Source: Candidatus Woesearchaeota archaeon
GTDB taxonomy: Archaea > Nanobdellota > Nanobdellia > Woesearchaeales > ARS49
Length of the DNA stretch: 64,000 nt
Reading direction: 5' to 3'
NCBI GenBank assembly: GCA_016203395.1
Contig: JACQMV010000035.1
Coordinates: 415-64,414 of the forward strand
Position 1 is the stretch's first letter; each line of letters starts with the position of its first letter. The notes under the pieces were generated by a model. The model was given only the letters and a program-made list of their open reading frames with translations, was not told the origin of the DNA and made no database searches. Positions 1 through 64,000 of this stretch are shown piece after piece. A program made the position numbers and the translations under genes.

Positions 1-328
1 AATCATGCGCGTTTTTGTTAGAAATAACTGCACTTACTCTGTTACGCTTTGCGTTTTTTTTCATCAGCAAAAAAGCATCATGGCTGAAATCATTCATAAA
101 AACATCACAATCAGCAACCTCTTTTGCAATTCTTATCGCTCTAATGCCTGTGCCTGCCAAGGCATCTCCAACCTTAAGATGCCTGCCAATGCATTGCAAA
201 AGACAAATACAGACATCCCTATTGAATTTCATAACAGGATTAAAAAACACCGGCATATCCTTACACACCTTTTCTGCCACAGGAACGAATATTTCTGCAC
301 TACCCTCAACGTGTTTTATCTGTTTCAT
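1..328 (-). CDS. trm1: tRNA (guanine26-N2)-dimethyltransferase Trm1, N-terminal fragment; the gene runs off the window start
   Basis: The minus-strand ORF starts at ATG 328..326. Its translation MKQIKHVEGSAEIFVPVAEKVCKDMPVFFNPVMKFNRDVCICLL...GDALAGTGIRAIRIAKEV resembles the archaeal Trm1 N-terminus (EGKAKI..P...PVFYNP.M..NRD....VLDALSATGIRGIR). It is absent from the ORF track because there is no stop inside the window. Confidence 0.7.
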   Translation of the reverse strand, partial: MKQIKHVEGSAEIFVPVAEKVCKDMPVFFNPVMKFNRDVCICLLQCIGRHLKVGDALAGTGIRAIRIAKEVADCDVFMNDFSHDAFLLMKKNAKRNRVSAVISNKNAHD

Positions 329-339
329 ACCTGCTTAAT

Positions 340-2106
340 TCACTGCTTATTAAAAAACTCTCTTATTTCATCAGCATAATCAGAGCTAATTAACAAATCC
401 CATTCTTTTGGAAGACAGGCACGATAGGAGGGCCAAGCAAACCGCTCATCAAGCAAAACAACAACTGCCTTGTCTTTTTCAGAACGAATACAACGCCCTG
501 CATTCTGCAATACTCTAATAATAGCAGGCAGAGTATAACCATAATCCCAGCCATGAGCAAACTTTTGCTGATAAAGCGCAATAAGCTCGTTTGTTTCAAG
601 ATCTGGCTTTGACAAAGGAAGCCCAACAACAATAACCCCTTTCAAAACACCGGGCATATCAATACCTTCTCCAAAACTCCCTGAGGATAGCCCCAGCAAA
701 ACCCCATTTTTGGAAGAGGACAAGCAATCAAGCATTTCCTTTTTCTCATCAGGAGTCATTCCCTGCTTTTCAATAAAAAGTCCGTCCAAACTTAAATGCT
801 GAAGCACATTATTCCTAATATCATAACTTGGAAAAAATATTGCACAAGGACCGGGGATTAAAGAAACCAAATCACTACAATACTCTGCAATCAGCTTATA
901 CTGTGCCAAAGACCTTTGAGAATACTTTGTCGTAGTTTTAGGAACAATAATAACCTTCTGATTCCCTCTTGGAAAAGGAGAAGAAAATTCTGCTGTTAGT
1001 GTGTTCTTCGGAAGCCCTAGAACATCACAAAACATGGCAGTAGGCAACAAGGTCCCACTCATAACAATAGAAGAATAACACGAATCAAAAACCTGCTTAG
1101 CAATGCTACCCGGATCAAGACAAACCAAACGCAAATAACTACCAAAAGAATCAATACCTGCTATCCTTGTAAAGCCAGCATCACGCAAACTCCACTCCTC
1201 AAGAAAATCAACAACTCCTGAAACCCAACTATGCGATTGTTCATCTTTAACAAGCGCAGCGCAAGGTGCTAATTTAGAAATCGCTTCATTCACATCAAAA
1301 CCGAGAGATTTCCCAATAAGACACTCTTCTTTTTTTGCAACACTATTAAGCGCATCCTGAATACGCACCAACACACTAATAACATTATCCAAGTCATGCT
1401 TTTTTGCCTCTTTAACTGCATTTCTTAGCATTCTGGTACTCAGTCTTGAACTATAAACATCACGCAGACGAGAACCAAGATTATGCGCTTCATCAACAAT
1501 AATAACTGAATTTTCAAGCTTTTTCTTGCACCTGGCAAGAAATGCTGCGCGAATACTATCATGAAAAAGATAAAGATAATCTGTAACAATAAGCGTTGCA
1601 TTAACTGAAGCAGCAATACTAACCTCATAAGGACACAACTGCGCATTTTTTGCATCAGCAATAACCTCAGAAGCATGCTTTGAGTCAGCATCCTGCTTCA
1701 GCAATTCCAGCTTAATACTGCCTTTTAGAAAATTCTCATAATAATGACACTCCTTATTTTCACGCAAATGCTTACAATAGTCAATAAAAGAAACCTCAGG
1801 AGCACCATCCTGAGCACACATGTGCCTTTTTCCAATAACACTCGTGCACACAAAGGAAACCTTGTTAAAATTCTTTATCTCTCTTGCAGTGTCAAGGACA
1901 ATCCTGTGCTGAGTGTGCCTGTCAGTCAAGAAAAATATTGTCAAATTCTTTTCCAAAGCAATCTTCAAAGCAGGAGAAAGAACAGCAGCAGTTTTTCCAA
2001 GACCAGTAGGCGCGTGAGCCAAAAAATGCTTTTTTTCAGCCAAACACTTTTCAACTGCCTCAAGCAATTCTTTTTGCGAAGACCTTATGTGCTCGTAAGG
2101 AAACAT
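340..2106 (-). CDS. xpd: XPD/Rad3-family (DEAD_2) Fe-S DNA helicase
   Basis: Walker A is HAPTGLGKT. The DEAH box is VIIVDEAHNL. There is a 4-Cys cluster (CTSVIGKRHMCAQDG...DYCKHLRENKEC) between the helicase motifs, typical of an XPD FeS domain. The tracked ORF starts with TTG at 2127. An in-frame ATG at 2106 (MFPYEH...) is the more likely start. Confidence 0.75.
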   Translation of the reverse strand: MFPYEHIRSSQKELLEAVEKCLAEKKHFLAHAPTGLGKTAAVLSPALKIALEKNLTIFFLTDRHTQHRIVLDTAREIKNFNKVSFVCTSVIGKRHMCAQDGAPEVSFIDYCKHLRENKECHYYENFLKGSIKLELLKQDADSKHASEVIADAKNAQLCPYEVSIAASVNATLIVTDYLYLFHDSIRAAFLARCKKKLENSVIIVDEAHNLGSRLRDVYSSRLSTRMLRNAVKEAKKHDLDNVISVLVRIQDALNSVAKKEECLIGKSLGFDVNEAISKLAPCAALVKDEQSHSWVSGVVDFLEEWSLRDAGFTRIAGIDSFGSYLRLVCLDPGSIAKQVFDSCYSSIVMSGTLLPTAMFCDVLGLPKNTLTAEFSSPFPRGNQKVIIVPKTTTKYSQRSLAQYKLIAEYCSDLVSLIPGPCAIFFPSYDIRNNVLQHLSLDGLFIEKQGMTPDEKKEMLDCLSSSKNGVLLGLSSGSFGEGIDMPGVLKGVIVVGLPLSKPDLETNELIALYQQKFAHGWDYGYTLPAIIRVLQNAGRCIRSEKDKAVVVLLDERFAWPSYRACLPKEWDLLISSDYADEIREFFNKQ

Positions 2107-2181
2107 GCTGAAGACACAAGAAAGCAATGATTAAAAGCTTTACCTGCAAAGCTTTAAATACTCGCAAGCCAAAAAGTAAGT

Positions 2182-2442
2182 ATGCATAAAAAAACACACA
2201 TGCATAATCATTATATTGCTGCATTCGTGTTTGTTTTCTTCGTTGGAATGGGAGTAATGCTTCTTGGAGCACAACAAACCGGCTTTGCAGTCAAAGATAT
2301 AACTGAAATAGTCAAACCAATGCCAATCGGAACATGTCCTGAAAAAGAAGAATACGTGTGCGGAGAAGACGGAATGACATACAGAAACCCCTGTCAAGCA
2401 TACGTGTCAGGAATGTACGAGTTTAGTGAAGGTGCGTGCTAA
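2182..2442 (+). CDS. Small secreted or membrane-anchored protein with an atypical (4-Cys) Kazal-like protease-inhibitor domain
   Basis: There is an N-terminal hydrophobic segment AAFVFVFFVGMGVMLLGA. The C-terminus reads C-x7-C-G-E-D-G-M-T-Y-R-N-P-C...C. This matches the Kazal core C-x7-C-G-x-D-x-x-T-Y-x-N-x-C. It lacks the C1/C5 cysteine pair. Confidence 0.5.
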   Translation: MHKKTHMHNHYIAAFVFVFFVGMGVMLLGAQQTGFAVKDITEIVKPMPIGTCPEKEEYVCGEDGMTYRNPCQAYVSGMYEFSEGAC

Positions 2443-2489
2443 ACACCTACGCTTTGACAAAACCATTTTTTACAAACAATATTCTTGTT

Positions 2490-2804
2490 CTATACTAAAA
2501 AAACAGGAAGTAAGTTCTTTCGTACAAGAACTGCTTTACTATCCTCACTCAAAAGATTACCACATCTATCAAAAGCAACATTATGAATAACTACCTCAAA
2601 GCCCTGCTGTTCATACTTTCTTCTGTATTCATCAGAACTATCTGCGCGAATATTAGTCGCCCAAGAATATCCTGCTTCAATCAGGTCCATATAAACCGGT
2701 TCCTGATTCATGCGTGTAGTAAGAGCTTCTTCTACACCTTTTAGGTTTTGAAGAGTACGTATTTGTTCTTGAGAATGGGGATTAAGGAAATACGTGCTAG
2801 ACAT
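2490..2804 (-). CDS. Hypothetical protein (104 aa), co-transcribed with the upstream wHTH regulator
   Basis: ORF with a 1-nt gap to the 2806..3102 gene on the same strand. No recognisable motif. Confidence 0.4.
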   Translation of the reverse strand: MSSTYFLNPHSQEQIRTLQNLKGVEEALTTRMNQEPVYMDLIEAGYSWATNIRADSSDEYRRKYEQQGFEVVIHNVAFDRCGNLLSEDSKAVLVRKNLLPVFLV

Positions 2805-2805
2805 A

Positions 2806-3102
2806 TCACAACATTCCTCTTATTGAGTCAATATGAGAAGCAACTTCACTGCCTTTTTTAGTCAAATTAAGCAGCTTCAATCTGCCTTGCTTATCAAAAA
2901 CAACAAGACCTTCTTTCTGCATCTGCTGAAGAATCTTGACAACATGAGAATAAGTGCAGTCAACCTGCTTAGCAAGATTGGAAGCATAAATTTCCCCTTT
3001 AGCGTTCTTCAGCTCAACCAGCATCATTGCCGGCTTTTCCCTGAAAAGCACATTGAAAATCTCCTTATTCTTCATTCTCAAAACCCCCATATGTATATTC
3101 AA
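2806..3102 (-). CDS. Winged-helix (MarR/ArsR-like) transcriptional regulator
   Basis: 98 aa. The HTH-like segment LAKQVDCTYSHVVKILQQMQKEGLVVFDKQGRLKLLNLTKKG is typical of a wHTH recognition helix plus wing. The start could be ATG at 3075 (MKNKEIF). Confidence 0.5.
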   Translation of the reverse strand: MNIHMGVLRMKNKEIFNVLFREKPAMMLVELKNAKGEIYASNLAKQVDCTYSHVVKILQQMQKEGLVVFDKQGRLKLLNLTKKGSEVASHIDSIRGML

Positions 3103-3392
3103 AAAGTTATAATGTAGCTCAATATTTAAACCTATCTATTCTCAGCACTAATAGTAATCAACCTGTTTCGTAGGTCTTTTCCCACGGCTCTTGCTAAAAA
3201 TATTTTGATTATGTTAGCCAGTATTTGCCTTATAACCAAGCCATTACAATGAAATTGTTGTCAAAGCACGTGAGCCGCAGGGCAATACCGATACACACAA
3301 TTAGCATATTTTTAGCAGGGACAAATACCCCATTTTTTAGTCACGCAGAGTTCTGATAACATTTATAAACATGACCTTACTGATGAGTAATT

Positions 3393-4154
3393 GTGAAGCG
3401 TATTGCCTTGTTAGGTTTGTTTGTTTTTCTTTTAATTATTGTTGGGTGTGCAAGACAACCGCCTGAGCAAGTTCCTTTTAATAATTCAACAATTGCTCCT
3501 ACAACAGTTATTAATGTTTCCGAGGTTGTGCAAAAAAATCCGTGCGAAGGCATATCCTGTAATAAGAACGAAATTTGCAAAGAAGGCAAATGTTTTTGCG
3601 CTCCTGATTTCAGACAATGCGGCAATGAATGCATACCTGTTGCTCAATGTTGTGACAACAGCAATTGTAAACCGCAAGAATCCTGCGTTAACGGCAATTG
3701 CGAAAAAACAGACTTTTGCCCGTTCATGATGGAATACAATCCTGAGAAAAAAACCTGCAGTTGTGTTCAAGCCACAAGGTTTTGCTTTGACCAGCAAAGA
3801 TGCATCTCCACTGAAAACTGTTGTGATGTTGCAGATTGTAACCCTTTGGGTGGCGATGAACGAGGTTGCATTTCAACAAAATACAGAGCAGATATTTGCG
3901 TAAAATTCAATGGAGGCAGCCACTGCAAAAAAGCAGTTATGGGCGAACGCACTTCTTTCTCCTTCGGCACTGATTATTATGACATCTTTGTTGATAATTT
4001 ATACGAGAATGGCGTTGCCAATATCCGAGCAGAAAAAGCGGGCTTTCTGAGCAATTTTAGTTACGTTAAAAAAAGCGGAGTAGTTAGTATTGGAAACCTG
4101 AGCATAGAAAACAGGAATGCAGATATGATTGGAGGCAACTGCAAATCCTCATAA
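3393..4154 (+). CDS. Secreted cysteine-rich repeat lipoprotein
   Basis: GTG start. Signal peptide with lipobox-like LLIIVGC. There are more than 30 Cys arranged in repeated CxxxC / CC / CxNGxC modules (CGNECIPVAQCCDNSNCKPQESCVNGNCEK; CFDQQRCISTENCCDVADCNPLGGDERGC). Confidence 0.5.
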   Translation: MKRIALLGLFVFLLIIVGCARQPPEQVPFNNSTIAPTTVINVSEVVQKNPCEGISCNKNEICKEGKCFCAPDFRQCGNECIPVAQCCDNSNCKPQESCVNGNCEKTDFCPFMMEYNPEKKTCSCVQATRFCFDQQRCISTENCCDVADCNPLGGDERGCISTKYRADICVKFNGGSHCKKAVMGERTSFSFGTDYYDIFVDNLYENGVANIRAEKAGFLSNFSYVKKSGVVSIGNLSIENRNADMIGGNCKSS

Positions 4155-4185
4155 GGTTTTTAAAGGGTGCGTCTTAATTAGTATT

Positions 4186-4614
4186 ATGGCAAGAATTTAT
4201 TCAAGAAGAAAAGGGAAACACGGCAGTAAAAGGCCAGTTTCTCAGTCAAAAAACACGTGGCAGCGCTATACCTCTAAAGAGATAGAAATGATTATTGCAA
4301 AACTCGCTAAAGAAGACAAAAAATCAGCAGAAATAGGAACTATTCTTCGTGACACTTATGGCGTCCCTGATGCTCAGCAATTACTGAATAAGAGAATAGG
4401 TGTTGTTTTGAAAGAAAAGGGCATTGTTTCTGCACTACCTGAGGATATGAATGCACTGATTAAGAAATCTGTTCTGATTGAAAAACACCTGCTAACTGGA
4501 AAACAGGATGAATCTGCCAGACGCGGACTGATAATCACAAAAAGCAAACTTCTCCGTCTGGCTAAATACTACAAAAGAATAGGAAGACTTCCTGAAACAT
4601 GGAAGCTCGGATAA
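4186..4614 (+). CDS. rps15: 30S ribosomal protein uS15 (archaeal/eukaryotic S13e type)
   Basis: MARIYSRRKGKHGSKRP... is the conserved S13e/uS15 N-terminus. The tracked ORF has a 19-codon upstream extension that was discarded. Confidence 0.85.
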   Translation: MARIYSRRKGKHGSKRPVSQSKNTWQRYTSKEIEMIIAKLAKEDKKSAEIGTILRDTYGVPDAQQLLNKRIGVVLKEKGIVSALPEDMNALIKKSVLIEKHLLTGKQDESARRGLIITKSKLLRLAKYYKRIGRLPETWKLG

Positions 4615-4752
4615 ACTCGTATTTTTGCAGCTACCAAAACCTGCTCTCAACTGCTATTATTTCTACAAATCATAAAAACGGCATGTTTTTTACGTTTTTG
4701 AGGCAGAATAATGCCAAAAGCTTAAATAATCCGCGCGACTAATCAGGTAATT

Positions 4753-5760
4753 ATGAAATACGTGCAACAAACACCTGCGCCAAAAAAGGTTGAGCTAGAC
4801 AAGACTGACAGAAAAATACTGATACACCTTGCAAGCAATGTGCGTCTTCCTGCTGCTTCAATAGGGAGGAGAATAGGACTGTCAAAAGACACAGTGTCCT
4901 ACAGAATAGCAAACCTGAAGAAAAAAGGCGTTCTACAGGGCTCACGTACAATAGTTGATATCGCTAAATTCGGATATTTCTCAACGCACCTGCTTCTGCA
5001 ACTCAACCAGCCACTGCCTGATGCAGAAAAGAAGCTCATCAAAACATTCCAGAACTATGATTTTGTAAGAGCAATTATAAAATTCAATGGAAAATACGAC
5101 TTTGAGCTCGCAGTAGTCCACAAGACACTCCTAGAACTTGATTCAATAATACAGATAATAATGAGAACATCATCACCATACTTGCAGTCAATGGAAACAT
5201 TATTTATTACCAAACCAATCACAGGAAGAATATTCCCGAAAAACTTCCTGCCAGAAAAAGACATTGTTCTGCAAAAACAAAAACAAACAGAGCTTGAAGC
5301 AGACAACATAGACATGAAGATACTTAAAACAATAGCAAACCATGGAGACATTCCACTGCACGAGCTCGGCATGAAAGTCGGCCTGAGTGCTGACGGCGCG
5401 AAATACCGCTTAAAGAAGCTACAGCAGGCGGGAATAATAAAAGGATTCGTTCCTGTAATAAATTACGACGTAATCGGCTACAATGTCTACGCAATACTTC
5501 TATCAATAAAAGAGTTTGACAGCAAAAGAGAAGCAACGCTTCAGGAATTCCTGAACAGCAACAATGACATCCTCTGGGGAGTAAAAGCAATAGGAAAATA
5601 CAACGTTCTGCTTTACATCTGCACAACAAATCCTGATGACCTTGTCAAAACAACAACTGCGCTAAGAAGCCATTTTGCAGGGCTCATAAGCGAATACGAA
5701 ACACTAATCAATTATGAAGAATACAAATACACCTACTACTTAGATGCTATTGAAAATTAA
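4753..5760 (+). CDS. Tandem-duplicated Lrp/AsnC-family transcriptional regulator (two HTH plus two RAM-like halves)
   Basis: Two HTH_AsnC-like segments: ELDKTDRKILIHLASNVRLPAASIGRRIGLSKDTVSYRIANLKKKGVL and IDMKILKTIANHGDIPLHELGMKVGLSADGAKYRLKKLQQAGIIKGF. Each is followed by an approximately 80-aa regulatory half. Confidence 0.65.
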   Translation: MKYVQQTPAPKKVELDKTDRKILIHLASNVRLPAASIGRRIGLSKDTVSYRIANLKKKGVLQGSRTIVDIAKFGYFSTHLLLQLNQPLPDAEKKLIKTFQNYDFVRAIIKFNGKYDFELAVVHKTLLELDSIIQIIMRTSSPYLQSMETLFITKPITGRIFPKNFLPEKDIVLQKQKQTELEADNIDMKILKTIANHGDIPLHELGMKVGLSADGAKYRLKKLQQAGIIKGFVPVINYDVIGYNVYAILLSIKEFDSKREATLQEFLNSNNDILWGVKAIGKYNVLLYICTTNPDDLVKTTTALRSHFAGLISEYETLINYEEYKYTYYLDAIEN

Positions 5761-7745
5761 TTTCCTCTGATTCTTAGATAATCAAGCTTGCTTCCCTGCC
5801 TTGCCACAACAACACCCACAGAGTCAAACTGAGTGTATGTTTTTTCAGACGGCGGCAAAAACTCCGCAACCTCTGCAGAATCTATAAACAGCTTGTAGCT
5901 GCCATCACCATACCTTGCCAATCCATACGTGTGCCAGTTCTCTAAAACACCAGAGCCAACATGATACCTGTATTGCCTAACATCTTTTCCTTCATCATCA
6001 TAGACATACCAGTCAATATTATAATTTGAGCTCTCGCCATACAGCCGGAATTCATAATGCGCTTTGTTGCCAGCATACAACAGTATAGAAACTGCATTAG
6101 GCCAATCACTCGCACTTACTACACTTGTTTCAATAACCAACCGTTCAGTAGAATTAATCTCCACCTTTTTGAAAACTGTTGCCCATGGCTCAAGCTCAGG
6201 GCTATAACCCTTTCCAATGCCTGAAATAACGCCATTGTCAAGAGCAGGCAACCGATAAGACTGTCCATCAGGACCTTGTATTGACCAGCCATCTAAAGTA
6301 TCAAACCCATCATAAAATACGTTCTTTCTCTTCTGCCCAAAATCAAACGTGCCACTCCTACGTTCTGTCTTGCCATCCCATGAGCCAGATAATTCAACAT
6401 TGTGTTCCCCTGACAAATCACAATCCTCAGCACAAACAATGCCGAAATTCTCATTTGCGCAGGCATTAAACATGCTGCCAATACCTGTTCCTGTATGAGA
6501 TTTTTTAACACCATCAATGAACAATTCCAGCTGTACATCACCTACTGGCACATCATTATTAGTATCAAAACACACAAGATAACCCCTAAAACCAGCAGGA
6601 CCGCCTTCAAAAAATCCCTTCACTCCCTCAAGAGCAAGATTCAGTTTAGTGCCTTTACCATTAATACTACTGAAATCAATCTCTTTCTCTGACTTTATGT
6701 TAGGTGCTACTGCAAGCCCAACAGAAATCTTTTCATTGCCATGCAATTTAGACAATTCACAATCTTTACAATCCAATTCTAAACTTATATCTTCACAAGC
6801 TTCGCGCTTGAGACCCCAAACGCGCTCAATGAACGTCCCATTAGCATAAACGTTAAACAAGTCACGACCTGCTTTTGCAGGATCTGCACTTAAACAAACA
6901 TAATACTTGCCAGTAGCTTCATTCTTTTTAAGTGCAGTAATTGATAGAGACACAGGCGCAATCTCTGTAATTTCCTCAATTTTACCAAAATCAACTAATA
7001 GACCATCATCAATCCTCTTGTCCTCACTAAGCTCAAGCCAGATATGCCATCTGCCATCATATCCCTTAAGAGGACATGCGTTATTACAATAAACAGAAGC
7101 ATCATACTGTGGGCAGTATACGTCTTTCATTCCGAGAGGATTTCCTGCCGGCTTTGCAAAGTTGTTATCCACATAAACATTAAACGACTTGTCCTCTGCA
7201 TTGATTGAAGTGTTAAAACAAAACCGGAATAAGGAATCATCACTACCAACAATCTTTTGCTTCATTACTTTATCCAACCTGAAAAACAATTTAGGAGATT
7301 CTGGAAGTGTTGGCACAGGTTCTGGCTGCGTTATGTTCTCTTTAACTGGAGTATCATTCACAACCACTGGCTTTTCAACAGATGGAGGAAGAACAGGGAG
7401 TTCAACAACAGGTTGCTGTGAGCTTTCAATACGCAAACACACGACTTCTTCAGATGCTTTATCAATAAGCATGACGACTTTTGCACTACCCTCTGCCACG
7501 TGAACAAACCAGTATTCTTTAAAAGGAAGAGAACGACTGCATAATTCATCTACAAAACCGGCTTTTTCTTTAAGTGCCTGCTCATCCCACAATGATGCCT
7601 GAACTGAAGCACCCGGATGCTCTTTCAAAAACTCTTTCACAGGAGCAAAACTCCGAATAAATTCCTCAGGGCTTGCAGAACACCCGATTAAAAACAAAAG
7701 CGCTAAAGCAGAAACACTTAACTTAAACCAAGAGCAAACCCTCAT
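5757..7745 (-). CDS. Large secreted lipoprotein (662 aa), possible C-terminal concanavalin/LamG-like domain
   Basis: Signal peptide with lipobox-like LFLIGCSAS. Pro-rich linker (PVVELPVLPPSVEKPVVVNDTPV). The domain call is tentative. Confidence 0.45.
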   Translation of the reverse strand: MRVCSWFKLSVSALALLFLIGCSASPEEFIRSFAPVKEFLKEHPGASVQASLWDEQALKEKAGFVDELCSRSLPFKEYWFVHVAEGSAKVVMLIDKASEEVVCLRIESSQQPVVELPVLPPSVEKPVVVNDTPVKENITQPEPVPTLPESPKLFFRLDKVMKQKIVGSDDSLFRFCFNTSINAEDKSFNVYVDNNFAKPAGNPLGMKDVYCPQYDASVYCNNACPLKGYDGRWHIWLELSEDKRIDDGLLVDFGKIEEITEIAPVSLSITALKKNEATGKYYVCLSADPAKAGRDLFNVYANGTFIERVWGLKREACEDISLELDCKDCELSKLHGNEKISVGLAVAPNIKSEKEIDFSSINGKGTKLNLALEGVKGFFEGGPAGFRGYLVCFDTNNDVPVGDVQLELFIDGVKKSHTGTGIGSMFNACANENFGIVCAEDCDLSGEHNVELSGSWDGKTERRSGTFDFGQKRKNVFYDGFDTLDGWSIQGPDGQSYRLPALDNGVISGIGKGYSPELEPWATVFKKVEINSTERLVIETSVVSASDWPNAVSILLYAGNKAHYEFRLYGESSNYNIDWYVYDDEGKDVRQYRYHVGSGVLENWHTYGLARYGDGSYKLFIDSAEVAEFLPPSEKTYTQFDSVGVVVARQGSKLDYLRIRGN

Positions 7746-7844
7746 TTATTCTTACGGAAGAAGCCACAATATATACGTGCTTAACATTAAATAAATATCA
7801 ATATATATGCGTCCAAAAAACCCTGCTAAAAAACATAATGGGCT

Positions 7845-8010
7845 GCATTATTTGTCCAGCAGCTCAAGTGCTTTGACTATGAACTTTAACGCAAGCCAGT
7901 GTGTTGCTTGCCATGAACAATGCATTTTGTTTGCATACTGTTGCACAACAGTTGTGCCATTGTTGCAACAGATTGCAAGCACAGGATTTACACTGCAACA
8001 ACCATCCTGG
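7845..8010 (+). repeat. Partial or degenerate copy of the dispersed intergenic repeat family (module 2-like)
   Basis: cagcagctcaagtgctttgactatgaactttaacgcaa and ttgttgcaacagattgcaagcacagg match the conserved cores tgctctgaYtRtgaactttaacgcaatta and ttgttgcaa..ttgcaaacac of the copies at 9030, 26155, 34330, 49320 and 61706. Confidence 0.4.
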
Positions 8011-8920
8011 AAAGAATTTCTTCTTTCATGCCCTGTTTTGCGAACTTTACAGGAATATCCTTGCAAAGCACCTCACTCATGTATCCCTGACAAAGCTGTT
8101 CAAGACCATCTAACTTAATATCATGGCTTTCCGGATCATGGTGCGTAATATACAAACTGCCAACATTTGCCTCTGCAGCAATATCACACACTCTCAAAAT
8201 ATTAGAATGACCCCAACCCTTCTTCGTCATATACTCCTCAGGATCATACTGGCCATCCATAACAAGAGCATCAACACCATTGATTATACCAATAAGCGTC
8301 CTGTCCTTTGGCCCAAAACTTCCAAGACACTCACCATCATGCTCATAATCGCCAGTATAAGCAACCCGGGTTCCATCATTCTGAATAAGATAGCCGAACA
8401 TGCCTTCAGGATGGCAGCTGTGAAAAAACGGCTGAACTGAGGTAAAACCATTTATTATTGGTTCCTCATTAAGATCGGTGAAAGTAATATTCGCACCCAT
8501 CTTATCCAATGCAACAGGAAAAAAGTCACGCCCCTGCTGATAAAGAAAGCCGCTTTTAGTGTAATTAACTTCATTACACTTGTTAGTGCATGGTTCCGTC
8601 TTATCCCACGTCCTTCCAAGAGCAATTCTCCTATGACCGCCATACACCCGCAACACATTACCGGGCTTATAGCACGGCTTGAAAAAAGGAAAACCATTAA
8701 TGTGATCCCAGTGAGTGTGCGAAATAAAAACATCTGCATCTGTCTTTCCCCTGATAAGCTCACTGCCAAGGACTCTCGCTCCAGAACCCATATCAAAAAT
8801 ATACAACCCATCAGAAGTTTCTACTGTAAGACAGGAAGTATCCCCTCCATACTGCACAGTGCCTTCCCCCGGTGTTGGTATGCTCCCTCTTGTTCCATAA
8901 AATGTTATTTTCATTTTCAT
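7988..8920 (-). CDS. Metallo-beta-lactamase-fold hydrolase
   Basis: HxHxDH motif ISHTHWDHINGFPFF. N-terminus MKMKITFYGTRGSIPTPG. The tracked ORF begins at 9058, but an internal ATG preceded by GGAGG is the likely start. Confidence 0.65.
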   Translation of the reverse strand: MKMKITFYGTRGSIPTPGEGTVQYGGDTSCLTVETSDGLYIFDMGSGARVLGSELIRGKTDADVFISHTHWDHINGFPFFKPCYKPGNVLRVYGGHRRIALGRTWDKTEPCTNKCNEVNYTKSGFLYQQGRDFFPVALDKMGANITFTDLNEEPIINGFTSVQPFFHSCHPEGMFGYLIQNDGTRVAYTGDYEHDGECLGSFGPKDRTLIGIINGVDALVMDGQYDPEEYMTKKGWGHSNILRVCDIAAEANVGSLYITHHDPESHDIKLDGLEQLCQGYMSEVLCKDIPVKFAKQGMKEEILSRMVVAV

Positions 8921-9029
8921 CGCCTCCATACAATACCTTAGTTCATGAAGAATAAGATACCTACCATCAGAAATTGCCTCAAACAAGAAAATAAACAAGC
9001 AATAATTATGAAACAGCACCCTATCACCC

Positions 9030-9330
9030 CTGCTAACTCTTATCTTAAATGAGGTCATAACCTATCAGCAGCTATTGTGCTCTGATTATGAACTTTAACG
9101 CAATTAACTCTTTTTAATTGACATGAGCAATACCATTTGTTGCAACCTGTTGCAAACACATTACAAGCAAAAGGTAAGGGCTAAGTATGGCAACAAAACA
9201 AGAAGCGTTCAAATCACGAGCCAAGCCACAAGGGCTGCTAGGAAATAACCATATCTTCTTTGGTAAGTATTGGCAGGTCTGGGAAAAGAATTACGCGCTC
9301 TTTGATAAGTATTAGCAGCCGGGGATTAAG
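9030..9330 (+). repeat. Dispersed modular intergenic repeat, copy A (plus orientation)
   Basis: Modules: gctaactcttatcttaaatgaggtcataacctatcagcagc; tgctctgattatgaactttaacgcaatta...ttgacatgagcaataccatttgttgcaacctgttgcaaacac; aaggtaagggctaagtatggcaacaaaacaag...caagccacaagggctg; tattagca. It matches copies at 26155, 34330 (reverse), 49320 (reverse) and 61706. Confidence 0.7.
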
Positions 9331-9360
9331 TATATATAATAGAACCACGAAATTCAAGCC

Positions 9361-10302
9361 ATGTTTGACATTATTTCAATAGGCAGCGCAACAACGGATT
9401 GCTTTGTAAAAGCGAAACCAGAAGGATTCATCAAAAGACAAAACCATATTGATGTATGTTATGCAGTAGGGCAAAAGGTGCTTATTGAAAGCATGGAACA
9501 CCAAACAGGCGGAGGAGGCACAAACACAGCAGTGGCTTTTGCACGACTAGGGCTTAAAACTGGTTATGCAGGAATAGTAGGAAATGATGCTCATAGTAAG
9601 GAAATACTTGAAGAACTAAAACACGAAGGAATAACCTTTCTTGGCAAACAAAAAAACGGACAGACTGGCTACAGCATAATACTAACAGGGCTGAAGAACG
9701 ACAGAACAATACTAGCATACAAAGGAATAAATGACAGCATGAAACCAGCAGACTTACAAATAAAAGACGCAAAATGGTATTACATATCATCATTCATAGG
9801 AGACAGCTTTGTTTCAGCACAAAAAATCCTACGCAAAATAAAAAAACCATGGACATTCAACCCATCAATGTATCTTGCAAAAAAAGGAATAAACAACCTA
9901 AAAGAATTCGTGCAAGGATGCGGGCTATTAATAATGAACAAGGAAGAAGCAATGGCAGCATTAGGAAAAACTGAAAGCATGAAACAAATGGCACAAGAAC
10001 TCGGAAAAAAAACGTGCAGAACAATAATCACCGACGGAAAAAACGGAGCTTTGGGCTATGACGGAAAATTCTACAAAGTATTTCCAAGAAGAATAAACGT
10101 GATTGAAACAACAGGAGCAGGAGACGCATTCGCAGCAGGATGCACAGCAGCAATCCTAATGGGGATGAAATTTTCCCAAGCACTGAAACTAGGACAAGCA
10201 GAAGCAGAAAGCGTGCTGTGCGCAATAGGAGCAAAAAATAATCTTTTAAGAAAAAACAGAGCAATAGAAGAAATGAAAAACATAACTGTGAGGGAATTAT
10301 AA
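9361..10302 (+). CDS. PfkB-family (ribokinase-like) sugar-phosphate or nucleoside kinase
   Basis: N-terminal GG motif TGGGGTN. C-terminal anion-hole/catalytic motif TTGAGDAFAAG. Substrate cannot be assigned from sequence. Confidence 0.75.
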   Translation: MFDIISIGSATTDCFVKAKPEGFIKRQNHIDVCYAVGQKVLIESMEHQTGGGGTNTAVAFARLGLKTGYAGIVGNDAHSKEILEELKHEGITFLGKQKNGQTGYSIILTGLKNDRTILAYKGINDSMKPADLQIKDAKWYYISSFIGDSFVSAQKILRKIKKPWTFNPSMYLAKKGINNLKEFVQGCGLLIMNKEEAMAALGKTESMKQMAQELGKKTCRTIITDGKNGALGYDGKFYKVFPRRINVIETTGAGDAFAAGCTAAILMGMKFSQALKLGQAEAESVLCAIGAKNNLLRKNRAIEEMKNITVREL

Positions 10303-11219
10303 TGTACAAAAAACTAAGCGAAGTGCTTCTGCCAGCTGCCGAAAACAATTATGCAGTGGGACATTTCAACATAAACAACATGGAAATACTTCAGGCAATA
10401 ATGCAGGCAGCACAAGCACAAAAAAGTCCGGTAATATTAGGAACAAGCGAAGGCGCAATAAAATACGCAGGCATACACTTCCTAAAGAAAATAGTTGATG
10501 CTGCAGTAGAAAACTATCCTGATATCCCTGTTGTCCTCCATCTTGACCACGGAAGAACAATGTCATTAATTCAGGCATGCATAAAAAACGGCTGGACAAG
10601 CATAATGTATGATGGTTCTAACCTTTCTTACGAGCAAAATGCCAAAAACACAAGAGAAATTGCACAACTCGCTCATGAAAAAGGAGTGAGCGTTGAGGGC
10701 GAATTAGGAACAATAGGCGGCGCAGAAGACAATGTCAATGCAAGAGAAATAGTTTATACTGAGCCGGAAATTGCAGCAAAATTCGTCAAGCAAACACAGG
10801 TTGATGCGCTGGCTATAGCAATAGGAACAAGCCACGGAGCATACAAGTTCGCAGGAAAACAACAGCTTGATACTGGACGGCTAAAAGTAATAAACGAGCT
10901 TATTACAACACCATTAGTGCTTCACGGAGCATCAGCAGTCCCAAAAGAAATAATTGAAAAAGCAAAAAAATACGGAGCACAACTAGAAGGTGCAGAAGGT
11001 GTTCCTGAAGAGCAGATAACACGAGCAATAAAAAACGGAATAAACAAGATAAACACTGACACAGACATACGACTAACATTCACTGCGACAATTAGAGAGT
11101 TTCTCTCCAACAACCCAAAAGAATTTGATCCGAGAAAAATACTGGGTGTTGCAAGAGAGCAAATGCAGAAAGTGGCTGAACACAGAATGCAACTCTTCGG
11201 AAGTGCAGGAAAAATATGA
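10302..11219 (+). CDS. fba: Class II (metal-dependent) fructose/tagatose-bisphosphate aldolase
   Basis: HLDHG motif (VVLHLDHGRT) and EGELGTIGG. The start overlaps the stop of the PfkB gene. Confidence 0.75.
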   Translation: MYKKLSEVLLPAAENNYAVGHFNINNMEILQAIMQAAQAQKSPVILGTSEGAIKYAGIHFLKKIVDAAVENYPDIPVVLHLDHGRTMSLIQACIKNGWTSIMYDGSNLSYEQNAKNTREIAQLAHEKGVSVEGELGTIGGAEDNVNAREIVYTEPEIAAKFVKQTQVDALAIAIGTSHGAYKFAGKQQLDTGRLKVINELITTPLVLHGASAVPKEIIEKAKKYGAQLEGAEGVPEEQITRAIKNGINKINTDTDIRLTFTATIREFLSNNPKEFDPRKILGVAREQMQKVAEHRMQLFGSAGKI

Positions 11220-11641
11220 AAACTTACCTGGGAGCAGACCATGCCGGCTTTTGGCTAAAAGAAAAACTGAAAAAATCAATAAAAGGACTTATTGACATGT
11301 CTCCTGAATACGATGAAAAAGACGATTATCCGATAATATCTGCAAAACTCGCAAAAAAAGTAGCAAAAGAAAAAACAAAAGGAATACTCGTTTGCGGCTC
11401 TGGCGCAGGAGTAGCAATAGCTGCAAACAAAATAAAAGGAATAAGAGCAGTGCCTGCATTTGATACATACGAAGCAACAATGAGCAGGCAACACAATGAC
11501 GCAAACATAATCTGCTTAAGAGCAAGAAAATTCCCTGCAAAAAAAGCAATTATGCTGGCAAAACTATGGCTCAAAACACAATTCTCAAAAGAAGAACGAC
11601 ACGTCAGAAGGATAAAGCAGATAAGAGAGCTAGAAAATTAG
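11216..11641 (+). CDS. rpiB: Ribose-5-phosphate isomerase B (RpiB/LacAB family)
   Basis: LGADHAGF...ILVCGSGAGVAIAANKIKGIRA...SRQHNDANIICL matches the RpiB pattern (GxDHAG, CGTGIG.SIAANK, HNDAN). 4-nt overlap with the aldolase gene. Confidence 0.75.
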   Translation: MKTYLGADHAGFWLKEKLKKSIKGLIDMSPEYDEKDDYPIISAKLAKKVAKEKTKGILVCGSGAGVAIAANKIKGIRAVPAFDTYEATMSRQHNDANIICLRARKFPAKKAIMLAKLWLKTQFSKEERHVRRIKQIRELEN

Positions 11642-11840
11642 CAAGTCACCATGAATGCAGCTTAACATAACTAAGCCGCACCTCATCAAGCGTGATATGG
11701 CAGCAACAAAAGAATCCACCAACAGAATACTGTAAGCGTGTGAGATTTTTGCAGCTTCATGAGCAATTATGCAGTCAGCCAGAACTAGCATGATCTTCTC
11801 TGATGCCAAAGCTTAAATACCTTTTTATCAGCAAACAGGT

Positions 11841-12461
11841 ATGGTGACAATAATTCCTACAATATTAACAAAAAGCGTGTGGGAAGCGAAAAAGAAACTC
11901 AGAGAAATAGAAAAATACTGCAAAGAAGTCCACATAGATATTGCTGATAATGAATTTGTCAGCAACAAAACATTTCCTGCATCAACAATACCACTACTCA
12001 AAACAAAGAGCAAAAAAATAGTTCATGCAATGTGCTTCTGTCCTGAAAAACACGTCAAACAATGGAAAAACTGCAAAATCATCTTCCACGCAGAAGCAGT
12101 TGCTGATGTTAAAAAAACTGCAAAAAAACTCGCACTCACAGGAATAAAACCAGCAATCGCAATAACTCCTAATTCACCTGCGAGCATTGCAATTCCTGCA
12201 CTGCCATACGTAAGCGAAGTATTAGTAATGACAGTATATCCGGGATTCGGAGGACAACCACTTATCAAAGAAACCCTAAAAAAAATAAAAGAAATAAAAA
12301 CGCTAAAAAACATCAAAGTCAGTGTAGATGGCGGGATAAACAAGACAACTGCAAAACTTGCTGTTAAAGCAGGAGCAGACATTCTTTACATTGGAAGTGC
12401 GTTATGGAAGGAAGCATTCGGTTTACGCCTGAAAGAAATTAGAAGTTTATTAAGAAAATGA
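11841..12461 (+). CDS. rpe: Ribulose-phosphate 3-epimerase
   Basis: IIPTILT..., HIDIADNEFVSNKTF, VMTVYPGFGGQ, VSVDGGIN. These fit Rpe signatures (PSIL, H.DVMDG.FVPN, M.V.PGFGGQ, VDGG). Confidence 0.7.
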   Translation: MVTIIPTILTKSVWEAKKKLREIEKYCKEVHIDIADNEFVSNKTFPASTIPLLKTKSKKIVHAMCFCPEKHVKQWKNCKIIFHAEAVADVKKTAKKLALTGIKPAIAITPNSPASIAIPALPYVSEVLVMTVYPGFGGQPLIKETLKKIKEIKTLKNIKVSVDGGINKTTAKLAVKAGADILYIGSALWKEAFGLRLKEIRSLLRK

Positions 12462-12599
12462 GGACTGAACAAAAAAGTTCAAATATAAAACGCCTTTTAT
12501 AGGTATACATGGCAAGGCAACACGATAGGAAACAATCAAGATGCAATTAAACTGTTGTATTGTGGTAACATTAAAAAACTCTCTCTTAATACTTGTATT

Positions 12600-13529
12600 A
12601 TGGATTACGACGTATTAATCATAGGTGCAGGAGCAGCAGGACTAAGCGCTGCTATCTACACGTGCAGAAAAAAACTGAAAACAACAGTTGTAAGCATTGA
12701 TACAGGAGGGCAGACAAACCTAACAAGCAACATAGAAAACTATCCCGGAACAGAGCCAATGCACGGACACGAATTAATGAAAAGATTCAAAACTAATGCA
12801 CAAGCCCTCGGATGCGAGTTCATAAATGGAAAAGCAACACTTGTTGAAAAAACACAAGAAGGATTCAAAACAACACTTTCGCATGGAGAAAAAATACTCT
12901 CAAAAACAGTAATAACCTGCTTTGGCAAAGTTCCAAGAAAACTAAGCATTTCCGGAGAAGAAAAATTTGCCGGAAGAGGAGTTTCCCAGTGTTCATCATT
13001 GCAGCCGGAAGAATGCACAAACAAAACAGTTGTAGTAATAGGCGGAGGAAACAGTGCAGTAGAAACTGTAATAAAACTCTCAAAGTACTGCAAAAAAATT
13101 CACTTACTCCATAGACGGGATACTCTGACAGCAGATGAAACGAGTATAGCAAAACTAAAAGAAATAAAAAACATTGAATACCACTTAAATACCACTCCGC
13201 TAGAAATCACAGGAGACAAAAAAGCAGAAACAATAAAAATAAAAAACAACACTGAAAAAGAACTACCTGTTGATGAAATACTAATAGAAATTGGCTACAT
13301 GAACGATCCAGGCCCTGTCCAACACCTTGTTGATATAAATGAAAAAAAAGAAATAATCATAAATGAACGGTGTGAAACAAAAACAAAAGGACTATATGCT
13401 GCAGGAGACTGCACAACAATCCCATTCAAACAAACAATAACGAGTGCAGGAGAAGGAGCGAAAGCAGGTTTAGAAGCACACCGCTACCTCACAGGAGGAA
13501 AAGGTGTCACAATAGACTGGACACATTAG
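12600..13529 (+). CDS. Thioredoxin-reductase-like FAD/NAD(P) oxidoreductase with a non-canonical C-x7-C in place of the CxxC redox centre
   Basis: FAD motif DVLIIGAGAAGLSAA. NAD(P) motif VVVIGGGNSAVE. GRGVSQCSSLQPEEC sits where TrxB has [12 protein letters not shown]. The start was moved to the MDYDV ATG at 12600. Confidence 0.65.
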   Translation: MDYDVLIIGAGAAGLSAAIYTCRKKLKTTVVSIDTGGQTNLTSNIENYPGTEPMHGHELMKRFKTNAQALGCEFINGKATLVEKTQEGFKTTLSHGEKILSKTVITCFGKVPRKLSISGEEKFAGRGVSQCSSLQPEECTNKTVVVIGGGNSAVETVIKLSKYCKKIHLLHRRDTLTADETSIAKLKEIKNIEYHLNTTPLEITGDKKAETIKIKNNTEKELPVDEILIEIGYMNDPGPVQHLVDINEKKEIIINERCETKTKGLYAAGDCTTIPFKQTITSAGEGAKAGLEAHRYLTGGKGVTIDWTH

Positions 13530-13610
13530 TCAAGCCACGAAAACTGCTAAAAAAGAAATACAGCCACAATTCTTACTGAACAACAGATAAATTAACACCT
13601 GACTTATTAT

Positions 13611-14669
13611 TTATATAATTACAGCAGAAGAATCTGATGTTCGTGTAAATATAGTTGATGGCTTATCCTTGAGAAAATCAAATGAGTATAGCCGAACAGT
13701 TTCCTCGCCACTTTTCAGGTCAGAGAGATAAGCATCAAGAAATTCCTGAACTAATTCATCCTGTGTTACTGGTTGCAATAACACAACCTGTTCCTCAAGC
13801 GGCAATTCATTTAGAAGTGATGGCTCTTCTTTCAACAGCGAATACACCAAATGACTTTTAGCCAATACTTTTCTTACTTCAGGAGAATTGACCTTCAAAT
13901 GATACTCAACACCATTCATTTTTGATGCATCAATGTTTAATTCTACAAAAGCAGCACCTTCCATACTTTTCAATCTGTTTTTTACTGCTTCATTGCTTAA
14001 CTTTACGAAATTTGCCGCATACAACTTGCTTAGCACTTTGTTCCTAGGAACTAAAGAGCCCTGAAATTCTGGAATAACCGGCTGGTTATGCGTTGCCATA
14101 AATAAACTATAAAATCCATTAAAGTGAGCTGTTTTACTGCCATTACATGAAATCTGATAAGATTTTGTTTCAAACTCCATCTCTAACAAATCAGGCCTTG
14201 CAAAGCCATCTATACCGCCAATTTGTGAATTAATTGTAGAAGCAGTAGTTAGCACTTCTAACATTAGTTTGTCATCCAAAATCATATACGGATTACGTTC
14301 AATATCCAAAATACGTCCAGACAAGTTCTTTATTTGCTGCACAGTCCCTTTTGAAGAATCCCAATTAATCCTGACACGGTAGCCCTGCTGCAATGGCGTT
14401 GTTTCCAATCTGCCAATCAAACAGTCGTTCTTAAGAACGCGAGCAATAATCCCTTTATTGCGTGAATAAAACTCGCGAAGTATCATCTGAAAATCAATGC
14501 CAGAAAACCTTATTGCGCAATCATAATCTGCATCAAGCTGGGATAGCGTTGCCAGAAGAAAAACCTTATCCTTAGCAACAAAACCACTAAAGTCAAGAGA
14601 TTGCTCACTGAAACCAGGCAATACTTGCGTAAGCATGTCAAATTCCTTTTGATTAATACTTACTTTCAT
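13611..14669 (-). CDS. Hypothetical protein (352 aa), last gene of the GHKL/ClpX-like operon
   Basis: ORF overlapping the 928-aa gene by 17 nt. No recognisable motifs. Confidence 0.45.
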   Translation of the reverse strand: MKVSINQKEFDMLTQVLPGFSEQSLDFSGFVAKDKVFLLATLSQLDADYDCAIRFSGIDFQMILREFYSRNKGIIARVLKNDCLIGRLETTPLQQGYRVRINWDSSKGTVQQIKNLSGRILDIERNPYMILDDKLMLEVLTTASTINSQIGGIDGFARPDLLEMEFETKSYQISCNGSKTAHFNGFYSLFMATHNQPVIPEFQGSLVPRNKVLSKLYAANFVKLSNEAVKNRLKSMEGAAFVELNIDASKMNGVEYHLKVNSPEVRKVLAKSHLVYSLLKEEPSLLNELPLEEQVVLLQPVTQDELVQEFLDAYLSDLKSGEETVRLYSFDFLKDKPSTIFTRTSDSSAVII

Positions 14670-17400
14670 CTGCTACCTCACGTTCATAAAATTCATACTT
14701 ATCAGATTCTTGTATTACCTTTTTAGCAACCACACTCAACGCTCTGCAAAGGTTTCCATGCGCAAGAGCTTTCTCCTCATTAATAAGTTCAAATATCGCA
14801 GGAGCAGAATAACTGCGTATGAGCTTTGCCCTTGTTTTGTAAAACAAGCTCTGAGTAAGTTCAGAATTAAGCTGCAAACCCTTGGCTTTACTGCCAAACA
14901 CTGCATTAAACAAAAACCTGCTTCTTGATGCCTCATCCATTACTTCAAGCCGTCTTACAAAAGCAGCATAATAACAATTTTCTACCAAAAACTCGGCCTG
15001 ATTTAGCGTTGCTGCAAAAGCAACCTCATCAGGATAAGCATTTCCAAGCCAAAAATCCAGTTCATTTCTTCTACCTTTTGATACAATCCTGCAAACAGCA
15101 CGCATTCTTTGAAAATCATCCAAGCCACTCAAGTAATTCTCCAACTTCAATTTGTTATTTTTGGAATAATAAAACAATGCAACAGCAGAAGGAGAGTTAT
15201 CACAAGCAAGCATGGCTCTTTCAAGCATTTCTGCATGCACTTCCAGTGCGTGATCACGTGATACGCAATCAGAAACAACGCCCTTGGCGTGGATTAACGG
15301 AATTAACGCATAAACCAGTTCTGGAATTTTTTTGTCGGCAACCAATACAAACTCAGAAGCATTCCTGCCAATACCAACGTGGAGGCCTTCATAATCCTGC
15401 TGAACTAATGTGTGTTTGTTATTAAAATGCATGCCGCACTCCTGACAATGGTTGAAATCAATCAGATTAAAACCAAAACCATGCATGTCACTCAATGCAA
15501 AACTCATCATTCTAACTAATGACTCCATTCTCGCCTTATTAGCTTCATTAATCGCATGCCTTTCATATACTCTTCTCTCAAAATAATTCCTGAGCATTCT
15601 ACTCACAGCAAAAGAATCTGATTTTTCCTGAGAATCAGCATCCTGCGTATGACGTGTTGCAGCATGCTTTACTGCATTAAATGAAGGCACTAAAACCTTT
15701 GTAGTAATAAAAGAATGACGCGCACTTTCTGACACTTTTTTGCTTGCAGATGCGCAATTATCAATCAAATAAGCTGAACCTTGCTTTATTGCATTACCTG
15801 CTGAACAAGACGCATCAAAAACCAAATTGTATGCACGACTAACTGCGCCTTTTACTCTCCTATAATTTTTCCTTGTAGAATCCTTCATTCTATTAATTGA
15901 TTTCTCATTCTTAGCAATAACTTCATTTCCAAAATCATAAGCAACATTTGTTGCCTTAGCAGCAACATAGCCAGTCAAACAAACACCGCCAATTGCTCCG
16001 CACGCAATTGCTCCTGTAGAAACAACATCAAGAATCACATCACCCACACTATATGCATTAACTGCCAATGCGCCTGCTCCAGCAATGTAAATTCCTGCAG
16101 CAGAAACAGTTTTTATTACCGGATTATTAATCCCTGAAAAAGGAGCGAGCAAAATATTAGCTCCTTTTTTTGCATGCTTTCCTCCAATGCACATGGCACG
16201 AGTGAGTGTGGCTTTTCTCTGCACATTACACAAGTAAGAATCATAATCCTTAATAGGAATATAACGCGATGGAGTGCAAAATATGTCAAAGAATACTCTT
16301 GTAAAGTCTATCTCAGAGAAATCAAGCACAAGCCCATCTCCTTCTTCAGGCAGTGTATTTTCTCTTGAAAAAAACAGTATCTTCGATCTCTGGTTAATAC
16401 TAAGAAAATCTGAGATATCTGCCAAAGAAAGTTTTCTGTTATAAACATCCTTAAAAACATCTGCTGTCACAACTGCGCTTTCAAGATCACCGAGCCGGTT
16501 ATTTCTTGCCCGGAGACCAATTACTTCCAATGGCAAATTAGACATAATGCCCTTTGCTAAAACCCCAAAGGGCTCATGAAACTCCTTATCATCAGGATGC
16601 TCAATAAACTTCTTTACAATCTCCAGATTCAACAAGTAAATGCCCTTTACTGCAGACTGTGTAAGATCCTGAACTGTTTTTTCTGATTCAAGAGCAGCAG
16701 TTGAAGGAACCATTGGAATATCCGGACTGTCAATAATAACATATTTTCCTGAACCAATAGTGCTTGTTGCACTATAAACAAGAACGTTGTTTCTGAGCAA
16801 CAACAGCTTACCTGATACTCCTTTTTGTTCTTCACAAAGCAAGCCAGCAACAGCTCTTGTATTACCTGCACTAAAATCAACTACACACCTTGATTTGATA
16901 TCAATATTAACTTTTTTCTTTCCAAGATATACTGGAACAGAACTGTATTTGCACCGTTCTATAATCTTGGCAACTGCGTTATCGTGAGACCCTTCTCGTT
17001 TCTTAACAACAACATGCATGCCGTTTTTTAAGGATGATTTCTCAAATGTCTGATGACCGAGAGCATCAATACGAAGCTGAACAGCACTGCCATTGTGAGC
17101 ACTATCAAGAATAATTTCCAACGGACTTATTGCAAATGCAGAATACACCAGTCCGGGAATGTTAGAACTGCCTGCTTGTGTGGTAAACGCCTGTTTGAGA
17201 GATTCTTCGCTAATACCCTCGCCATCTGAACGAACAGAAAATTCAGAAGCACTGCAATTAACTCTGACCTCGCCGGGTCTTGTCTGCATCACTAACTCAA
17301 CAAGAGCAGAAGCATACGCGCCCGGTTCCTTATCTGTGCACTGACCCAGCTTACGTGCCCTGCTAATAACATCCACTGTGTAAGGAAAATCTTTATTCAT
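14653..17400 (-). CDS. Large protein (about 915 aa) with a divergent N-terminal GHKL (Hsp90/MutL-like) ATPase-like domain and a Gly/Ala-rich hydrophobic segment; paralog of 17393..20038
   Basis: N-terminus MNKDFPYTVDV. N-box-like ALVELVMQT. G1-like SVRSDGEGISEESL. G2-like GLVYSAFAIS. A Gly/Ala-rich hydrophobic stretch GIYIAGAGALAVNAYSVGDVILDVVSTGAIACGAIGGVCLTGYVAAKA is present. Preferred start is ATG 17400, an 8-nt overlap with the upstream gene. Confidence 0.55.
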   Translation of the reverse strand: MNKDFPYTVDVISRARKLGQCTDKEPGAYASALVELVMQTRPGEVRVNCSASEFSVRSDGEGISEESLKQAFTTQAGSSNIPGLVYSAFAISPLEIILDSAHNGSAVQLRIDALGHQTFEKSSLKNGMHVVVKKREGSHDNAVAKIIERCKYSSVPVYLGKKKVNIDIKSRCVVDFSAGNTRAVAGLLCEEQKGVSGKLLLLRNNVLVYSATSTIGSGKYVIIDSPDIPMVPSTAALESEKTVQDLTQSAVKGIYLLNLEIVKKFIEHPDDKEFHEPFGVLAKGIMSNLPLEVIGLRARNNRLGDLESAVVTADVFKDVYNRKLSLADISDFLSINQRSKILFFSRENTLPEEGDGLVLDFSEIDFTRVFFDIFCTPSRYIPIKDYDSYLCNVQRKATLTRAMCIGGKHAKKGANILLAPFSGINNPVIKTVSAAGIYIAGAGALAVNAYSVGDVILDVVSTGAIACGAIGGVCLTGYVAAKATNVAYDFGNEVIAKNEKSINRMKDSTRKNYRRVKGAVSRAYNLVFDASCSAGNAIKQGSAYLIDNCASASKKVSESARHSFITTKVLVPSFNAVKHAATRHTQDADSQEKSDSFAVSRMLRNYFERRVYERHAINEANKARMESLVRMMSFALSDMHGFGFNLIDFNHCQECGMHFNNKHTLVQQDYEGLHVGIGRNASEFVLVADKKIPELVYALIPLIHAKGVVSDCVSRDHALEVHAEMLERAMLACDNSPSAVALFYYSKNNKLKLENYLSGLDDFQRMRAVCRIVSKGRRNELDFWLGNAYPDEVAFAATLNQAEFLVENCYYAAFVRRLEVMDEASRSRFLFNAVFGSKAKGLQLNSELTQSLFYKTRAKLIRSYSAPAIFELINEEKALAHGNLCRALSVVAKKVIQESDKYEFYEREVADESKY

Positions 17401-20038
17401 CAGAATCCTCCAAATAACTCTCCCATGATAGCGTTTCATGAATCAAAAAACGCGGTTGATCTTTAAGCAATTCCTTAACAACCCTATACTCATTATGTTC
17501 AGCCAATCTCTCGCGGATGAAACGCACTTTTGTTGATACACACGTCCCTTTTTTGTTTTCTGCTATACGCCTAACAACGCGGTCTGTTGCGTTCTCTAAA
17601 TCAATTCCAATAAAATTAACTGAATCGGCAATGTCGCGCATGGACTCTCTTGTCGGTTCATGGCAGAAATACAATTCAAAAGCAAGACCCATTCTTTTGT
17701 CACAATCCAGCAACCCGTATCTTGTCAAAAACGCACTCCTGTGATTTCGTTCAAGAAGCATAGCCATATTATTCGGAGTAATACTTGCGAGACGCTCAAC
17801 TTCTAAAGGAAATGCAGAAGCGAGCCATTCATCAATAACAGGAAAACGTTTACTAACATCATGCAAAAGCGAGTGGATAACTGCATTTTTTCTGGTATAA
17901 TCAAGCCATCTGATTTCTGTTTCTAAGCGAGAAAGGTCTTTCTTCGCATACCATTGCCTAAAGAATTCAGTAGGAGGGTAAACTAATGAATCAATACAAG
18001 TCCAAAGCACCCTTGAATTTATGTTTGTTGCATCTGCATAAGGAGATTTTGCACGTGTTGCTAATGCATGAGCAAGAGGAATTACTGTGTAAGCAAATGC
18101 GTTATCCTCCTTAATAGCGCTGACTAACTGCTGAAGTTCAGGGTTGTTACCATTCAAGCCAAAATGAGGATGCTCCGATCTACCGTCATTAAACATAGCC
18201 ATTAACTTCTTGCTCTTACTCAACACAAGATGAAACGGACATTCATAGCAATCATTTATTCTATCAACCCCTTTAGCGACAGTGTCCAAAACAAGTATTA
18301 AGTCAGCAAATTCTCTGGCTTTTTCTATCCTCTTCTTTTCTTCCTGTGCTTTTTCATCCTCTGCTGTTTTATTCAGCGAGTTTGAAAGCCACTCAAAAGG
18401 AGTTCTAAACATCTTACCAATATCAAACTTAGCTATTTTGACAGCACGATCTGCTGTACTTTCCAACAAAGGGGCGTATTTTTGCAGTTTTGAGCTACAA
18501 CTTTGTTTCAACCTGCGAATCCCCTCTATGTTCCTGTTAACAACGTAGTAAACGCCTGCTCCAGCAGCACCAGCACTTGCGGTAGTTGCTCCTGCAGCTG
18601 CAAGCAGCTTTAGTGCAGGTACAATATTCTGCCCCATATCAAACGTGCTGTATGCAAGCAAGCTAATACCCGAACCATAAGTCACGAGCGCAGTAGCACA
18701 AGCAGCTTTTTCACCAAGCAATTCTTCAACCTTTTTAAAAGGATGCATTAAGAAATTTGCTTGGGCTAAATACCTCACCCGAGTACGCTCCAAATACTCC
18801 TGCCTTCTCTGGCCAAAAGCAGCGTCTGAAATATAGGCATCATAATCCTGCACAGCACACCTCCAACTCGGGCTAGTAGTAGAAAAAATATAAGGATTAT
18901 CGCCTTTTAAAAGCAGGATAACAAATGGTTTTTTAGTGTCCTTTCTATGCGTATAAAAAATAATGCCTTTGTGTTGCTCCATCCTCTGCCTTTCTAAATC
19001 ATATATTGAATACACCCTGCCTTCATTATCGCGAAAAACCCCAGCAAGCAGTACGTGCCTCTTAATATCTGACAAACTGAGAGTGTTAGGATGGTCAAGC
19101 GATATAACACCAGCAACACTACGATACGCTTTGATACTTGATTCTGCCCTATCAAAAAAGAACCTTTTCGTAAATGTTCTTTCATTCACAAAAGGAGAAC
19201 GAATGTGCTCGTCAATAATCCCTTTTTCAAGAGCTTCCATTGCTTTGCCAACAACTGCTTTCAACAGGGTTACCTGCTTATCCTGCTCAAGCGAACGCCC
19301 GATACTAAACAATGGAAGTGTATCACAGTTTGCAATACCCCAAAAATCTTCATAACCCCATTTAAGATTCCCTATACTAATCCCTTTTCTAAGAACTCTA
19401 GTAGTGCCATAACAAGGATGGTCATAATGCGATTCTCTTGATTCACCCGTTCCTACAACACCTGTTATCCCTGAATCAGTAAATTCTTGCACAACACAAC
19501 AAGGAAATTTTAGTGGCTTGCTTAACTGTTTTTTCCCTTGAAATATCGGGGCAGTTGAATACAGACACTTTTTTCTAATACAAGGTGTTTCGTAATCAAA
19601 CAATGAATGAGTATTCTTTTCAACCATTACAAGTATTCCATTATCAAGAGAGCCAGTGCTGAAATTAGGATTGCCATTTTCATCAATTTCCAAACGCGTT
19701 TTTTCACCTCCCACAGAGGATTCAAGAAATATTCTTTTTGGACTGATTGCTAAAGCAGACATAAGCAAAACAAGAAGCCCTTCTGCTTTTCCAGCATCAA
19801 TAGCACTGCTGCCAGATGCGTAAATATCCTCAAGCTCTTTTCTTGTAAAACCGCCGGAAGGTGAGCGCACTCCAAAGGTGCTTGAAGTTCTACACAAGAC
19901 CATTCTTGAAGGATTGGTTTCTGCAACGAACCGAACAAGATTAACCGCATACTGCGCTTTATCATTTGTTTGATACATTGCCAGCTTTCTTACTTTGCTT
20001 GCCAAGTTCACCTTATACGGAAAATCACTGTCTGGCAT
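17393..20038 (-). CDS. Large protein (about 880 aa), paralog of 14653..17400, with a more degenerate GHKL-like N-domain and a Gly/Ala-rich segment
   Basis: It shares MPDSDFPYKVNL with the MNKDFPYTVDV of its neighbour. It has LVRFVAETNPS / RSPSGGFTRKEL / GLLVLLMSALAIS in positions equivalent to the N, G1 and G2 boxes. The Gly/Ala-rich stretch is LKLLAAAGATTASAGAAGAGVYYVV. Start chosen at ATG 20038 by paralogy, a 14-nt overlap. Confidence 0.5.
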   Translation of the reverse strand: MPDSDFPYKVNLASKVRKLAMYQTNDKAQYAVNLVRFVAETNPSRMVLCRTSSTFGVRSPSGGFTRKELEDIYASGSSAIDAGKAEGLLVLLMSALAISPKRIFLESSVGGEKTRLEIDENGNPNFSTGSLDNGILVMVEKNTHSLFDYETPCIRKKCLYSTAPIFQGKKQLSKPLKFPCCVVQEFTDSGITGVVGTGESRESHYDHPCYGTTRVLRKGISIGNLKWGYEDFWGIANCDTLPLFSIGRSLEQDKQVTLLKAVVGKAMEALEKGIIDEHIRSPFVNERTFTKRFFFDRAESSIKAYRSVAGVISLDHPNTLSLSDIKRHVLLAGVFRDNEGRVYSIYDLERQRMEQHKGIIFYTHRKDTKKPFVILLLKGDNPYIFSTTSPSWRCAVQDYDAYISDAAFGQRRQEYLERTRVRYLAQANFLMHPFKKVEELLGEKAACATALVTYGSGISLLAYSTFDMGQNIVPALKLLAAAGATTASAGAAGAGVYYVVNRNIEGIRRLKQSCSSKLQKYAPLLESTADRAVKIAKFDIGKMFRTPFEWLSNSLNKTAEDEKAQEEKKRIEKAREFADLILVLDTVAKGVDRINDCYECPFHLVLSKSKKLMAMFNDGRSEHPHFGLNGNNPELQQLVSAIKEDNAFAYTVIPLAHALATRAKSPYADATNINSRVLWTCIDSLVYPPTEFFRQWYAKKDLSRLETEIRWLDYTRKNAVIHSLLHDVSKRFPVIDEWLASAFPLEVERLASITPNNMAMLLERNHRSAFLTRYGLLDCDKRMGLAFELYFCHEPTRESMRDIADSVNFIGIDLENATDRVVRRIAENKKGTCVSTKVRFIRERLAEHNEYRVVKELLKDQPRFLIHETLSWESYLEDSDE

Positions 20039-22058
20039 TTTCAAGCTCCATAAATTTTTTGAAAAACCTTTTTTGAAACCTATGCGGATTGCCACTCAGG
20101 TAATATCTTGAAACTCCTTCAGTATACAACAAACTAATTGCGAAATAAGCAGCAAAGCATGGCTTTTTTGCATAATCATACTTTTCTGCAATAGCCATAA
20201 GCCGCCTTACTGTCGGACTGTTGAGGTTCACATAAACCTCTGTTTTACCTGACAATCCGAACTCAGACATGCTGATAAGATTCTGACCGCCAGAAGAGCC
20301 ATATCCTGCTTGCAGAAAACTGAAAGGAAAATCTTTTGTTTCGTTCAACACCTTTTCAGCCATAACCTCAACAATCTTTTTTCCAAGGTCATACTCCCTT
20401 ATTGCCCCTCTAATCAAATCACAGAACCTTTTTTCTTCAGCACTCAAATTCTGTGCTGTAACCTTTGACATAAACCTATACTGTTCTTCAACTTTCTTAA
20501 CCGTAACAATCTGGCTAAGAAATTCTTCAGGAAATGTCGAAGCAGAATCATACAATTTTGTTCTTATTATCGTTTTTCCTGCCTTCTGAAGCGCACTTGT
20601 AAGATCATTATGAGAAGCAGCAACATACACTACTTTGTTCTCCTTTGCCAGTCTCAAGACATCAGTAATAGACAAACACTCTCCCTGAGTTGTTTGAAAA
20701 ATACGGCGCTGAAGACAATCAGCAGGCAGGAATTGCCATACTTTCTTTTTCCGCACAATCTGAAAACTTCCTTTCTGAGTAAGCTTGCCTACCTGAATAT
20801 CGTAATTTTCCTCATACACTGTTGCAGTGCATTCCCGCAAAGGCAGAAAAGAACGAGCATGCTCACTCTGTGCTACTGCTTTAAGCTTGAGTTTTTTCAA
20901 ATGATTTGAAAGTGTTTCCAACAAAATGGAATACTCCTGAGACAATTCACCAATTTCTTTGTAAAAATCGTAATCTGTTGAATGCCTCTGACGTAGTTGT
21001 TGCACATTCATTGTTGTTATTTCCTCTAAACGCCTGTAAATCTGCTTTACAAGAAGCGGCTCCTGAGCACGAACAATTGCTAACGCATGCTCAAAATAAG
21101 AATCCCTCATTGCCTGCGTTCTGTCAATAGTGTGTTTAAACCTCGGAGATTCCAATAGCACAGACCACGAGTCGTTGGTTAAATTCCTGCCTTGTTCAAT
21201 AGAAATACCGTGCTCCTCAATCTGATAATCTGCAACAGCACGTTCATTATTACGCTGTTTTCTCAGTGCAATAACTCCTTTCAAATCACCGCTTGAAAAC
21301 TTAATCTTTGCAACAGCATCCTCAATATCAAAGGGCCGGTTGATTGTCATTTTATTGATGTACATAGGAATTTCAATATGATGTGCCCGTGAAGTAACCT
21401 CAGACATCATTCTGCTGATGAAATCAACTGCATGATGCTGCGCATCAAAATGCCTAACAAAGATTTCTCTTGTTCCACGATCTTTTGGCTTTGTTTTTGA
21501 CAAAGCCGGATCAGTAATAAGGTCATAAACATAATTCAGCGATTTAATTGAAAATATCTGCTGATTGAACTGGTCTTCACGCCCGGTAACATTCGTAAAC
21601 CGCGCCTGCCACCACTCAGCGTCTTTTGTTGATTCAATAGCATACACGTCAGGAAGCAGTTTGAAAACTGATTTCCCTCCAATACCAAATTTGCCTGCTT
21701 TTGTTACATCAAACTCCTTGGCTGAAAAATACATGTTAAAAAACCTACTGTCACGGTCCTCATGAGTCATGCCTATACCATAGTCCTCAGATACTATCAT
21801 AACTGTGAAAAGAGAATTGCCACAATTTGCTTTAAACTCATCAAGCATACCCAATCCGGCAAGCCGTGAGTCTCTTTCAGCATCTGGCTTTTGCTCATCT
21901 AAAAAATACCACCAGTCTATCTGAGGCGTTTCTGAATCACGATGATTCTGAACAAGCTCTACCCACGCCATTTCAGCCCTTGGAAACTGGTCAACAACCT
22001 GCTCAAGATTTCTTCTGGCATCCTCAAGAACAGGATCATCAAGAACAAACTGCGTCAT
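20025..22058 (-). CDS. GHKL-superfamily (Hsp90/MORC/MutL-like Bergerat fold) ATPase, 677 aa
   Basis: N-box ELVQNHRDS. G1 box EDYGIGMTHED. G2 box GKFGIGGKSVFK. The roughly 500-aa C-terminal region is unassigned. Confidence 0.65.
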   Translation of the reverse strand: MTQFVLDDPVLEDARRNLEQVVDQFPRAEMAWVELVQNHRDSETPQIDWWYFLDEQKPDAERDSRLAGLGMLDEFKANCGNSLFTVMIVSEDYGIGMTHEDRDSRFFNMYFSAKEFDVTKAGKFGIGGKSVFKLLPDVYAIESTKDAEWWQARFTNVTGREDQFNQQIFSIKSLNYVYDLITDPALSKTKPKDRGTREIFVRHFDAQHHAVDFISRMMSEVTSRAHHIEIPMYINKMTINRPFDIEDAVAKIKFSSGDLKGVIALRKQRNNERAVADYQIEEHGISIEQGRNLTNDSWSVLLESPRFKHTIDRTQAMRDSYFEHALAIVRAQEPLLVKQIYRRLEEITTMNVQQLRQRHSTDYDFYKEIGELSQEYSILLETLSNHLKKLKLKAVAQSEHARSFLPLRECTATVYEENYDIQVGKLTQKGSFQIVRKKKVWQFLPADCLQRRIFQTTQGECLSITDVLRLAKENKVVYVAASHNDLTSALQKAGKTIIRTKLYDSASTFPEEFLSQIVTVKKVEEQYRFMSKVTAQNLSAEEKRFCDLIRGAIREYDLGKKIVEVMAEKVLNETKDFPFSFLQAGYGSSGGQNLISMSEFGLSGKTEVYVNLNSPTVRRLMAIAEKYDYAKKPCFAAYFAISLLYTEGVSRYYLSGNPHRFQKRFFKKFMELENARQ

Positions 22059-23037
22059 CTTTCACCCCGGGAATTACAAAAACACGCTCACCAACAAGAA
22101 TGTTTTTTGTTGAAACATAATAACGAGACAACAGTTCCCTAAATTCTGTTGAATCCCTGCTTGAATGATTCGCAGAAACCTCTTTTGACATGACTGCTAA
22201 AGCACAACCATCACCAATTGAGGAAAATACTTTGAAAGCAAGATCATCTGCCTGAATAGTTCTTTGAGTGACGCTCGTTGCAGGAAAATAAAAAGGGCCT
22301 ATTGTTGACATCGTAACCCTCAAAGGGCGTAAGTTTTTGTAATGCTGTATTATCTTAAAAAGTTCTGAGGGCTCAACATGATAAGCGCGCTCAAAAACAG
22401 AACGCAAAAAACTGCACAATTCAACACCATCAGGAGAAAACCTTATTTTGGCTTTTGAAAACAGCTTTTCAACATAAGCCATTTCTGCTGTATACTTCAC
22501 AAACAAGTTTTTTGTCACATCAAAACCATCAATAACAACATCAATTCCGTGCTCATTCTGCGTCCTGCCACTGTAACTAGCAGCAATGGAAATTAAAGCA
22601 ATGAAAGGAAAGTCTTTGACACGCTCATAATACTTTCTCATCTTCAAACTCTTTCTTGGAGCGTCTAATACGCTGAGAGATGGAACAGTAATTTCGGACA
22701 ATGTCTGCTTTACAAGCCCAACAACCTTTTCAGTATTATGAGTTCGCGCAAGACTATCACTGGCAATTCTTTTATCAACCTCTAATGCCATATAACTTCC
22801 TCTTGTCGGAAAACCAGATTCTAAATCAACCTCCAAACCATCATGAATTTTACAGGCAATCGCCGAAGTCATTAATGATAAGGAATCAATAATGTATTCT
22901 GTATCAGGATACCTTGGAGTAAGAATGCCCACTCTCTGCGAATGCCTTAAAGCAGAGAATAATAAAGAAAGATAATCTAGCGATTCCTGACTGGAAAATC
23001 TTTTGACAGGGGTTTCCAAAACAGGGTGTTGTAGCAT
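22039..23037 (-). CDS. Hypothetical protein (332 aa)
   Basis: ORF in operon context, overlapping the next gene by 20 nt. No motif recognised. Confidence 0.45.
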   Translation of the reverse strand: MLQHPVLETPVKRFSSQESLDYLSLLFSALRHSQRVGILTPRYPDTEYIIDSLSLMTSAIACKIHDGLEVDLESGFPTRGSYMALEVDKRIASDSLARTHNTEKVVGLVKQTLSEITVPSLSVLDAPRKSLKMRKYYERVKDFPFIALISIAASYSGRTQNEHGIDVVIDGFDVTKNLFVKYTAEMAYVEKLFSKAKIRFSPDGVELCSFLRSVFERAYHVEPSELFKIIQHYKNLRPLRVTMSTIGPFYFPATSVTQRTIQADDLAFKVFSSIGDGCALAVMSKEVSANHSSRDSTEFRELLSRYYVSTKNILVGERVFVIPGVKDDAVCS

Positions 23038-23054
23038 AGCATCATTTTTTTTTC

Positions 23055-24251
23055 TTATGGTGTATCTTCTTCTTTCGGTGAAGGGAGCTTTTTTACGTAT
23101 TCACTAAGCCCGGTTCCTTGCGAGTCAGCGGCAGCAAGATATCTCTGCACTGCAGAAGGATTGCCTTCTCTTAGTGACTGAAGTGTTGCAATAAGCGCCT
23201 GTTTCGCGCCTCCCTCATCAGCTACTAGTGCCTGGAGCGCGCTTTCAGCTGCCTGGTTGCTTGCATCAATAATGTCAGGAAGGAATACCTGAGAACTAAC
23301 TAATCCTTCATGATTCTTTGCAAGAAGTTCAAGTGACTGTCCGGATGCCTTCATTGTTGCATTCAAAACTTTATTTAGGTCAGTATACATTCCCGCAGTC
23401 TTCTCATATAGTTCTGCAACCTTTGCTAACTGAGTCATCTGTTTAAGCATTGGACCTTTTTTATCCAGTGTGCTTCCAACTTTAGCAACTTGATCAATAA
23501 GCATGGCTGCATAAAGCGCTAACTGTTGAGCTATTGCCCTGCTGCTTTCTATATCCTCAACAAGTTCATAAGTTCTTGATTTAGCAACAGAATTATTTAT
23601 TCTTGCTTCTTCAATGCTCTGCTCAAGCAAACTAATGGCTCTATGTAATTCTATGCCTTCTGTAGGCAATTCAGCAGCAGGAATGTTTTTATATTTTTTG
23701 AATTGCTCAGTTGCTAGCGCATATTGTCCATCAAGCTCTCTCCCATACTTTTCTATACGCTCTCTTGTTTTTGCAAGACCAACAAGTTCATCTTCTGCCT
23801 GGCTGATACTTGTTCTTAATTGTTTAAGCGTACTTAATATTCCTTCATCATTCTCAACATAGGTTCGTATAGTTGCAATGCGCTCTCTCGTTTTTGCAAT
23901 AAAACTTTCAAGAAATTCATTAACTTCCTGTCTTGCAAGATAACTGCCTAGCCAAGGAACTTTATGAACCAGAGCGTTGCCTGCTTCTTTTGCACTTTCC
24001 CATCTTTTTCCCTCTGAAAATATCCCTTTAACTGCAGGCAGAAACTCTTCGTGTTTCTTGACTGTAGCTGCGACCATGGTTCTGACCTCTTCCCATATCT
24101 TACCTGTTTCGCCCATAACTTTTTCTGCTTTTTTCCTTTTCTCAGCCCTTTCCAGTGACGCTTGTTTTGATTCTGCAATTAAATTAGTAAGTTCAGGTAG
24201 AGCAGCATTTGGCTCGGAAGTCATAAGTGATAATTTTCCTGAATTATTCAT
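23055..24251 (-). CDS. Alpha-helical, coiled-coil-rich hypothetical protein (398 aa)
   Basis: Highly charged heptad-like sequence with E/K/L/A-rich runs. The start overlaps the ClpX-like gene by 8 nt. Confidence 0.45.
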   Translation of the reverse strand: MNNSGKLSLMTSEPNAALPELTNLIAESKQASLERAEKRKKAEKVMGETGKIWEEVRTMVAATVKKHEEFLPAVKGIFSEGKRWESAKEAGNALVHKVPWLGSYLARQEVNEFLESFIAKTRERIATIRTYVENDEGILSTLKQLRTSISQAEDELVGLAKTRERIEKYGRELDGQYALATEQFKKYKNIPAAELPTEGIELHRAISLLEQSIEEARINNSVAKSRTYELVEDIESSRAIAQQLALYAAMLIDQVAKVGSTLDKKGPMLKQMTQLAKVAELYEKTAGMYTDLNKVLNATMKASGQSLELLAKNHEGLVSSQVFLPDIIDASNQAAESALQALVADEGGAKQALIATLQSLREGNPSAVQRYLAAADSQGTGLSEYVKKLPSPKEEDTP

Positions 24252-26043
24252 TTTTATTGCCTGCCTTTTGCTTTAGCTTTCGCTTAACATAGCTATTTAA
24301 ATAAGCATCAGGATTGTTTAAGAAATCTTTAGTAACTGTAAACGTATCTTGTTTTATAAGCTTTAAAGCATACGGAAGAGTGGCTGTTGCGCTTTCAAGC
24401 GCACTAATAAATGCCTGCGGCCTCAAAGCATCAAATTCTATTCCTTTAACATTAATCCTCAAAGCAATGTCTTCTTTAGTAAGATACTTTCTTGCAAATC
24501 CTCTAAAATAGTGCTGTATGAAAAAGCAATCACTCTCTGCTTTCGGCTCCTGCACAAAAGAAGGCGAGATTCTCACATTATTAACTCCTGTTAATCCAGG
24601 AAGACCGGTTCTTAAATGACAAAGAACGTCCTCAGTAACAGTCATTATTGACCTTGCACCAAGCCCAAGAGAGTGCGCTTTTTTGGCCATTGCTCTTAAG
24701 GCATCATCATCAAATTCTACACTAACACCTGTTGCAGAACGTATCAGATTCTGCTGTTGCTTCAAAAGAGAAATATCTGACTCAGTCATTATGCGCAAAA
24801 TGTCATTTTCTGTAAGATCATGAAATGGAGCAATATATGGAAGACGACCAACTAACTGGTGAAGGAAGCCATACTCGGTAAGGTCCTGTGAACTAACTTT
24901 TGTTAAAAGCCCATACTTTCTTGCACTAGCAACATCGTTTGTTTCTCTCTTAAACCCTACTGTCTGTTCTCCTAAACGTTTTTCAACAATGTCTTCAATA
25001 CCTTCAAAAGCACCACCTAAAACAAAAAGAATGTATTTTGTGGATATTTTTCTCTGATTGCCGAACATTGTTGTCAGTGGGTTATGATCAGGTAAAGCAT
25101 CAATCAAGCAGTTTTCAAGCATTCTCAAAAATGTTCCCTGAGTTTCTTTTGAAAACCAACCACCCACTCCTTCAGTGCCTTTTACAAGTTTGTCTGCCTC
25201 ATCAATAAAAATAACGCCATAAGGCACAAGAGAATGATCCTTTGACTGCTTGTATAATTCCCTTACTGCATCAGTAGCATCTTTGCCGTAAATTCCTGTT
25301 GGAGTAAACTGGGTTGCATCAACTGCAAGAAAAGGAAGACCTACTACTTTTGCAAGAGCACTGACAAGCGAAGTCTTACCAACACCAGTTGAGCCGATGC
25401 ACAAAACACCACCTTTGCGATAATCTGGAATTTCAGCTCCTTTAATTGCTTGCTGAACAGCACTTGCATGATAAAAGAATGCATTAGCCAATACCTGTTT
25501 AGCCCCATCCTGACCAATAATAGTTTTGTCAAGGGCGGCAATCATTTCCAAAGGCAAAGGGCAGTGTGTGAGAGATTTTGGCTGAGCAGATACTTTATGT
25601 TCGGCTTCAGAAACAGGAGATTCTGGCTGAAAAAAAGGAGAGTTCTCAAATATCTCTCTGAACAGGTCCTTAGGAAATAAGTCCTCAGGAGAACCACTTA
25701 ACTTTCTCATGTTTTTCAACACCTCTTTGAGCATTTGTTCCCTTTTACCTTCTAAAATCGGCCGCACCTTATCTGGAGGAGGTAATTTATTATCTACAAC
25801 AAGCTGATGAAGTTTAGAATACATTGTTGAACCGTCATCTTTTTTTGAAGGAGCATAGCCAAACCTTTGGTCATATCCGTCAACAAACGCGGTTATTCTT
25901 CCTTTCACAAATGGCTTTGCTGCCCTAGTTAAGAAATTTGTTGGCATGCTATCAATTTCATTCATAATTGCTTTTGCATACGCCCTTACTTTTTCCGTCT
26001 CTGATAACTTATCCCACGCAGGGTCCTTTTCACGGTCAGCCAT
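24244..26043 (-). CDS. ClpX/HslU-like AAA+ unfoldase ATPase (orphan: no Zn-binding N-domain, no adjacent peptidase)
   Basis: IIGQDGAKQVLANAFFYH resembles ClpX VIGQEQAKKVLAVAVYNH. Walker A GSTGVGKTSL. Pore-loop-like TGIYGKDA (ClpX GYVGEDV). Walker B VIFIDEADKL. There is an approximately 160-aa N-terminus and an approximately 100-aa C-terminal extension, both novel. Confidence 0.65.
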   Translation of the reverse strand: MADREKDPAWDKLSETEKVRAYAKAIMNEIDSMPTNFLTRAAKPFVKGRITAFVDGYDQRFGYAPSKKDDGSTMYSKLHQLVVDNKLPPPDKVRPILEGKREQMLKEVLKNMRKLSGSPEDLFPKDLFREIFENSPFFQPESPVSEAEHKVSAQPKSLTHCPLPLEMIAALDKTIIGQDGAKQVLANAFFYHASAVQQAIKGAEIPDYRKGGVLCIGSTGVGKTSLVSALAKVVGLPFLAVDATQFTPTGIYGKDATDAVRELYKQSKDHSLVPYGVIFIDEADKLVKGTEGVGGWFSKETQGTFLRMLENCLIDALPDHNPLTTMFGNQRKISTKYILFVLGGAFEGIEDIVEKRLGEQTVGFKRETNDVASARKYGLLTKVSSQDLTEYGFLHQLVGRLPYIAPFHDLTENDILRIMTESDISLLKQQQNLIRSATGVSVEFDDDALRAMAKKAHSLGLGARSIMTVTEDVLCHLRTGLPGLTGVNNVRISPSFVQEPKAESDCFFIQHYFRGFARKYLTKEDIALRINVKGIEFDALRPQAFISALESATATLPYALKLIKQDTFTVTKDFLNNPDAYLNSYVKRKLKQKAGNKNE

Positions 26044-26154
26044 TCAAAAGTTATATCTGGATAGTTTATAAACCTATCTTAAAAAACTCACTACCGAGTG
26101 AGCACACTCCTGCTAAAAATCATCTGAGCAAATAACATATCTGCCTTGCAGCCC

Positions 26155-26450
26155 GTGCTAATTCTTGTCTTAAATGATGTTATAGGTTATCAGCAGCCAT
26201 TGCTAATTCTTATCTTAAGAGGTTATAACTTATCAGCAATCTTTGTGCTATGATTGTGAACTTTAACGCAATTAGCCGTTTTATTGACAAGAGCAATACC
26301 ATTTGTTGCAAATGATTGCAAACACGGTGCAAGCACATGGTAAGAGCTAAGTATAGCAACAAAACAAGATACCTTCAAACTACTCATCAAGCCACAAGAG
26401 CTGCGAGCCAGATACTAATTTATACACCCGGAGTATTTTTAGCAGATTTT
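26155..26450 (+). repeat. Dispersed modular intergenic repeat, copy B (plus orientation; 5' module tandemly duplicated)
   Basis: ctaattcttgtcttaaatgatgttataggttatcagcagcc and ctaattcttatcttaagaggttataacttatcagcaatc are a tandem pair. Then tgctatgattgtgaactttaacgcaattagcc...ttgacaagagcaataccatttgttgcaaatgattgcaaacac...ggtaagagctaagtatagcaacaaaacaag...caagccacaagagctg...agtatttttagca. Confidence 0.7.
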
Positions 26451-26455
26451 AGTAA

Positions 26456-27364
26456 TCAATTATTGTGAATGGCTACGATATTAATATTATGCCAGTATTC
26501 GTAGCCGTTTTTGTTATCATACTTAAGCCCGAGCTTGCGTAAGTATGCCATCCATCTTTGATTGTTTAGAATATTATTAACTTTCAAAGGAACATTCTTA
26601 GAACAGAGCGAAACATGCGCATTTGCTTTTTCAAACAACTTAGGACATAATGAAGAAGCATTCACAGCCAAAACGCCCTTTTTGTTTAAATACTTCCGTC
26701 CTTCACTCAGCAGGTGCTCAAGCAAGCCAATTCCCTCATAAGCGTTATCATCAATGCTGTTAGGCCTTGGAACATAAGGAGGATTACATATCAACAAATC
26801 AAATTTCTGCCTGGAAATTATTTGCAAACCATCCCCAACAAGGAATTTTGCACGTTCGTCCTGTATATTATCCTGCGCGCAACGAATTGCATACACATTA
26901 AGATCATTTACGAGAAGTTCATTCATTTCTGGAAGCTTGTGAAGAACATATTTGCTTAAAAATCCAGAGCCGCAACCAATTTCACAAGCAACCCTGAAAT
27001 CCTGCCTATCACAAAATAACTGTCTAAGAGCATTTGCAAAAACCAGGGTATCAATAGAAGGAGACCATACTCCTCTATATGGGGCGCTCGTGTGAACGCT
27101 TATTCCGTCATATTCCATCCATTTTTTTGGAGAACTGAATAGCGAAAATAATGTATCGCGAATCCTTGGAGCCAATTGCGAAATCCGCCAGTTGTCTGTT
27201 ACAAGAACAGGATCATCAAACTCATACACCCATTCTCTCATACTATCAGGATAAGCATGCACTCTTTTGCCGTCTTCCCTGTCCTTGCCCATTATTGATG
27301 CGAGCTCATCGCCATTTGCAAGAATTGCCTGTCTGGTGATAGCGGTATTGAATTGGGTAATCAT
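26456..27364 (-). CDS. NPPY-motif amino-group methyltransferase (HemK/PrmC-like or N6-adenine-like), last gene of the NAD operon
   Basis: Motif I ACEIGCGSGFLS. Motif IV DLLICNPPYVP. The roughly 130-aa N-terminal region is unassigned. 4-nt overlap with the NadK-like gene. Confidence 0.6.
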   Translation of the reverse strand: MITQFNTAITRQAILANGDELASIMGKDREDGKRVHAYPDSMREWVYEFDDPVLVTDNWRISQLAPRIRDTLFSLFSSPKKWMEYDGISVHTSAPYRGVWSPSIDTLVFANALRQLFCDRQDFRVACEIGCGSGFLSKYVLHKLPEMNELLVNDLNVYAIRCAQDNIQDERAKFLVGDGLQIISRQKFDLLICNPPYVPRPNSIDDNAYEGIGLLEHLLSEGRKYLNKKGVLAVNASSLCPKLFEKANAHVSLCSKNVPLKVNNILNNQRWMAYLRKLGLKYDNKNGYEYWHNINIVAIHNN

Positions 27365-28251
27365 GATGACTCCGGCACAATCACATTGAGCGGTTGATTG
27401 CTTACTCTTATTATCGCAGTGCTACCCCTATGAAATTCATAGTTTTCCCAACAGTCAGAGGTTGCAATGCCCTCTGAATCATTCAAAGACTGAAGCTCAA
27501 CAACATCTCCTGGAAAAAGCTCCCCTTCAAAAATGTTTACACCTCTCTTGAACCTATATGGCTCTGTAGCAATAAAAACTGCTTTCTGCTCTGTCGGTGC
27601 AAAAACTCTCCCTTCATTATGCAAGTATCGTACTGTAGAATCATACCATCCGGTGCTCCCTGCACCAGTTGCAAAAATAAACCCTGAATTTTTTTGCTCA
27701 TACTTCATTTCGCCGAGCCTCCCGCGATAAACCAAAACGTGCCTTGACATAAACTCTCTTAGTCTTTCTCCAAAAAAGTATTCGCTCGTACCAAGAGCCA
27801 TTGGCTTATTATCAACAAATCCCTCAAGCCGCGTCCACTTATTTATACGATACTGCTTATTATGAATCCTTTCAATTACCTGTTCAGGAGTTTCAGAACC
27901 CCAACCGCACAACGCGCCTATACTTCTTGAAGGGTCAGAATTAACACCCATAATAGGAATACTATCAAGAAAATGAGTTACGTAAGTAAAACTATTGTCG
28001 CCTCCCAAAGAAACAACTAAGTCCTGCTCTTTAACTGGTTCTTTAAGCCCGGACATTGCAATCATGCGCGCGTCAGGAAGCAATTCAGCAAAACGTTTGC
28101 GCACAAAAAGCTGGTGTTCATGACTGTCAATAATTACTTTCAGGTTTGCACCCTCACTGCTATATTTCTTAACAAGTTCTTCATGCGAAATCCCGAACTT
28201 TTTTCTATCCCACTCATACTTTGATTCCTTTGCAACAATAAGAATCCTCAT
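27361..28251 (-). CDS. nadK: NAD kinase-like (ATP-NAD kinase family)
   Basis: DLVVSLGGDNSF resembles the GGDG(T) motif. IMGVNSDPSRSIGAL resembles NxGxLGFL. FATGAGSTGWYDS resembles TPTGSTAYS. It is flanked by NAD-pathway genes. Confidence 0.55.
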   Translation of the reverse strand: MRILIVAKESKYEWDRKKFGISHEELVKKYSSEGANLKVIIDSHEHQLFVRKRFAELLPDARMIAMSGLKEPVKEQDLVVSLGGDNSFTYVTHFLDSIPIMGVNSDPSRSIGALCGWGSETPEQVIERIHNKQYRINKWTRLEGFVDNKPMALGTSEYFFGERLREFMSRHVLVYRGRLGEMKYEQKNSGFIFATGAGSTGWYDSTVRYLHNEGRVFAPTEQKAVFIATEPYRFKRGVNIFEGELFPGDVVELQSLNDSEGIATSDCWENYEFHRGSTAIIRVSNQPLNVIVPESS

Positions 28252-29231
28252 TTATCCCTCCCAAGAGAGAGCATTTTCTGAATTGCATTAAGCGCTTTCA
28301 TCCTTACCTCTTCAGAAACGGTTATTTTAAAAACATCATCCTCCAGTGAACGTCTTACCTTCCCAAGAGTGATAGCTTTCATGTACGGGCATACACAGGA
28401 CTCGTCACAACTTTTGTGATTGTAAACTGCAAAAAACTGTTTAAGAGGGTGAGCGCGCTGAAGCATCTGAACAAGTCCGAGCTCTGTGCCAATAATAAAT
28501 TCTTTTTCTGAGGAAGCTCTTACAAAATCCACCATGCCTGTGGTTGATAACACTTCATCAGCCAGCTCGGTAACATCAGGAGAACATTCAGGATGCGCCA
28601 AAACAACAGCACAAGGATGTTGCGCAATCACACTCTCAATAAGCTCTTTCGTAATTGCCTTATGAACAGGACAATAACCTTCCCATGGAATTATTGTCTT
28701 ACTGGTTTTCGGCTGGAAGGAATAATAAAGATTTTTATCAGGAGCAAGAAGCACTTTATCACTATCAACTGCTTCAATCGCTTTTAACGTATTTGCTGAA
28801 GTGCAGATTATGTCTGCATGCGCCTTAACTGCTGCTGATGAATTAATATACAAAACCAACGGCAGCCCGGGATATCTTGCTTTCCATTCAACAACCTTTT
28901 GTTCATCAATAGTATCTGCAAGAGCACACCCTGCTTCACGCGAAGGCAGGAGAACTGTTTTTTCCGGATTAAGAATTTTGGCAGTTTCAGCCATGAAGTG
29001 AACACCACAAAAAACAATTCTATCATGTCTTGTTTTTGTCGCTTGCATACTTAATCCATATGAGTCTCCAACAAAGTCAGCTATCTCGTGCACTTCAGGA
29101 CGCTGGTAGGTGTGACACAACACCAAACAGTTTTTCTCTGCTTTCAAAGAACGTATTGCTAAAACATTCTCCTGCACACTAAGAGAGTCATACGCGTCCT
29201 TATTATTAATTATTTTGAAAGGACTTTCCAT
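28248..29231 (-). CDS. nadA: Quinolinate synthase NadA
   Basis: [27 protein letters not shown] resembles [36 protein letters not shown] is present. Conserved cysteines are [13 protein letters not shown]. Confidence 0.85.
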
Positions 29232-29638
29232 TCTTCATACTCCCTCACTCTTTTGTTGTGGTCAAACGCCAACTTAGGAATCTGCGAAAGTGGAAACACT
29301 CCTGCTTTCTTTGCATCATCCTTTCCTATGGGAATTCCTGTTGCACGACCAACAAAGCCAACACTGTTAACATGGGCTCTTGGATCACGATCTGGCTCAG
29401 AATACGCCCTTAGCTGGCAGTCATACAATTCAACATCAAGAGTTGTTTCTTCTTTTGATTCTCTGACTGCTGCTTCCTCAAGAGTTTCTCCCACTTCCTG
29501 AAAACCACCTGGCAAAGCCAACATTCCCTGAAAAGGCGGGTTTTTTCTTGTCACCAAAACAATGCCTGTCATTTTATTATCCTCATAATGCTCTATAATC
29601 ACATCAACTGCTGTTGGAGGATTATTATTATGACTCAT
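29210..29638 (-). CDS. Nudix hydrolase
   Basis: Nudix box [24 protein letters not shown] (G-x5-E-x7-REUxEExGU). Start at ATG 29638, an ATGA overlap with the upstream gene. The 3' end overlaps the nadA start by 22 nt. Confidence 0.7.
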
Positions 29639-30321
29639 ACCAACGCCTCCAGTTTTCCTTGCATAATATCTTCTGTTTTGACTAACAAAACCCCTTCTTT
29701 TTCCCAACTATCAAGAAGAGCGAGCTCTGACTTGTCAAATTCTTTCACAGCATCAGAAACAACTGCAATCTTGTAACCAAGTTCTACAAAATAGTCCTTA
29801 GCTTCTTTCACGCAATAACCAAGCACGAGCCCTGCCAAAACAATAACTCTCGGCTCAATCATTGCAAGCGCAGGAGCAACATTATAATTCACTCTGGGAG
29901 AAAGCGAAGCATCAGCACCAACATCAGTACTTCTTTCTGCCTTTTCAAAATACACTGGCTCGTTAAAATTCACTATTGACTCTAGTTTTTCTTTTGAAAC
30001 GCACTCAATAGGAACATATACTGCATCTGGAAGCTTTGTTTCTTCAATCTGCATCTGCCCGGGAGTGCCTTTCACACCATGCTTTGGCCATTTTGAAAAA
30101 TGTTTCACATCAGTAGTGTGAGCATCCACCCCTCCAAGAATCTTCCAGTTAGGATTAGTCCATGCGTAGGTAACTAATTGCTTAAGATTCGGACGAATAA
30201 CTGAAGAGCCAGCCACTGGCAAGCCAGGAACATACACTTTCCCATTATGGCTGAACCTTGTATCAAAAAAATCATTTATTGTATCAGTCAACCAAAGAAT
30301 ACTTGTTTTCTGAGCCCTCAT
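29635..30321 (-). CDS. Isochorismatase-family hydrolase, probable nicotinamidase (PncA-like)
   Basis: [10 protein letters not shown] (D..NDF). [34 protein letters not shown] resembles the PncA catalytic Cys region VCGVATDICV...LGY.V.VV.DA. Context with pncB supports the call. Confidence 0.55.
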
Positions 30322-31670
30322 TTTCTTTCCTCCAAATATTTTTTTGAAACACTTTCAGAAAGTGCTTTAAGCCCCGGACTAATCTCAACACTGTATGCTG
30401 AAGGATTCGTTATTCTAATTATATCACAAGGAAGCAATGAAAGATCGTACTTTGCATACTTCTGAATTTCATCTAAAGATCTTATTCTGTCAGTGCGCTC
30501 TCCTTTTTGTATTACCGGAAAAAGCAACGGGCATCCGGGCACAGCTCCTTCATCTTCAAGCGCAACTGTATCATAATCCATTCCGAGCCGGTTTTCAACC
30601 CTGAACACCTGCTTTCTTCCTGGACGCGTTTGCTTGCCATCGCTGGTCTTCATTTTAGGAACAAAACTGCCATTTTCATATATTTCTACCAGCTTGTAAA
30701 CTCCGCCAATAGCAGGACAATCACGGCTTGTAATCATCTCAGTGCCAACACCATAAGCATCAATCCTTGCTCCTTTACTTTTCATATCTGCAATTTTGTG
30801 TTCATTCAAGTCATTGCTTGCAACTACCATTACATAACCAACGTTATTAGCATCAAACAATGAACGAACTGCCTTGCTTTTCTCAACAAGATCTCTTGAA
30901 TCAAGCCGCACACCACATAACTTGTTACCCTGCATTTCAAGCTCTTTTGCCACAACTATTGCATTTTTAGCACCCTGCATTACATCATAAGTGTCAATAA
31001 GCAGAACAGGATCTGTTGGAAATGTTTTCACGTATTTCCTAAATGCTTCAAGCTCTGAACAGCATGACATTACAAAACTGTGCGCATGAGTCCCTTTCAC
31101 AGGAATCCCAAATAACCTGCCTGCTTCAACATTAGAAGTAGCTGTGCACCCGCCAATATAGCATGCTCTTGCACCATTAATTGCTGCACTTTCATCATGA
31201 GCACGACGAAGCCCAAAATCTATAACTGGAGAAGGATTTGCAGAATGAACAACCCTGCTTGCTTTTGTAGCAATCATTGTCTGAAAATTAAGCTTGTTCA
31301 AAACATAGGTTTCTATGAACTGAGCTTCTTGAAGCGGAGCAGTCACCCTTAACAACGGCTCATTAGGAAAAACAACACTGCCTTCTGGAACTGCCCAAAC
31401 ATCACCAGTAAACCTGAAGCTGCTCAAATAAGAAAGAAAATCTGCTTTAAACTTATTAAGAGAGCCAAGATAGCGAATATCTTCTTCTTCAAAATGCAAG
31501 TCCTTAACATAATTAATCACGTCTTCAAGTCCTGCTGCCAAAAAATAACCCCAGTTTTGAGGCAGTTTTCTGAAAAACATTTCAAAAGTTGCAGTATTAT
31601 TCATCCCATGCTCAAAATAAGAAGCAAGCATGGTAAGCTGATACAAATCAGTAATAAGCGCTTTGCTCAT
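30318..31670 (-). CDS. pncB: Nicotinate phosphoribosyltransferase
   Basis: The N-terminus LITDLYQLTMLASYFEHGM is the NAPRTase signature (TDLYQLTM). 450 aa. Confidence 0.8.
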   Translation of the reverse strand: MSKALITDLYQLTMLASYFEHGMNNTATFEMFFRKLPQNWGYFLAAGLEDVINYVKDLHFEEEDIRYLGSLNKFKADFLSYLSSFRFTGDVWAVPEGSVVFPNEPLLRVTAPLQEAQFIETYVLNKLNFQTMIATKASRVVHSANPSPVIDFGLRRAHDESAAINGARACYIGGCTATSNVEAGRLFGIPVKGTHAHSFVMSCCSELEAFRKYVKTFPTDPVLLIDTYDVMQGAKNAIVVAKELEMQGNKLCGVRLDSRDLVEKSKAVRSLFDANNVGYVMVVASNDLNEHKIADMKSKGARIDAYGVGTEMITSRDCPAIGGVYKLVEIYENGSFVPKMKTSDGKQTRPGRKQVFRVENRLGMDYDTVALEDEGAVPGCPLLFPVIQKGERTDRIRSLDEIQKYAKYDLSLLPCDIIRITNPSAYSVEISPGLKALSESVSKKYLEERK

Positions 31671-32578
31671 GGCTTCTCCGCCACAAGAATCATTGTACTA
31701 TCAGGGAAAGGTTGTGGCACGAGCTTCCCGCCACTTTCTTTGAACAAAACAAAGTTTTTTTCATAATGTGTCATTCTAAGCCAGTCAATAAGGTAAGATT
31801 GCTTATAAACCACGCGGAAACCGAGCTTTTCAAGCTCATTAGCATATTCATTCATACTCCAAAAACCAAAGTGTTCTTTAACCTCAATATCCCAGTTCAC
31901 GTCATAAATGTATTTTGTAAGAAACTCCATGCAATCTGCCCTGCGCAATTTTACAATGTCGCCTTCTTTTTTGTACGGAATCTGATAAGGACCAAAGTCC
32001 TTTGCAAACCTATAAAACTTCTGCAAAACCTCTTCATTCTTGAACGAAAGCCCAACTAAATCATTTTTTGGCTTTACACCATCTCTTATAATCAATCGTC
32101 CGCCCGGCTTTAGCGAATCATACGCATTTTTCAAGCCAGCCCTAACAGCACTTCGGTCATAACCACTGTAAGAATACACCTCATGCAGAACAGAACAAAA
32201 AACAGCAGTGTTTAGCGTGTTCTCAGGAAATTTAGCTTTGATAATATCTGCTTTTTTGAGAATAACTTTTCCAGCATACTTGCGCTGTTCAGCCATGTCA
32301 AGAAGAGTATCAGACAAGTCAACACCAACAACTGTGCTTTCAGGAAAATGAGCAGACAAAAGCTCAAGCACAGCACCATTACCACAACCAAACTCTACAA
32401 TATTCCCCGGAAGAACAAACGCAAGAATTTTTGACTTCTCCTGCATGCTTGCATTCATGTTCTTTGCATACACCTTAAAACCCTGCTCGCCACGATCATA
32501 AATTTCCTGTTCCAATGTCGTTTCCAGTTCCATAACGCGAATAATGATGCCAAACATAAGAGACTTATGTATATACAA
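31667..32578 (-). CDS. Class I SAM-dependent methyltransferase, first gene of the NAD operon
   Basis: Motif I VEFGCGNGAVLELL. Acidic residue after beta-2 (GVDLSD). 4-nt overlap with pncB. Confidence 0.55.
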   Translation of the reverse strand: MYIHKSLMFGIIIRVMELETTLEQEIYDRGEQGFKVYAKNMNASMQEKSKILAFVLPGNIVEFGCGNGAVLELLSAHFPESTVVGVDLSDTLLDMAEQRKYAGKVILKKADIIKAKFPENTLNTAVFCSVLHEVYSYSGYDRSAVRAGLKNAYDSLKPGGRLIIRDGVKPKNDLVGLSFKNEEVLQKFYRFAKDFGPYQIPYKKEGDIVKLRRADCMEFLTKYIYDVNWDIEVKEHFGFWSMNEYANELEKLGFRVVYKQSYLIDWLRMTHYEKNFVLFKESGGKLVPQPFPDSTMILVAEKP

Positions 32579-32639
32579 CTAAAAAAATGTACATAATGTA
32601 TTGAAAAGATACATATTATAAGCACATAATACTGGTGAC

Positions 32640-34322
32640 ATGAACAAATACCCAAGAATAGCAATAGCCCAGATAAATCCGATAGTAGGCGACCTTACAG
32701 GAAATGCGACTAAAATAATACAGTATATAGAAAGAGCAAAAGCAGAAGGTGCAAAAGTGGTCATATTCCCTGAACAGGTAGTGACTGGCTATCCTGCACA
32801 AGACCTTCTCCTGCATGAAGACTTCATCAGAGACACAATGTATGTTACTGAACAAATCGTCAAAAACACGCAAGGGATAACTGCAATAATCGGAACAGTA
32901 AGAGCAACTGCCCGTGGTCCCGGAGGAAAATCCGCGTATAACACTGCAATTGTTGCAAAAGATGGAGAGATAATTGCAGAACAGCAAAAAACATTACTAC
33001 CAACATACGATGTATTCCACGAACTAAGATACTTTACTCCTGCAAAAAAAGTAAAGCCAATAGAAATTGACGGAATAAAATATGGCATACAATTATGCGA
33101 GGACATGTGGGATGAGGATTATGACAGAAAAATAACCAAGGAACTTGCAAACCAGGGCGCTGAGCTGATGATAAATCTGTCTGCTTCTCCATACTATGTG
33201 CACAAGAAAAAGGTAAGAACCAAAATAGTGCAAAGTCACGCCAAAAATAATGAACTGCCTTTTCTGTATATCAACATGGTCGGAGCACAAGATGAATTAA
33301 TATTTGATGGAGGAAGTATTGTTGCAAATGCAGACGGAACACTGGCATACCAGCTACCGCAATTCAGAGAATGCCTGCAAATCATTGAGCTGGACAAAAA
33401 ACCAATAACTGAACTGGAAATAAAAATAAAGGAAGAGGAAATCTTTGAAGCACTAAAACTCGGAGTGAGAGATTACTTCCAAAAAAATGGGCTCAGAAAA
33501 GCAGTATTAGGATTATCTGGAGGCATTGACTCAACACTCACCGCAGTAATAGCAAAAGAAGCACTTGGTGCAGAAAACGTAATAGGAATAGCAATGCCTT
33601 CCAAATTCAGCACAGACCATTCAATAACTGATGCAGAAGCACTTGCAAAAAATCTTGGAATACGACTGGATTATGTGCCTATAAAAGAAATGTATGATTC
33701 TGCTGTGAAAGCCATGCAAGCTTCATTTGAAGGAAAATCGTTTGATGTCACTGAAGAAAATATACAAGCAAGATTAAGAATGATGATACTAATGGCATAC
33801 ACGAACAAACACGGGTACACTCTGCTAAGCACTTCTGACAAGAGCGAAACTGCTATAGGATACACAACACTTTACGGAGACATGAGCGGGGCGCTCTCAG
33901 TAATAAGCGACCTCACAAAACCCGAAGCATATAAAGTCGCAAGATGGTACAATGAAAAAAACGGAGAAATTATACCTGAACACATTCTTACAAAGCCACC
34001 AAGCCCTGAACTCAAACCAGGACAAGTAGCTCCATTTGATTACGAAAGATTAAGCCCTATAATGGAACTAATAACCAACAGAGTCCCACTAAGAAAAATA
34101 CACGCACTTGGTTACAAGTGGGATGAAATAAGAATAGTGTACCAGAAATGGAAAAATGCTGAATTCAAAAGATTCCAGTCACCAATTGCACTGAAATGCA
34201 AACCAACAAGCTTTGGCAAAGGAAGGATATACCCTGTAACAAACAGATACATTCCATCTGCATTGTTTGAAAATGATGAAGAAAAGATTGAGTGCGAAGA
34301 AACAGTGTGCGTTTTGAAATAA
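32640..34322 (+). CDS. nadE: Glutamine-dependent NAD+ synthetase (N-terminal nitrilase/CN-hydrolase domain plus NadE domain)
   Basis: CN-hydrolase N-terminus (RIAIAQINPIVGDL...VVIFPE, catalytic C in LCEDMW). PP-loop LGLSGGIDSTL. 560 aa. Confidence 0.85.
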   Translation: MNKYPRIAIAQINPIVGDLTGNATKIIQYIERAKAEGAKVVIFPEQVVTGYPAQDLLLHEDFIRDTMYVTEQIVKNTQGITAIIGTVRATARGPGGKSAYNTAIVAKDGEIIAEQQKTLLPTYDVFHELRYFTPAKKVKPIEIDGIKYGIQLCEDMWDEDYDRKITKELANQGAELMINLSASPYYVHKKKVRTKIVQSHAKNNELPFLYINMVGAQDELIFDGGSIVANADGTLAYQLPQFRECLQIIELDKKPITELEIKIKEEEIFEALKLGVRDYFQKNGLRKAVLGLSGGIDSTLTAVIAKEALGAENVIGIAMPSKFSTDHSITDAEALAKNLGIRLDYVPIKEMYDSAVKAMQASFEGKSFDVTEENIQARLRMMILMAYTNKHGYTLLSTSDKSETAIGYTTLYGDMSGALSVISDLTKPEAYKVARWYNEKNGEIIPEHILTKPPSPELKPGQVAPFDYERLSPIMELITNRVPLRKIHALGYKWDEIRIVYQKWKNAEFKRFQSPIALKCKPTSFGKGRIYPVTNRYIPSALFENDEEKIECEETVCVLK

Positions 34323-34329
34323 AGAAAAT

Positions 34330-34880
34330 CCACTACTGGTTTGTGCAAATATTCTCCTGAGACTGCCAATACTTGTCAAAAAAGGTGTTGTTATTTTTCC
34401 ACAGCCCTTGTGGCTTGATGAGTAGTTTGAAGGTATTTGGTTTTGTTGCTATACTTAGCCCTTACCATGTGCTTGCGACTGCCAATACTTATTAAAGAAT
34501 GTGTTGTTATTTCCTAGCAGCCCTTGTGGCTTGGCTCATGATTTGAACGCTTTTTGTTTTGTTGTCATACTCCGCCCTTACATTTTGTTTGCGTTGTGTT
34601 TGCAACCGGCTGCAACAAATGGTATTGCTCTTGTCAATAAAACTGCTAATTGCGTTAAAGTTCACAGTCAGAGCACAAGGACTGTAGGGCAAATATGCCA
34701 TTTGTTTAGCGTATTCTTAGCAAGGGCTGTGGGATTAATACATTACCAAATCAGGTTATTTTTAGGGAAGCAACAACTGGTATTGCTTATGACGATGAGC
34801 GTGTCTGATTGCAGTAAGAATTAATACTGGAGCACAAGAGCAGCATTGCAGATATTTTGTTCAGAGTATTTTTAGCAACT
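34330..34880 (-). repeat. Dispersed modular intergenic repeat, copy C (reverse orientation; module 3 tandemly duplicated)
   Basis: Two consecutive units gactgccaatacttgtcaaaaaaggtgttgttatttttccacagcccttgtggcttgatgag...cccttaccatgtgcttgc and gactgccaatacttattaaagaatgtgttgttatttcctagcagcccttgtggcttggctcatgatttgaacgc...cccttacattttgtttgc. These are followed by gtgtttgcaaccggctgcaacaaatggtattgctcttgtcaa...aattgcgttaaagttcacagtcagagcaca, which is the reverse complement of modules 3 and 2 of copy A. Confidence 0.7.
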
Positions 34881-34917
34881 GCAGAAAACATCAAAAATTC
34901 CTTGCGCTTGTTATAGG

Positions 34918-35829
34918 TTACTCTTCAACCTGAGGTAACAGAAGAATCTCTGCTAACTGAATAACCTTCTCAATAATACTTCTAAGATAGAATGTTTTAC
35001 TGGTTTCTTTTGCAAAAAACTCATAAACAGGAGCAGCAACCTTTTTTGTTCCGGGCCAGTACAGGTAATACTGGCTGAAAAACTCCTGAATGCCCCTGTT
35101 TTTCTGAAAGTGTGATTCGTATAGCAATCTGAGCAAGGAAGAGCAATGCTCAACACCCTTTTTCAATTTGGCGCTTTCAGAATAGTTCTGGAGCTCAATA
35201 GTAAACCTTGTAATGTCATCGCCACATTCCTCAAGAACGAGAAGTGCATGAAAAAAATGAAGTTCAGCAAATCTGTCATTAACATAGCCCTGAGCAATCA
35301 TGCGAATGGAAAGATTAACTAACGCATTAAGGTCAGCATCACGATGAAAAAATGTTTTTAATGCGTTTTTGTCACCAAGTATTTCTTTCAAGTCATCTAG
35401 CTGCTGAAGCAGAATAAGAAAAACCCGCCTGAATAAACCGTTGAAGTCCTGTTCAAGCTCTGTTGGCAGAGAGCGGATAAGGCATCTGCCACGCTTGTTT
35501 TCCATAATCGCAAAGCCGAGAAGATTTCGGACAACTGTTGCAATGTTTTGATATTCTTCAGACGTTTCATACAAAACAACAACTTCTGAATACCCCCTTC
35601 TGTACACCGTTGTGAGAACACTCACAGTAGAGGGCCAGTCGTGTGATTTAAGATTAATTGTCAACGATTTCTTCCTCTCAGAATGGCTGGAAGTTATTCT
35701 CAATCCTTGTTCATCTTCATCTATGTTAAGCGTGTCGCCTTTCTGCAGCTCATGTTTTTTAATCCATTTGTGAGGCAGGGCTATTGTCAAAGAAGAAGGC
35801 CCGTGCGCAATAAGCTTTCTCACCTGCAT
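34918..35829 (-). CDS. AbrB/SpoVT-PhoU fusion regulator (archaeal PhoU-like phosphate uptake regulator family), paralog 1 of 5
   Basis: N-terminal swapped-hairpin AbrB motif MQVRKLIAHGPSSLTIALPHKWIKKHELQKGDTLNI. The helical PhoU-like remainder resembles the ORFs at 43473, 45273, 60794 and 61979. Confidence 0.6.
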   Translation of the reverse strand: MQVRKLIAHGPSSLTIALPHKWIKKHELQKGDTLNIDEDEQGLRITSSHSERKKSLTINLKSHDWPSTVSVLTTVYRRGYSEVVVLYETSEEYQNIATVVRNLLGFAIMENKRGRCLIRSLPTELEQDFNGLFRRVFLILLQQLDDLKEILGDKNALKTFFHRDADLNALVNLSIRMIAQGYVNDRFAELHFFHALLVLEECGDDITRFTIELQNYSESAKLKKGVEHCSSLLRLLYESHFQKNRGIQEFFSQYYLYWPGTKKVAAPVYEFFAKETSKTFYLRSIIEKVIQLAEILLLPQVEE

Positions 35830-35924
35830 AATGCGTGAATAATTACTTGCTATATATACTTTTCGGTTTTATGTACATTATTGACCGAAAAGATACATAA
35901 CAACAACAAAGATACATCTGGGCT

Positions 35925-36473
35925 ATGAAAGACCTCGGAGTTGTGGGGACTGTGGCAAGATTCAAGCCAGTGCATAAGGGCCATGCGGCAGTGCTTGAGG
36001 CGATATGCGAGAGAGCGGACAGAGCAATAATTGGGCTGGGAAGCACTAATAAATATGATGTGAACAACCCATTCACTGCGCAAGAAAGCAGAGAAATGAT
36101 AGGGATTGTGCTGAAACGATTCAATAATTATACGATTATAGAAATCCCTGATTTGGATCATGGGCCAAGATGGAGAGAACAGGTTTTGAAAGCGTTTGGA
36201 AAACTAGATAATTTTGTGACAGCAAATGATTATGTTGCAAGATTACTGAAACATGATTATAATATACTACACACACTCACGATTATTCCCGGAGAGAAGA
36301 GATTCCCTGTAACCGGCACAATAGTGCGGTATACAATGGCCTGCTTCTCTCCATGGGAACGCCTTGTTCCTGAGCAAGTTGCTGATTACATAAAAACAAG
36401 AAAGCTTGATGAGCGCTTCAGAAGAGAGTTCGGCCAGACAGCTATCCGCGAATATGCAGGGGTGGCTGTATGA
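35925..36473 (+). CDS. nadM: Nicotinamide-nucleotide adenylyltransferase (archaeal NadM type)
   Basis: GVVGTVARFKPVHKGHAAVLEAI matches archaeal NMNAT G.FIGRFQPFHKGHL.VI, the (H/T)xGH nucleotidyltransferase motif. 182 aa. Confidence 0.75.
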   Translation: MKDLGVVGTVARFKPVHKGHAAVLEAICERADRAIIGLGSTNKYDVNNPFTAQESREMIGIVLKRFNNYTIIEIPDLDHGPRWREQVLKAFGKLDNFVTANDYVARLLKHDYNILHTLTIIPGEKRFPVTGTIVRYTMACFSPWERLVPEQVADYIKTRKLDERFRREFGQTAIREYAGVAV

Positions 36474-37231
36474 GAATAGGAAATTATGAAATAATCAGAC
36501 AAATAGGCGAAGGCGGATTTGGAAGAACGTACGAAGCAAGACATGTCTGCCTTGATGAACGTGCTTGCCTGAAACAAAACATAAACCTGACAGATAAAGA
36601 TGCTGAATTATTAAAACAGGAAGCGAAACTGTTGTGGCAGATACATCATCATTCGCTGCCGGCAGTGAGAGATTTTTTCAAAGCAGCTGACGGAAGCTAC
36701 ATCCTTGCAATGAGCTTTATAGAAGGAAAATCTCTTGATAAGATAATAGAAAAGCACAAAGCACTCCACCCTGAAGAAGTTTGTTGGATATCACAGCGCT
36801 TGCTTAATGCATTGTATTATTTGCACAGCAAAGGCGTTGTGCATTGCGATGTCAAACCACCGAACATTATTGTAAAAGGCAAAGAACATGAGGCCTGGCT
36901 GATAGATTATGGGCTAGCATGCCTTCGCCCCACAAGAACATCAAAAGCAGTTGGCTACACTGCAATATTTGCAGCACCTGAAGTAATTGACGGAAAACCG
37001 CCAATACCTGAAAGCGACATATATGGACTGGGCTTAACAATGATATATGCCTTAGGTGGCGATCCAATATCAAAAATAATGCCGGACTTTGTGCCAGCAC
37101 AACTCCAGGAATTTTTCACAGAAATGGTAAGATATGACCCTGCACAACGCTTGTCGTGGGAAAAAGGGGATTTGGTATCACGGTTGTCCACAATACGCAA
37201 AGAGGTGTTTGGAAGGACAATAACAAAATAA
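36470..37231 (+). CDS. Minimal Hanks-type Ser/Thr protein kinase (253 aa)
   Basis: Gly-loop IGEGGFGRTYEA. Catalytic loop VHCDVKPPNIIV (HRD variant). DYGLA (DFG variant). AAPEV (APE). ATGA overlap with nadM. Confidence 0.75.
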   Translation: MRIGNYEIIRQIGEGGFGRTYEARHVCLDERACLKQNINLTDKDAELLKQEAKLLWQIHHHSLPAVRDFFKAADGSYILAMSFIEGKSLDKIIEKHKALHPEEVCWISQRLLNALYYLHSKGVVHCDVKPPNIIVKGKEHEAWLIDYGLACLRPTRTSKAVGYTAIFAAPEVIDGKPPIPESDIYGLGLTMIYALGGDPISKIMPDFVPAQLQEFFTEMVRYDPAQRLSWEKGDLVSRLSTIRKEVFGRTITK

Positions 37232-37247
37232 CGGAGGACTGAGAAAA

Positions 37248-38216
37248 ATGTACAGCTGGGGAGATGACAGAAGCGCATGGAAAAATCCAAAGGCATACGA
37301 CTTTGGAAGCGCAAAAAAGGCATATGTTGATAAAGTTGGAAAAAGCGCAGGAAGCGCTCCAAGAACATACCTTGAGAAGACAAAACCGAAACTTGAGCTC
37401 GTTGATCCGCTCAATAGGGAAGTAGCAACAGATAGCGAAGAGCCAGTGATAATTGCAGTGGATGGGACAGGAAGCATGCAGTCATGGCCTGCAGAAATAT
37501 TTGACAGACTGCCATTATTATGCCAGACAGTGGGCGGCTGGAAGCAAAACGCAGAAATCAGTTTTGCAGTGCTCGGAGACGCATTCATTGACAACTGGCC
37601 ATTGCAAGTCACTGATTTTGGAAAAGGACCATCTTTGGATAAATTACTCGACGCGCTCAAACCAGAAGGCGGAGGAGGCGGAGGAGCAAGAGAAAGTTAT
37701 GAATTATTCGCATACTTCGTGAGCGAACATGTCAAAACACCAAAAGCAACCTCTCCATTTTTGTTCATAATGGGAGATGAGGGCTTTTACGACCTAATCC
37801 GCAAGGACCAAGCAAAAACTTACATAGGCGACACACTGGACGAGGATGTAAACGCTAAGAAAACAATTGATGCATTATGCCAGAGATTTGACGTGTATCT
37901 GCTGCGAAAGCAATATTCAAATGTAGAAAAAGACAAACAAATACGCGCACAATGGGCTGATGCAATCGGAGACCAAAGAATCATACCTGTAACAGACCCT
38001 CAAAGAATTGTAGATGTAACAATGGGATTGATTGCCAAAAAATGGGGACAGTATGATGATTTCAAAGCAAATCTGAGTGCAAGACAAGACAGTGGGAGCA
38101 TAAAAACAGTGATGGACTCACTGAGAGCAGCTCCTGAGATTGACAAAACCATGAAATCAAAGGTTACAGGGGCAATACTGTCAAAAAAGAGCAAAGCACT
38201 GGAGGTGACAGAATGA
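37248..38216 (+). CDS. von Willebrand factor A (vWA) domain protein
   Basis: The MIDAS-like start VIIAVDGTGSM is the DxSxS motif. There is a poly-Gly linker EGGGGGGA. 322 aa. Confidence 0.65.
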   Translation: MYSWGDDRSAWKNPKAYDFGSAKKAYVDKVGKSAGSAPRTYLEKTKPKLELVDPLNREVATDSEEPVIIAVDGTGSMQSWPAEIFDRLPLLCQTVGGWKQNAEISFAVLGDAFIDNWPLQVTDFGKGPSLDKLLDALKPEGGGGGGARESYELFAYFVSEHVKTPKATSPFLFIMGDEGFYDLIRKDQAKTYIGDTLDEDVNAKKTIDALCQRFDVYLLRKQYSNVEKDKQIRAQWADAIGDQRIIPVTDPQRIVDVTMGLIAKKWGQYDDFKANLSARQDSGSIKTVMDSLRAAPEIDKTMKSKVTGAILSKKSKALEVTE

Positions 38217-39076
38217 AAAGCGCATACGCAACATCAGGAAAAATCTTTGAGCAGGTGAGCATGTACAATTCACCTGCACTGCTGGATCAATTAAGAGCCA
38301 TACCACAGGGGGACATAGTTGTTGTTCAGGGGACATACGACCACATAGAACAACTGCTTCCGACAATTAAAGTGCCTTTTGAGCTGATACAACCAGACGA
38401 AATCAAAAAGCACAATGGAGGCAGAGTAATGTTTGTAAACTGCAGAACGTATGGAGATGGAAATGCAGTTGAAGGCGCTGCAAGATTTGTGGAAGAGGGC
38501 GGGCGATTAGTCACAACTGATTGGGCAGTATCTTTGGCAACAAGAGCGTTTCCCGGAAAACTCTCAAAAGTAAATGAAACAACTGATGATGTTGTGGAAA
38601 TACAATGCCACACTGATATTGCCAGACGGTTCGTAGGACTGAACTATGCACAATGCCATCCGAAATGGTGGTTGGAATCAAGCAGCCATATTTACACAAT
38701 AAAAAACGGAGTAACACCGTTAATAACAAGCGAGGAAATGAAAGAAAAATATGGGCAGCCATACGTTCTCGTCGGTTTCGGAGCAGGCAAAGGAGAAGTA
38801 TTCCACTTCATCAGCCATCTGGAACTTCAAAGAACACAACTGAGAAACAAACAAGACAAAGCTGGCTTAGAAGCATTCCTTGAAAAAATGGGTGCATCAA
38901 AAACAGCAGAAATGGATGATGCAACAGTGGCAGAACTTGAAGCAGCGTATTCAACACTGAATACACTTGCGCACTTGTGCTCTCCCACACCAATATTAAA
39001 TGCAGGAATGAAAAGCGCAACAACGCTCCCAACAACAGGTGCAACAGCAAGCGCAAAAAGCAAGAGATTAGTATGA
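38213..39076 (+). CDS. Hypothetical protein (287 aa) in the kinase-vWA operon
   Basis: ATGA overlap with the vWA gene. No confident motif. Confidence 0.45.
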   Translation: MKSAYATSGKIFEQVSMYNSPALLDQLRAIPQGDIVVVQGTYDHIEQLLPTIKVPFELIQPDEIKKHNGGRVMFVNCRTYGDGNAVEGAARFVEEGGRLVTTDWAVSLATRAFPGKLSKVNETTDDVVEIQCHTDIARRFVGLNYAQCHPKWWLESSSHIYTIKNGVTPLITSEEMKEKYGQPYVLVGFGAGKGEVFHFISHLELQRTQLRNKQDKAGLEAFLEKMGASKTAEMDDATVAELEAAYSTLNTLAHLCSPTPILNAGMKSATTLPTTGATASAKSKRLV

Positions 39077-39972
39077 ATGCAATAGTAACCGTACCGCCAT
39101 ATGCGCCATTTATCAAAGAAGTAGCAAAACACCCTGTTGTAAGCGGACTGCGACTGAACACAGTAATGCCTGTGAAAGAGCCATTAGAAGAACTGCTCAA
39201 GCGACTGCAGGATCATGGAAAAACAGTATGGCTAGACCTAAAAGCACGACAGCTCCGCACAAAAGGGTATTCTGTTGCTCCGTTTACTGAAGTTCACATA
39301 AGCCACAAAATAAGTGTGAAAACTCCAGTAACTGCATATTTTGGCAATGGCAGAGAACACGCAACAGTAGTAGGTGTTGAAGGAAGCAGGTTGTTGTTTC
39401 TTGAAGGACCACAACGAGTAATAGGACCCGGGGAGTCAATAAACATTCCTGAGCCCTCTCTTGTCATATACGGTGGGCTCACAAGAAGAGACCTGCAATA
39501 TATTGAAGCAGCAGCAAAAACAGGAATACACGAATACATGCTTTCGTATGTTGAAAACCAAGATGATATTGACGGACTAAAAAAGCTTGACGATAAAGCA
39601 TGCATTGCTGCAAAAATAGAATCAATCAAAGGAATGGATTACGTTAGAAATTCCTACAAGAATGACGCGAGATTAATGACTGCGAGAGGAGATTTGTTTG
39701 TGGAAGTAAAAAGACCCCATAACATACTTGAAGCAATAGAAACAATAATCCAAAATGATCCAGAAGCAATAGCTGCCTCAAGAATCTTATCCTCGCTAGC
39801 AACATCCCTTGAGCCAGAATGCAATGACATAACTGATGTTGGCTACTTAATAAGCAAAGGATACAAAACCTTTATGCTGGGAGACGAAGTCTGCCTGAGA
39901 AGGGAAAGCGTGATAAGTGCACTAAACCTTTTAGAAGCAATATTTGACAGGTATGAAAAGAAAAGCATTTAG
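39073..39972 (+). CDS. Pyruvate-kinase-like / HpcH-HpaI-type TIM-barrel protein (300 aa, lacks PK regulatory domains)
   Basis: IAAKIESIKGM resembles PK IISKIEN.EG. LMTARGDLFVEV resembles PK VMVARGDLGVEI. Start at ATG 39073 (MNAIV), an ATGA overlap with the upstream gene. Confidence 0.5.
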   Translation: MNAIVTVPPYAPFIKEVAKHPVVSGLRLNTVMPVKEPLEELLKRLQDHGKTVWLDLKARQLRTKGYSVAPFTEVHISHKISVKTPVTAYFGNGREHATVVGVEGSRLLFLEGPQRVIGPGESINIPEPSLVIYGGLTRRDLQYIEAAAKTGIHEYMLSYVENQDDIDGLKKLDDKACIAAKIESIKGMDYVRNSYKNDARLMTARGDLFVEVKRPHNILEAIETIIQNDPEAIAASRILSSLATSLEPECNDITDVGYLISKGYKTFMLGDEVCLRRESVISALNLLEAIFDRYEKKSI

Positions 39973-39978
39973 TGACTT

Positions 39979-40899
39979 TTACAACACCATCTCTGGTTTC
40001 ATACAAGGATAATGAGCCATCATTTTCTGCATCACAGAATCATCGCCAAGAACAATCACAGCACCGCCAGAACCGGCAACTTTTGCACCGATAGCCCCAT
40101 ACTCCAATGCCTGTTTTATAATTTTCAAATCAACAGAAAGATGCGGACTGAGTGCTTCCCTTAACAGTGTATTTTGATTCATAAGCTCACCTGTCTTTTT
40201 CCAGTCTCCTGCTTCCAAAGGAGCAACACCCTGTTCTGCCAAAGCCGCAATCTCATCCATCCTTTCTTTAATCTGGTATTCGCCACGAAGAAATCTTGAA
40301 CGCAAAGGATTATGCACAGCAGCACTTGTTTTAGGATAAGTGCTTAAACAGAGAAAAAACGGAAAGTTGTTTACATTAAGACGTTTCCACTTTCCAGCAG
40401 GATCAGTCATTCGCAGATACTCCTTACCTGTAAAATCCATAAATACCATGCCTCCTAGAGAGATAACGTACCTATCCTGAGGACCTGCAGCCCATTTCAG
40501 CTCATCAACTTCAGCATGCAATGCAAGCTCAGCAATCTGTACAGGATCAAGCCCGAGAGAATAATGCTCATTCAATGCCTTCATTGTTGCAATAATTATT
40601 GCAGAACTACCTGCAAGACCTGCACCAACAGGAATGTTTGAAGAATATGACACCCGCATACTCTTGTTTTGGATACCGAGCATTTTTATCGCTGCTTTAA
40701 TAAGATCATTCTTTCCATTGTATTCCAAAGTTTTTTCTACATGTCCATTTCCTGAAATACAAAACTCATCAGTATTCTCAACACAGGCGCATGCGTGATT
40801 ACTGAACGTGAAGCTGATAACCTTGCCGCCATAAATATCTGAAGGATTACCTAATAAGCCAATCCGCCCATTTGCCTTAGCAGTAGTCTTATCTGCCAT
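39979..40899 (-). CDS. GHMP-family kinase (substrate unknown)
   Basis: GHMP ATP-binding motif PVGAGLAGSSA. N-terminal GRIGLLGNPSDIYGG. Start chosen at MADKTT, ATG 40899. Confidence 0.65.
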   Translation of the reverse strand: MADKTTAKANGRIGLLGNPSDIYGGKVISFTFSNHACACVENTDEFCISGNGHVEKTLEYNGKNDLIKAAIKMLGIQNKSMRVSYSSNIPVGAGLAGSSAIIIATMKALNEHYSLGLDPVQIAELALHAEVDELKWAAGPQDRYVISLGGMVFMDFTGKEYLRMTDPAGKWKRLNVNNFPFFLCLSTYPKTSAAVHNPLRSRFLRGEYQIKERMDEIAALAEQGVAPLEAGDWKKTGELMNQNTLLREALSPHLSVDLKIIKQALEYGAIGAKVAGSGGAVIVLGDDSVMQKMMAHYPCMKPEMVL

Positions 40900-40924
40900 T
40901 ATAATACCTTCAAGCATATTGCAT

Positions 40925-42262
40925 TTAAACCTTATTATATATTGAAAGCTTTTTCTCAACAAGATGCCATGTCACCCTTGAAAGAGGCAACCCAGTGCAA
41001 AGAAAATCCCTATTCGGGCCATGAATGTCCACAATGCTTCCTACGTAATCATTCATGACTTTTGCATTTACCATAAGCCCATCACTACTAAGAACATTCT
41101 TCAAACAACTAAGATTCTTTACCATTCTTTTACTTCCTGCACCGAGGTTTGCAACACTTTCCAGCGCAGTATAACTCGTATTCCCAACACCAGAAACAAG
41201 AATAATCATAACCCCGCCAATGCCTGAAAACGCAACATCTGCTGCAGTCCTCCCAACAGCCACAGCATCCTGAAAGTCATACTGAGAAAGAATCAAAGGA
41301 TGATTCCTCTCAGAATAACACGGTCCGGATTCTCTGACTTTAAAATCCTTAAAAATATTTGCAGGAATCCTGAGCTTGTTTTCCAAAAGCAGCTTTAAGT
41401 AAAGCCCCAAACGACTATCAGTCACACTATTATTCTTATGAGCATCTTTATGATACTTCCATCTCAACCCATTTTTTAAGTAAACCTCAAGATTATTTGC
41501 AAGATACTCTTCATCTTTCACACCTTCTGAAGCCACAACAAATAATGTTTTCTGCATGTCAAATGCATTCTGGCATTTGTCAAGAAATGCCTGCTCACAA
41601 AAACCGCCTTCAGGAGTAAGCACAACATGCGGACCAAGGCACTCGTCATTCACGAGAACACTTGCAGCAGCACCCCAACCGCAATCCCGCCCCATGCTTA
41701 CTAAAATCTGGGCAACACCTCCTTCTTTAACAGAGCAATTTGTTGTATTTGTTCTGAATGAATAAAGATCCTGCTGCATACCAATAACCTTCAATGCCAA
41801 ATATTTTGCAAACGTAGCATAACCCGGACACCTGTGAGTAACAAGCAAATCATTGTCAATTGTTTTTGGAATACCTACAATATAAAGAGGAATCCCTTTT
41901 TCCTGCGAAAATTGCCTCAGAATAATTGCCTTTTCCATAGTATCATTGCCACCATTCAAAAAAACATACTGAATATTGTGAGCAACAAACACATCAATAA
42001 GCCGGGAACAATCCTGCGCATCAGGAACATGTCTTGAAGTGCCAAAAGCAGGAGCAGAGTACTGCTTAATGTGGTTGAAATCATGCGAAAACACATCAGT
42101 AATATCTTCATTCAAAGCACCACGCATTCCACCCACAGCAGCAAAAAAAGAAGAGATACAACTGCGATACTCTTTCAAAGCATGATCAAACAATCCAGAA
42201 GCACTGCCATTAATAACCGCAGTTCCTCCTCCGCCACAAATATAAATCGCATTCGGTTTCAT
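40925..42262 (-). CDS. PFK-A family 6-phosphofructokinase-like (ATP- or PPi-dependent)
   Basis: YICGGGGTAVINGS. FLNGGNDTMEKA resembles GGDGS. IVGIPKTIDNDL resembles the PFK signature GIPGTIDND. Start at ATG 42262, an ATGA overlap with the upstream gene. Confidence 0.65.
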   Translation of the reverse strand: MKPNAIYICGGGGTAVINGSASGLFDHALKEYRSCISSFFAAVGGMRGALNEDITDVFSHDFNHIKQYSAPAFGTSRHVPDAQDCSRLIDVFVAHNIQYVFLNGGNDTMEKAIILRQFSQEKGIPLYIVGIPKTIDNDLLVTHRCPGYATFAKYLALKVIGMQQDLYSFRTNTTNCSVKEGGVAQILVSMGRDCGWGAAASVLVNDECLGPHVVLTPEGGFCEQAFLDKCQNAFDMQKTLFVVASEGVKDEEYLANNLEVYLKNGLRWKYHKDAHKNNSVTDSRLGLYLKLLLENKLRIPANIFKDFKVRESGPCYSERNHPLILSQYDFQDAVAVGRTAADVAFSGIGGVMIILVSGVGNTSYTALESVANLGAGSKRMVKNLSCLKNVLSSDGLMVNAKVMNDYVGSIVDIHGPNRDFLCTGLPLSRVTWHLVEKKLSIYNKV

Positions 42263-43347
42263 GGAAGATAGTTTCTCACAGGGACGCTCTTTGCATGATG
42301 CAGCATAACCTGCCACTCTTTTGCACTGCCGATAAATTCGTCAAAACCCGCATACATCTTACTGGCAATATCAGAAACTGGCTTAAACGTGCCTTTTGGC
42401 AAATCTATACATTGAGAAAATTGTGACACAAAACAATTAACAAACCGCTCATAATCCCTTTGCATCCTGCTAACATCAGCAAGAAACATTTCTTTACCAT
42501 TTATCATTTCAGGAGTAATCTGCTGAAACAAACTATAAAGACATACGGTTGCCCCTACTTTCTCAAGAACATACTCCTGAACAAATTTTCGGGATCTGCG
42601 AGCATTACTTCTTTTCTGTATAACAAGTTCGTTGCTCTTTAAAACAGTTCTTCCATCCATAACATTCAAAAGTCCATAAAACGCATCATCAGATGCCCAT
42701 GATAAAACCCTACTGCTGTATTCTCTACCGGGAAGAAATGTTGGGGTTGGCAAAGGAACCTTTGTGCTTAAGCAGGCACCTGCAATAAGCTGCGTTCTGG
42801 AGTCAACTCCAGTATGATCATAAACAAAATCATACCATTCTTTGCGTTTTTCCTCAGCAATGAATTCATCAGTAAGCGCAAGACGACCTTCATAGCCGCC
42901 TGAAACAACATTACATCCAGCATCAAGAAGAGCGCCATGAGCGCTAATGATCTGCTTAAGAGAATGTTCTGGGTGCGGACAGCAATCCCTATCCAAACGC
43001 AAAAACCAGTCAGCACCAACCTTTTTTGAGAGAAGAGCGAGCTGATTGTTATTGCCCCCATAAGGAACAAACAAGACACCTCTATCCCTACAATAGTTCT
43101 TAAGCGCTTCACGGCTTTCAACATCCCACACAGTCACAGGAAGCTGAAGTTTAGTGCTCAACAACTGAGCACCATTGTGCTCTGCATCACTCATCGGAAA
43201 CTCATCAAGCTTTACAATACCTATCTCGCAACCAGCATCGTTACTTACACTCTGACAGAATCTTTCAAGAGAACTCAAAGCACCACCCCACTCACTTTGC
43301 TCCTCAAGAAGATGCCATGTAGCCATCCCAATAAGTATCTTTCCCAT
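42259..43347 (-). CDS. Hypothetical protein (362 aa)
   Basis: ORF translationally coupled to the PFK-like gene. No recognised motif. Confidence 0.4.
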   Translation of the reverse strand: MGKILIGMATWHLLEEQSEWGGALSSLERFCQSVSNDAGCEIGIVKLDEFPMSDAEHNGAQLLSTKLQLPVTVWDVESREALKNYCRDRGVLFVPYGGNNNQLALLSKKVGADWFLRLDRDCCPHPEHSLKQIISAHGALLDAGCNVVSGGYEGRLALTDEFIAEEKRKEWYDFVYDHTGVDSRTQLIAGACLSTKVPLPTPTFLPGREYSSRVLSWASDDAFYGLLNVMDGRTVLKSNELVIQKRSNARRSRKFVQEYVLEKVGATVCLYSLFQQITPEMINGKEMFLADVSRMQRDYERFVNCFVSQFSQCIDLPKGTFKPVSDIASKMYAGFDEFIGSAKEWQVMLHHAKSVPVRNYLP

Positions 43348-43472
43348 TTAAAATATCCACAACACAACATCCGCTTAAAGAACTAACGGATAAACAATAT
43401 ATTATCGGATATTCTAAATATATATTATAGTGAAAAAACATTTATATATTGAGCCGGATTTATGCATTTTTA

Positions 43473-44474
43473 GTGATACGCAGAATAATAAAACAAGGAC
43501 ACAACACTTTGACAATAACCCTGCCTAGCAAGTGGGTTAAAAATTACAATGTAAAACCCGGAGGAGAAATAAGTATAAGCGAAACAGGCAGCGCTTTATT
43601 AATAAGTGCGGAAAAGAAGGATGATTTATTAAAAACAGAGATTGACATTAAAGAACTAGACCTGCCAAACATATGGAAATACATGATGGCAGTTTACAGA
43701 GAGGGCTATGACGAGATAACTATAAAATTTAACAACACACAATTATATGAAAACCCGTACAAATACTTTACACCGTTTACTGTTGATGAAAAATACTACA
43801 AATCAAAACCGGATTTAACCCCTCTGGAATTTCTCCAACTGATGGCGCAAAGATTCGTCGGCTACGAAGTCATTGAACACCACGACAATTATGCAATTAT
43901 AAAAGATATGGCCGAGGTATCAAGCAAACAATTTGATTCCTCGCTGAGAAGAGTGTTTTTGCTTCTGCTACAGATGGGAAATGAGCTCACAGAAGCAATC
44001 AAGCTAAACAATCCTACAATGGTAAGAAGAACTCACGACCTTGACAATAATGTGGATAAATTCCACGATTATTGCGTCCGTGTATTGAACAAAACCGGAT
44101 TCCAAAGCGCAAAAAAATCTCACCTAATATTTTCCACACTGTTCCTTCTTGAATTGTTAGGAGACGAATTCAAGCACGTCGCATACCACATAATGCACAG
44201 CACAAAAGAAACAAAACTCATCGGAATAAAAACAATATCTCAAGCAACACTGCAACACCTACAAGATTTCTATCAACTATACTACCAATTTGACAGGGAA
44301 AAACTACTCAATATGTCAAGACAAGATCTTGATCAACTGTTCTCGCTTCCAGGAATGACAAAAAAACTAAACACAAAGCCAAATCCACGAGAGATAGAGA
44401 TATTCAATCACTTCAGAAGAATAAGCAGATACATAACCTCATTAATAGAGCTACGCATAGAAATGGAAGTATGA
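43473..44474 (+). CDS. AbrB/SpoVT-PhoU fusion regulator, paralog 2
   Basis: The tracked ORF starts with TTG at 43449. The in-frame GTG at 43473 gives VIRRIIKQGHNTLTITLPSKWVKNYNVKPGGEISI, aligning with the MRRKVTLHGPATLSVSLP of its paralogs. Confidence 0.55.
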   Translation: MIRRIIKQGHNTLTITLPSKWVKNYNVKPGGEISISETGSALLISAEKKDDLLKTEIDIKELDLPNIWKYMMAVYREGYDEITIKFNNTQLYENPYKYFTPFTVDEKYYKSKPDLTPLEFLQLMAQRFVGYEVIEHHDNYAIIKDMAEVSSKQFDSSLRRVFLLLLQMGNELTEAIKLNNPTMVRRTHDLDNNVDKFHDYCVRVLNKTGFQSAKKSHLIFSTLFLLELLGDEFKHVAYHIMHSTKETKLIGIKTISQATLQHLQDFYQLYYQFDREKLLNMSRQDLDQLFSLPGMTKKLNTKPNPREIEIFNHFRRISRYITSLIELRIEMEV

Positions 44475-44519
44475 ACCTACGCAAACACCTGCCAATGCCT
44501 ATCAAAGAATGCGTAATTC

Positions 44520-44650
44520 TTTCCCGCAGCTTGCTGCGTGCCATTTTTCTAAGTAAAAACTACATTTATTTTCCCACGGCTCTTGCGGCTTTGTTAATAG
44601 TTTGAATGTGGCTATCGTGGGATAAGTATTTCATTTGTTCAGAGTGTGGA
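44520..44650 (-). repeat. Partial copy of the dispersed repeat (module 3 only, reverse orientation)
   Basis: ttttcccacggctcttgcggctttgttaatagtttgaatgtgg...gggataagtatttcatttgtt matches ttttccacagcccttgtggcttgatgagtagtttgaaggtatttgg of copy C. A weaker relative lies at about 3175-3330. Confidence 0.4.
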
Positions 44651-44666
44651 TTTTTCACTCACTGAA

Positions 44667-45140
44667 TTATTTCCTTTTCAGCTCAAGCGTTTCGCGCTTT
44701 ATGTCTGAGCCAATGCAATATGTTGCCGTAATCACCGCACTATATTGTGCTCTTAGCACTGAGATAAATGCATGAAAATCGCTTTCTTTGTGGAAAACAG
44801 TCTCTGCAAGAAAGTCATAATTTGATGCGGCAAGAAGCAGGTTATTGACGTTGGCATGATTCTCAAGAAAGTCCTGCACAATTCCTTTATTATCCCTTGC
44901 AGTTGCAATCGCCACAACATGCCTTGCATTATATCCCGCACGTTTGAAATCCAGAAGACAAGTATTACGTATTACTCTGCCTTTTACATATTTACTCATT
45001 CTATCGCACACAGTGGATACTGGCAGTTTCATTCTGACTGCCATTCTTTTGAGAGAGGTTCTTGCATTTCTTCTAAGTTCATTGATTACTGAAATATCTT
45101 CATCTCTCAATTGTAGTGCTTTGTCCTGACTTGTAATCAT
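44667..45140 (-). CDS. Lrp/AsnC-family transcriptional regulator
   Basis: DEDISVINELRRNARTSLKRMAVRMKLPVSTVCDRMSKYVKGRVI is an HTH_AsnC segment. The C-terminal RAM-like domain is also present. It is divergent from the AbrB-PhoU gene at 45273. Confidence 0.65.
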   Translation of the reverse strand: MITSQDKALQLRDEDISVINELRRNARTSLKRMAVRMKLPVSTVCDRMSKYVKGRVIRNTCLLDFKRAGYNARHVVAIATARDNKGIVQDFLENHANVNNLLLAASNYDFLAETVFHKESDFHAFISVLRAQYSAVITATYCIGSDIKRETLELKRK

Positions 45141-45272
45141 TCCAACGTTTTCAAACCCCTGTTAACCTGAGTGGAGTGTTTAAATATATACTTTTGGCAA
45201 ATATAATGCTTATTTGTAATTATGTATTTATCAATGGAAAAGTATTTATAGAGTATGACTGTAATCCTTCCA

Positions 45273-46217
45273 ATGAAACGTAAGGTCAATCTGGTTGGAA
45301 TAAATACACTCACTGTCTCTCTTCCTGCAGATTTTGCCAAAAAAAACAGAATTAAGAAAGGGGATGAGCTATTTGTTAAAGCAGAGGGTAATGATGTTAT
45401 TTATTCTGTTTCTGAAAAAGCGATGGACAAAAAGGAAATAACACTAAATATTGATAATTTTTCATACTTTACGCTGTCAAGATACCTAACTGTATTTTAC
45501 CGCATGAATTACTCGCGTATCATATTATTATATAGTAAGCAGGAGTTGTTTAATGACAAAGAGGGCAAATATTTCCAGACAAAATCAACAATCAAACGAA
45601 TTGTTGACAGGTTGATTGGTGCTGAAATACTATCGCAGACCTGCTCAAGAACAGAAATAGAATTTTTTATTGCTGATGAAAAGCAAGAACTTGATAAGAT
45701 TGAAAGGCGCGTTTATTTCCTGATTAGAGAAACTCTTGATGAAATACTTGAAGCGATTAAAGGCAATTATGAAGAGTTTCACCGAACAATTTATGACCAT
45801 CATGATAATATTGTTAAGTTCATAAATTATTATCTACGAGAACTTAATTGTGCTGGCTGGAGCTCAAACAAGAAATCTATGGCTTACTCAGTATATGTTC
45901 TGCTTGATAAAATCATTGATAACCTGCGGCATCTGAGCGAAAGCATTAACGAATTCGGCTGCTCTGAAAAGACAGGTAAGTATGTTGCGAACATATTTGA
46001 CCTTTTTTCAGAGACATTTGCCATTTTGTTCAAAAAAGAGGATTACCAGTCAATCATTCGCAAAAATTATTCGATACGAAACAAAATGCTAAATGAATCC
46101 TTCAACCTCAAAGAATTCAATGTCATTTCAAAACTGTATCTTTTAACTCATTCACTTTCAGCGTTTGTGGAACTGGCTATCGTGAAGGAAATAGAAGACA
46201 AAAAGCAACCACTATAA
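45273..46217 (+). CDS. AbrB/SpoVT-PhoU fusion regulator, paralog 3
   Basis: MKRKVNLVGINTLTVSLPADFAKKNRIKKGDELFV. Internal ATG of the tracked ORF. Confidence 0.6.
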   Translation: MKRKVNLVGINTLTVSLPADFAKKNRIKKGDELFVKAEGNDVIYSVSEKAMDKKEITLNIDNFSYFTLSRYLTVFYRMNYSRIILLYSKQELFNDKEGKYFQTKSTIKRIVDRLIGAEILSQTCSRTEIEFFIADEKQELDKIERRVYFLIRETLDEILEAIKGNYEEFHRTIYDHHDNIVKFINYYLRELNCAGWSSNKKSMAYSVYVLLDKIIDNLRHLSESINEFGCSEKTGKYVANIFDLFSETFAILFKKEDYQSIIRKNYSIRNKMLNESFNLKEFNVISKLYLLTHSLSAFVELAIVKEIEDKKQPL

Positions 46218-47396
46218 TCCGGGATCAACTGATAACTGTTTGCGAAAGCTAAGCCAAGAGTCCTTTGCTGAGACCCTGTCAGTTCCACCAACCATTGCAA
46301 AGAACTTATACGTGCTTATCCCGCTCTGATGAGACATTGATAATAATACTGCTCCTGCTGATTCAAGCTTGCCTATAACCTCCTTTGAGCTTTTTGCACG
46401 AATTTCTCCAGAACCAAGATAAACATACCTGCCAAGCACAGGAATGATATAGTCCGCAAGTATGTATGCAGGAGATGCGGCTGTAAGCCGAACATTAGCG
46501 TCAATAATATAATACTCGCCGTCATTACCATGAAGCACATCAAACCCTACAAAACCAACATAACCATGATTCGCAACTGACTTTGCTGCTGAAAAACCAA
46601 TACTTAACAGGTCTTTGTTTGGCATGTCTTTGAGATGACAAAGAACGCCTTCAAATTCTCCTTTTGAGGAGGTGTCTTGCTCTGAATACCCAACATAATG
46701 AATGCTGCTATCTGAATTAATAAAAAACTGAATACCGAAATTTGCTTTTGCTGAAATATATTGCTCCACCAGATAGCATGCTTTTTCCTTGACAAAGCCA
46801 TCTATCATACTCAAATCATGCACGATAAGCACACCATCCCCGGAAGAGCCAGTATCTTTCTTTATAACAAACGGAGGGCTCCACGCGCCGCTTCCACTAC
46901 ACAAACCACATAGTTCATCAAGAGAAAAAACCTGACGAGCAGGGATATTACCTGAAATCTTATGCAACAGCGCTTTGTTGTTCAAAGCAAATAAGGTCTC
47001 CGGAGCCACAACATACTGCGATGGATTGATAGCTCCGTAAGGATAAAGCACAAACAATGATGAAGAAGGAAGAGCATGAATGACATTCAAATACGCGCCA
47101 GGATCTGAATTATCATATAAAAGCAATTTACCGCTAAACTCCAACTTGAAAATAGAACGCAGATAATCCAGCTGAATAGGTGGTGCTTGCAAGGGCATTA
47201 AAAAACCCGCCCCGATAGACAAGACAGCAGCTGCAAAACGCATTGTCTCTGCAACAATAGTCTGATCACTATAGTTATTCTCAACAAAGGCATAAGTGTT
47301 ATTGTCCTTTCCGCTTTTTAGTTCAGGGTATTTTGTAAAAAAATGCTTGTTCCTGACACAGTCAATTATACCTGCTTTTGTACTTTGCGAAACCAT
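46212..47396 (-). CDS. ATP-grasp domain protein (substrate unknown)
   Basis: PFVIKKDTGSSGDGV is a Gly-rich ATP-grasp loop. LVEQYI. YYIIDANVRL. 394 aa. Confidence 0.55.
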   Translation of the reverse strand: MVSQSTKAGIIDCVRNKHFFTKYPELKSGKDNNTYAFVENNYSDQTIVAETMRFAAAVLSIGAGFLMPLQAPPIQLDYLRSIFKLEFSGKLLLYDNSDPGAYLNVIHALPSSSLFVLYPYGAINPSQYVVAPETLFALNNKALLHKISGNIPARQVFSLDELCGLCSGSGAWSPPFVIKKDTGSSGDGVLIVHDLSMIDGFVKEKACYLVEQYISAKANFGIQFFINSDSSIHYVGYSEQDTSSKGEFEGVLCHLKDMPNKDLLSIGFSAAKSVANHGYVGFVGFDVLHGNDGEYYIIDANVRLTAASPAYILADYIIPVLGRYVYLGSGEIRAKSSKEVIGKLESAGAVLLSMSHQSGISTYKFFAMVGGTDRVSAKDSWLSFRKQLSVDPGL

Positions 47397-47505
47397 GCTT
47401 GTTTATTATGTTTGCAACTTTAATAGATGATGACCAGAATAAAACAAAATAACACAAATATGTCTGAAATAGAACATTTACGTAATATTTATAAACCTGC
47501 CTTAT

Positions 47506-48156
47506 TTGGAAGGCATTATGAACGCATCCACCGCAGAACTGACTACTGAATACATAAATGAGCACCCTGATCTAAAACGATGCCTGAAAAAAGGCGTGAT
47601 AAACTATTCTGCATTAGCAAGACGGATATCTATTGAATTAGCCATGACTAAAAAAACGTCTAAAGAAGCAATACTGATTGCCACCAGAAGATTTTATGAA
47701 AAACTAAAAAATGAAGCAAGCCATGAAGAACTGATTAAAAAAATAATTCATAACTCCGAACTTGAAATTAAGAACAAGACTGCAGTAGTAATACTTGAAA
47801 AAAACGCGAAAACTGAAGAACTTATTGAAATTCATAAACTTGTTAGAAAGGACTCAGGCACATTTATCCTTCTTGAAGGATCTGCGAGCGTAACAATAAT
47901 AATTCCAGAGAAACACTTAAAACTTTTGACAGAAAAATATCGCGATGCAATCTTAAAATGCCATTCAAATCTCGCTTTGATAAACATAAAGTCATCCGCG
48001 ACAATAGAACGCACTGTCGGAGTGATTTCATACCTCACAGATCTTTTTGCAGAACACGGAATAAATATTGTTGAGTTACTTTCCTGCTGGAAAGACAATA
48101 TATTTGTGATAGCAACAACAGACGTTGAAAAGACAATGAAGTTTCTAAGATTCTAG
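47506..48156 (+). CDS. Putative regulatory protein with C-terminal ACT-like domain; paralog of 53947..54618
   Basis: The C-terminus RTVGVISYLTDLFAEHGINIVELLSCWKDNIFVIATTD resembles aspartate-kinase ACT repeats. It aligns with HVPGLTYSILKQLAIMNISLIEIVSAFYEVMLVISKKD of the other copy. Confidence 0.4.
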   Translation: MEGIMNASTAELTTEYINEHPDLKRCLKKGVINYSALARRISIELAMTKKTSKEAILIATRRFYEKLKNEASHEELIKKIIHNSELEIKNKTAVVILEKNAKTEELIEIHKLVRKDSGTFILLEGSASVTIIIPEKHLKLLTEKYRDAILKCHSNLALINIKSSATIERTVGVISYLTDLFAEHGINIVELLSCWKDNIFVIATTDVEKTMKFLRF

Positions 48157-48759
48157 CAACTTCATAAACTTCTTTTTATCTCTGCCTTTTACTTCCTTAC
48201 CCCAAAGAACGAACAATCTGTTAATCCTGCTCCAACACTCTTTGGGCGCGATTTTCATCAAAGCAAGCTCAGTCTGATGTGGAGTATTTGTATTGACAAA
48301 GCCGAGAACATTGCTTATACGATGAACATGCGTATCCACAGTGATTCCGGGCTTTTTATAAACTTCTGCCAAAACAAGATTGGCTGTTTTTCTTCCAACA
48401 CCGGGAATTTGGGTTAATTGCCCAATATTATCAGGAATCTTTTCCCTGAACTCGTTCACTAGCTTTTTTGCTGCAGCTATTACATTTTTTGTCTTAGTTT
48501 TATTATAGTTTATACTCTTCAGAATACGAAAAACCTTGGCGTAAGATGCATTTGCCAAAGCACTTAGTGTGCGAAACTCCCTAAACAAAGATTCTGCAAC
48601 AGGAATTGTTGTTTCATCCCTGCTCTGCGCAGAAAGAATTGTTGTTATAAGTGTCTGCCATCCATGAGCCCATGAATCTCCTGCCAAACGCTTAGTGCTT
48701 TTACCATACCTTTTTTCTGCCAAACCTAAAATTTTGAGAAAGTATTTACGCTTGTTCAT
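48145..48759 (-). CDS. HhH-GPD DNA glycosylase (endonuclease III-like) lacking the C-terminal 4Fe-4S cysteine cluster
   Basis: LITTILSAQSRDETT. HhH IPGVGRKTANLVL. VDTHVHRIS. No C-x6-C-x2-C-x5-C at the C-terminus. Start chosen at MNKRKYF, ATG 48759. Confidence 0.65.
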   Translation of the reverse strand: MNKRKYFLKILGLAEKRYGKSTKRLAGDSWAHGWQTLITTILSAQSRDETTIPVAESLFREFRTLSALANASYAKVFRILKSINYNKTKTKNVIAAAKKLVNEFREKIPDNIGQLTQIPGVGRKTANLVLAEVYKKPGITVDTHVHRISNVLGFVNTNTPHQTELALMKIAPKECWSRINRLFVLWGKEVKGRDKKKFMKLLES

Positions 48760-48766
48760 TTGAAAA

Positions 48767-49285
48767 TCATTTCCTAAACGAAGAGCTCCCAAAAAATTCA
48801 TACACAAAAATCCAGAAACCAATTGTGAAAACCGAGAGCGCAATAGTATACCCGCCGAATGCGCTAATTACTTGTCCTGTAATTAGTTCCCGCACGTTTT
48901 CTACAATCAGCAAAAGTTCGTGAAGAACAGAAAAAAGAATACTATAATGAAGGTACAACAAAGCACCTGACGAACGTTTTAAAGTAAGAGTCTTCAATGA
49001 AAAATCAAGAAGAGCAATAGATGCAATAACGCCTGAAATTACAATAAACCAATCAAACAAAGAAGCTTTAGCAGATACAAAAAATGCATCATACATGCCT
49101 TCCTGTGGAGCTAATTTTTCAAAAACAAAACCGATAAACTCCGCGAAGTTTACAATAAACATTATAGATGCCAAAACAACAAAAACAATAGCAAAAGCAA
49201 CAACCCCTTTTGATATCTTCATGAAATCAGTGCTGAAAAACCAATATAAGAAACATTGCAAGAACTGGACAGTAATAATAATCAA
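48767..49285 (-). CDS. Multi-pass membrane protein, hypothetical
   Basis: Four or five hydrophobic helices (VVAFAIVFVVLASIMFIVNF; FIVISGVIASIALLDF; ALSVFTIGFWIFVYEFF). Confidence 0.45.
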   Translation of the reverse strand: MIIITVQFLQCFLYWFFSTDFMKISKGVVAFAIVFVVLASIMFIVNFAEFIGFVFEKLAPQEGMYDAFFVSAKASLFDWFIVISGVIASIALLDFSLKTLTLKRSSGALLYLHYSILFSVLHELLLIVENVRELITGQVISAFGGYTIALSVFTIGFWIFVYEFFGSSSFRK

Positions 49286-49319
49286 ATGTGCCCGTTATCA
49301 AAGAGTGTGTAATCCTTTC

Positions 49320-49620
49320 CCAGACCTGCTAATACTTATAAAAGAAGTTGTTGTTTTTCTACAGCCATTGTGGCTTGACTGGTAGTTTAAATGTGTCTTT
49401 TCTTGTTGTCACACCAAGCCCTTACCTTTTGTTTGCAACAGTAGCGCAACAGGGCACGAACTGATGTGTTGCTCATGACAATAAAAAAGGTTAATTGCAT
49501 TAAAGTTCCAGTCAGAGCACAATAGCTGCATGGCAAATACTTTATTTGCCAAGAGGATTTTTAGCAAGAGCCACAGGACAAAAACCAAGCAGCATGCTCA
49601 AAATAGTGCATGGCAATCGC
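49320..49620 (-). repeat. Dispersed modular intergenic repeat, copy D (reverse orientation)
   Basis: ctacagccattgtggcttgactgg...caagcccttaccttttgtttgcaacagtagcgcaacaggg...ttgtcatgagcaac...aattgcattaaagttccagtcagagcacaat is the reverse complement of modules 3 and 2. It is followed by gaggatttttagcaagagccacagg. Confidence 0.65.
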
Positions 49621-49654
49621 CATGTTTAAATAGGAGAATATCGGAACCAGTGAC

Positions 49655-50488
49655 ATGGCTGCAAGTATTAAACAACTACATCTAATTGCTAATACAATCA
49701 GGCAGGACATAATAAAAATGCTTGCTAACGCTGGTTCAGGACACAGTGCAGGACCATTAGGAATGGCAGATGTGTTCACTGCACTGTATTTTTCAGTGCT
49801 AAAACATCAGCCGAAACACCCTAACTGGGAGAATAGAGACATTCTTGTGCTGAGCAACGGTCACATATGCCCTGTATTGTATGCGACCTTATCACATGCA
49901 GGTTACTTTCCGAAAGAAATGCTGATGACACTAAGAAAACTCGGTTCATCACTCCAAGGACACCCACACAGAGGAACATTGCCAGGAATAGAAACAACAT
50001 CCGGACCTTTAGGAAGCGGTCTATCACAAGGAATAGGAATGGCTCTCGCACTAAAAATAGACAAAAGAAAAAACAGAGTGTTTGTGCTGACAAGCGATGG
50101 AGAACATGAGGAAGGAAATACGTGGGAAGCAATCATGCTTGCACCAAAATACAAACTAACAAATCTAACAGTGCTTGTTGACAGAAACTACATACAAATA
50201 GATGGAAACACAGAAGACATATGCCCTCTGGAATCACTAAAAAAGAAATACGAAGCATTCAACTGGCTGGCTGAAGAAATAAACGGAAATGACCCCGGTG
50301 CAATTATAAAAGCATGCAACAAAAAGAACACAAAGCCAACAGCAATAATCTGCAAAACCACTCCTGGAAAAGGCGTAAGCTTCATGGAAGGAAAATACGA
50401 ATGGCATGGAAAACCACCAAAACCAGAAGAAGCACAAAAAGCCCTGAAAGAACTCCAGATGCAAAGGAGGAAGCTAGAGAATGACTGA
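49655..50488 (+). CDS. tktA: Transketolase, N-terminal (TPP pyrophosphate-binding) subunit
   Basis: GHSAGPLGMADVF. GHPHRG. SGPLGSGLSQGIGMALA. TSDGEHEEGNTWEA. These match split archaeal TktN. Confidence 0.8.
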   Translation: MAASIKQLHLIANTIRQDIIKMLANAGSGHSAGPLGMADVFTALYFSVLKHQPKHPNWENRDILVLSNGHICPVLYATLSHAGYFPKEMLMTLRKLGSSLQGHPHRGTLPGIETTSGPLGSGLSQGIGMALALKIDKRKNRVFVLTSDGEHEEGNTWEAIMLAPKYKLTNLTVLVDRNYIQIDGNTEDICPLESLKKKYEAFNWLAEEINGNDPGAIIKACNKKNTKPTAIICKTTPGKGVSFMEGKYEWHGKPPKPEEAQKALKELQMQRRKLEND

Positions 50489-51719
50489 ACTCCCGACAAG
50501 AGACGGATATGGCAAAGGACTGCTAAAATTAGGAGCAAAAAACAAAAACATAGTAGTCCTGACAGCAGACCTAGCAGAATCAACAAGAGCCCACTGGTTT
50601 CAAGAAAAATATCCTGAAAGATTCTTTGACGTTGGTGTAGCAGAACAAAACATGATAACAATCGCAGCAGGAATGGCAGCAATGGGAAAAATACCCTACG
50701 CATCAAGCTATGCTACATTCTCACCGGGAAGAAACTGGGAACAAATAAGAACAACAATATGCTACAATAACGTTCCTGTAAAAATCGCAGGATGCCACGC
50801 AGGTGTATCAGTAGGACCAGATGGCGCAACACACCAAGCAACAGAAGACATCGCAATGATGCGAGCACTGCCAAACATGACAGTAATAGTGCCGTGCGAT
50901 GCGATAGAAGCAGAAAAAGCAACAATAGCAGCAGAAAAAACAGGACCAACATATCTACGTTTTGGAAGAGAAAAAACACCTTTGATAACAAACAACAAAA
51001 CACCCTTTACAATAGGAAAATCACTCACAATGAAGGAGGGCAATGATGTAGCAATAATAGCATGCGGTATAGTAGTGTGCGAGGCAATAAAAGCAGCTGA
51101 AGCACTACAAAAAAGCAATATTAATGCGATGGTAATCAACAGCCCGAGCATAAAACCATTAGATAAAAAAACAATACTTAAAGCTGCAAAAAACGCAGGA
51201 GCAATAGTGACTGTAGAAGAACACCAAATCATCGGCGGCTTAGGCAGTGCAGTTGCTGAATTCCTGTCAGAAAACTATACAGTTCCAATAATACGAGTAG
51301 GAATAAATGACAGGTTTGGAGAATCAGGAAAGCCAGAAGAACTAATGGCAAAATACGGACTCAATGCAATACACATTGAAAAAGCAGCAGCAAAAGCAAT
51401 AATGACAAAAGCCAGAACACAAGAACTAAGCACAGAATACAGAAACATACTCTCACAAGTACAACCAGAACATGCATTCCACTTCAAAACAGGACAAGTT
51501 GCAAGAAGCATACCTGAAATGGCAGAAACACTTGAAAAAATCCCTCAGGAAGAATTCAGCCACCATGTGAACGAACACAAAAATGACATCTGCCAATGGG
51601 TAAAAGACATATACGACGACGAAATACTTACGCATTTATTAACTGTGCACACAACAAAAGAGGAAATGACCGAAATCCTTAAAATGCGAGTAGCATTTTT
51701 ACAGAGAAAAGTATGGTAA
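50481..51719 (+). CDS. tktB: Transketolase, C-terminal (pyrimidine-binding) subunit with an approximately 100-aa C-terminal extension
   Basis: TRDGYGKGLLKLG. FFDVGVAEQNMITIAAGMA. AGCHAGVSVGPDGATHQATEDIAMMRALPNMTV. The tail (...HFKTGQVARSIPEMAETLEKIPQEEFSHHVNEHKNDICQWVKDIYDDEILTHLL...) is unassigned. 8-nt overlap with the N-subunit gene. Confidence 0.75.
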   Translation: MTELPTRDGYGKGLLKLGAKNKNIVVLTADLAESTRAHWFQEKYPERFFDVGVAEQNMITIAAGMAAMGKIPYASSYATFSPGRNWEQIRTTICYNNVPVKIAGCHAGVSVGPDGATHQATEDIAMMRALPNMTVIVPCDAIEAEKATIAAEKTGPTYLRFGREKTPLITNNKTPFTIGKSLTMKEGNDVAIIACGIVVCEAIKAAEALQKSNINAMVINSPSIKPLDKKTILKAAKNAGAIVTVEEHQIIGGLGSAVAEFLSENYTVPIIRVGINDRFGESGKPEELMAKYGLNAIHIEKAAAKAIMTKARTQELSTEYRNILSQVQPEHAFHFKTGQVARSIPEMAETLEKIPQEEFSHHVNEHKNDICQWVKDIYDDEILTHLLTVHTTKEEMTEILKMRVAFLQRKVW

Positions 51720-52699
51720 ACATAATATTTACAGAAGTAGAGGACTGGGCAAAAGAATACATAAAAAACAAGCTAGCCACTCACACAATAGAATTTATTG
51801 ACGGAATACTAACAGAAAAGAACGCAACAAAAGCAAAAAATGCAGAAATCCTCGCCCCATTCGTGGGAAGCACAATAAACGAGAAAGTAATAACTGCTAT
51901 ACCTCAACTAAGACTAATTGCAACACAAAGCACTGGCTTTGACCACATAGATGTAAAAGAAGCACAAAGAAAAGGAATAACAGTAAGCAACGTTCCTGCA
52001 TACGGCGACAACACAGTAGCACAGCACGCATGGGCACTTGTGCTATGCATAAGCAAAAAAATAATTGAAGGAGTGCAAAGCACGAAAAAAGGCAACTTCA
52101 ATCCAGTGCCTTACAGAGGTTTTGACCTTAAGAACAAAACAATAGGCGTGATAGGAACAGGCAGAATAGGCATTTCACTCATAAGACAAGCAAAGGGCTT
52201 TGACATGAATGTGCTCGCTTATGACGTGTTCAAAAACGAAAAAGCAAGCCAGGAACTCGGATTTCCATATGTAGAACTTGACGAACTCTTTACAAAATCA
52301 GACATAATAAGCATTCATGTGCCATTACTGCCAACAACAAAACACCTGATAAACAAAGAAACACTGAAAAAACTAAAACAAGGAGTAGTCATAATAAACA
52401 CTTCCAGAGGAGGAATAATACAAACAAGCGCACTGATAGAAGGAATAAAACAAGGAATAATCGGAGCAGCAGGACTTGATGTACTTGAAATAGAACACGA
52501 AATCAAAAACCACAAAATACCAAAAACCGGAAGCGAATTAATAAACGAAATAAACGAACTACTAACATTACCAAATGTGTATGTAACCCCACACAATGCA
52601 TACAACACAAAAGAAGCAATACTCAGAATAATAGACACAACAATAGACAACATAAACGCATTTCTAGCAGGAAAAACACAAAACAGTGTGAAAGGATAG
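51713..52699 (+). CDS. D-isomer-specific 2-hydroxyacid dehydrogenase family (for example phosphoglycerate DH or glyoxylate reductase-like)
   Basis: NAD-binding IGVIGTGRIGISLIRQAKGFDMNVLAYD. Catalytic region LHVPLLPTTKHLIN...TSRGGII. Confidence 0.65.
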   Translation: MVNIIFTEVEDWAKEYIKNKLATHTIEFIDGILTEKNATKAKNAEILAPFVGSTINEKVITAIPQLRLIATQSTGFDHIDVKEAQRKGITVSNVPAYGDNTVAQHAWALVLCISKKIIEGVQSTKKGNFNPVPYRGFDLKNKTIGVIGTGRIGISLIRQAKGFDMNVLAYDVFKNEKASQELGFPYVELDELFTKSDIISIHVPLLPTTKHLINKETLKKLKQGVVIINTSRGGIIQTSALIEGIKQGIIGAAGLDVLEIEHEIKNHKIPKTGSELINEINELLTLPNVYVTPHNAYNTKEAILRIIDTTIDNINAFLAGKTQNSVKG

Positions 52700-52728
52700 C
52701 TAAGCTTTCAACTCAAACATTTTGAATT

Positions 52729-53889
52729 CTAAAACAAGCGTCGCCTAATGAACAGAACGAAAGCCCCGAGAACCAGAACAATCCCTGCAAAGATACCAAA
52801 TAAAGAACTCCTCGGAAACGTATTAACAAGCCATCCCATAAGCCAAGGATTGAAAACAAACAAGATACTAAGCACCGTCTGCCTTCCTGACAATACAGAT
52901 GCGCGTAATCTGGAAGGAATATGCTTGTGTATCGCATCCCCATCAACATACACCCAAAGCTGATGAATTAACAAGAGAACATAAGAAAAAATAATAACAA
53001 AAAACAAAGAATCAGAGCCCAAAAACAGCCATGAGGATGCTTCAAGAATAACAATGAATGCAAACAAAGAAAAATGAGAAAACCGCTTTAACAACAAAGG
53101 CAAAAACAAGCCGCCAATGGCTGAAAAAAGAATCTTAAACGAACTATACAATCCGAGCATGACAACTGGCAGAGAAAGACCTACAAGAATCGGCTGACTG
53201 GCATTATACCATGCTTCTTCAAAAAAGAATAAAGGAACATACAGCAAGAGCAATGATTTAATCACCGGAGTGGAAAAAACAAGCAAAACCCCCTCTTTGA
53301 AATGACTGAAAAGCCCTGCTCTTCCTGACGAATATTTTGGTTCTTTAAGAAACAACAAAGACAAAAAACCCAGAACAGCCGAGATTATAGTTAGCCAGTA
53401 TGGAAGAACCGCGCTTGTTTTATAAAAAACAGAACCAAGAGCAACAGAAACAACACTGCCAATAGCACCAACAGCATCAAGACGACCAAGAATCACAGAA
53501 TTCAACTTATGAGACTTAACAGATTTCAGCAAATCAAAAATCAGCGCTTCTCTTGCGCCGGAAGTAAATGCCCATGATGCGCCATTAAGCAGCGCAGACA
53601 CAAAAAAACCAGTGACAGAAAAAGAATAAATCTCAACAAGAAAAGACAAAACAGAAAAGGCAATTGCTATCAGCAGACTATTCTTTCTTCCATACCTGTC
53701 AGCAAAAATGCCAGAAGGATACTCTAAAAGCACAGAAGCAATATACGTTCCAGTAGAAACAAACCCTATGTCTACAAGAGTGAGCCCTCTTGACTGAAAA
53801 AATAAAATCCAGATAGGCAGAACAAACATAGAACGCATAAAAAACTCAGTGAGATACAAAGGAAGAAGTGTTTTCCAAAGCATAACCAA
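52729..53889 (-). CDS. MFS-type transporter
   Basis: About 12 predicted hydrophobic helices. The MFS-like motif GIFADRYGRKNSLLIAI resembles G-x3-D-R-x-G-R-R. Confidence 0.6.
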   Translation of the reverse strand: MVMLWKTLLPLYLTEFFMRSMFVLPIWILFFQSRGLTLVDIGFVSTGTYIASVLLEYPSGIFADRYGRKNSLLIAIAFSVLSFLVEIYSFSVTGFFVSALLNGASWAFTSGAREALIFDLLKSVKSHKLNSVILGRLDAVGAIGSVVSVALGSVFYKTSAVLPYWLTIISAVLGFLSLLFLKEPKYSSGRAGLFSHFKEGVLLVFSTPVIKSLLLLYVPLFFFEEAWYNASQPILVGLSLPVVMLGLYSSFKILFSAIGGLFLPLLLKRFSHFSLFAFIVILEASSWLFLGSDSLFFVIIFSYVLLLIHQLWVYVDGDAIHKHIPSRLRASVLSGRQTVLSILFVFNPWLMGWLVNTFPRSSLFGIFAGIVLVLGAFVLFIRRRLF

Positions 53890-53946
53890 ATACTCGCATG
53901 CTATTATAAGAATGTTTCACTTTCTTTCTGCTACGGGCTTACATTT

Positions 53947-54618
53947 TTAAGAACTTTCAATGAAGCTCTGCAGGGCCTGATAGCCCTTTGTAGCATCCTT
54001 CTTACTTATAACCAACATTACCTCGTAGAATGCAGACACTATCTCAATCAGAGAAATATTCATTATTGCAAGCTGCTTAAGAATTGAGTAAGTCAACCCG
54101 GGAACATGCTGATAGTCTCTCATAAACCTAACAACAATTGCAACAAGCCCTCTTTCAAAATTAAGAAGTTTTTCATCATGCAAAATCTCAAGAACCTGCT
54201 TCTCATACCTCTCATTAATCAGAATCCTGATTTCATTGTTAGCATGCATTATGTTTAAAGTATCCCCGCTATTAATATCCACCAAAGATTCTATCCTGCT
54301 AAGCTTTGGCAGAATTTCTGTATTTTTTCTCACGATAATATTGCATAACCCATTCTTCATAACAAGCTCTGAATCATGCAAAGAAGGAATACTAACACTG
54401 CCAAGCTTTTGCTGCTCCATTCTGCGCAAAGCCATAGCAATAGTTGTTGACTTAATCTTCCTTCCTAATTCCTTCTCAACTTCAGACTGCAGTGCCTCGC
54501 TAAGATTTCCATAATGAATAAACCCTTTGTTTAGATACTCCCCTAATAAAAGCCGCTCTTCAACCAAATGCCTCACAGAGTCAGCAATTGAAACCATTCT
54601 AAATCTCCAATAACCCAT
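53947..54618 (-). CDS. Putative regulatory protein with C-terminal ACT-like domain; paralog of 47506..48156
   Basis: See 47506..48156. Same length class, 223 vs 216 aa. Confidence 0.35.
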   Translation of the reverse strand: MGYWRFRMVSIADSVRHLVEERLLLGEYLNKGFIHYGNLSEALQSEVEKELGRKIKSTTIAMALRRMEQQKLGSVSIPSLHDSELVMKNGLCNIIVRKNTEILPKLSRIESLVDINSGDTLNIMHANNEIRILINERYEKQVLEILHDEKLLNFERGLVAIVVRFMRDYQHVPGLTYSILKQLAIMNISLIEIVSAFYEVMLVISKKDATKGYQALQSFIESS

Positions 54619-54655
54619 TAAATACTACCTCCTTTATAAGCATTAGTGTAACGAT

Positions 54656-55372
54656 TCATTGCGAGACTCTCCCGCAAAAGCTTAGCTTCATCTGAACATC
54701 TGCATTCTGAATAGCATTAATCGCCTTGCTTTTGTCCTTTGCCATAGTAAATTCCCATGCAGCAAAAAATGCAGGAGCAGCAATTATTGCAGCAAAAGGA
54801 CCCAACACAAGATATTCTACAGTAGTTGCAATTCCAGTTCCTGCAAGCTGGAACGCTCTATGGACTTTTTCACCCCCAAGCTGACACGCCTTCAAAATCT
54901 CCTCGTAGTTCTTAATGATTAAATCATCAATAGTAATAACCACTGAATCAAGCTGTAAACTGCTGTTTGAAACAGGAATTACTGTCCCAGTATCATCTGT
55001 TACCCGCGCATAAGAATCACTTTGGAAGCTAAACCTTGCTTGTTCACACACAACATAAAACGGCGGCCTTAATGAATGATTGTTGATGCTGACACACCGG
55101 GAGTTCTCCTGAATAAGACGCTTTGTATTATCCATGCTTTCAGACAATTGCTTCAAGCTCAAGCTATTTATCCATGGAATTATTCCTGAAACACCACGAA
55201 TTTGCTGAACATCATCCTCGCAAGTGCCGTAAAACCCATTCTGAACTTCTATACTCTTTGAATTAGCACTGGCATCCACAATAATGAATCCCTGTCGGGG
55301 AGGAGAAGTATATGTTTCTGAAATCCTTGATTTCACTTGAGCATAATCAGGAAAGTAAACCATGCTATTCAA
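54656..55372 (-). CDS. Hypothetical protein with C-terminal transmembrane helix, last gene of the E1/JAB cluster
   Basis: C-terminal hydrophobic helix VLGPFAAIIAAPAFFAAWEF. 4-nt overlap with the upstream coiled-coil gene. Confidence 0.4.
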   Translation of the reverse strand: MNSMVYFPDYAQVKSRISETYTSPPRQGFIIVDASANSKSIEVQNGFYGTCEDDVQQIRGVSGIIPWINSLSLKQLSESMDNTKRLIQENSRCVSINNHSLRPPFYVVCEQARFSFQSDSYARVTDDTGTVIPVSNSSLQLDSVVITIDDLIIKNYEEILKACQLGGEKVHRAFQLAGTGIATTVEYLVLGPFAAIIAAPAFFAAWEFTMAKDKSKAINAIQNADVQMKLSFCGRVSQ

Positions 55373-56733
55373 CCATCCTCTTTAATCCCTTCAAATGGCG
55401 ATACCGCATCATACAACGATTTAGATACTTTTGAAAGCACTACAAATTCATCCCTGAGCTGATTTCTTCTAAAAAACTGCAAAGGATTTTTTAACTTTCT
55501 CCTTGTTTTTTCTTTTTCACTATCAACCTGAGTGTAAAGACCTCGCAGACTTTTCAATACAGAATACCACATGCAATTAACAACAACTGCGTTTATTTTT
55601 AACGTTTTCTCTGAAAAATTACGAAACTCCGATCCAATAATTGCAGCTTCTGACTCGTCACAAAACGCATCACCGCAATACTTGGCTATTCTCATGCCAA
55701 TAGAATGAAATTGCATTGCTGCATCATCAATATCCTGCAACCGGTTCTTATTATGGACAGTTTGCTCTTTTATAATCCCCTGCAAGTTCTGAATCTCAAT
55801 TTCTTTCTGCCTCATTGGCTGATGAAATGAAGTTTCAAGATCGCTTCGCATTCCAGACAATTCATCGTGTGCTTTAGCAAGGTGTCTTTTAGTAATAGCA
55901 TATTCTTCTTTTGCATCTGAAAGAGCAGCTTTCGTTGTAGACAATTCCCTGGCTGTTGATCCCAATTGAGCAAGTGTTTGAGCCAGCTCTTTTTCAGTGG
56001 CTAATTTCTTTTTTTCTTTTTTATCCAGTTCTGAAACAACAGCCAACAGCACTGCATCTCTTTCATTATACTCATTTTCTATTCTTTTTAACTCATGAAA
56101 ACGAGCATGATGTTCATTACGTATTCTTTCAAGATCAGATAAGGTTGTTGCTATTTCTTTTCTTGTTCCTTGTAAAATTAATGATGTTTCATCATACTCT
56201 TTTTTTGCAAGAGATGCCTTCACCAGTTCTGAGCGAGTGTTTTCTTCTATTGCCTTATCATACATTCTACCCTGAAGACGCCCATTCAGATACGGTATGT
56301 ACATCTCCATCCATTGTTGCAACAGCTGAGGATTTTCGTACGGTTCTTTCGGAGAAGGCGTGTTTCCATTATAACGATATGCGACTTCAGCAGCAACCAT
56401 TAGTGCACCAACATCAATAACCTGCTGCGCACTTATTTCAGGATCCTGAAACAACGTTCTAATCTTCATTATTGATTCTGCATCTGTCAAACAATTCAAA
56501 TACCCGTCTATAATGAATAACTTATTCAAATCTATCCAGCCGTTAAAATATGCATGAGCAAGAATCTCAGTATTTGTCAAGAGTTTTCTCAAAGCAACTA
56601 TAAGCATTTCCTGAGCAGGCGAAATAGTGCCGAAATAATCCTCATTTAAGCCAAGCACAGCCTCTTTAGGCGCAAACCTTTCTGCAAACTCCTCTAAAGA
56701 TGGGGATTTGACTTTTTCATTCTTACCCCCCAT
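55369..56733 (-). CDS. Coiled-coil hypothetical protein (454 aa) in the E1/JAB cluster
   Basis: Long charged heptad-like central region (KEYDETSLILQGTRKEIATTLSDLERIRNEHHARFHELKRIENEY...). 1-nt gap to the E1-like gene. Confidence 0.4.
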   Translation of the reverse strand: MGGKNEKVKSPSLEEFAERFAPKEAVLGLNEDYFGTISPAQEMLIVALRKLLTNTEILAHAYFNGWIDLNKLFIIDGYLNCLTDAESIMKIRTLFQDPEISAQQVIDVGALMVAAEVAYRYNGNTPSPKEPYENPQLLQQWMEMYIPYLNGRLQGRMYDKAIEENTRSELVKASLAKKEYDETSLILQGTRKEIATTLSDLERIRNEHHARFHELKRIENEYNERDAVLLAVVSELDKKEKKKLATEKELAQTLAQLGSTARELSTTKAALSDAKEEYAITKRHLAKAHDELSGMRSDLETSFHQPMRQKEIEIQNLQGIIKEQTVHNKNRLQDIDDAAMQFHSIGMRIAKYCGDAFCDESEAAIIGSEFRNFSEKTLKINAVVVNCMWYSVLKSLRGLYTQVDSEKEKTRRKLKNPLQFFRRNQLRDEFVVLSKVSKSLYDAVSPFEGIKEDG

Positions 56734-56734
56734 T

Positions 56735-58030
56735 TTAGTATTCTCCTTCTACAATTCCTCTTGCAGAATAATACAGCTGCATTATTTTCACTCTATGCGG
56801 CTCAGCGCTTAAAAGCCCTTTCAGCCGGTTGACAATAAGCACAGCAGCAATTCTGTTAGGGATTGTCAATGAGGGCCCAAAACAATTATCTTCATTTTTA
56901 GGAGGTGCTGGCTCTTTAGTAGAGAGATCCTGCTCATCAATGCGCGGAGTATCTGAAGGAAGATAGTTATTAACAATACAAGAACTCCCATCAGAAGATG
57001 AGCCACCATTAATCAAAGGAATTGCATGCTTTTCAGCAAGATCCTGCATTATTAAACGCGTAGGATTGTTATCCACACAGCTGAGCAAAACATCTACTTT
57101 GTGCCCATGAAGATAGCTATCCCAAGACAAATCAAACCGTGAATTATGCGAAACATACCTTCCTTTTCTATTCACCCTCTTCATCTTATCAGCCAACGTT
57201 TGCGCCTTGTACGTCTTGGGCGAATTATAATACCATATCTGGTTCCCTAAATTTCCTAGTTCTACCAAATCAAAGTCAACAATAGCCAAGTTCTGAACTC
57301 CAGTGCATGCGCAAAGCCGCCCAACATTACTGCCAATGGCTCCTGCACCTACCATCAAAACAGGAATATCTATTGTTTCACTGTTTTCACGAATCCCTCC
57401 ATAATAAAACCTGCGCAACTGTGCATCATACTTTAACGGCATAACCATCTTACGAATCTCTTCCATTATCAAAGAAGAAACAAGAGAAGCATTCAGAAAA
57501 CCAGATGGTTTTCTAGCATAATCCTTTGCATGAAAACCAAGAACGTCATCCAGATTATCCTCCTCAAATGCAAAATTCGTTACAACCAAACAATTATTTG
57601 TAGAAGCCCCAGAGATGACACGAACGGCTTTGCTTTTCGCATACTGCACGCATGCAGTTTTACTTCTCAAATCATTCGTCATATCCACAATCAAGTCCAC
57701 CTTATCAGAAAAAAACGAACCAGTATCTGCGTCTGACATGACCTTTTTGCCAATCGGCTCTATGACAACATCAGAATTCATTTGAGCACATAGCCAACTA
57801 AGATGCTCAACCCGTTTACTGCTTTTATTGCAGTTCTCAACAAACCATTCAGAACCATCCATCTCTTCTTCTCCAATCATTACAATTCGGGTATAACCCA
57901 TTTCTGCTAAACCAATCGCGAGCTCGCACCCGGCATTATTTGCTCCTACAATTACAATGCCAGCATCAGCTATTTTTCCCTGATCCCAACCTCGCAATTT
58001 TGCCTGCCGCGAATACCTCTCCTGCACCAT
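56735..58030 (-). CDS. E1-like (ThiF/MoeB/UBA-type) activating enzyme with tandem adenylation-fold domains: degenerate N-terminal, canonical C-terminal
   Basis: Domain 1: RYSRQAKLRGWDQGKIADAGIVIVGANNAGCELAIGLAEMG...DLIVDMTNDLRSKTACVQYAKSKAVRVISGAS. It has ThiF-like spacing but lacks the NLxRQ and DxD motifs. Domain 2: VLMVGAGAIGSNVGRLCACTGVQNLAIVDFDLVELGNLGNQ...VDVLLSCVDNNPTRLIMQDLAEKHAIPLINGG. This is canonical. A Cys-containing loop SSDGSSCIV follows. Confidence 0.65.
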   Translation of the reverse strand: MVQERYSRQAKLRGWDQGKIADAGIVIVGANNAGCELAIGLAEMGYTRIVMIGEEEMDGSEWFVENCNKSSKRVEHLSWLCAQMNSDVVIEPIGKKVMSDADTGSFFSDKVDLIVDMTNDLRSKTACVQYAKSKAVRVISGASTNNCLVVTNFAFEEDNLDDVLGFHAKDYARKPSGFLNASLVSSLIMEEIRKMVMPLKYDAQLRRFYYGGIRENSETIDIPVLMVGAGAIGSNVGRLCACTGVQNLAIVDFDLVELGNLGNQIWYYNSPKTYKAQTLADKMKRVNRKGRYVSHNSRFDLSWDSYLHGHKVDVLLSCVDNNPTRLIMQDLAEKHAIPLINGGSSSDGSSCIVNNYLPSDTPRIDEQDLSTKEPAPPKNEDNCFGPSLTIPNRIAAVLIVNRLKGLLSAEPHRVKIMQLYYSARGIVEGEY

Positions 58031-58032
58031 GT

Positions 58033-58950
58033 TCAGACCCCCCCGTTCAGACGAACTCTTTCAGAGATTTCCCTCTCAATAAGCGCAGTCATTTCCTTTT
58101 GATTAATATCTGAACCACTATCATCTTTAATCAGGTCCATACCTACTTTACCTGTTGCTTTGATTGGCCTAGCTAAGCCAGGATACCATAAAAAATACGT
58201 TGCCTCAACATAATTCTCGCCTTTAGAATTTACAACAAGGGAATGCGCAATACCCTCTGAATACAGAACCTCCTCCTCAAGCCGCCCAACACTAACACCG
58301 CAATGCTCTAAATCAGTTTTAACAAAAACTATCGCTCCATCCACAGGAACCTTCCAATATGACTTTTCAAAAGGAAAAGCCAGCTGCCCTACAAATGCCT
58401 GTGCTTTTTTGTTCGGCACTATTGTTACAATGCCGCTTTTGGATCTAACCTGATAACCTATCTTATGAGATGTATCAATAACTATTGTGTAATCTTCACT
58501 TTTAGGATTGTATTCCACAGAAACAGAATAAGGCCGGTTTGAAACAGTATACCCATCATGCATTGTTACGCATACATCTCTTTTTGTGTTTGAAGCAAGA
58601 TAAACTGCTGATTTTTCAAGCTCGCCATCATCAATTGGAGAATGATGCGCTTCAATAGCAGAACCATGACTGTGCCACAAGCCAACGCACTTAAGCTTTT
58701 TATTGTCTATTTCATCCATTGTTCGCGCCAAACCATCAGCAGTTATGTGCGCATGATCTGCAGTAACTATTTGTTCGTAAGCAAGCATAACCTCTTTTGC
58801 AATGCCATCATTGTTGTTTTCAGGAGCTGTCAAAAGACCAATGCACTCGGTAGATGACTTAAAACGCTCGCAAACCTTAAACGCGTATAATACCGCTTTA
58901 CGATACGCGTGTTCTGTTATCCTGAGTGATTTTGGTTTGTTCATTTTCAT
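58033..58950 (-). CDS. JAB/MPN (JAMM) metalloprotease fused to a C-terminal domain ending ...VRLNGG-V (candidate ubiquitin-like module with a one-residue cap)
   Basis: JAMM motif: E in ECIGLL, then HSHGSAIEAHHSPIDD (H-x-H-x8-S-x2-D). The last residues are EREISERVRLNGGV, which resemble the ubiquitin tail LVLRLRGG. The stop is 2 nt from the E1 start. Confidence 0.6.
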   Translation of the reverse strand: MKMNKPKSLRITEHAYRKAVLYAFKVCERFKSSTECIGLLTAPENNNDGIAKEVMLAYEQIVTADHAHITADGLARTMDEIDNKKLKCVGLWHSHGSAIEAHHSPIDDGELEKSAVYLASNTKRDVCVTMHDGYTVSNRPYSVSVEYNPKSEDYTIVIDTSHKIGYQVRSKSGIVTIVPNKKAQAFVGQLAFPFEKSYWKVPVDGAIVFVKTDLEHCGVSVGRLEEEVLYSEGIAHSLVVNSKGENYVEATYFLWYPGLARPIKATGKVGMDLIKDDSGSDINQKEMTALIEREISERVRLNGGV

Positions 58951-60011
58951 CAGCCCCTAATCTTGTTATAAGTTAAAATACTTGCAGCCAAACCATCCAT
59001 ATGAAGAAGAATCTTATGCATGCGTTGAATCATGCTGTCATTTACTGACTTATCATAATCTCTATGAACGCAAATATCGCTCGTTTCGGCAGGAACATAC
59101 CTGCTATTTGCCCACACTACAAAAGTAGCATTATTACTATATTGCAAACGCTCTCTTATGTCAACATTTTTGTTATCTTTCTTAAGCCAAACTGCTACGC
59201 CTGCCTCTCTGTCTTTAAACGTTCTTTTGTTTATCATGTCAGTAAACGAAGGCATTTGACGCACAAGAAACTTTTCTGAACGAAGATAGAAAAAATCATT
59301 ATACAAAATATAGCCGTCTTTTTCATAAACATTACCTTCAGCCAGTCCTTCATACTGTTTCATTAGCATGCTTAATTTTGCAGCAGGAGAGTCATCAAGA
59401 AATTCCTTTGCTTCCTGCGCGAGCTTTAATTCAAACAAAACCTGATGAGATATTTCACAATGCTCAATACGCTGCTTTGCAGGACGCTGAAGATATCTTT
59501 TGCCTTTATACATGACTACACACCAGCCGGGCTCTTCATTACTACTCAATTCCAAAGGATAAATCCTGTGATTAAGCAGCATCAAATTCTGTCCATCAAA
59601 AACCTTATCAAGCACGCCTGTAAAGGAGTCAGGACTTGCTTCAACACATACCTTATTCTCAGGTCTGCTTTCTTTCTTTGTATAAAATTCATTCGCACCC
59701 TCAAGAAAAGCAATACTGGTCTCAAGATCTTCTATTGATTTCTTAATTTCATCATTATTAAGATTTACGTGAGGATTTTGCTGACTTGCAAGAACTTTTA
59801 TTCTTGCATCAATTGCCTCTTTGTTCCTTTTTCTGTAACGTTTTTCGCAAGCAGGCAAAGGTTCGCCAGAATCAAGTGGAAATTTATAACCCTCAAACCC
59901 AACATAGTTTTTTGGCTTTCTTGCTGCGAGATCTATAGAAAAAAGCATGCCGTCTATTATTACAAGAGCAGAGGTTGTTGCTCTTTCAAAAACCTCACTA
60001 AACGGCAGCAT
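58950..60011 (-). CDS. Hypothetical protein (353 aa), upstream partner of the JAB gene; a possible E2-like role is unproven
   Basis: 1-nt overlap with the JAB start. Five Cys, including YPLELSSNEEPGWCVVMY, which loosely resembles the HPN-x-G-x-I-C-L spacing of E2. No confident fold assignment. Confidence 0.4.
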   Translation of the reverse strand: MLPFSEVFERATTSALVIIDGMLFSIDLAARKPKNYVGFEGYKFPLDSGEPLPACEKRYRKRNKEAIDARIKVLASQQNPHVNLNNDEIKKSIEDLETSIAFLEGANEFYTKKESRPENKVCVEASPDSFTGVLDKVFDGQNLMLLNHRIYPLELSSNEEPGWCVVMYKGKRYLQRPAKQRIEHCEISHQVLFELKLAQEAKEFLDDSPAAKLSMLMKQYEGLAEGNVYEKDGYILYNDFFYLRSEKFLVRQMPSFTDMINKRTFKDREAGVAVWLKKDNKNVDIRERLQYSNNATFVVWANSRYVPAETSDICVHRDYDKSVNDSMIQRMHKILLHMDGLAASILTYNKIRG

Positions 60012-60378
60012 TTTGATACCCTACATCCTTTGGCTGAATAACTCTAACCTGGATTGAAGGAACTTCTGCGCGCGTATACAAAGCCGGAAGCCCAATAGTG
60101 TCAAGCGCTTGCGCAACTGCTGCTTTAGGGTCTGTTCTAACACTCATCATGTTAGAACCCGGTGTGGAAGATGTTACATACACTCTTGTTTTTGGATCAT
60201 TCAAGCTGGCTGCCATTTGAGTACGCAAGCCATCATTCTTACCTGCTTTATCAGCCAACACTTTTTGTATAATCTCCTGCCAATTTCCTGCGCTTGTAAT
60301 CTCCCTCTCTTCAAATGTTTTTTCAATCCTGTCAGCACTAACGTCTCCTTTCACTATAACACCTAATTGTCTTCCCAT
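59998..60378 (-). CDS. Small Cys-free hypothetical protein (about 126 aa), first gene of the E1/JAB cluster
   Basis: The internal ATG at 60378 is preceded by GGAGG, 7 nt upstream. The tracked ORF start at 60411 was discarded. 14-nt overlap with the next gene. Confidence 0.4.
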   Translation of the reverse strand: MGRQLGVIVKGDVSADRIEKTFEEREITSAGNWQEIIQKVLADKAGKNDGLRTQMAASLNDPKTRVYVTSSTPGSNMMSVRTDPKAAVAQALDTIGLPALYTRAEVPSIQVRVIQPKDVGYQNAAV

Positions 60379-60431
60379 CTTTGTTCCTCCATTGCAGAAC
60401 TCTGACTGCAATAATCTTACCTGACTAACTC

Positions 60432-60458
60432 ACAGCCGAACTAGAATTGTTCGGCTGT
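60432..60458. promoter_or_regulatory. Perfect 10-bp inverted repeat (acagccgaac-N7-gttcggctgt) upstream of the E1/JAB cluster
   Basis: Seen directly in the sequence, about 55 nt upstream of the 60378 start, on the divergent side of the AbrB-PhoU gene at 60794. Confidence 0.4.
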
Positions 60459-60517
60459 AATCAAGCCAACATTTTTATACAAAAGTGTAATGATTGATAG
60501 CGGAACTTTTTGATAAT

Positions 60518-60559
60518 GTGATTTTTGATGGGCATTTCGTGCTTTTTGAAAAAAATCAC
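60518..60559. promoter_or_regulatory. Inverted repeat gtgattttt-N24-aaaaatcac in the same divergent intergenic region
   Basis: Seen directly. Candidate operator or terminator-like hairpin between the E1/JAB cluster and the AbrB-PhoU paralog. Confidence 0.3.
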
Positions 60560-60793
60560 GTTGTTTTACAAAAAGACATGCGCGCTTTAGCATTTTATTA
60601 TCCCTTAACCATTCTGGCAACAACAAAGCCACGGATAGCACCATCTCGTCGGTAGTTATAGTTGTTTCTTTGTTCATGCAGACAGATAAAGATGCAAAAT
60701 ATAAGTAGCTTCTTAACACATAATCCCTATGAATATGTATATAGTTATTTTTACAATAGGTATTTATACTGCGCGTAAATGTATGTTTTTTTA

Positions 60794-61705
60794 ATGAGAC
60801 GAAAAGTAACCCTTCACGGACCTGCAACATTAAGCGTGAGCTTACCTTTACAATGGGCTAGAAAAAGAGGCGTAAAAAAAGGAGACGAGCTTGATGTTGT
60901 TGAACAAAAAGGAGGACTTGTAATCTCTGCAAATGAGCCGATAACGCCTGAAAAAAAGATGGAGATACATGTCAAAGACGTAGACAACTTTCTTAAACGA
61001 ATGTTCTTTGTGCCATACGCTCACGGATGCACTGAGATAAAAGTAACATTTGACGACAAAAAAGTGATTAACAAAGTAGAAAACGTTCTTGAAATGATGA
61101 TGGGATTTGAGATGACAGAACAGGGAAAAAACTATTGTATTGTAAAGCAAGTGGCAAATGCAAACGGAGAAGAATTTGAGCCAGTATTAAACCGTATTTT
61201 CATCTCAAACAAGGCAGTAATGACAGAACTTCTTGAACTCATAAACTCAGATGATTATGAAAAACTGAGAGCACTGTCATTATCAGAACTCACTAACAAC
61301 CGCCTGGTTTATTTCTGCCTGCGACTTCTCACTCTCCAGGGCTATAAAGACCCATATTACACCGGCTGCCTTTATTATGTAATACTAACACTTGAAGAAA
61401 TAGCTGATGACTTAAGAGACATCTGCACGTGGATTGCAGATAATAAACTAAAATTGCACAAAAGCGTAGCTGAATTACTCTACAGAGTAACTGTTTTTTA
61501 CGATGAAATCTACAAACTCCATAACTCATACAATCAAGAACGGCTCGTATCTCTAAGAAAACAAATAATTGATTTTTACACTGATGTAAAAGAACAAATA
61601 CGACACGGAGGCAAGGAAGCAATCGTGCTGGGCTACATAATGAAAATCGCAGATGATATCAGCAATATCTCAAAAGAACTAAAATACGAAACATCAATAA
61701 AATAA
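60794..61705 (+). CDS. AbrB/SpoVT-PhoU fusion regulator, paralog 4
   Basis: MRRKVTLHGPATLSVSLPLQWARKRGVKKGDELDVV. Internal ATG of the tracked ORF, which starts at 60779. Confidence 0.6.
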   Translation: MRRKVTLHGPATLSVSLPLQWARKRGVKKGDELDVVEQKGGLVISANEPITPEKKMEIHVKDVDNFLKRMFFVPYAHGCTEIKVTFDDKKVINKVENVLEMMMGFEMTEQGKNYCIVKQVANANGEEFEPVLNRIFISNKAVMTELLELINSDDYEKLRALSLSELTNNRLVYFCLRLLTLQGYKDPYYTGCLYYVILTLEEIADDLRDICTWIADNKLKLHKSVAELLYRVTVFYDEIYKLHNSYNQERLVSLRKQIIDFYTDVKEQIRHGGKEAIVLGYIMKIADDISNISKELKYETSIK

Positions 61706-61935
61706 GCATTCCACAGCCCATGTGCTCTGACTGCGGGCTTAACGCAATCAGGAGTATTAATTCTAATGAGCAATACAATTTGTTGCACTATGTTGCAAAC
61801 ACGATGCAAGCAAAAGGTAAGGGCTAAGTGTAAAGCCAAGACGAAATAATTTCAAATCAAGAGTAAAGCCACAAGAGCAGTAAGAAAATAACAACACCTT
61901 CTTTGATGCGTATTAGCAAACACGGAATAAATATT
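61706..61935 (+). repeat. Dispersed modular intergenic repeat, copy E (plus orientation), between two tandem AbrB-PhoU genes
   Basis: tgctctgactgcgggcttaacgcaatcagg...aatgagcaatacaatttgttgcactatgttgcaaacacgatgcaagcaaaaggtaagggctaagtgtaaagccaagacg...taaagccacaagagcag...gcgtattagca. Confidence 0.65.
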
Positions 61936-61978
61936 TATCACACGATACCTATATATATCGCGCACTAATTATGTGTAT

Positions 61979-62923
61979 ATGAAACGCAAAGTCACACTTC
62001 ACGGCCCATCAACACTAAGCGTAAGCCTGCCTCTGGAATGGGCAAAAAAACACAACATAAAAAAAGGCGAAGAACTAGAAGTCATTGAAGAACGGGACGC
62101 AATACGAATTCTGGCTGAAAACAATGACGGCCAAAAGAAAGAATGCACTATAAAACTTCCTGAACTTGAAGCAAGACCAATACTGTTCCTTTTAAGAACA
62201 CTATACATTGCCGGCTATGACAAGATAATACTAGAATACGAACAAACAACAGCATGGCACTCAAGAAAAAACCTTGTTATGACTATGCCATCACTGATAG
62301 CGTATGAGATAAAACGTTTACGCGGCTTTGAAATAATGTCAATAACAAAAAACAGTTGTACAATAAAAAGCTTAATCAGAGAAAGCACAGAAGAATTTGA
62401 CGACAGCATGAAAAGAGTATTCCTCCTGCTCAAAGAAACAACAAATGATTTACCAACAATAATAATAAAAGGACAGCCGCAACTAAGACAATACGCACAA
62501 GACTTCCACGACCATATTACAGTATTACTGGCTTACAACCTGAGAACACTAAATAAAATTGGCTACAACAACAGACGCACAACCTTGTGCTTACATTCTT
62601 TTCTTTACAAGCTTGATGACATTATAGATCTTATAAAATACATGCTGGTAGAAATGGATGGAAAACTACCTCTCAAAAACAAAGAAATATTGCATATAAC
62701 AACCGAATTTGCCAGCTTGTTTGAAAAAATAAGCAAACTATACAACAAGTTTAGTCTGGAAAATGCACAGGACTTTTTTGCATACAAGTATAAATTACTT
62801 ACAAGAATAAATACCTTGTTTGGATCAACATCAAAAAACGAAAGAAGATACTTACACTATCTTGAGGACGTATTAGAGGAAATGCTAAAGTTGTGCATTG
62901 CCAGAATGGCTATGGAATACTAA
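61979..62923 (+). CDS. AbrB/SpoVT-PhoU fusion regulator, paralog 5
   Basis: MKRKVTLHGPSTLSVSLPLEWAKKHNIKKGEELEVI. It is very close to paralog 4 at the N-terminus. Confidence 0.6.
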   Translation: MKRKVTLHGPSTLSVSLPLEWAKKHNIKKGEELEVIEERDAIRILAENNDGQKKECTIKLPELEARPILFLLRTLYIAGYDKIILEYEQTTAWHSRKNLVMTMPSLIAYEIKRLRGFEIMSITKNSCTIKSLIRESTEEFDDSMKRVFLLLKETTNDLPTIIIKGQPQLRQYAQDFHDHITVLLAYNLRTLNKIGYNNRRTTLCLHSFLYKLDDIIDLIKYMLVEMDGKLPLKNKEILHITTEFASLFEKISKLYNKFSLENAQDFFAYKYKLLTRINTLFGSTSKNERRYLHYLEDVLEEMLKLCIARMAMEY

Positions 62924-62925
62924 CT

Positions 62926-63342
62926 TTACTGGCCTAAAATATTATCAAGACCATCATGTTGCCCGCGAAGCTGCCTAATGTCTTCTTGTGTAAGCGGATG
63001 ATTTTGTTCAGGAAGCCGGGCAGGTTCCTCTGGTTTTCTCGGAGTATTTGTAACCCGAGAAACATGCGCTCCAAAATTCTCATTTAAACGATAGGATGCT
63101 GCAACAATGTCGTCTCCAAGCAGATTCCAGGCATTCATAATCAAGACGTGAGTAACTGCACCTCTTACAGCGCCGCCAATAACACTATACTCCTTTGATT
63201 CCCTTCTTTGATTCCAATTATCTCCATGCGAATCAAAAGTAACCTTTGGAGGATCAATCAATGCAGCAAAATTTCTATATGCTGCCCCTAAACAAGCACT
63301 GCCTAAAGATCTCTTAACTGCATCACCAAAACCCATGAACAA
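62926..63342 (-). CDS. Hypothetical protein (138 aa)
   Basis: ORF only. Gly/Ala-rich N-terminus. No motif recognised. Confidence 0.3.
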   Translation of the reverse strand: MFMGFGDAVKRSLGSACLGAAYRNFAALIDPPKVTFDSHGDNWNQRRESKEYSVIGGAVRGAVTHVLIMNAWNLLGDDIVAASYRLNENFGAHVSRVTNTPRKPEEPARLPEQNHPLTQEDIRQLRGQHDGLDNILGQ

Positions 63343-63397
63343 CTAATGTTATGCCAGCATTAATATTTAATTATCATTAAATACATATCATAAGTAT

Positions 63398-64000
63398 TCA
63401 ATGACTCAAGATTTCAAGTTTTATCCCATTTCTAACAGTTAGTTTTGCCCTTCCTCCTACTGGAAATGTTATCATCGGACTTGTATGACCAAAATCAACA
63501 TCAGCGATAACAGGAATATGCTTAAGCGCAGGATTACTCTTAATAATTTTAGTCAGCTTTTCCTTTGTCATCTCACTGGCTTTCTGAAACCTGCCTATCA
63601 CGATGGCTTTAACCTGCCTGAACTCCGGATGCTGAGATAAGCCAGTTATACTCCTATCTATATGCTGCGACTTGTCTTCTTCATCATCCTCAATAAAAAG
63701 TATGGAATCCCTAAGAGACGGCATGTACGGAGTGCCTTGCAACAACCTCAACGTGCCCATGTTACCACCTATTATCGTGCCTTCTGCTTCACCCTCCTGA
63801 ATTACATACATCCCAGAATTTCTTACGAAAACACGATTTTCCTGATCTTTATACCATGAATCATCACTCCATTCAAGCCCTGGAATTATTTTTATCAGAG
63901 CATCTGAAAAAAGGCACTTCATAAAGTAAGTCATTGTGTAATCAAAGCCCTTCTGCATCCCAAACGTAGAGAACGCAGGAGAAGAATAAGTAACAAGACC
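63398..64000 (-). CDS. LD-carboxypeptidase-like (peptidase S66 / MccF-like) C-terminal part; the gene continues beyond the window end
   Basis: GTIIGGNMGTLRLLQGTPYMPSLRDSILFIEDDEE fits the S66 C-terminal domain (GGN...L..L.GT.Y.P...G.ILF.ED.E). The reading frame stays open upstream of the tracked ATG to position 64000 (...GLVTYSSPAFSTFG). Confidence 0.5.
   Translation of the reverse strand, partial: GLVTYSSPAFSTFGMQKGFDYTMTYFMKCLFSDALIKIIPGLEWSDDSWYKDQENRVFVRNSGMYVIQEGEAEGTIIGGNMGTLRLLQGTPYMPSLRDSILFIEDDEEDKSQHIDRSITGLSQHPEFRQVKAIVIGRFQKASEMTKEKLTKIIKSNPALKHIPVIADVDFGHTSPMITFPVGGRAKLTVRNGIKLEILSH

Follow-up and report, generated by a model that had tools for sequence, protein, structure and literature searches.

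Results

Positions 35925–39972 of the 64-kb window (the whole stretch of DNA that was analysed, from a Candidatus Woesearchaeota (DPANN) MAG) carry five plus-strand genes, encoding an NadM-like protein, a kinase, a vWA protein, a class-I glutamine-amidotransferase-like (GATase-like) protein, and a pyruvate-kinase-like (PK-like) protein (Table 1). A sequence-only reading of this DNA had proposed that the five are co-transcribed, and the layout supports it: all five ORFs are present, ATGA is read at 36470–36473, 38213–38216, and 39073–39076, and the 16-nt gap between the kinase and vWA genes contains GGAGG. At the first ATGA the NadM stop overlaps the kinase start, and the four genes that follow, referred to below as the module, are predicted to be translationally coupled to NadM. 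The overall interpretation offered in that reading held in part, with additions to the fold of the 287-aa protein and to the extent of the locus, the five genes forming just the tail end of a far larger NAD supercluster that comprises NrtR, PncB, PncA, NadE, Nudix, NadA, and an NadK-like gene. The rest of this supercluster (NadK-like, NadA, Nudix, PncA-like, and PncB) occupies 27361..31670 on the minus strand. Central-carbon genes are also abundant in the window (PPi-PFK, FBA, transketolase, Rpe, and RpiB).

Table 1. Positions of the module, its neighbours, and candidate regulatory features in the window
Feature	Position	Strand	Evidence or remark
NadK-like	27361-28251	-	NAD-kinase models 3e-9, below cutoff
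NadA	28248-29231	-	PF02445 6e-109
Nudix	29210-29707	-	PF00293 2e-18
PncA-like	29635-30321	-	PF00857 (weak)
PncB/NAPRTase	30318-31670	-	PF17767 3e-39
NadE, glutamine-dependent NAD synthetase (context)	32640..34322	+	NF010588 594.7 bits vs 479 cutoff
AbrB/SpoVT-N-terminal regulator (PhoU-like paralogue family)	34918..35829	-	PF04014 3e-5
Candidate operator, perfect 9-bp inverted repeat CTTTTCGGT-N16-ACCGAAAAG	35859..35892		Divergent promoter, just after TATATATA box
NadM-like nicotinate/nicotinamide-mononucleotide adenylyltransferase, 182 aa, first gene of unit	35925..36473	+	PF01467 8e-7
Hanks-type Ser/Thr protein kinase, catalytic domain only, 253 aa	36470..37231	+	PF00069 8.9e-38
Cytosolic vWA-fold protein, DxTxS MIDAS, 322 aa	37248..38216	+	AlphaFold model + Foldseek
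Class-I GATase-like (ThuA/STM3548-like) protein, 287 aa	38213..39076	+	Structural model + Foldseek, invariant Cys77/His202
PK-like A domain + shortened B domain, 299 aa	39073..39972	+	PF00224 9e-12

The NadM-like protein scores under the cutoffs of both NF002243 (92.9 bits, cutoff 127) and TIGR01527 (80.7, cutoff 181), and carries H17-K-G-H20 and T-G-T-I-V-R motifs; in most of its orthologues HxG[G/A] replaces HxGH.

All 30 species-level DPANN loci (23 complete and 7 cut by contig ends) share the gene order kinase–vWA–GATase-like–PK-like as far as the contig allows, a recurrence far beyond chance. The coupling to NadM is likewise real and conserved in relatives, the check by which the sequence-only reading might have failed. 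In 19 of 23 loci the module directly follows NadM, a count that includes two with overlapping ORF calls (17 by script alone), the usual setting is inside NrtR–PncB–PncA–NadE–Nudix–NadM, and further NAD genes are found in 18 loci. In L003, L004, and L020 the module sits between NadM and NrtR on a single strand. The NAD link is not obligatory, because four divergent loci (L026, L030, L032, and L038) have the module with no NAD gene within reach, and since the NAD-linked loci all fall in one archaeal order, the synteny may be partly inherited rather than selected. Conservation is higher in the four module proteins than in the NAD enzymes beside them: relative to the window copy, the median identity is 65% for the kinase, 62% for the GATase-like protein, 59% for the PK-like protein, and 54% for the vWA protein, compared with 45% for NadM and 31% for NadE at the same loci. 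No description of the four-gene module was found in the searchable literature.

The kinase is a complete Hanks-type enzyme (PF00069, 130.6 bits, cutoff 31.7) with the HCD and DYG variants already noted from the sequence, and its closest PDB matches are StkP, twitchin, and CDPK. Its motifs are GEGGFG, K35, E51, H125-C-D127, K129, N132, D146-Y-G148, and P169-E170. C126 and Y147 aside, these residues vary little or not at all across 28 orthologues (K35, E51, H125, D127, K129, N132, D146, G148, and E170 are strictly invariant), and an FGRRxS tail at the C-terminus is conserved.

The vWA protein has no Pfam or NCBIfam match; its AlphaFold model (pLDDT 89.5) resembles the vWA domains of vWF A3, integrin beta-I, and NorD (Foldseek, E about 1e-5). 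The intact MIDAS start claimed for it is borne out by the 69 homologues, in which D72-x-T74-x-S76 and G176-D177-E178 are invariant. At the N-terminus of the protein 60 aa form a conserved extension, and its disordered tail holds a two-serine C-terminal motif, [M/G]KS... KKSKxL, that is common to the vWA and GATase-like proteins. Both serine motifs occur in 24/33 GATase-like and 16/32 vWA proteins versus 7/1208 other ORFs.

The 287-aa protein had been read as a gene product of no recognised kind. The gene stands, and the product, which has no Pfam match, can now be assigned a class-I GATase-like fold with an invariant Cys/His pair. Its model (pLDDT 91.8) matches the GATase domains of GMP synthase, PabA, and TrpG, as well as STM3548, a ThuA-like protein, and a GH42 GATase-like domain, all at Foldseek E values of 1e-7 to 1e-5. 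Archaeal and bacterial members alike keep C77, H202, D43, D103, E155, S158, S173, S201, and Q206 without exception; the third triad residue (HxE) is not conserved, and the Cys/His pair could instead bind metal.

The bacterial homologues, from cyanobacteria and myxobacteria, are 28–37% identical and have the same invariant Cys/His pair. They come after a TROVE+vWA protein, among Tpt1/KptA, NADAR, and DUF4291, the last being ART-like (PMC12522546), with a CCA-type nucleotidyltransferase, an AAA ATPase, and an E1-like protein also in the neighbourhood. A separate bacterial homologue is followed by a VWA gene, and some distant homologues are fused to FHA phosphopeptide-binding domains. These observations are independent support for the NAD-linked reading favoured in the Discussion. 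No special affinity of the DPANN vWA protein for the bacterial TROVE-vWA, over vWA domains in general, was detectable (hhalign probability 1.9%). These neighbourhoods and FHA fusions are what one would expect if the module belonged to an NAD/ADP-ribose-centred conflict or RNA-repair system, in which the vWA–GATase-like pair would sense or process ADP-ribosylated or NAD-consuming damage, the kinase and PK-like protein would be signalling or effector parts, and the co-encoded salvage genes would replenish NAD. The kinase domain also matches the PADLOC kinase models mad6 and PD-T4-6 at 1e-40 to 1e-37. These are generic kinase-domain matches, however, and the other four proteins have none in PADLOC. 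The archaeal unit has no nuclease, toxin, or ART effector. Its genes form a single-copy set in fixed sequence, 54–65% identical across an archaeal order and more conserved than the housekeeping enzymes beside them, which is not typical of a defence island. We regard a conflict or repair role as quite improbable.

The PK-like ORF gives 299 aa from its ATG (the longest ORF begins at GTG 38977). The truncated PK-type barrel recognised in it as a 300-aa protein proves to be a pyruvate-kinase A domain with a short B domain and no C domain. Assignment as an HpcH/citrate lyase protein was rejected, as only pyruvate kinases match and no such match appears at E<=0.01. The protein scores 45.1 bits against PF00224 (cutoff 30) and 58.6 against TIGR01064 (cutoff 306), and its profile aligns to E. 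coli PykF residues 5–79 and 121–335. R27, N29, D55, K57, R62, K181, E183, G206, D207, S236, and D271 are invariant, and the core residues for PEP and Mg are kept, whereas the canonical K+/ADP contacts are lost (S36->V, H37->M, and K156->E/S in E. coli numbering), and the acceptor might not be ADP. The family comprises 161 clusters (50% identity) at E<=1e-30, with members nearly all about 300 aa; one of them, P0375, is fused to a QueC-like PP-loop ATPase.

Could the PK-like protein simply be the lineage's housekeeping glycolytic enzyme, regulated by the kinase, vWA, and GATase-like proteins, with its place beside NAD genes an inherited order of no functional meaning? The retained PEP and Mg residues fit, as do its annotation as pyruvate kinase by several pipelines, the central-carbon genes in the window, and the four loci that carry the module alone. 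Among complete Woesearchaeales genomes, moreover, enolase is present in 122/123 and canonical PK in only 39/123 (bioRxiv 10.64898/2026.05.13.725050). Such an account is nevertheless at odds with the overlap of the NadM stop and kinase start, the NAD genes on both sides of the module in some loci, and the separate link of the bacterial GATase-like homologues to NAD/ADP-ribose enzymes, while the changed contacts and the distance from the PK equivalog cutoff point to altered specificity. We consider it unlikely, though worth keeping in view.

GATase1 domains classically partner PP-loop synthetases, as in GMP synthase, and P0375 is a PK-like protein fused to a PP-loop ATPase. Together with the catalytic residues kept by both enzymes and the operon position among salvage enzymes, these points would suit a small-molecule pathway. 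The four proteins would then be enzymes or chaperones of an unrecognised pyridine-nucleotide step (for example an NMN/nicotinamide amidase, an enzyme that phosphorylates a ribosyl intermediate with PEP, or a glutaminase that partners a PP-loop synthetase), and the "protein kinase" would act on a metabolite. The kinase, however, keeps a full protein-substrate lobe (APE, subdomains IX–XI) and its best matches are bona fide protein kinases, it is not obvious what a vWA/MIDAS protein would do in a soluble pathway, and the QueC fusion is confined to one cluster. In addition, the GATase-like gene is found whether NadE is the long form, with its own glutaminase, or the short form, and PncA and an NadK-like gene are already present. 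This is the least credible of the readings considered.

The divergent AbrB/SpoVT-type gene is likely the regulator of the unit; a paralogue at 43449–44474 also matches PhoU. The candidate operator is matched once in the window and in none of 100 shuffles, and the TATA + TTTTCG + ATGTACAT promoter layout recurs in L009, L021, L024, and L030. In L009, L021, L024, L026, L030, and L032 an orthologue of the AbrB-type gene precedes NadM or the kinase gene in divergent orientation, and in L038 one stands upstream of the module, before GATl. Every locus without NadM is among these.

Discussion

Parts of the module recall known systems. In the archaeal Arn network of Sulfolobus, ArnC/ArnD kinases act with the vWA protein ArnB and the FHA protein ArnA. 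Here too an archaeal Hanks kinase has as its partner a cytosolic vWA protein whose C-terminal region is predicted to be phosphorylatable. However, the module encodes no FHA partner, its target is not the archaellum, the two enzymes are fixed members, and the location is an NAD operon. The TerY-P triad (TerY vWA, PP2C phosphatase, and Ser/Thr kinase), reportedly described by Anantharaman, Iyer, and Aravind in 2012 from Ter stress-response loci, likewise links kinase and vWA genes to a biosynthetic module, but TerD/TelA genes are absent here and the barrel is of the PK clade, not HpcH/citrate-lyase. The cognate PP2C and FHA genes suggested for a search were not found in the 64-kb window, nor was any phosphatase gene. 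The TROVE-vWA clusters share a homologous GATase-like protein beside a vWA protein in an NAD/ADP-ribose-related neighbourhood; they differ in having the vWA fused to TROVE, RNA-repair-type enzymes in place of NAD salvage, and no Hanks kinase or PK-like gene as a fixed member. Compared with pyruvate kinase (PF00224 + PF02887; TIGR01064), the PK-like protein shares the A-domain barrel, the R, N, D, K, R, K-x-E, G-D, and S/T catalytic/ligand positions, and the B-domain insertion point, but it lacks the allosteric/tetramer C domain, has a B domain about 30 residues shorter and changed K+/ADP contacts, and belongs to a separate clade. The salvage enzymes, Nudix, and NrtR around the module are those of the NrtR-controlled PncA–PncB–NadE–NadM/Nudix operons (Rodionov et al. 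2008, cited in PMC9503650). In the literature searched, no described NrtR regulon is known to have a kinase, vWA, GATase-like, or PK-like gene.

From sequence and structural models, the most likely reading, which we advance tentatively, is that the module is a two-enzyme unit scaffolded by the vWA protein, regulated by phosphorylation, and tied to NAD homeostasis. In the complex that we infer, with its substrates and direction of control, the vWA and GATase-like proteins would be an ancient core pair, the vWA MIDAS clamping an acidic or phospho-peptide. The kinase would phosphorylate the conserved serines of their near-identical C-terminal tails, and possibly its own RRxS tail, and this would switch assembly or activity. 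One output would be a PEP-dependent phosphotransferase that is not allosteric and probably does not need K+, in the simplest case a pyruvate kinase in which protein partners have replaced the regulatory C domain; the other would be a Cys-His amidase or transferase acting on an NAD-derived amide or ADP-ribose-linked substrate. Together the two enzymes would tie PEP/ATP supply to the ATP-costly PncB–NadM–NadE route, with NrtR (ADP-ribose), the divergent AbrB-type regulator, or both controlling transcription. It may reasonably be inferred that NAD or central-carbon metabolism is phospho-regulated, as hinted at earlier. Four very well conserved, unstudied genes sit in the NAD-recycling operon of Woesearchaeota, which are tiny archaea, and their products probably form a regulated enzyme complex joining energy metabolism to NAD upkeep.

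Conservation of the Module and Its NAD Surroundings

All five plus-strand ORFs that the sequence-only reading had placed at 35925-39972 are present as described. The ATGA overlaps it claimed are seen at the NadM/kinase, vWA/287-aa and 287-aa/299-aa junctions, and its 16-nt gap corresponds to the kinase/vWA junction, with GGAGG inside. The DNA is part of a Candidatus Woesearchaeota (DPANN) MAG. The 287-aa protein, referred to here as GATase-like, is identical to NCBI HY486_02575, and the window locus also occurs on two Logan contigs. The positions of the features discussed are collected in the table.

Features of the window discussed in the text
Feature	Position	Strand	Remark
Nearest AAA gene	24244-26043		Clp/Cdc48-like
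NadK-like gene	27361-28251	-	296 aa; no Pfam match; NAD-kinase models 3e-9, far under cutoff; NAD supercluster
NadA gene	28248-29231	-	NAD supercluster
PncB, PncA and Nudix genes	just upstream of unit	-	NAD supercluster
NadE gene	just upstream of unit	+	NAD supercluster
AbrB/SpoVT-type paralogue	34918-35829	-	divergent to NadM unit
Inverted repeat	35859-35892		AbrB-regulator/NadM promoter
NadM-like gene	35925-36473	+	
Kinase gene	36470-37231	+	
Kinase C-terminus	37190-37231	+	reads FGRTITK
vWA gene	37248-38216	+	
vWA tail	38120-38216	+	
GATase-like gene	38213-39076	+	287 aa
GATase-like tail	38990-39076	+	
PK-like gene	39073-39972	+	299 aa
Convergent trio	39979-43347	-	
AbrB/SpoVT-type paralogue	43449-44474	+	
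AbrB/SpoVT-type paralogue	45255-46217	+	
Region with ThiF/E1-like and JAB genes	44000-64000		

Synteny was followed in 30 DPANN loci from a scan with one genome per species, and three further contexts were added through exact-protein look-ups. The kinase, vWA, GATase-like and PK-like genes co-occur in all 23 loci with sufficiently long contigs, the other seven being cut by contig ends. The operon is conserved in relatives. The order kinase–vWA–GATase-like–PK-like is kept throughout, with a single deviation (L038, where the GATase-like gene is at the front). NadM lies immediately 5' of the kinase in 19 of the 23 assessable loci, 17 of them scored automatically and two masked by overlapping ORF calls. 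Additional NAD genes are found in 18 loci, the usual order being NrtR–PncB–PncA–NadE–Nudix–NadM–kinase–vWA–GATase-like–PK-like; in three loci (L003, L004, L020) NrtR is located downstream of the PK-like gene on the same strand. The module is translationally coupled to NadM and sits within an ADP-ribose/NrtR-controlled NAD salvage operon of Woesearchaeales. Judged from their residues, its products form a fixed set of four: a kinase, a putative MIDAS adaptor, and two predicted enzymes with intact catalytic centers.

Compared with the window copy, orthologues have a median identity of 65% for the kinase, 62% for the GATase-like protein, 59% for the PK-like protein and 54% for the vWA protein, while the flanking NAD enzymes of the same loci reach 45% (NadM) and 31% (NadE). 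By this measure the four behave as probable core-function proteins and not as a fast-evolving defense island. Since minimal DPANN genomes keep these genes under stronger constraint than the surrounding NAD enzymes, their function is probably important.

Convergent to the unit is a trio consisting of a GHMP kinase (mevalonate/galactokinase-like, below cutoffs), a PPi-type phosphofructokinase-like protein and a 362-aa protein without a family match. It recurs only on contigs with window-identical proteins (L001, and L002, which stops past the GHMP gene) and not in other relatives. Further along, the ThiF/E1-like and prokaryotic JAB genes suggest a ubiquitin-like/SAMP system, and they are accompanied by a transketolase, a 2-hydroxyacid dehydrogenase and an LD-carboxypeptidase-like gene.

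NadM, NadK-like Gene and Promoter

The NadM-like protein is a HIGH-superfamily nucleotidyltransferase, nearest to archaeal NMN adenylyltransferase, which scores under the curated cutoffs (TIGR01527, 80.7 vs 181.2; NF002243, 92.9 vs 127). The window copy retains HKGH and TGTIVR at the HxGH and SxTxxR signatures. Because most orthologues (L011-L036) lack the second His and read HxGG or HxGA, we take the family, by its motifs, to be a divergent NadM; it is the sole adenylyltransferase in the NAD clusters of the loci. In many of these orthologues the C-terminus is also extended and finishes with a conserved E..HT.E, which the window copy does not have. The NadK-like gene recurs beside the NAD clusters of relatives and overlaps the end of a clear NadA quinolinate synthase gene; neither NadB nor NadC was seen near these two genes in the window.

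The promoter shared by NadM and a divergent AbrB-type regulator contains a TATA box and a perfect 9-bp inverted repeat, CTTTTCGGT-N16-ACCGAAAAG, after a TATATATA box. A similar layout of TATA, TTTTCG and ATGTACAT is seen in L009, L021, L024 and L030. The four DPANN loci that lack NadM are the most divergent (PK-like proteins 37-39% identical) and have a divergent AbrB-type regulator gene in its place; this regulator is likewise found ahead of NadM in the window, L009, L021 and L024. Three paralogues with an AbrB/SpoVT-type N-terminus, about 300-340 aa in length, lie within 12 kb, and one of them weakly matches PhoU. Scans for sigma-70 promoters and terminators were uninformative, the host being archaeal.

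A Complete Kinase, a vWA-Fold Protein and the Serine Tail It Shares with the GATase-like Protein

The kinase is a complete Hanks domain with no further domains (PF00069, 130.6 bits vs a gathering threshold of 31.7, 8.9e-38), and its closest solved structures are StkP, twitchin and CDPK. The motifs are GEGGFG, K35, E51, H-C-D127, N132, D146-Y-G and P-E170, and K35, E51, H125, D127, K129, N132, D146, G148 and E170 are invariant among 28 orthologues. The claim that all catalytic motifs are kept, with HCD and DYG variants, holds from the Gly-rich loop to the APE Glu; the Cys that replaces the HRD Arg and the Tyr that replaces the DFG Phe are variable positions in the same 28 proteins. Orthologues share a conserved C-terminal ...R.E.FGRR.S, which is RRxS-like and could be an autophosphorylation or pseudosubstrate site. 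No second kinase, PP2C or FHA was found among window ORFs of at least 120 aa at E<=1e-5. In this respect the unit differs from TerY-P, which has a linked PP2C phosphatase, and from Arn-type kinase–vWA signaling, which has an FHA partner; FHA domains were seen only in distant bacterial homologues of the GATase-like protein, some of which are fused to them.

The vWA protein gives no Pfam or NCBIfam match (PF00092, PF13519 and others) even at E<=10. Its predicted model (pLDDT 89.5) has a Rossmann-like vWA fold, and Foldseek retrieves the vWA domains of vWF A3 (E 4e-6), integrin beta-I, NorD, ANTXR and Rpn10. D72xT74xS76 and G176-D177-E178 are invariant across 69 homologues, in line with the MIDAS start noted previously. 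The metal site reads DxTxS, with Thr for the first Ser of DxSxS, and the middle Thr ligand was not identified. The MoxR-type AAA+ ATPase of vWA–MoxR systems is not encoded here, as no AAA gene lies in or beside the unit in any DPANN locus; the nearest one in the window is about 10 kb away.

Both the vWA and the GATase-like proteins end in disordered, low-confidence tails, each with two conserved serine motifs: [M/G][K/N]S[V/T/K] and, 10-20 residues on and near the C-terminus, K(K)SKxL. The two motifs occur together in 24 of 33 GATase-like and 16 of 32 vWA proteins vs 7 of 1208 other ORFs of the same loci. A tail common to two unrelated folds encoded beside a kinase would most simply be a shared phospho-acceptor or docking site. 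That the module is a purely metabolic pathway is quite improbable.

Two Predicted Enzymes

The GATase-like protein matches no family model. Its predicted model (pLDDT 91.8) adopts a class-I glutamine-amidotransferase-like (GATase1) fold, and Foldseek returns the GATase domains of GMP synthase, PabA and TrpG, together with STM3548, a ThuA-like protein and a GH42 GATase-like domain (E 1e-7 to 1e-5, TM up to 0.49/0.71). C77, H202, D43, D103, E155, S158, S173, S201 and Q206 are invariant in archaeal and distant bacterial members. The canonical HxE Glu is not conserved, E204 being replaced by Y or K in bacteria, and in the model C77 lies 2 residues past strand 72-75, with the following helix beginning only at residue 84. 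The protein looks like an enzyme with a Cys-His center, a metal site being the alternative. A role as the glutaminase of a short NadE was rejected, since the protein is equally present beside long NadE with its own CN-hydrolase domain, and the idea of a nicotinamidase substitute is weakened by PncA in the window and in many loci.

The PK-like protein combines the A domain of pyruvate kinase with a B domain of reduced length and stops where the A domain ends, the C-terminal alpha/beta domain being absent. PF00224 scores 45.1 bits vs a gathering threshold of 30, as fits the truncated pyruvate-kinase-like barrel originally proposed, and TIGR01064 is below equivalog level (58.6 bits vs a cutoff of 306.4). 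All its matches, whether to models or to PDB chains, are to pyruvate kinases, and assignment as an HpcH/HpaI aldolase or citrate lyase beta (PF03328) was rejected. The description given by the sequence-only reading is right, and the tests of the two findings it had named as able to overturn it, loss of the operon in relatives and a citrate-lyase beta or HpcH identity for the 299-aa protein, both turned out in its favor.

The family profile aligns to Escherichia coli PykF residues 5-79 and 121-335. The positions for catalytic Lys, Mg and PEP phosphate are invariant, namely K181/E183 (PykF K220/E222), G206/D207 (D246) and R27 (R32), and N29, D55, K57, R62 (R73), S236 (T278) and an acidic residue at 272 are also retained; S36, H37, T67 and K156 of PykF are substituted. 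Leu at the T113 position (rabbit numbering), as reportedly described by Oria-Hernandez et al. in 2006, is typical of K+-independent pyruvate kinases, and the PK-like protein has Leu here, with an invariant Arg two residues further. The altered ADP and K+ contacts may leave room for another acceptor. A PEP-dependent NAD kinase is an unnecessary proposal, as the cluster already contains the divergent NadK-like gene.

In an exhaustive search the family comprises 161 clusters (50% identity) at E<=1e-30, nearly all about 300 aa, with canonical pyruvate kinases entering only at far weaker scores; it is a separate clade, named "pyruvate kinase" by some pipelines. Among complete Woesearchaeales genomes, 122 of 123 have enolase but only 39 of 123 a canonical pyruvate kinase (bioRxiv 10.64898/2026.05.13.725050), and the PK-like protein is for this reason a candidate for the missing enzyme. 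That it is a housekeeping pyruvate kinase with its regulators, suited by the conserved PEP site and requiring the synteny kept with NAD genes to be coincidental, seems doubtful. One member, P0375 (568 aa), continues C-terminally into a QueC-like PP-loop ATPase (PF06508, 2.5e-11); the fusion is seen in a single cluster and may be real or an assembly or gene-call artifact. A radical-SAM neighbor considered as QueE to fit this fusion is MoaA/viperin-like, and that assignment is unsupported.

Bacterial Relatives

Distant GATase-like homologues with 28-37% identity are found in cyanobacteria, myxobacteria, planctomycetes and others, and they keep the same invariant residues. In 23 bacterial loci they are accompanied by a conserved protein of roughly 450-600 aa, encoded directly upstream in several and separated by 1-3 small genes in most others. 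This companion shows profile similarity to TROVE-domain proteins of solved structure (E 5e-4) and contains a DxSxS vWA segment. The same clusters, conserved in cyanobacteria and myxobacteria (L040-L074, e.g., L071:6941-12100), contain Tpt1/KptA (PF01885), NADAR (PF08719), DUF4291, a PolyA_pol-head nucleotidyltransferase, an AAA ATPase and a ThiF/E1-like protein, and additionally a DEDD-like exonuclease and a 277-aa protein of no assigned function. Tpt1 consumes NAD. NADAR is active on ADP-ribose derivatives (PMC9503650), and DUF4291 has been proposed to be ADP-ribosyltransferase-like and associated with Nudix, Macro and Tpt1 (PMC12522546). The clusters look like an NAD/ADP-ribose-linked RNA-repair or conflict system.

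On another bacterial contig a VWA gene directly follows the GATase-like homologue. The vWA and GATase-like pair recurs in three contexts, two of them centered on NAD/ADP-ribose, and this recurrence supports a real functional link for which archaeal gene order is not the only ground. A specific homology between the DPANN vWA and its TROVE-linked counterpart in bacteria is unsupported (hhalign probability 0.3-1.9%); by hhalign the DPANN protein is not detectably nearer to this counterpart than to other vWA domains. That the archaeal module itself has an NAD/ADP-ribose conflict or repair role, of the kind these neighborhoods bring to mind, is improbable. PADLOC yields generic kinase-domain matches only and none for the NadM-like, vWA, GATase-like and PK-like proteins, and inclusion in known anti-phage systems was rejected.

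Right after the bacterial GATase-like gene a protein of about 100 aa is encoded (L040:1154-1465, L047:10849-11160, L072:660-971 and similar), with a K-rich start, ...KSKKSNLLYQRL, similar to the archaeal KKSKxL tail, perhaps only by coincidence. One distant homologue, P0118 (329 aa; L007:8001-8990 / L008), stands alone in a defense-island-like bacterial context with HNH nucleases, an AAA_16/22 ATPase, an HTH regulator, a giant kinase-FGE-sulfatase protein and an ADP-ribosylglycohydrolase.

Proposed Mechanism and Implications

No description of the module was found in the searchable literature. In the mechanism that we favor, tentatively and as a possibility short of probable, the kinase would phosphorylate the serine tails common to the vWA and GATase-like proteins, and the vWA MIDAS would read or clamp those tails. 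The tail switch would control two enzymes, a PEP-dependent phosphotransferase without C domain or allostery and an amidase/transferase of the Cys-His type, with the outcome that PEP/ATP supply would be coupled to NAD resynthesis. A rather unlikely alternative begins with an ancient, undescribed vWA–GATase-like scaffold-and-enzyme dyad of bacteria and archaea linked to NAD/ADP-ribose, to which Woesearchaeales would have added a Hanks kinase together with a PK paralogue that has no C domain, to give a new phospho-switched complex that would carry out or gate an unrecognized NAD-homeostasis step. Such a step might be PEP-driven phosphoryl transfer to a non-ADP acceptor, or hydrolysis, by the Cys-His center, of an amide derived from NAD or of an ADP-ribosyl adduct, with the two shared C-terminal serine motifs as the switch.

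Every module protein is small and soluble, and both the favored tail-phosphorylation mechanism and the dyad hypothesis are therefore directly testable in vitro. If true, the favored coupling of PEP/ATP supply to NAD resynthesis would make this the first kinase/vWA module to be given a role in cofactor homeostasis, and would define two protein families without a Pfam model. It would also put forward a candidate protein for the role of the "missing" pyruvate kinase in Woesearchaeales, and would join the bacterial Ro60-like/Tpt1/NADAR neighborhood to archaeal NAD salvage via one common enzyme family.

What the first reader, a model, noticed from the sequence alone, without database searches (positions are those of the whole stretch)
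54656..60378. Ubiquitin-like conjugation cluster: tandem-domain E1, JAB-fused diglycine module, coiled-coil and unknown partners
Six co-directional, translationally coupled genes encode these products: a small Cys-free protein; a 353-aa protein with a single conserved-looking Cys region; a JAMM metalloprotease whose C-terminus is ...ERVRLNGG-V; an E1-like enzyme; a 454-aa coiled-coil protein; and a membrane-anchored 238-aa protein. An E1 next to a JAB next to a GG-terminated module is the hallmark of prokaryotic ubiquitin-like systems, including SAMP/TtuB-like, Bil/Bub-like and Cap2/Cap3-like systems. The particular composition here does not match the ones I know.
Basis: partly seen in the sequence, partly recalled or inferred. 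Interest (0 to 1): 0.8.

Follow-up and report, generated by a model that had tools for sequence, protein, structure and literature searches.

The report
Archaeal ubiquitin-like tagging gene cassette
A tiny-celled (DPANN) archaeon carries a four-gene cassette that looks built to attach a small ubiquitin-like protein to other proteins; it has the gene order of the bacterial "Bil" system, but its tag and carrier proteins match no known family.

Summary
The six co-directional, tightly coupled genes are real. The JAMM peptidase and the tandem-domain E1 are confirmed. The likely modifier is the first small gene. In 16 of 18 homologues one aligned C-terminal glycine is followed by 1-12 variable residues (window: ...KDVG|YQNAAV), as in BilA precursors. 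The 353-aa protein belongs to a family whose only invariant residue is Cys314. In most members an HP(F) motif lies about 12 residues upstream, which resembles the E2 motif. Its fold could not be confirmed (two failed AlphaFold runs; no Pfam or PDB hit). I found the order small protein, Cys protein, JAB, E1 in about 17 loci, and a rearranged core in a few more. The records that name an organism are archaeal MAGs, mostly labelled Woese-, Nano- or Pacearchaeota. The order equals BilA-B-C-D. The E1 lacks Bil's roughly 80-aa CYS domain. Several relatives add a ClpX/HslU-like AAA+ ATPase. The window copy has Asn where 18 relatives have the ATP-binding Arg (NLxRQ), so it may be impaired. Verdict: a new archaeal variant of Bil-like ubiquitin-like conjugation; the mechanism is inferred.

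The parts
59998..60378 (-). Candidate pro-ubiquitin-like modifier, 126 aa, with no Cys. The predicted mature end is Gly120 (codon 60021..60019). The tail YQNAAV (60018..60001) is predicted to be removed.
   Evidence: A GGAGG motif lies 7 nt before the ATG. It is the first gene of the cassette in related loci. The aligned C-terminal Gly is present in 16 of 18 homologues, followed by 1-12 non-conserved residues. There is no Pfam or NCBIfam hit. The only hints of a beta-grasp fold are weak: doublecortin at E about 1.3 and TGS at E 0.05 in one member. The fold is not verified.
58950..60011 (-). E2-like candidate Ubl carrier, 353 aa. The invariant residue is Cys314 (codon 59072..59070). It has a conserved N-terminal domain of about 100 aa, a helical middle region and a C-terminal alpha/beta domain.
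   Evidence: Cys314 is the only invariant column in the 17-sequence alignment. The consensus is 'HPFL x8-12 IC.G'; the window has WANS in place of HP(F). The gene sits where BilB sits in Bil operons. No Pfam, NCBIfam, PADLOC or PDB match was found. The AlphaFold models had pLDDT 33 and 43. hhalign against four eukaryotic E2s is not significant (P 0.13) but aligns HPF with HPN and IC with IC.
58033..58950 (-). JAMM/MPN+ metallopeptidase, 305 aa. The active-site residues are E35, H93, H95, S104 and D107 (about 58848..58630). An insertion of about 110 aa lies inside the JAB fold. The tail RLNGGV (58053..58036) is lineage-specific.
   Evidence: Pfam Prok-JAB at E 4e-7. The HxH...SxxD motif is intact in all 20 family members. 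A family profile lies nearest to Caldiarchaeum Rpn11-like 6fjv, CSN5 and Rpn11 (E 3e-5 to 3e-4). The C-terminal GG is not conserved.
56735..58030 (-). E1-like activating enzyme, 431 aa. [quoted passage not shown] The candidate catalytic residue is Cys383 (56884..56882), in a short crossover loop. Asn263 (57244..57242) stands where relatives have Arg.
   Evidence: Both halves match ThiF. hhalign of the N-terminal-domain profile against the C-terminal half gives E 0.0013. Motif table: RYxRQ is conserved in most members; the inactive domain lacks GxGxxG; the active domain carries GAGAxG...NLNRQ in 18 of 19 members, while the window has NLGNQ; Cys383 is invariant. About 25 residues separate Y356/P358 from C383, so there is no CYS domain of about 80 aa. 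The CxxC zinc site is lost in the window.
55369..56733 (-). 454-aa coiled-coil protein, translationally coupled to the E1. It is a lineage-specific accessory with unknown role.
   Evidence: A 1-nt gap separates it from the E1 stop. Residues 165-331 match coiled-coil parts of SMC-like models. No homologue was found in the other loci by BLAST or jackhmmer. The only hint is a weak match of residues 29-132 to L026's 225-aa protein (E 0.018).
54656..55372 (-). 235/238-aa protein with a C-terminal hydrophobic anchor (about aa 180-211). It is a lineage-specific accessory.
   Evidence: The Kyte-Doolittle 19-residue window exceeds 1.5 only at residues 180-211. It overlaps the preceding stop codon. No family hit was found and no homologue in the other loci. 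In L008 and L026 an unrelated TM-bearing protein of 225-260 aa lies downstream of the E1; it follows directly in L008 and lies after an inserted transposase gene in L026.
60379..60500 (-). Leader and putative promoter: a TATA-like TTTGTATAAAAA (about 60483..60470) and a perfect 10-bp inverted repeat (60432-60441 / 60449-60458) before the first gene.
   Evidence: Its function was not tested.

Best explanation
The first four genes form a ubiquitin-like protein-conjugation cassette of the Bil type.

Inferred steps:
1. The 126-aa protein is made as a precursor.
2. The JAMM peptidase cuts after Gly120 (...KDVG|YQNAAV) and later also reverses conjugates.
3. The E1, a pseudo-dimer of an inactive and an active adenylation domain within one chain, adenylates Gly120 and takes it onto Cys383 in its short crossover loop.
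4. The tag passes to Cys314 of the 353-aa E2-like protein, which delivers it to lysines of targets.
5. The conserved N-terminal domain of the 353-aa protein probably chooses or localises targets, perhaps together with the coupled coiled-coil and membrane-anchored proteins. Localisation may be at the membrane.

Shown here: the gene layout; the intact JAMM site; the tandem ThiF architecture with an N-terminal Arg finger; the invariant cysteines; the conserved Gly-plus-tail end of the small protein; and a family of such cassettes in archaeal MAGs.

Inferred, not shown: the beta-grasp fold of the small protein, the UBC-like fold of the 353-aa protein, every chemical step, the targets and the biological role.
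For: Related loci. In L001, L005, L008-L012, L015, L016, L018-L020 and L026 the order is small protein, Cys protein, JAB, E1. L013, L022, L024, L025 and L032 carry a rearranged or partly unconfirmed core. The records that name an organism are archaeal MAGs, mostly labelled Woese-, Nano- or Pacearchaeota. This order is the BilA-B-C-D order, and Bil also has an IAD-AAD E1 (PMC11601596).

Small protein. An aligned C-terminal Gly is present in 16 of 18 homologues and is followed by a variable tail of 1-12 aa. BilA likewise has a universally conserved Gly followed by up to nine residues that BilC removes (PMC10557695).

E1. Two ThiF domains; an RYxRQ finger at the N-terminus; a degenerate P-loop in the first domain; an invariant Cys in the crossover loop. 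It scores far below the ThiF, MoeB and UbaA cutoffs.

JAB. The catalytic motif is intact in all 20 members. The family profile lies nearest to Rpn11/CSN5-type isopeptidases.

353-aa family. The single invariant residue is Cys, with an HP(F) motif 10-14 residues upstream. The helix, beta-strands, Cys loop, long helix order predicted in the C-terminal part fits a UBC-like layout.

Operon. Tight translational coupling.
Against: No fold evidence exists for the Ubl or the E2 candidate. AlphaFold gave pLDDT 33 and 43 and Foldseek found nothing. Pfam, NCBIfam, PADLOC and PDB profile searches were empty. hhalign against E2s, ubiquitin and ThiS/MoaD was not significant.

The window's E1 has Asn263 where 18 of 19 family members have the ATP-binding Arg of NLxRQ. 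From my own knowledge of MoeB Arg73 and Uba1 Arg481, this Arg contacts ATP. The window E1 also lacks the zinc site.

The window's E2-like protein lacks the His-Pro of the motif.

L008 has Ala and L013b has no Gly at the 'mature' end of the small protein.

The two downstream genes have no homologues elsewhere, so their role is a guess.
Confidence: 0.6

Rival explanations
1. One reading: the C-terminal part of the JAB protein is a fused beta-grasp modifier. The JAB exposes its ...LNGG end by removing Val305, and the E1 activates it.
For: The sequence ...ERVRLNGG-V resembles the ubiquitin end RLRGG. A few other cassette or neighbouring proteins also end in GG plus a short tail. These are the L010 JAB (PGGKK), the L010 E1 (GGGKK), and the isochorismatase-like proteins of L001 and L005 (YLEGG+VE, YLEGG+KKDE). 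So CBASS-like conjugation of an enzyme through its own C-terminus cannot be excluded.
Against: The GG is absent from all 19 other JABs, including the nearest relatives L008 and L026, which align to the very end. The conserved JAB core strand 'VVN..G' lies at about residue 239, leaving about 65 aa that look like two strands and a helix, too little for a beta-grasp domain. Pfam finds nothing in the last 70 aa. The base rate of GG plus 0-2 residues at a C-terminus is 3.3%. A better candidate, the small protein, exists.
Confidence: 0.07
2. A sulfur-carrier or adenylation pathway of the ThiS/MoaD/CysO/QbsE type. The E1 thiocarboxylates or otherwise activates the small protein for biosynthesis of a metabolite, and the JAB only trims the carrier. 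No protein conjugation takes place.
For: JAB + E1 + GG-ended carrier is also the layout of the CysO-Mec+ and QbsE-QbsD pathways (my own knowledge; PMC1779556). The ends of the small proteins ('IIVAAKQEGG') recall ThiS/MoaD ends. In L001 and L005 the cassette sits inside an NAD-metabolism cluster.
Against: The E1 has no rhodanese domain. No sulfurtransferase, ThiG, MoaE or CysM gene is in the cassette or among the window ORFs I scanned. The tandem IAD-AAD architecture is described for conjugating E1s; ThiF, MoeB and Cap2 are homodimers (PMC10557695). A partner with an invariant Cys is always present. The JAB profile is closest to Rpn11/CSN5 isopeptidases. Several relatives link the cassette to AAA+ unfoldases. 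NCBIfam scores are far below the ThiF, MoeB and MoeZ cutoffs.
Confidence: 0.1
3. The window's copy is a decaying or functionally altered remnant of the family: adenylation-impaired and no longer conjugating.
For: Arg to Asn in NLxRQ occurs in the window only (1 of 19). The E1 zinc site is lost. The HP of the E2-like motif is lost. The window has the shortest family members. No AAA+ gene lies in the cassette.
Against: All six ORFs are intact and tightly coupled, and the first has a good ribosome-binding site. The JAMM site, the Arg finger, GxGxxG, Lys275, Asp320 and both key cysteines are retained. The same proteins were recovered from three other assemblies. Loss of the zinc site also occurs in other members.
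Confidence: 0.15

Closest known systems
Bil (BilABCD, Type I/II) bacterial ubiquitination operons (PMC10557695, PMC11601596)
   Same: Four genes in the same order: Ubl, E2, JAB peptidase, E1. [quoted passage not shown] The Ubl carries a conserved Gly followed by a short tail that the JAB is expected to remove. No E3 gene is present.
   Different: The hosts here are archaeal MAGs, mostly labelled Woese-, Nano- or Pacearchaeota, not bacteria. The E1 has no helical CYS domain of about 80 aa; its Cys sits in a crossover loop of about 25 aa. The E2 candidate is 350-575 aa with a large N-terminal extension and has no detectable similarity to any E2 family. The Ubl is 110-150 aa with no family hit. 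The JAB carries a large insertion. The flanking genes I scanned are mostly housekeeping or metabolic, with no recognised defence system. Some relatives add AAA+ ATPases.
Caldiarchaeum subterraneum / Asgard eukaryote-like Ub-E1-E2-RING-Rpn11 operons (PMC3082918, PMC5654768, PMC6043591)
   Same: Archaeal operon. An Rpn11-type JAMM processes a Ub precursor. The window's JAB-family profile has CsRpn11 (6fjv) as its best solved match.
   Different: Here there is no recognisable ubiquitin, no UBC-family E2 and no RING E3 by Pfam. The tag and carrier proteins belong to unknown families.
Archaeal SAMP / UbaA / HvJAMM1 sampylation (PMC4443979, PMC4895103)
   Same: Archaeal Ubl with a C-terminal Gly, an E1-like activator and a JAMM desampylase.
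   Different: UbaA is a single-domain E1 and the pathway has no E2. The window E1 scores 62 bits against UbaA's cutoff of 450, and the JAB scores 14 bits against the desampylase cutoff of 130. Here an E2-like Cys protein is always present.
Type II CBASS Cap2/Cap3
   Same: E1 and JAB homologues. PADLOC's CBASS E1-E2 models are the only defence models hit, at E 6e-14 over the active adenylation domain.
   Different: Cap2 is an E2-E1 fusion that forms homodimers and conjugates the CD-NTase itself. No CD-NTase or effector is present here, and the E1 and the E2-like protein are separate.
Bub (6E/DUF6527) operons (PMC11601596)
   Same: Prokaryotic Ubl/E1/E2 operons, some with a JAB.
   Different: Bub E1 and E2 lack catalytic cysteines and work through oxyesters, and Bub operons carry a DUF6527 serine protease. 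Here both cysteines are invariant and no DUF6527 hit was found.

Membership tests
Bil (BilABCD) | Ubl with a conserved C-terminal Gly followed by a short non-conserved tail | tested here: met
   16 of 18 small proteins carry the aligned Gly plus 1-12 residues. The window has G120 + YQNAAV.
Bil (BilABCD) | The Ubl has a beta-grasp fold | tested here: inconclusive
No Pfam or PDB hit was found. The only hints are weak: doublecortin at E about 1.3 and TGS at E 0.05. hhalign against ubiquitin and ThiS/MoaD was not significant.
Bil (BilABCD) | E2 (UBC fold) with a catalytic Cys | tested here: inconclusive
   Invariant Cys314 and an HP(F) motif. The AlphaFold models had pLDDT 33 and 43, Foldseek found nothing, and Pfam, NCBIfam and PDB gave no hit. 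hhalign gave P 0.13.
Bil (BilABCD) | JAB/JAMM peptidase with an intact active site | tested here: met
   Prok-JAB at E 4e-7. E35, HxH, S and D are intact.
Bil (BilABCD) | [quoted passage not shown] | tested here: met
   Each half matches ThiF. The first domain has a degenerate P-loop and an N-terminal RYSRQ.
Bil (BilABCD) | Mobile alpha-helical CYS domain of about 80 aa inserted in the E1 crossover loop | tested here: not met
   About 25 residues separate Y356/P358 from the invariant C383 in the window and its relatives.
Bil (BilABCD) | Bacterial defence-island context and anti-phage function | not testable with these tools
   The flanking genes I scanned are mostly housekeeping or metabolic. 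In the window they include transketolase, an MFS transporter and an ACT-domain protein. In L008 they include EF-2 and EF-1alpha, but also a HicA toxin and an IS1595 transposase. No recognised defence system was seen. No viral contig carries the E1. Function needs experiments.
ThiF/MoeB sulfur-carrier pathways | The E1 reaches the family's curated score, and thiS/moaD plus biosynthetic genes lie nearby | tested here: not met
   The E1 scores 99 against 275 bits (ThiF) and 78 against 377 bits (MoeB). The window ORFs I scanned include no ThiG, MoaE or rhodanese gene.
SAMP/UbaA/HvJAMM1 | UbaA-type single-domain E1 and a desampylase, with no E2 | tested here: not met
   The E1 scores 62 against 450 bits and the JAB 14 against 130 bits. 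The E1 has tandem domains and an E2-like partner is present.
Type II CBASS (Cap2/Cap3) | E2-E1 fusion next to a CD-NTase and an effector | tested here: not met
   The proteins are separate, and PADLOC finds no CD-NTase or effector.
Bub (6E/DUF6527) | DUF6527 serine protease; E1 and E2 without catalytic Cys | tested here: not met
   No DUF6527 hit was found, and both cysteines are invariant.

The most novel reading that the evidence does not exclude
DPANN-type archaea possess their own ubiquitin-like tagging pathway. Its tag and its Cys-dependent carrier belong to protein families that no current library recognises; the carrier might not even have a UBC fold. In several lineages the pathway is wired to ClpX/HslU-type or classic AAA+ unfoldases, giving a third, independently assembled 'tag and unfold' system beside ubiquitin-proteasome and pupylation. 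The window holds a minimal, possibly membrane-directed version, and a homologous AAA+ gene lies 30 kb away.
Probability: 0.25. Interest if true: 0.85.

Novelty: new variant of a known kind. Interest (0 to 1): 0.62.

Why it matters
Complete ubiquitination-type cascades outside eukaryotes have been shown only recently, and mostly in bacterial anti-phage operons. In archaea the known cases are the E2-less SAMP pathway and the eukaryote-like operons of Caldiarchaeum and the Asgard group.

A Bil-like cassette with an IAD-AAD E1 across genome-reduced DPANN-type archaea would widen where and how often such cascades arose. It would supply new Ubl and E2-like families for structural study. Through the AAA+ link in relatives, it offers a testable candidate for tag-directed unfolding or degradation in archaea.

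All four core proteins except the JAB and the E1 are annotated only as 'hypothetical' in the public record. I found no paper describing this family.

Tried and rejected
1. Word-indexed homologue searches found only the query itself for the JAB, and one or two relatives for the E1.

2. A full HMMER scan of 1.84 billion representatives with the 353-aa protein gave three distant hits.

3. AlphaFold of the 353-aa protein gave unusable models, alone (pLDDT 33) and with a 4-sequence alignment (pLDDT 43). Foldseek against PDB was meaningless.

4. Profile searches of PDB with alignments of the small protein, the E2-like protein (full length and C-terminal domain) gave nothing relevant. The bL17 hits fall in the low-complexity helical linker.

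6. BLAST and jackhmmer with the 454-aa and 238-aa proteins against all fetched loci found no homologues.

7. The metagenome scan with a full-length E1 alignment was swamped by ordinary ThiF genes. Only L026 and L032/L033 were useful.

8. The viral-contig scan found no relative.

9. The idea that the window ORF at 12555 is a second E1 was rejected. It is a pyridine-nucleotide disulfide oxidoreductase.

Full report
**Observation.** The six ORFs exist as described, all on the minus strand.
- Small protein, 126 aa: 60378..59998.
- 353-aa protein: 60011..58950.
- JAB, 305 aa: 58950..58033.
- E1, 431 aa: 58030..56735.
- 454-aa protein: 56733..55369.
- 238/235-aa protein: 55372 or 55363..54656.

The junctions are overlaps of 14, 1 and 4 nt and gaps of 2 and 1 nt. 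A GGAGG motif precedes the first ATG. G+C content is even across the region. The public record names the source as a Candidatus Woesearchaeota archaeon. It calls four of the six products 'hypothetical protein'.

**What the individual proteins are.**

*JAB.* It matches Pfam Prok-JAB (E 4e-7). It keeps E35, H93-x-H95, S104 and D107.

*E1.* It has two ThiF domains. The C-terminal one scores strongly (PF00899, E 1e-35). The N-terminal 205 aa alone still pass the Pfam cutoff (34.9 against 28.1 bits). They align to the C-terminal half at the 'VD..xDxxDN...IPLI' segment (hhalign E 0.0013).

A 19-sequence family alignment shows these E1 features:
- An RYxRQ arginine-finger motif at the very N-terminus in most members.
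- A degenerate P-loop in the first domain.
- GAGAxG...D.D...NLNRQ...K...D in the second domain.
- An invariant Cys (window C383) in a crossover loop of about 25 residues.

So this is an IAD-AAD E1, but it lacks the CYS domain of about 80 aa described for BilD (PMC10557695). It is not ThiF, MoeB or UbaA: NCBIfam scores are 99, 78 and 62 bits against cutoffs of 275, 377 and 450.

*Downstream proteins.* The 454-aa protein is a coiled coil over residues about 165-331. The last protein has one C-terminal hydrophobic anchor.

**Relatives and the real modifier.** Sequence searches found almost nothing at first. One remote E1 (P0003) led to a contig with the same gene order. An alignment search, a full HMMER scan of the 353-aa protein, and pattern scans of GTDB genomes and JGI metagenomes then gave more loci.

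About 17 of these loci have the order small protein (110-150 aa), Cys protein (350-575 aa), JAB, IAD-AAD E1. A few more carry a rearranged core. The GTDB records are archaeal MAGs, mostly labelled Woese-, Nano- or Pacearchaeota. A few are labelled Euryarchaeota or Methanosarcinales.

In these loci the JAB never ends in GG-x as it does in the window. The nearest JABs, L008 and L026, align to the end and read ...EEIRRKVR and ...PIVGKVFE.

The small first gene does carry a conserved end. One aligned Gly, usually GG, follows the last hydrophobic strand in 16 of 18 members and is followed by 1-12 variable residues. Examples are QEGG|LKLYM, QSGG|YR, KQTQG|YN and DDARGG|I. The window reads KDVG|YQNAAV.

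This is the pattern reported for BilA, a universally conserved Gly followed by up to nine residues that the JAB BilC removes (PMC10557695).

A terminal GG plus 0-2 residues occurs in 3.3% of 699 ORFs of 100 aa or more in my data, so the JAB's RLNGGV is within chance.

**The 353-aa protein.** An alignment of 17 homologues has a single invariant column, Cys314. The consensus is 'HPFL x8-12 IC.G', followed by a long helix.

The order His-Pro-x, loop, Cys, helix recalls the HPN...Cys core of E2 enzymes (my own knowledge of the UBC family). The best hhalign path to four eukaryotic E2s puts HPF on HPN and IC on IC, but it is not significant (P 0.13). The window's protein has WANS instead of HP(F).

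No library recognises the family. No PDB sequence matches it. Two AlphaFold runs failed. I therefore call it E2-like by position and motif only.

**Mechanism.** The best-supported reading is a Bil-like cascade: JAB processing of the small protein, E1 adenylation and thioester formation on C383, transfer to C314, then target lysines, with the JAB reversing the reaction.

The JAB family profile is closest to Caldiarchaeum Rpn11-like protein, CSN5 and Rpn11 (E 3e-5 to 3e-4). The prokaryotic JAMM1 scores only E 0.18. This fits an isopeptidase role.

Caveats specific to the window copy:
- Asn263 replaces the Arg of NLxRQ that the other 18 members keep.
- The E1 zinc site is lost.
- The HP of the E2-like motif is lost.

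The copy may therefore be weakened or altered, although all ORFs and the other catalytic residues are intact.

**Context and biological role.** The role is open. The flanking genes I scanned are mostly housekeeping or metabolic:
- In the window: an ACT-domain protein, an MFS transporter, a dehydrogenase and a split transketolase.
- In L008: EF-2 and EF-1alpha, but also a HicA toxin and an IS1595 transposase.
- In L001 and L005: an NAD-metabolism cluster that surrounds the cassette.

No viral contig carries the E1.

Five relatives place a ClpX/HslU-like AAA+ ATPase (AAA_2 + ClpB_D2-small) two genes after the E1. Two others have a classic AAA ATPase upstream. A homologue of the former (30-34% identity, E down to 1e-70) lies in this window at 24244-26043. 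This hints at tag-directed unfolding, but nothing was tested.

The two downstream genes of the window have no detectable homologues in other loci. In L008 and L026 an unrelated TM-bearing protein lies downstream of the E1; it follows directly in L008 and lies after an inserted transposase gene in L026. A membrane link is therefore possible.

**Comparison and novelty.** The cassette works like Bil and shares four of its defining features: gene order, Gly-plus-tail Ubl, JAMM peptidase and IAD-AAD E1. It fails one tested feature, the CYS domain. Two features are unresolved, the Ubl fold and the E2 fold. It is archaeal.

It is not a member of the SAMP/UbaA, ThiF/MoeB, CBASS or Bub families on tested features. 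Four full-text searches found no description of it.

I rate it a new variant of a known kind. Interest is moderate to high because the family is new and broad. The rating is held back because the key folds and all the chemistry remain inferred.

Noticed in passing
window 24244-26043 (-), and 13611-24251 (-): A 599-aa AAA_2 + ClpB_D2-small ATPase is 30-34% identical (E 1e-54 to 1e-70) to the AAA+ genes that follow the E1 in L009, L010, L016, L018 and L020. Downstream of it lie six large ORFs (352-928 aa) with no Pfam hit. The 900-aa and 928-aa ORFs are paralogues (24% identity).
   Followed up: partly
window 26456-34322; L001 536-15541; L005 1659-15263: The window has an NAD-metabolism cluster: NadA, NAPRTase, a Nudix protein, an isochorismatase-like protein, a 296-aa NAD-kinase-like protein and NadE. 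In L001 and L005 the Ubl cassette sits inside the equivalent cluster. There, non-Ubl ORFs also end in GG plus a short tail: the isochorismatase-like proteins end YLEGGVE and YLEGGKKDE, small Cys-rich proteins end NRGGR and PDFGG, and the L005 nicotinamidase ends SILGG. These might be further E1 substrates, or chance.
   Followed up: partly
window 57242-57244 (E1 Asn263): The window's E1 reads NLGNQ where all 18 other family E1s read NLxRQ. The same protein sequence was recovered from three other assemblies of the same sample series.
   Followed up: partly
window 60432-60458 and about 60470-60483: A perfect 10-bp inverted repeat (ACAGCCGAAC / GTTCGGCTGT, 7-nt loop) lies between a TATA-like TTTGTATAAAAA and the first gene's start. 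It could be an operator or a leader hairpin.
   Followed up: no
window 45255-46217, 60779-61705, 61973-62923 (+); L008 6092-7183: There are three paralogous proteins of about 310 aa with an AbrB/MazE-type N-terminal domain. One is the divergent upstream neighbour of the cassette, both in the window and in L008, so it may be its regulator.
   Followed up: no
L010 3128-7377: In L010 the JAB (950 aa) ends ...PGGKK and the E1 ends ...GGGKK. The close relatives L016 and L018 lack these ends.
   Followed up: no
L026 5159-8886: A 447-aa ORF that looks like a transposase by eye (not scanned) lies directly after the E1 gene. The E1 C-terminus appears truncated. A 225-aa TM-protein gene follows.
   Followed up: no
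L013 2515-5950; L022 298-10451: L013 has two small-protein paralogues, one ending ...DMGGKY and one without the Gly. They flank the JAB. L022 has two tandem E2-like paralogues and a Ser/Thr protein kinase downstream.
   Followed up: no
window 58953-58955 and 55372-55374: The E2-like protein ends ...NKIRG and the 454-aa protein ends ...IKEDG, so both have a C-terminal Gly. This is probably chance.
   Followed up: no
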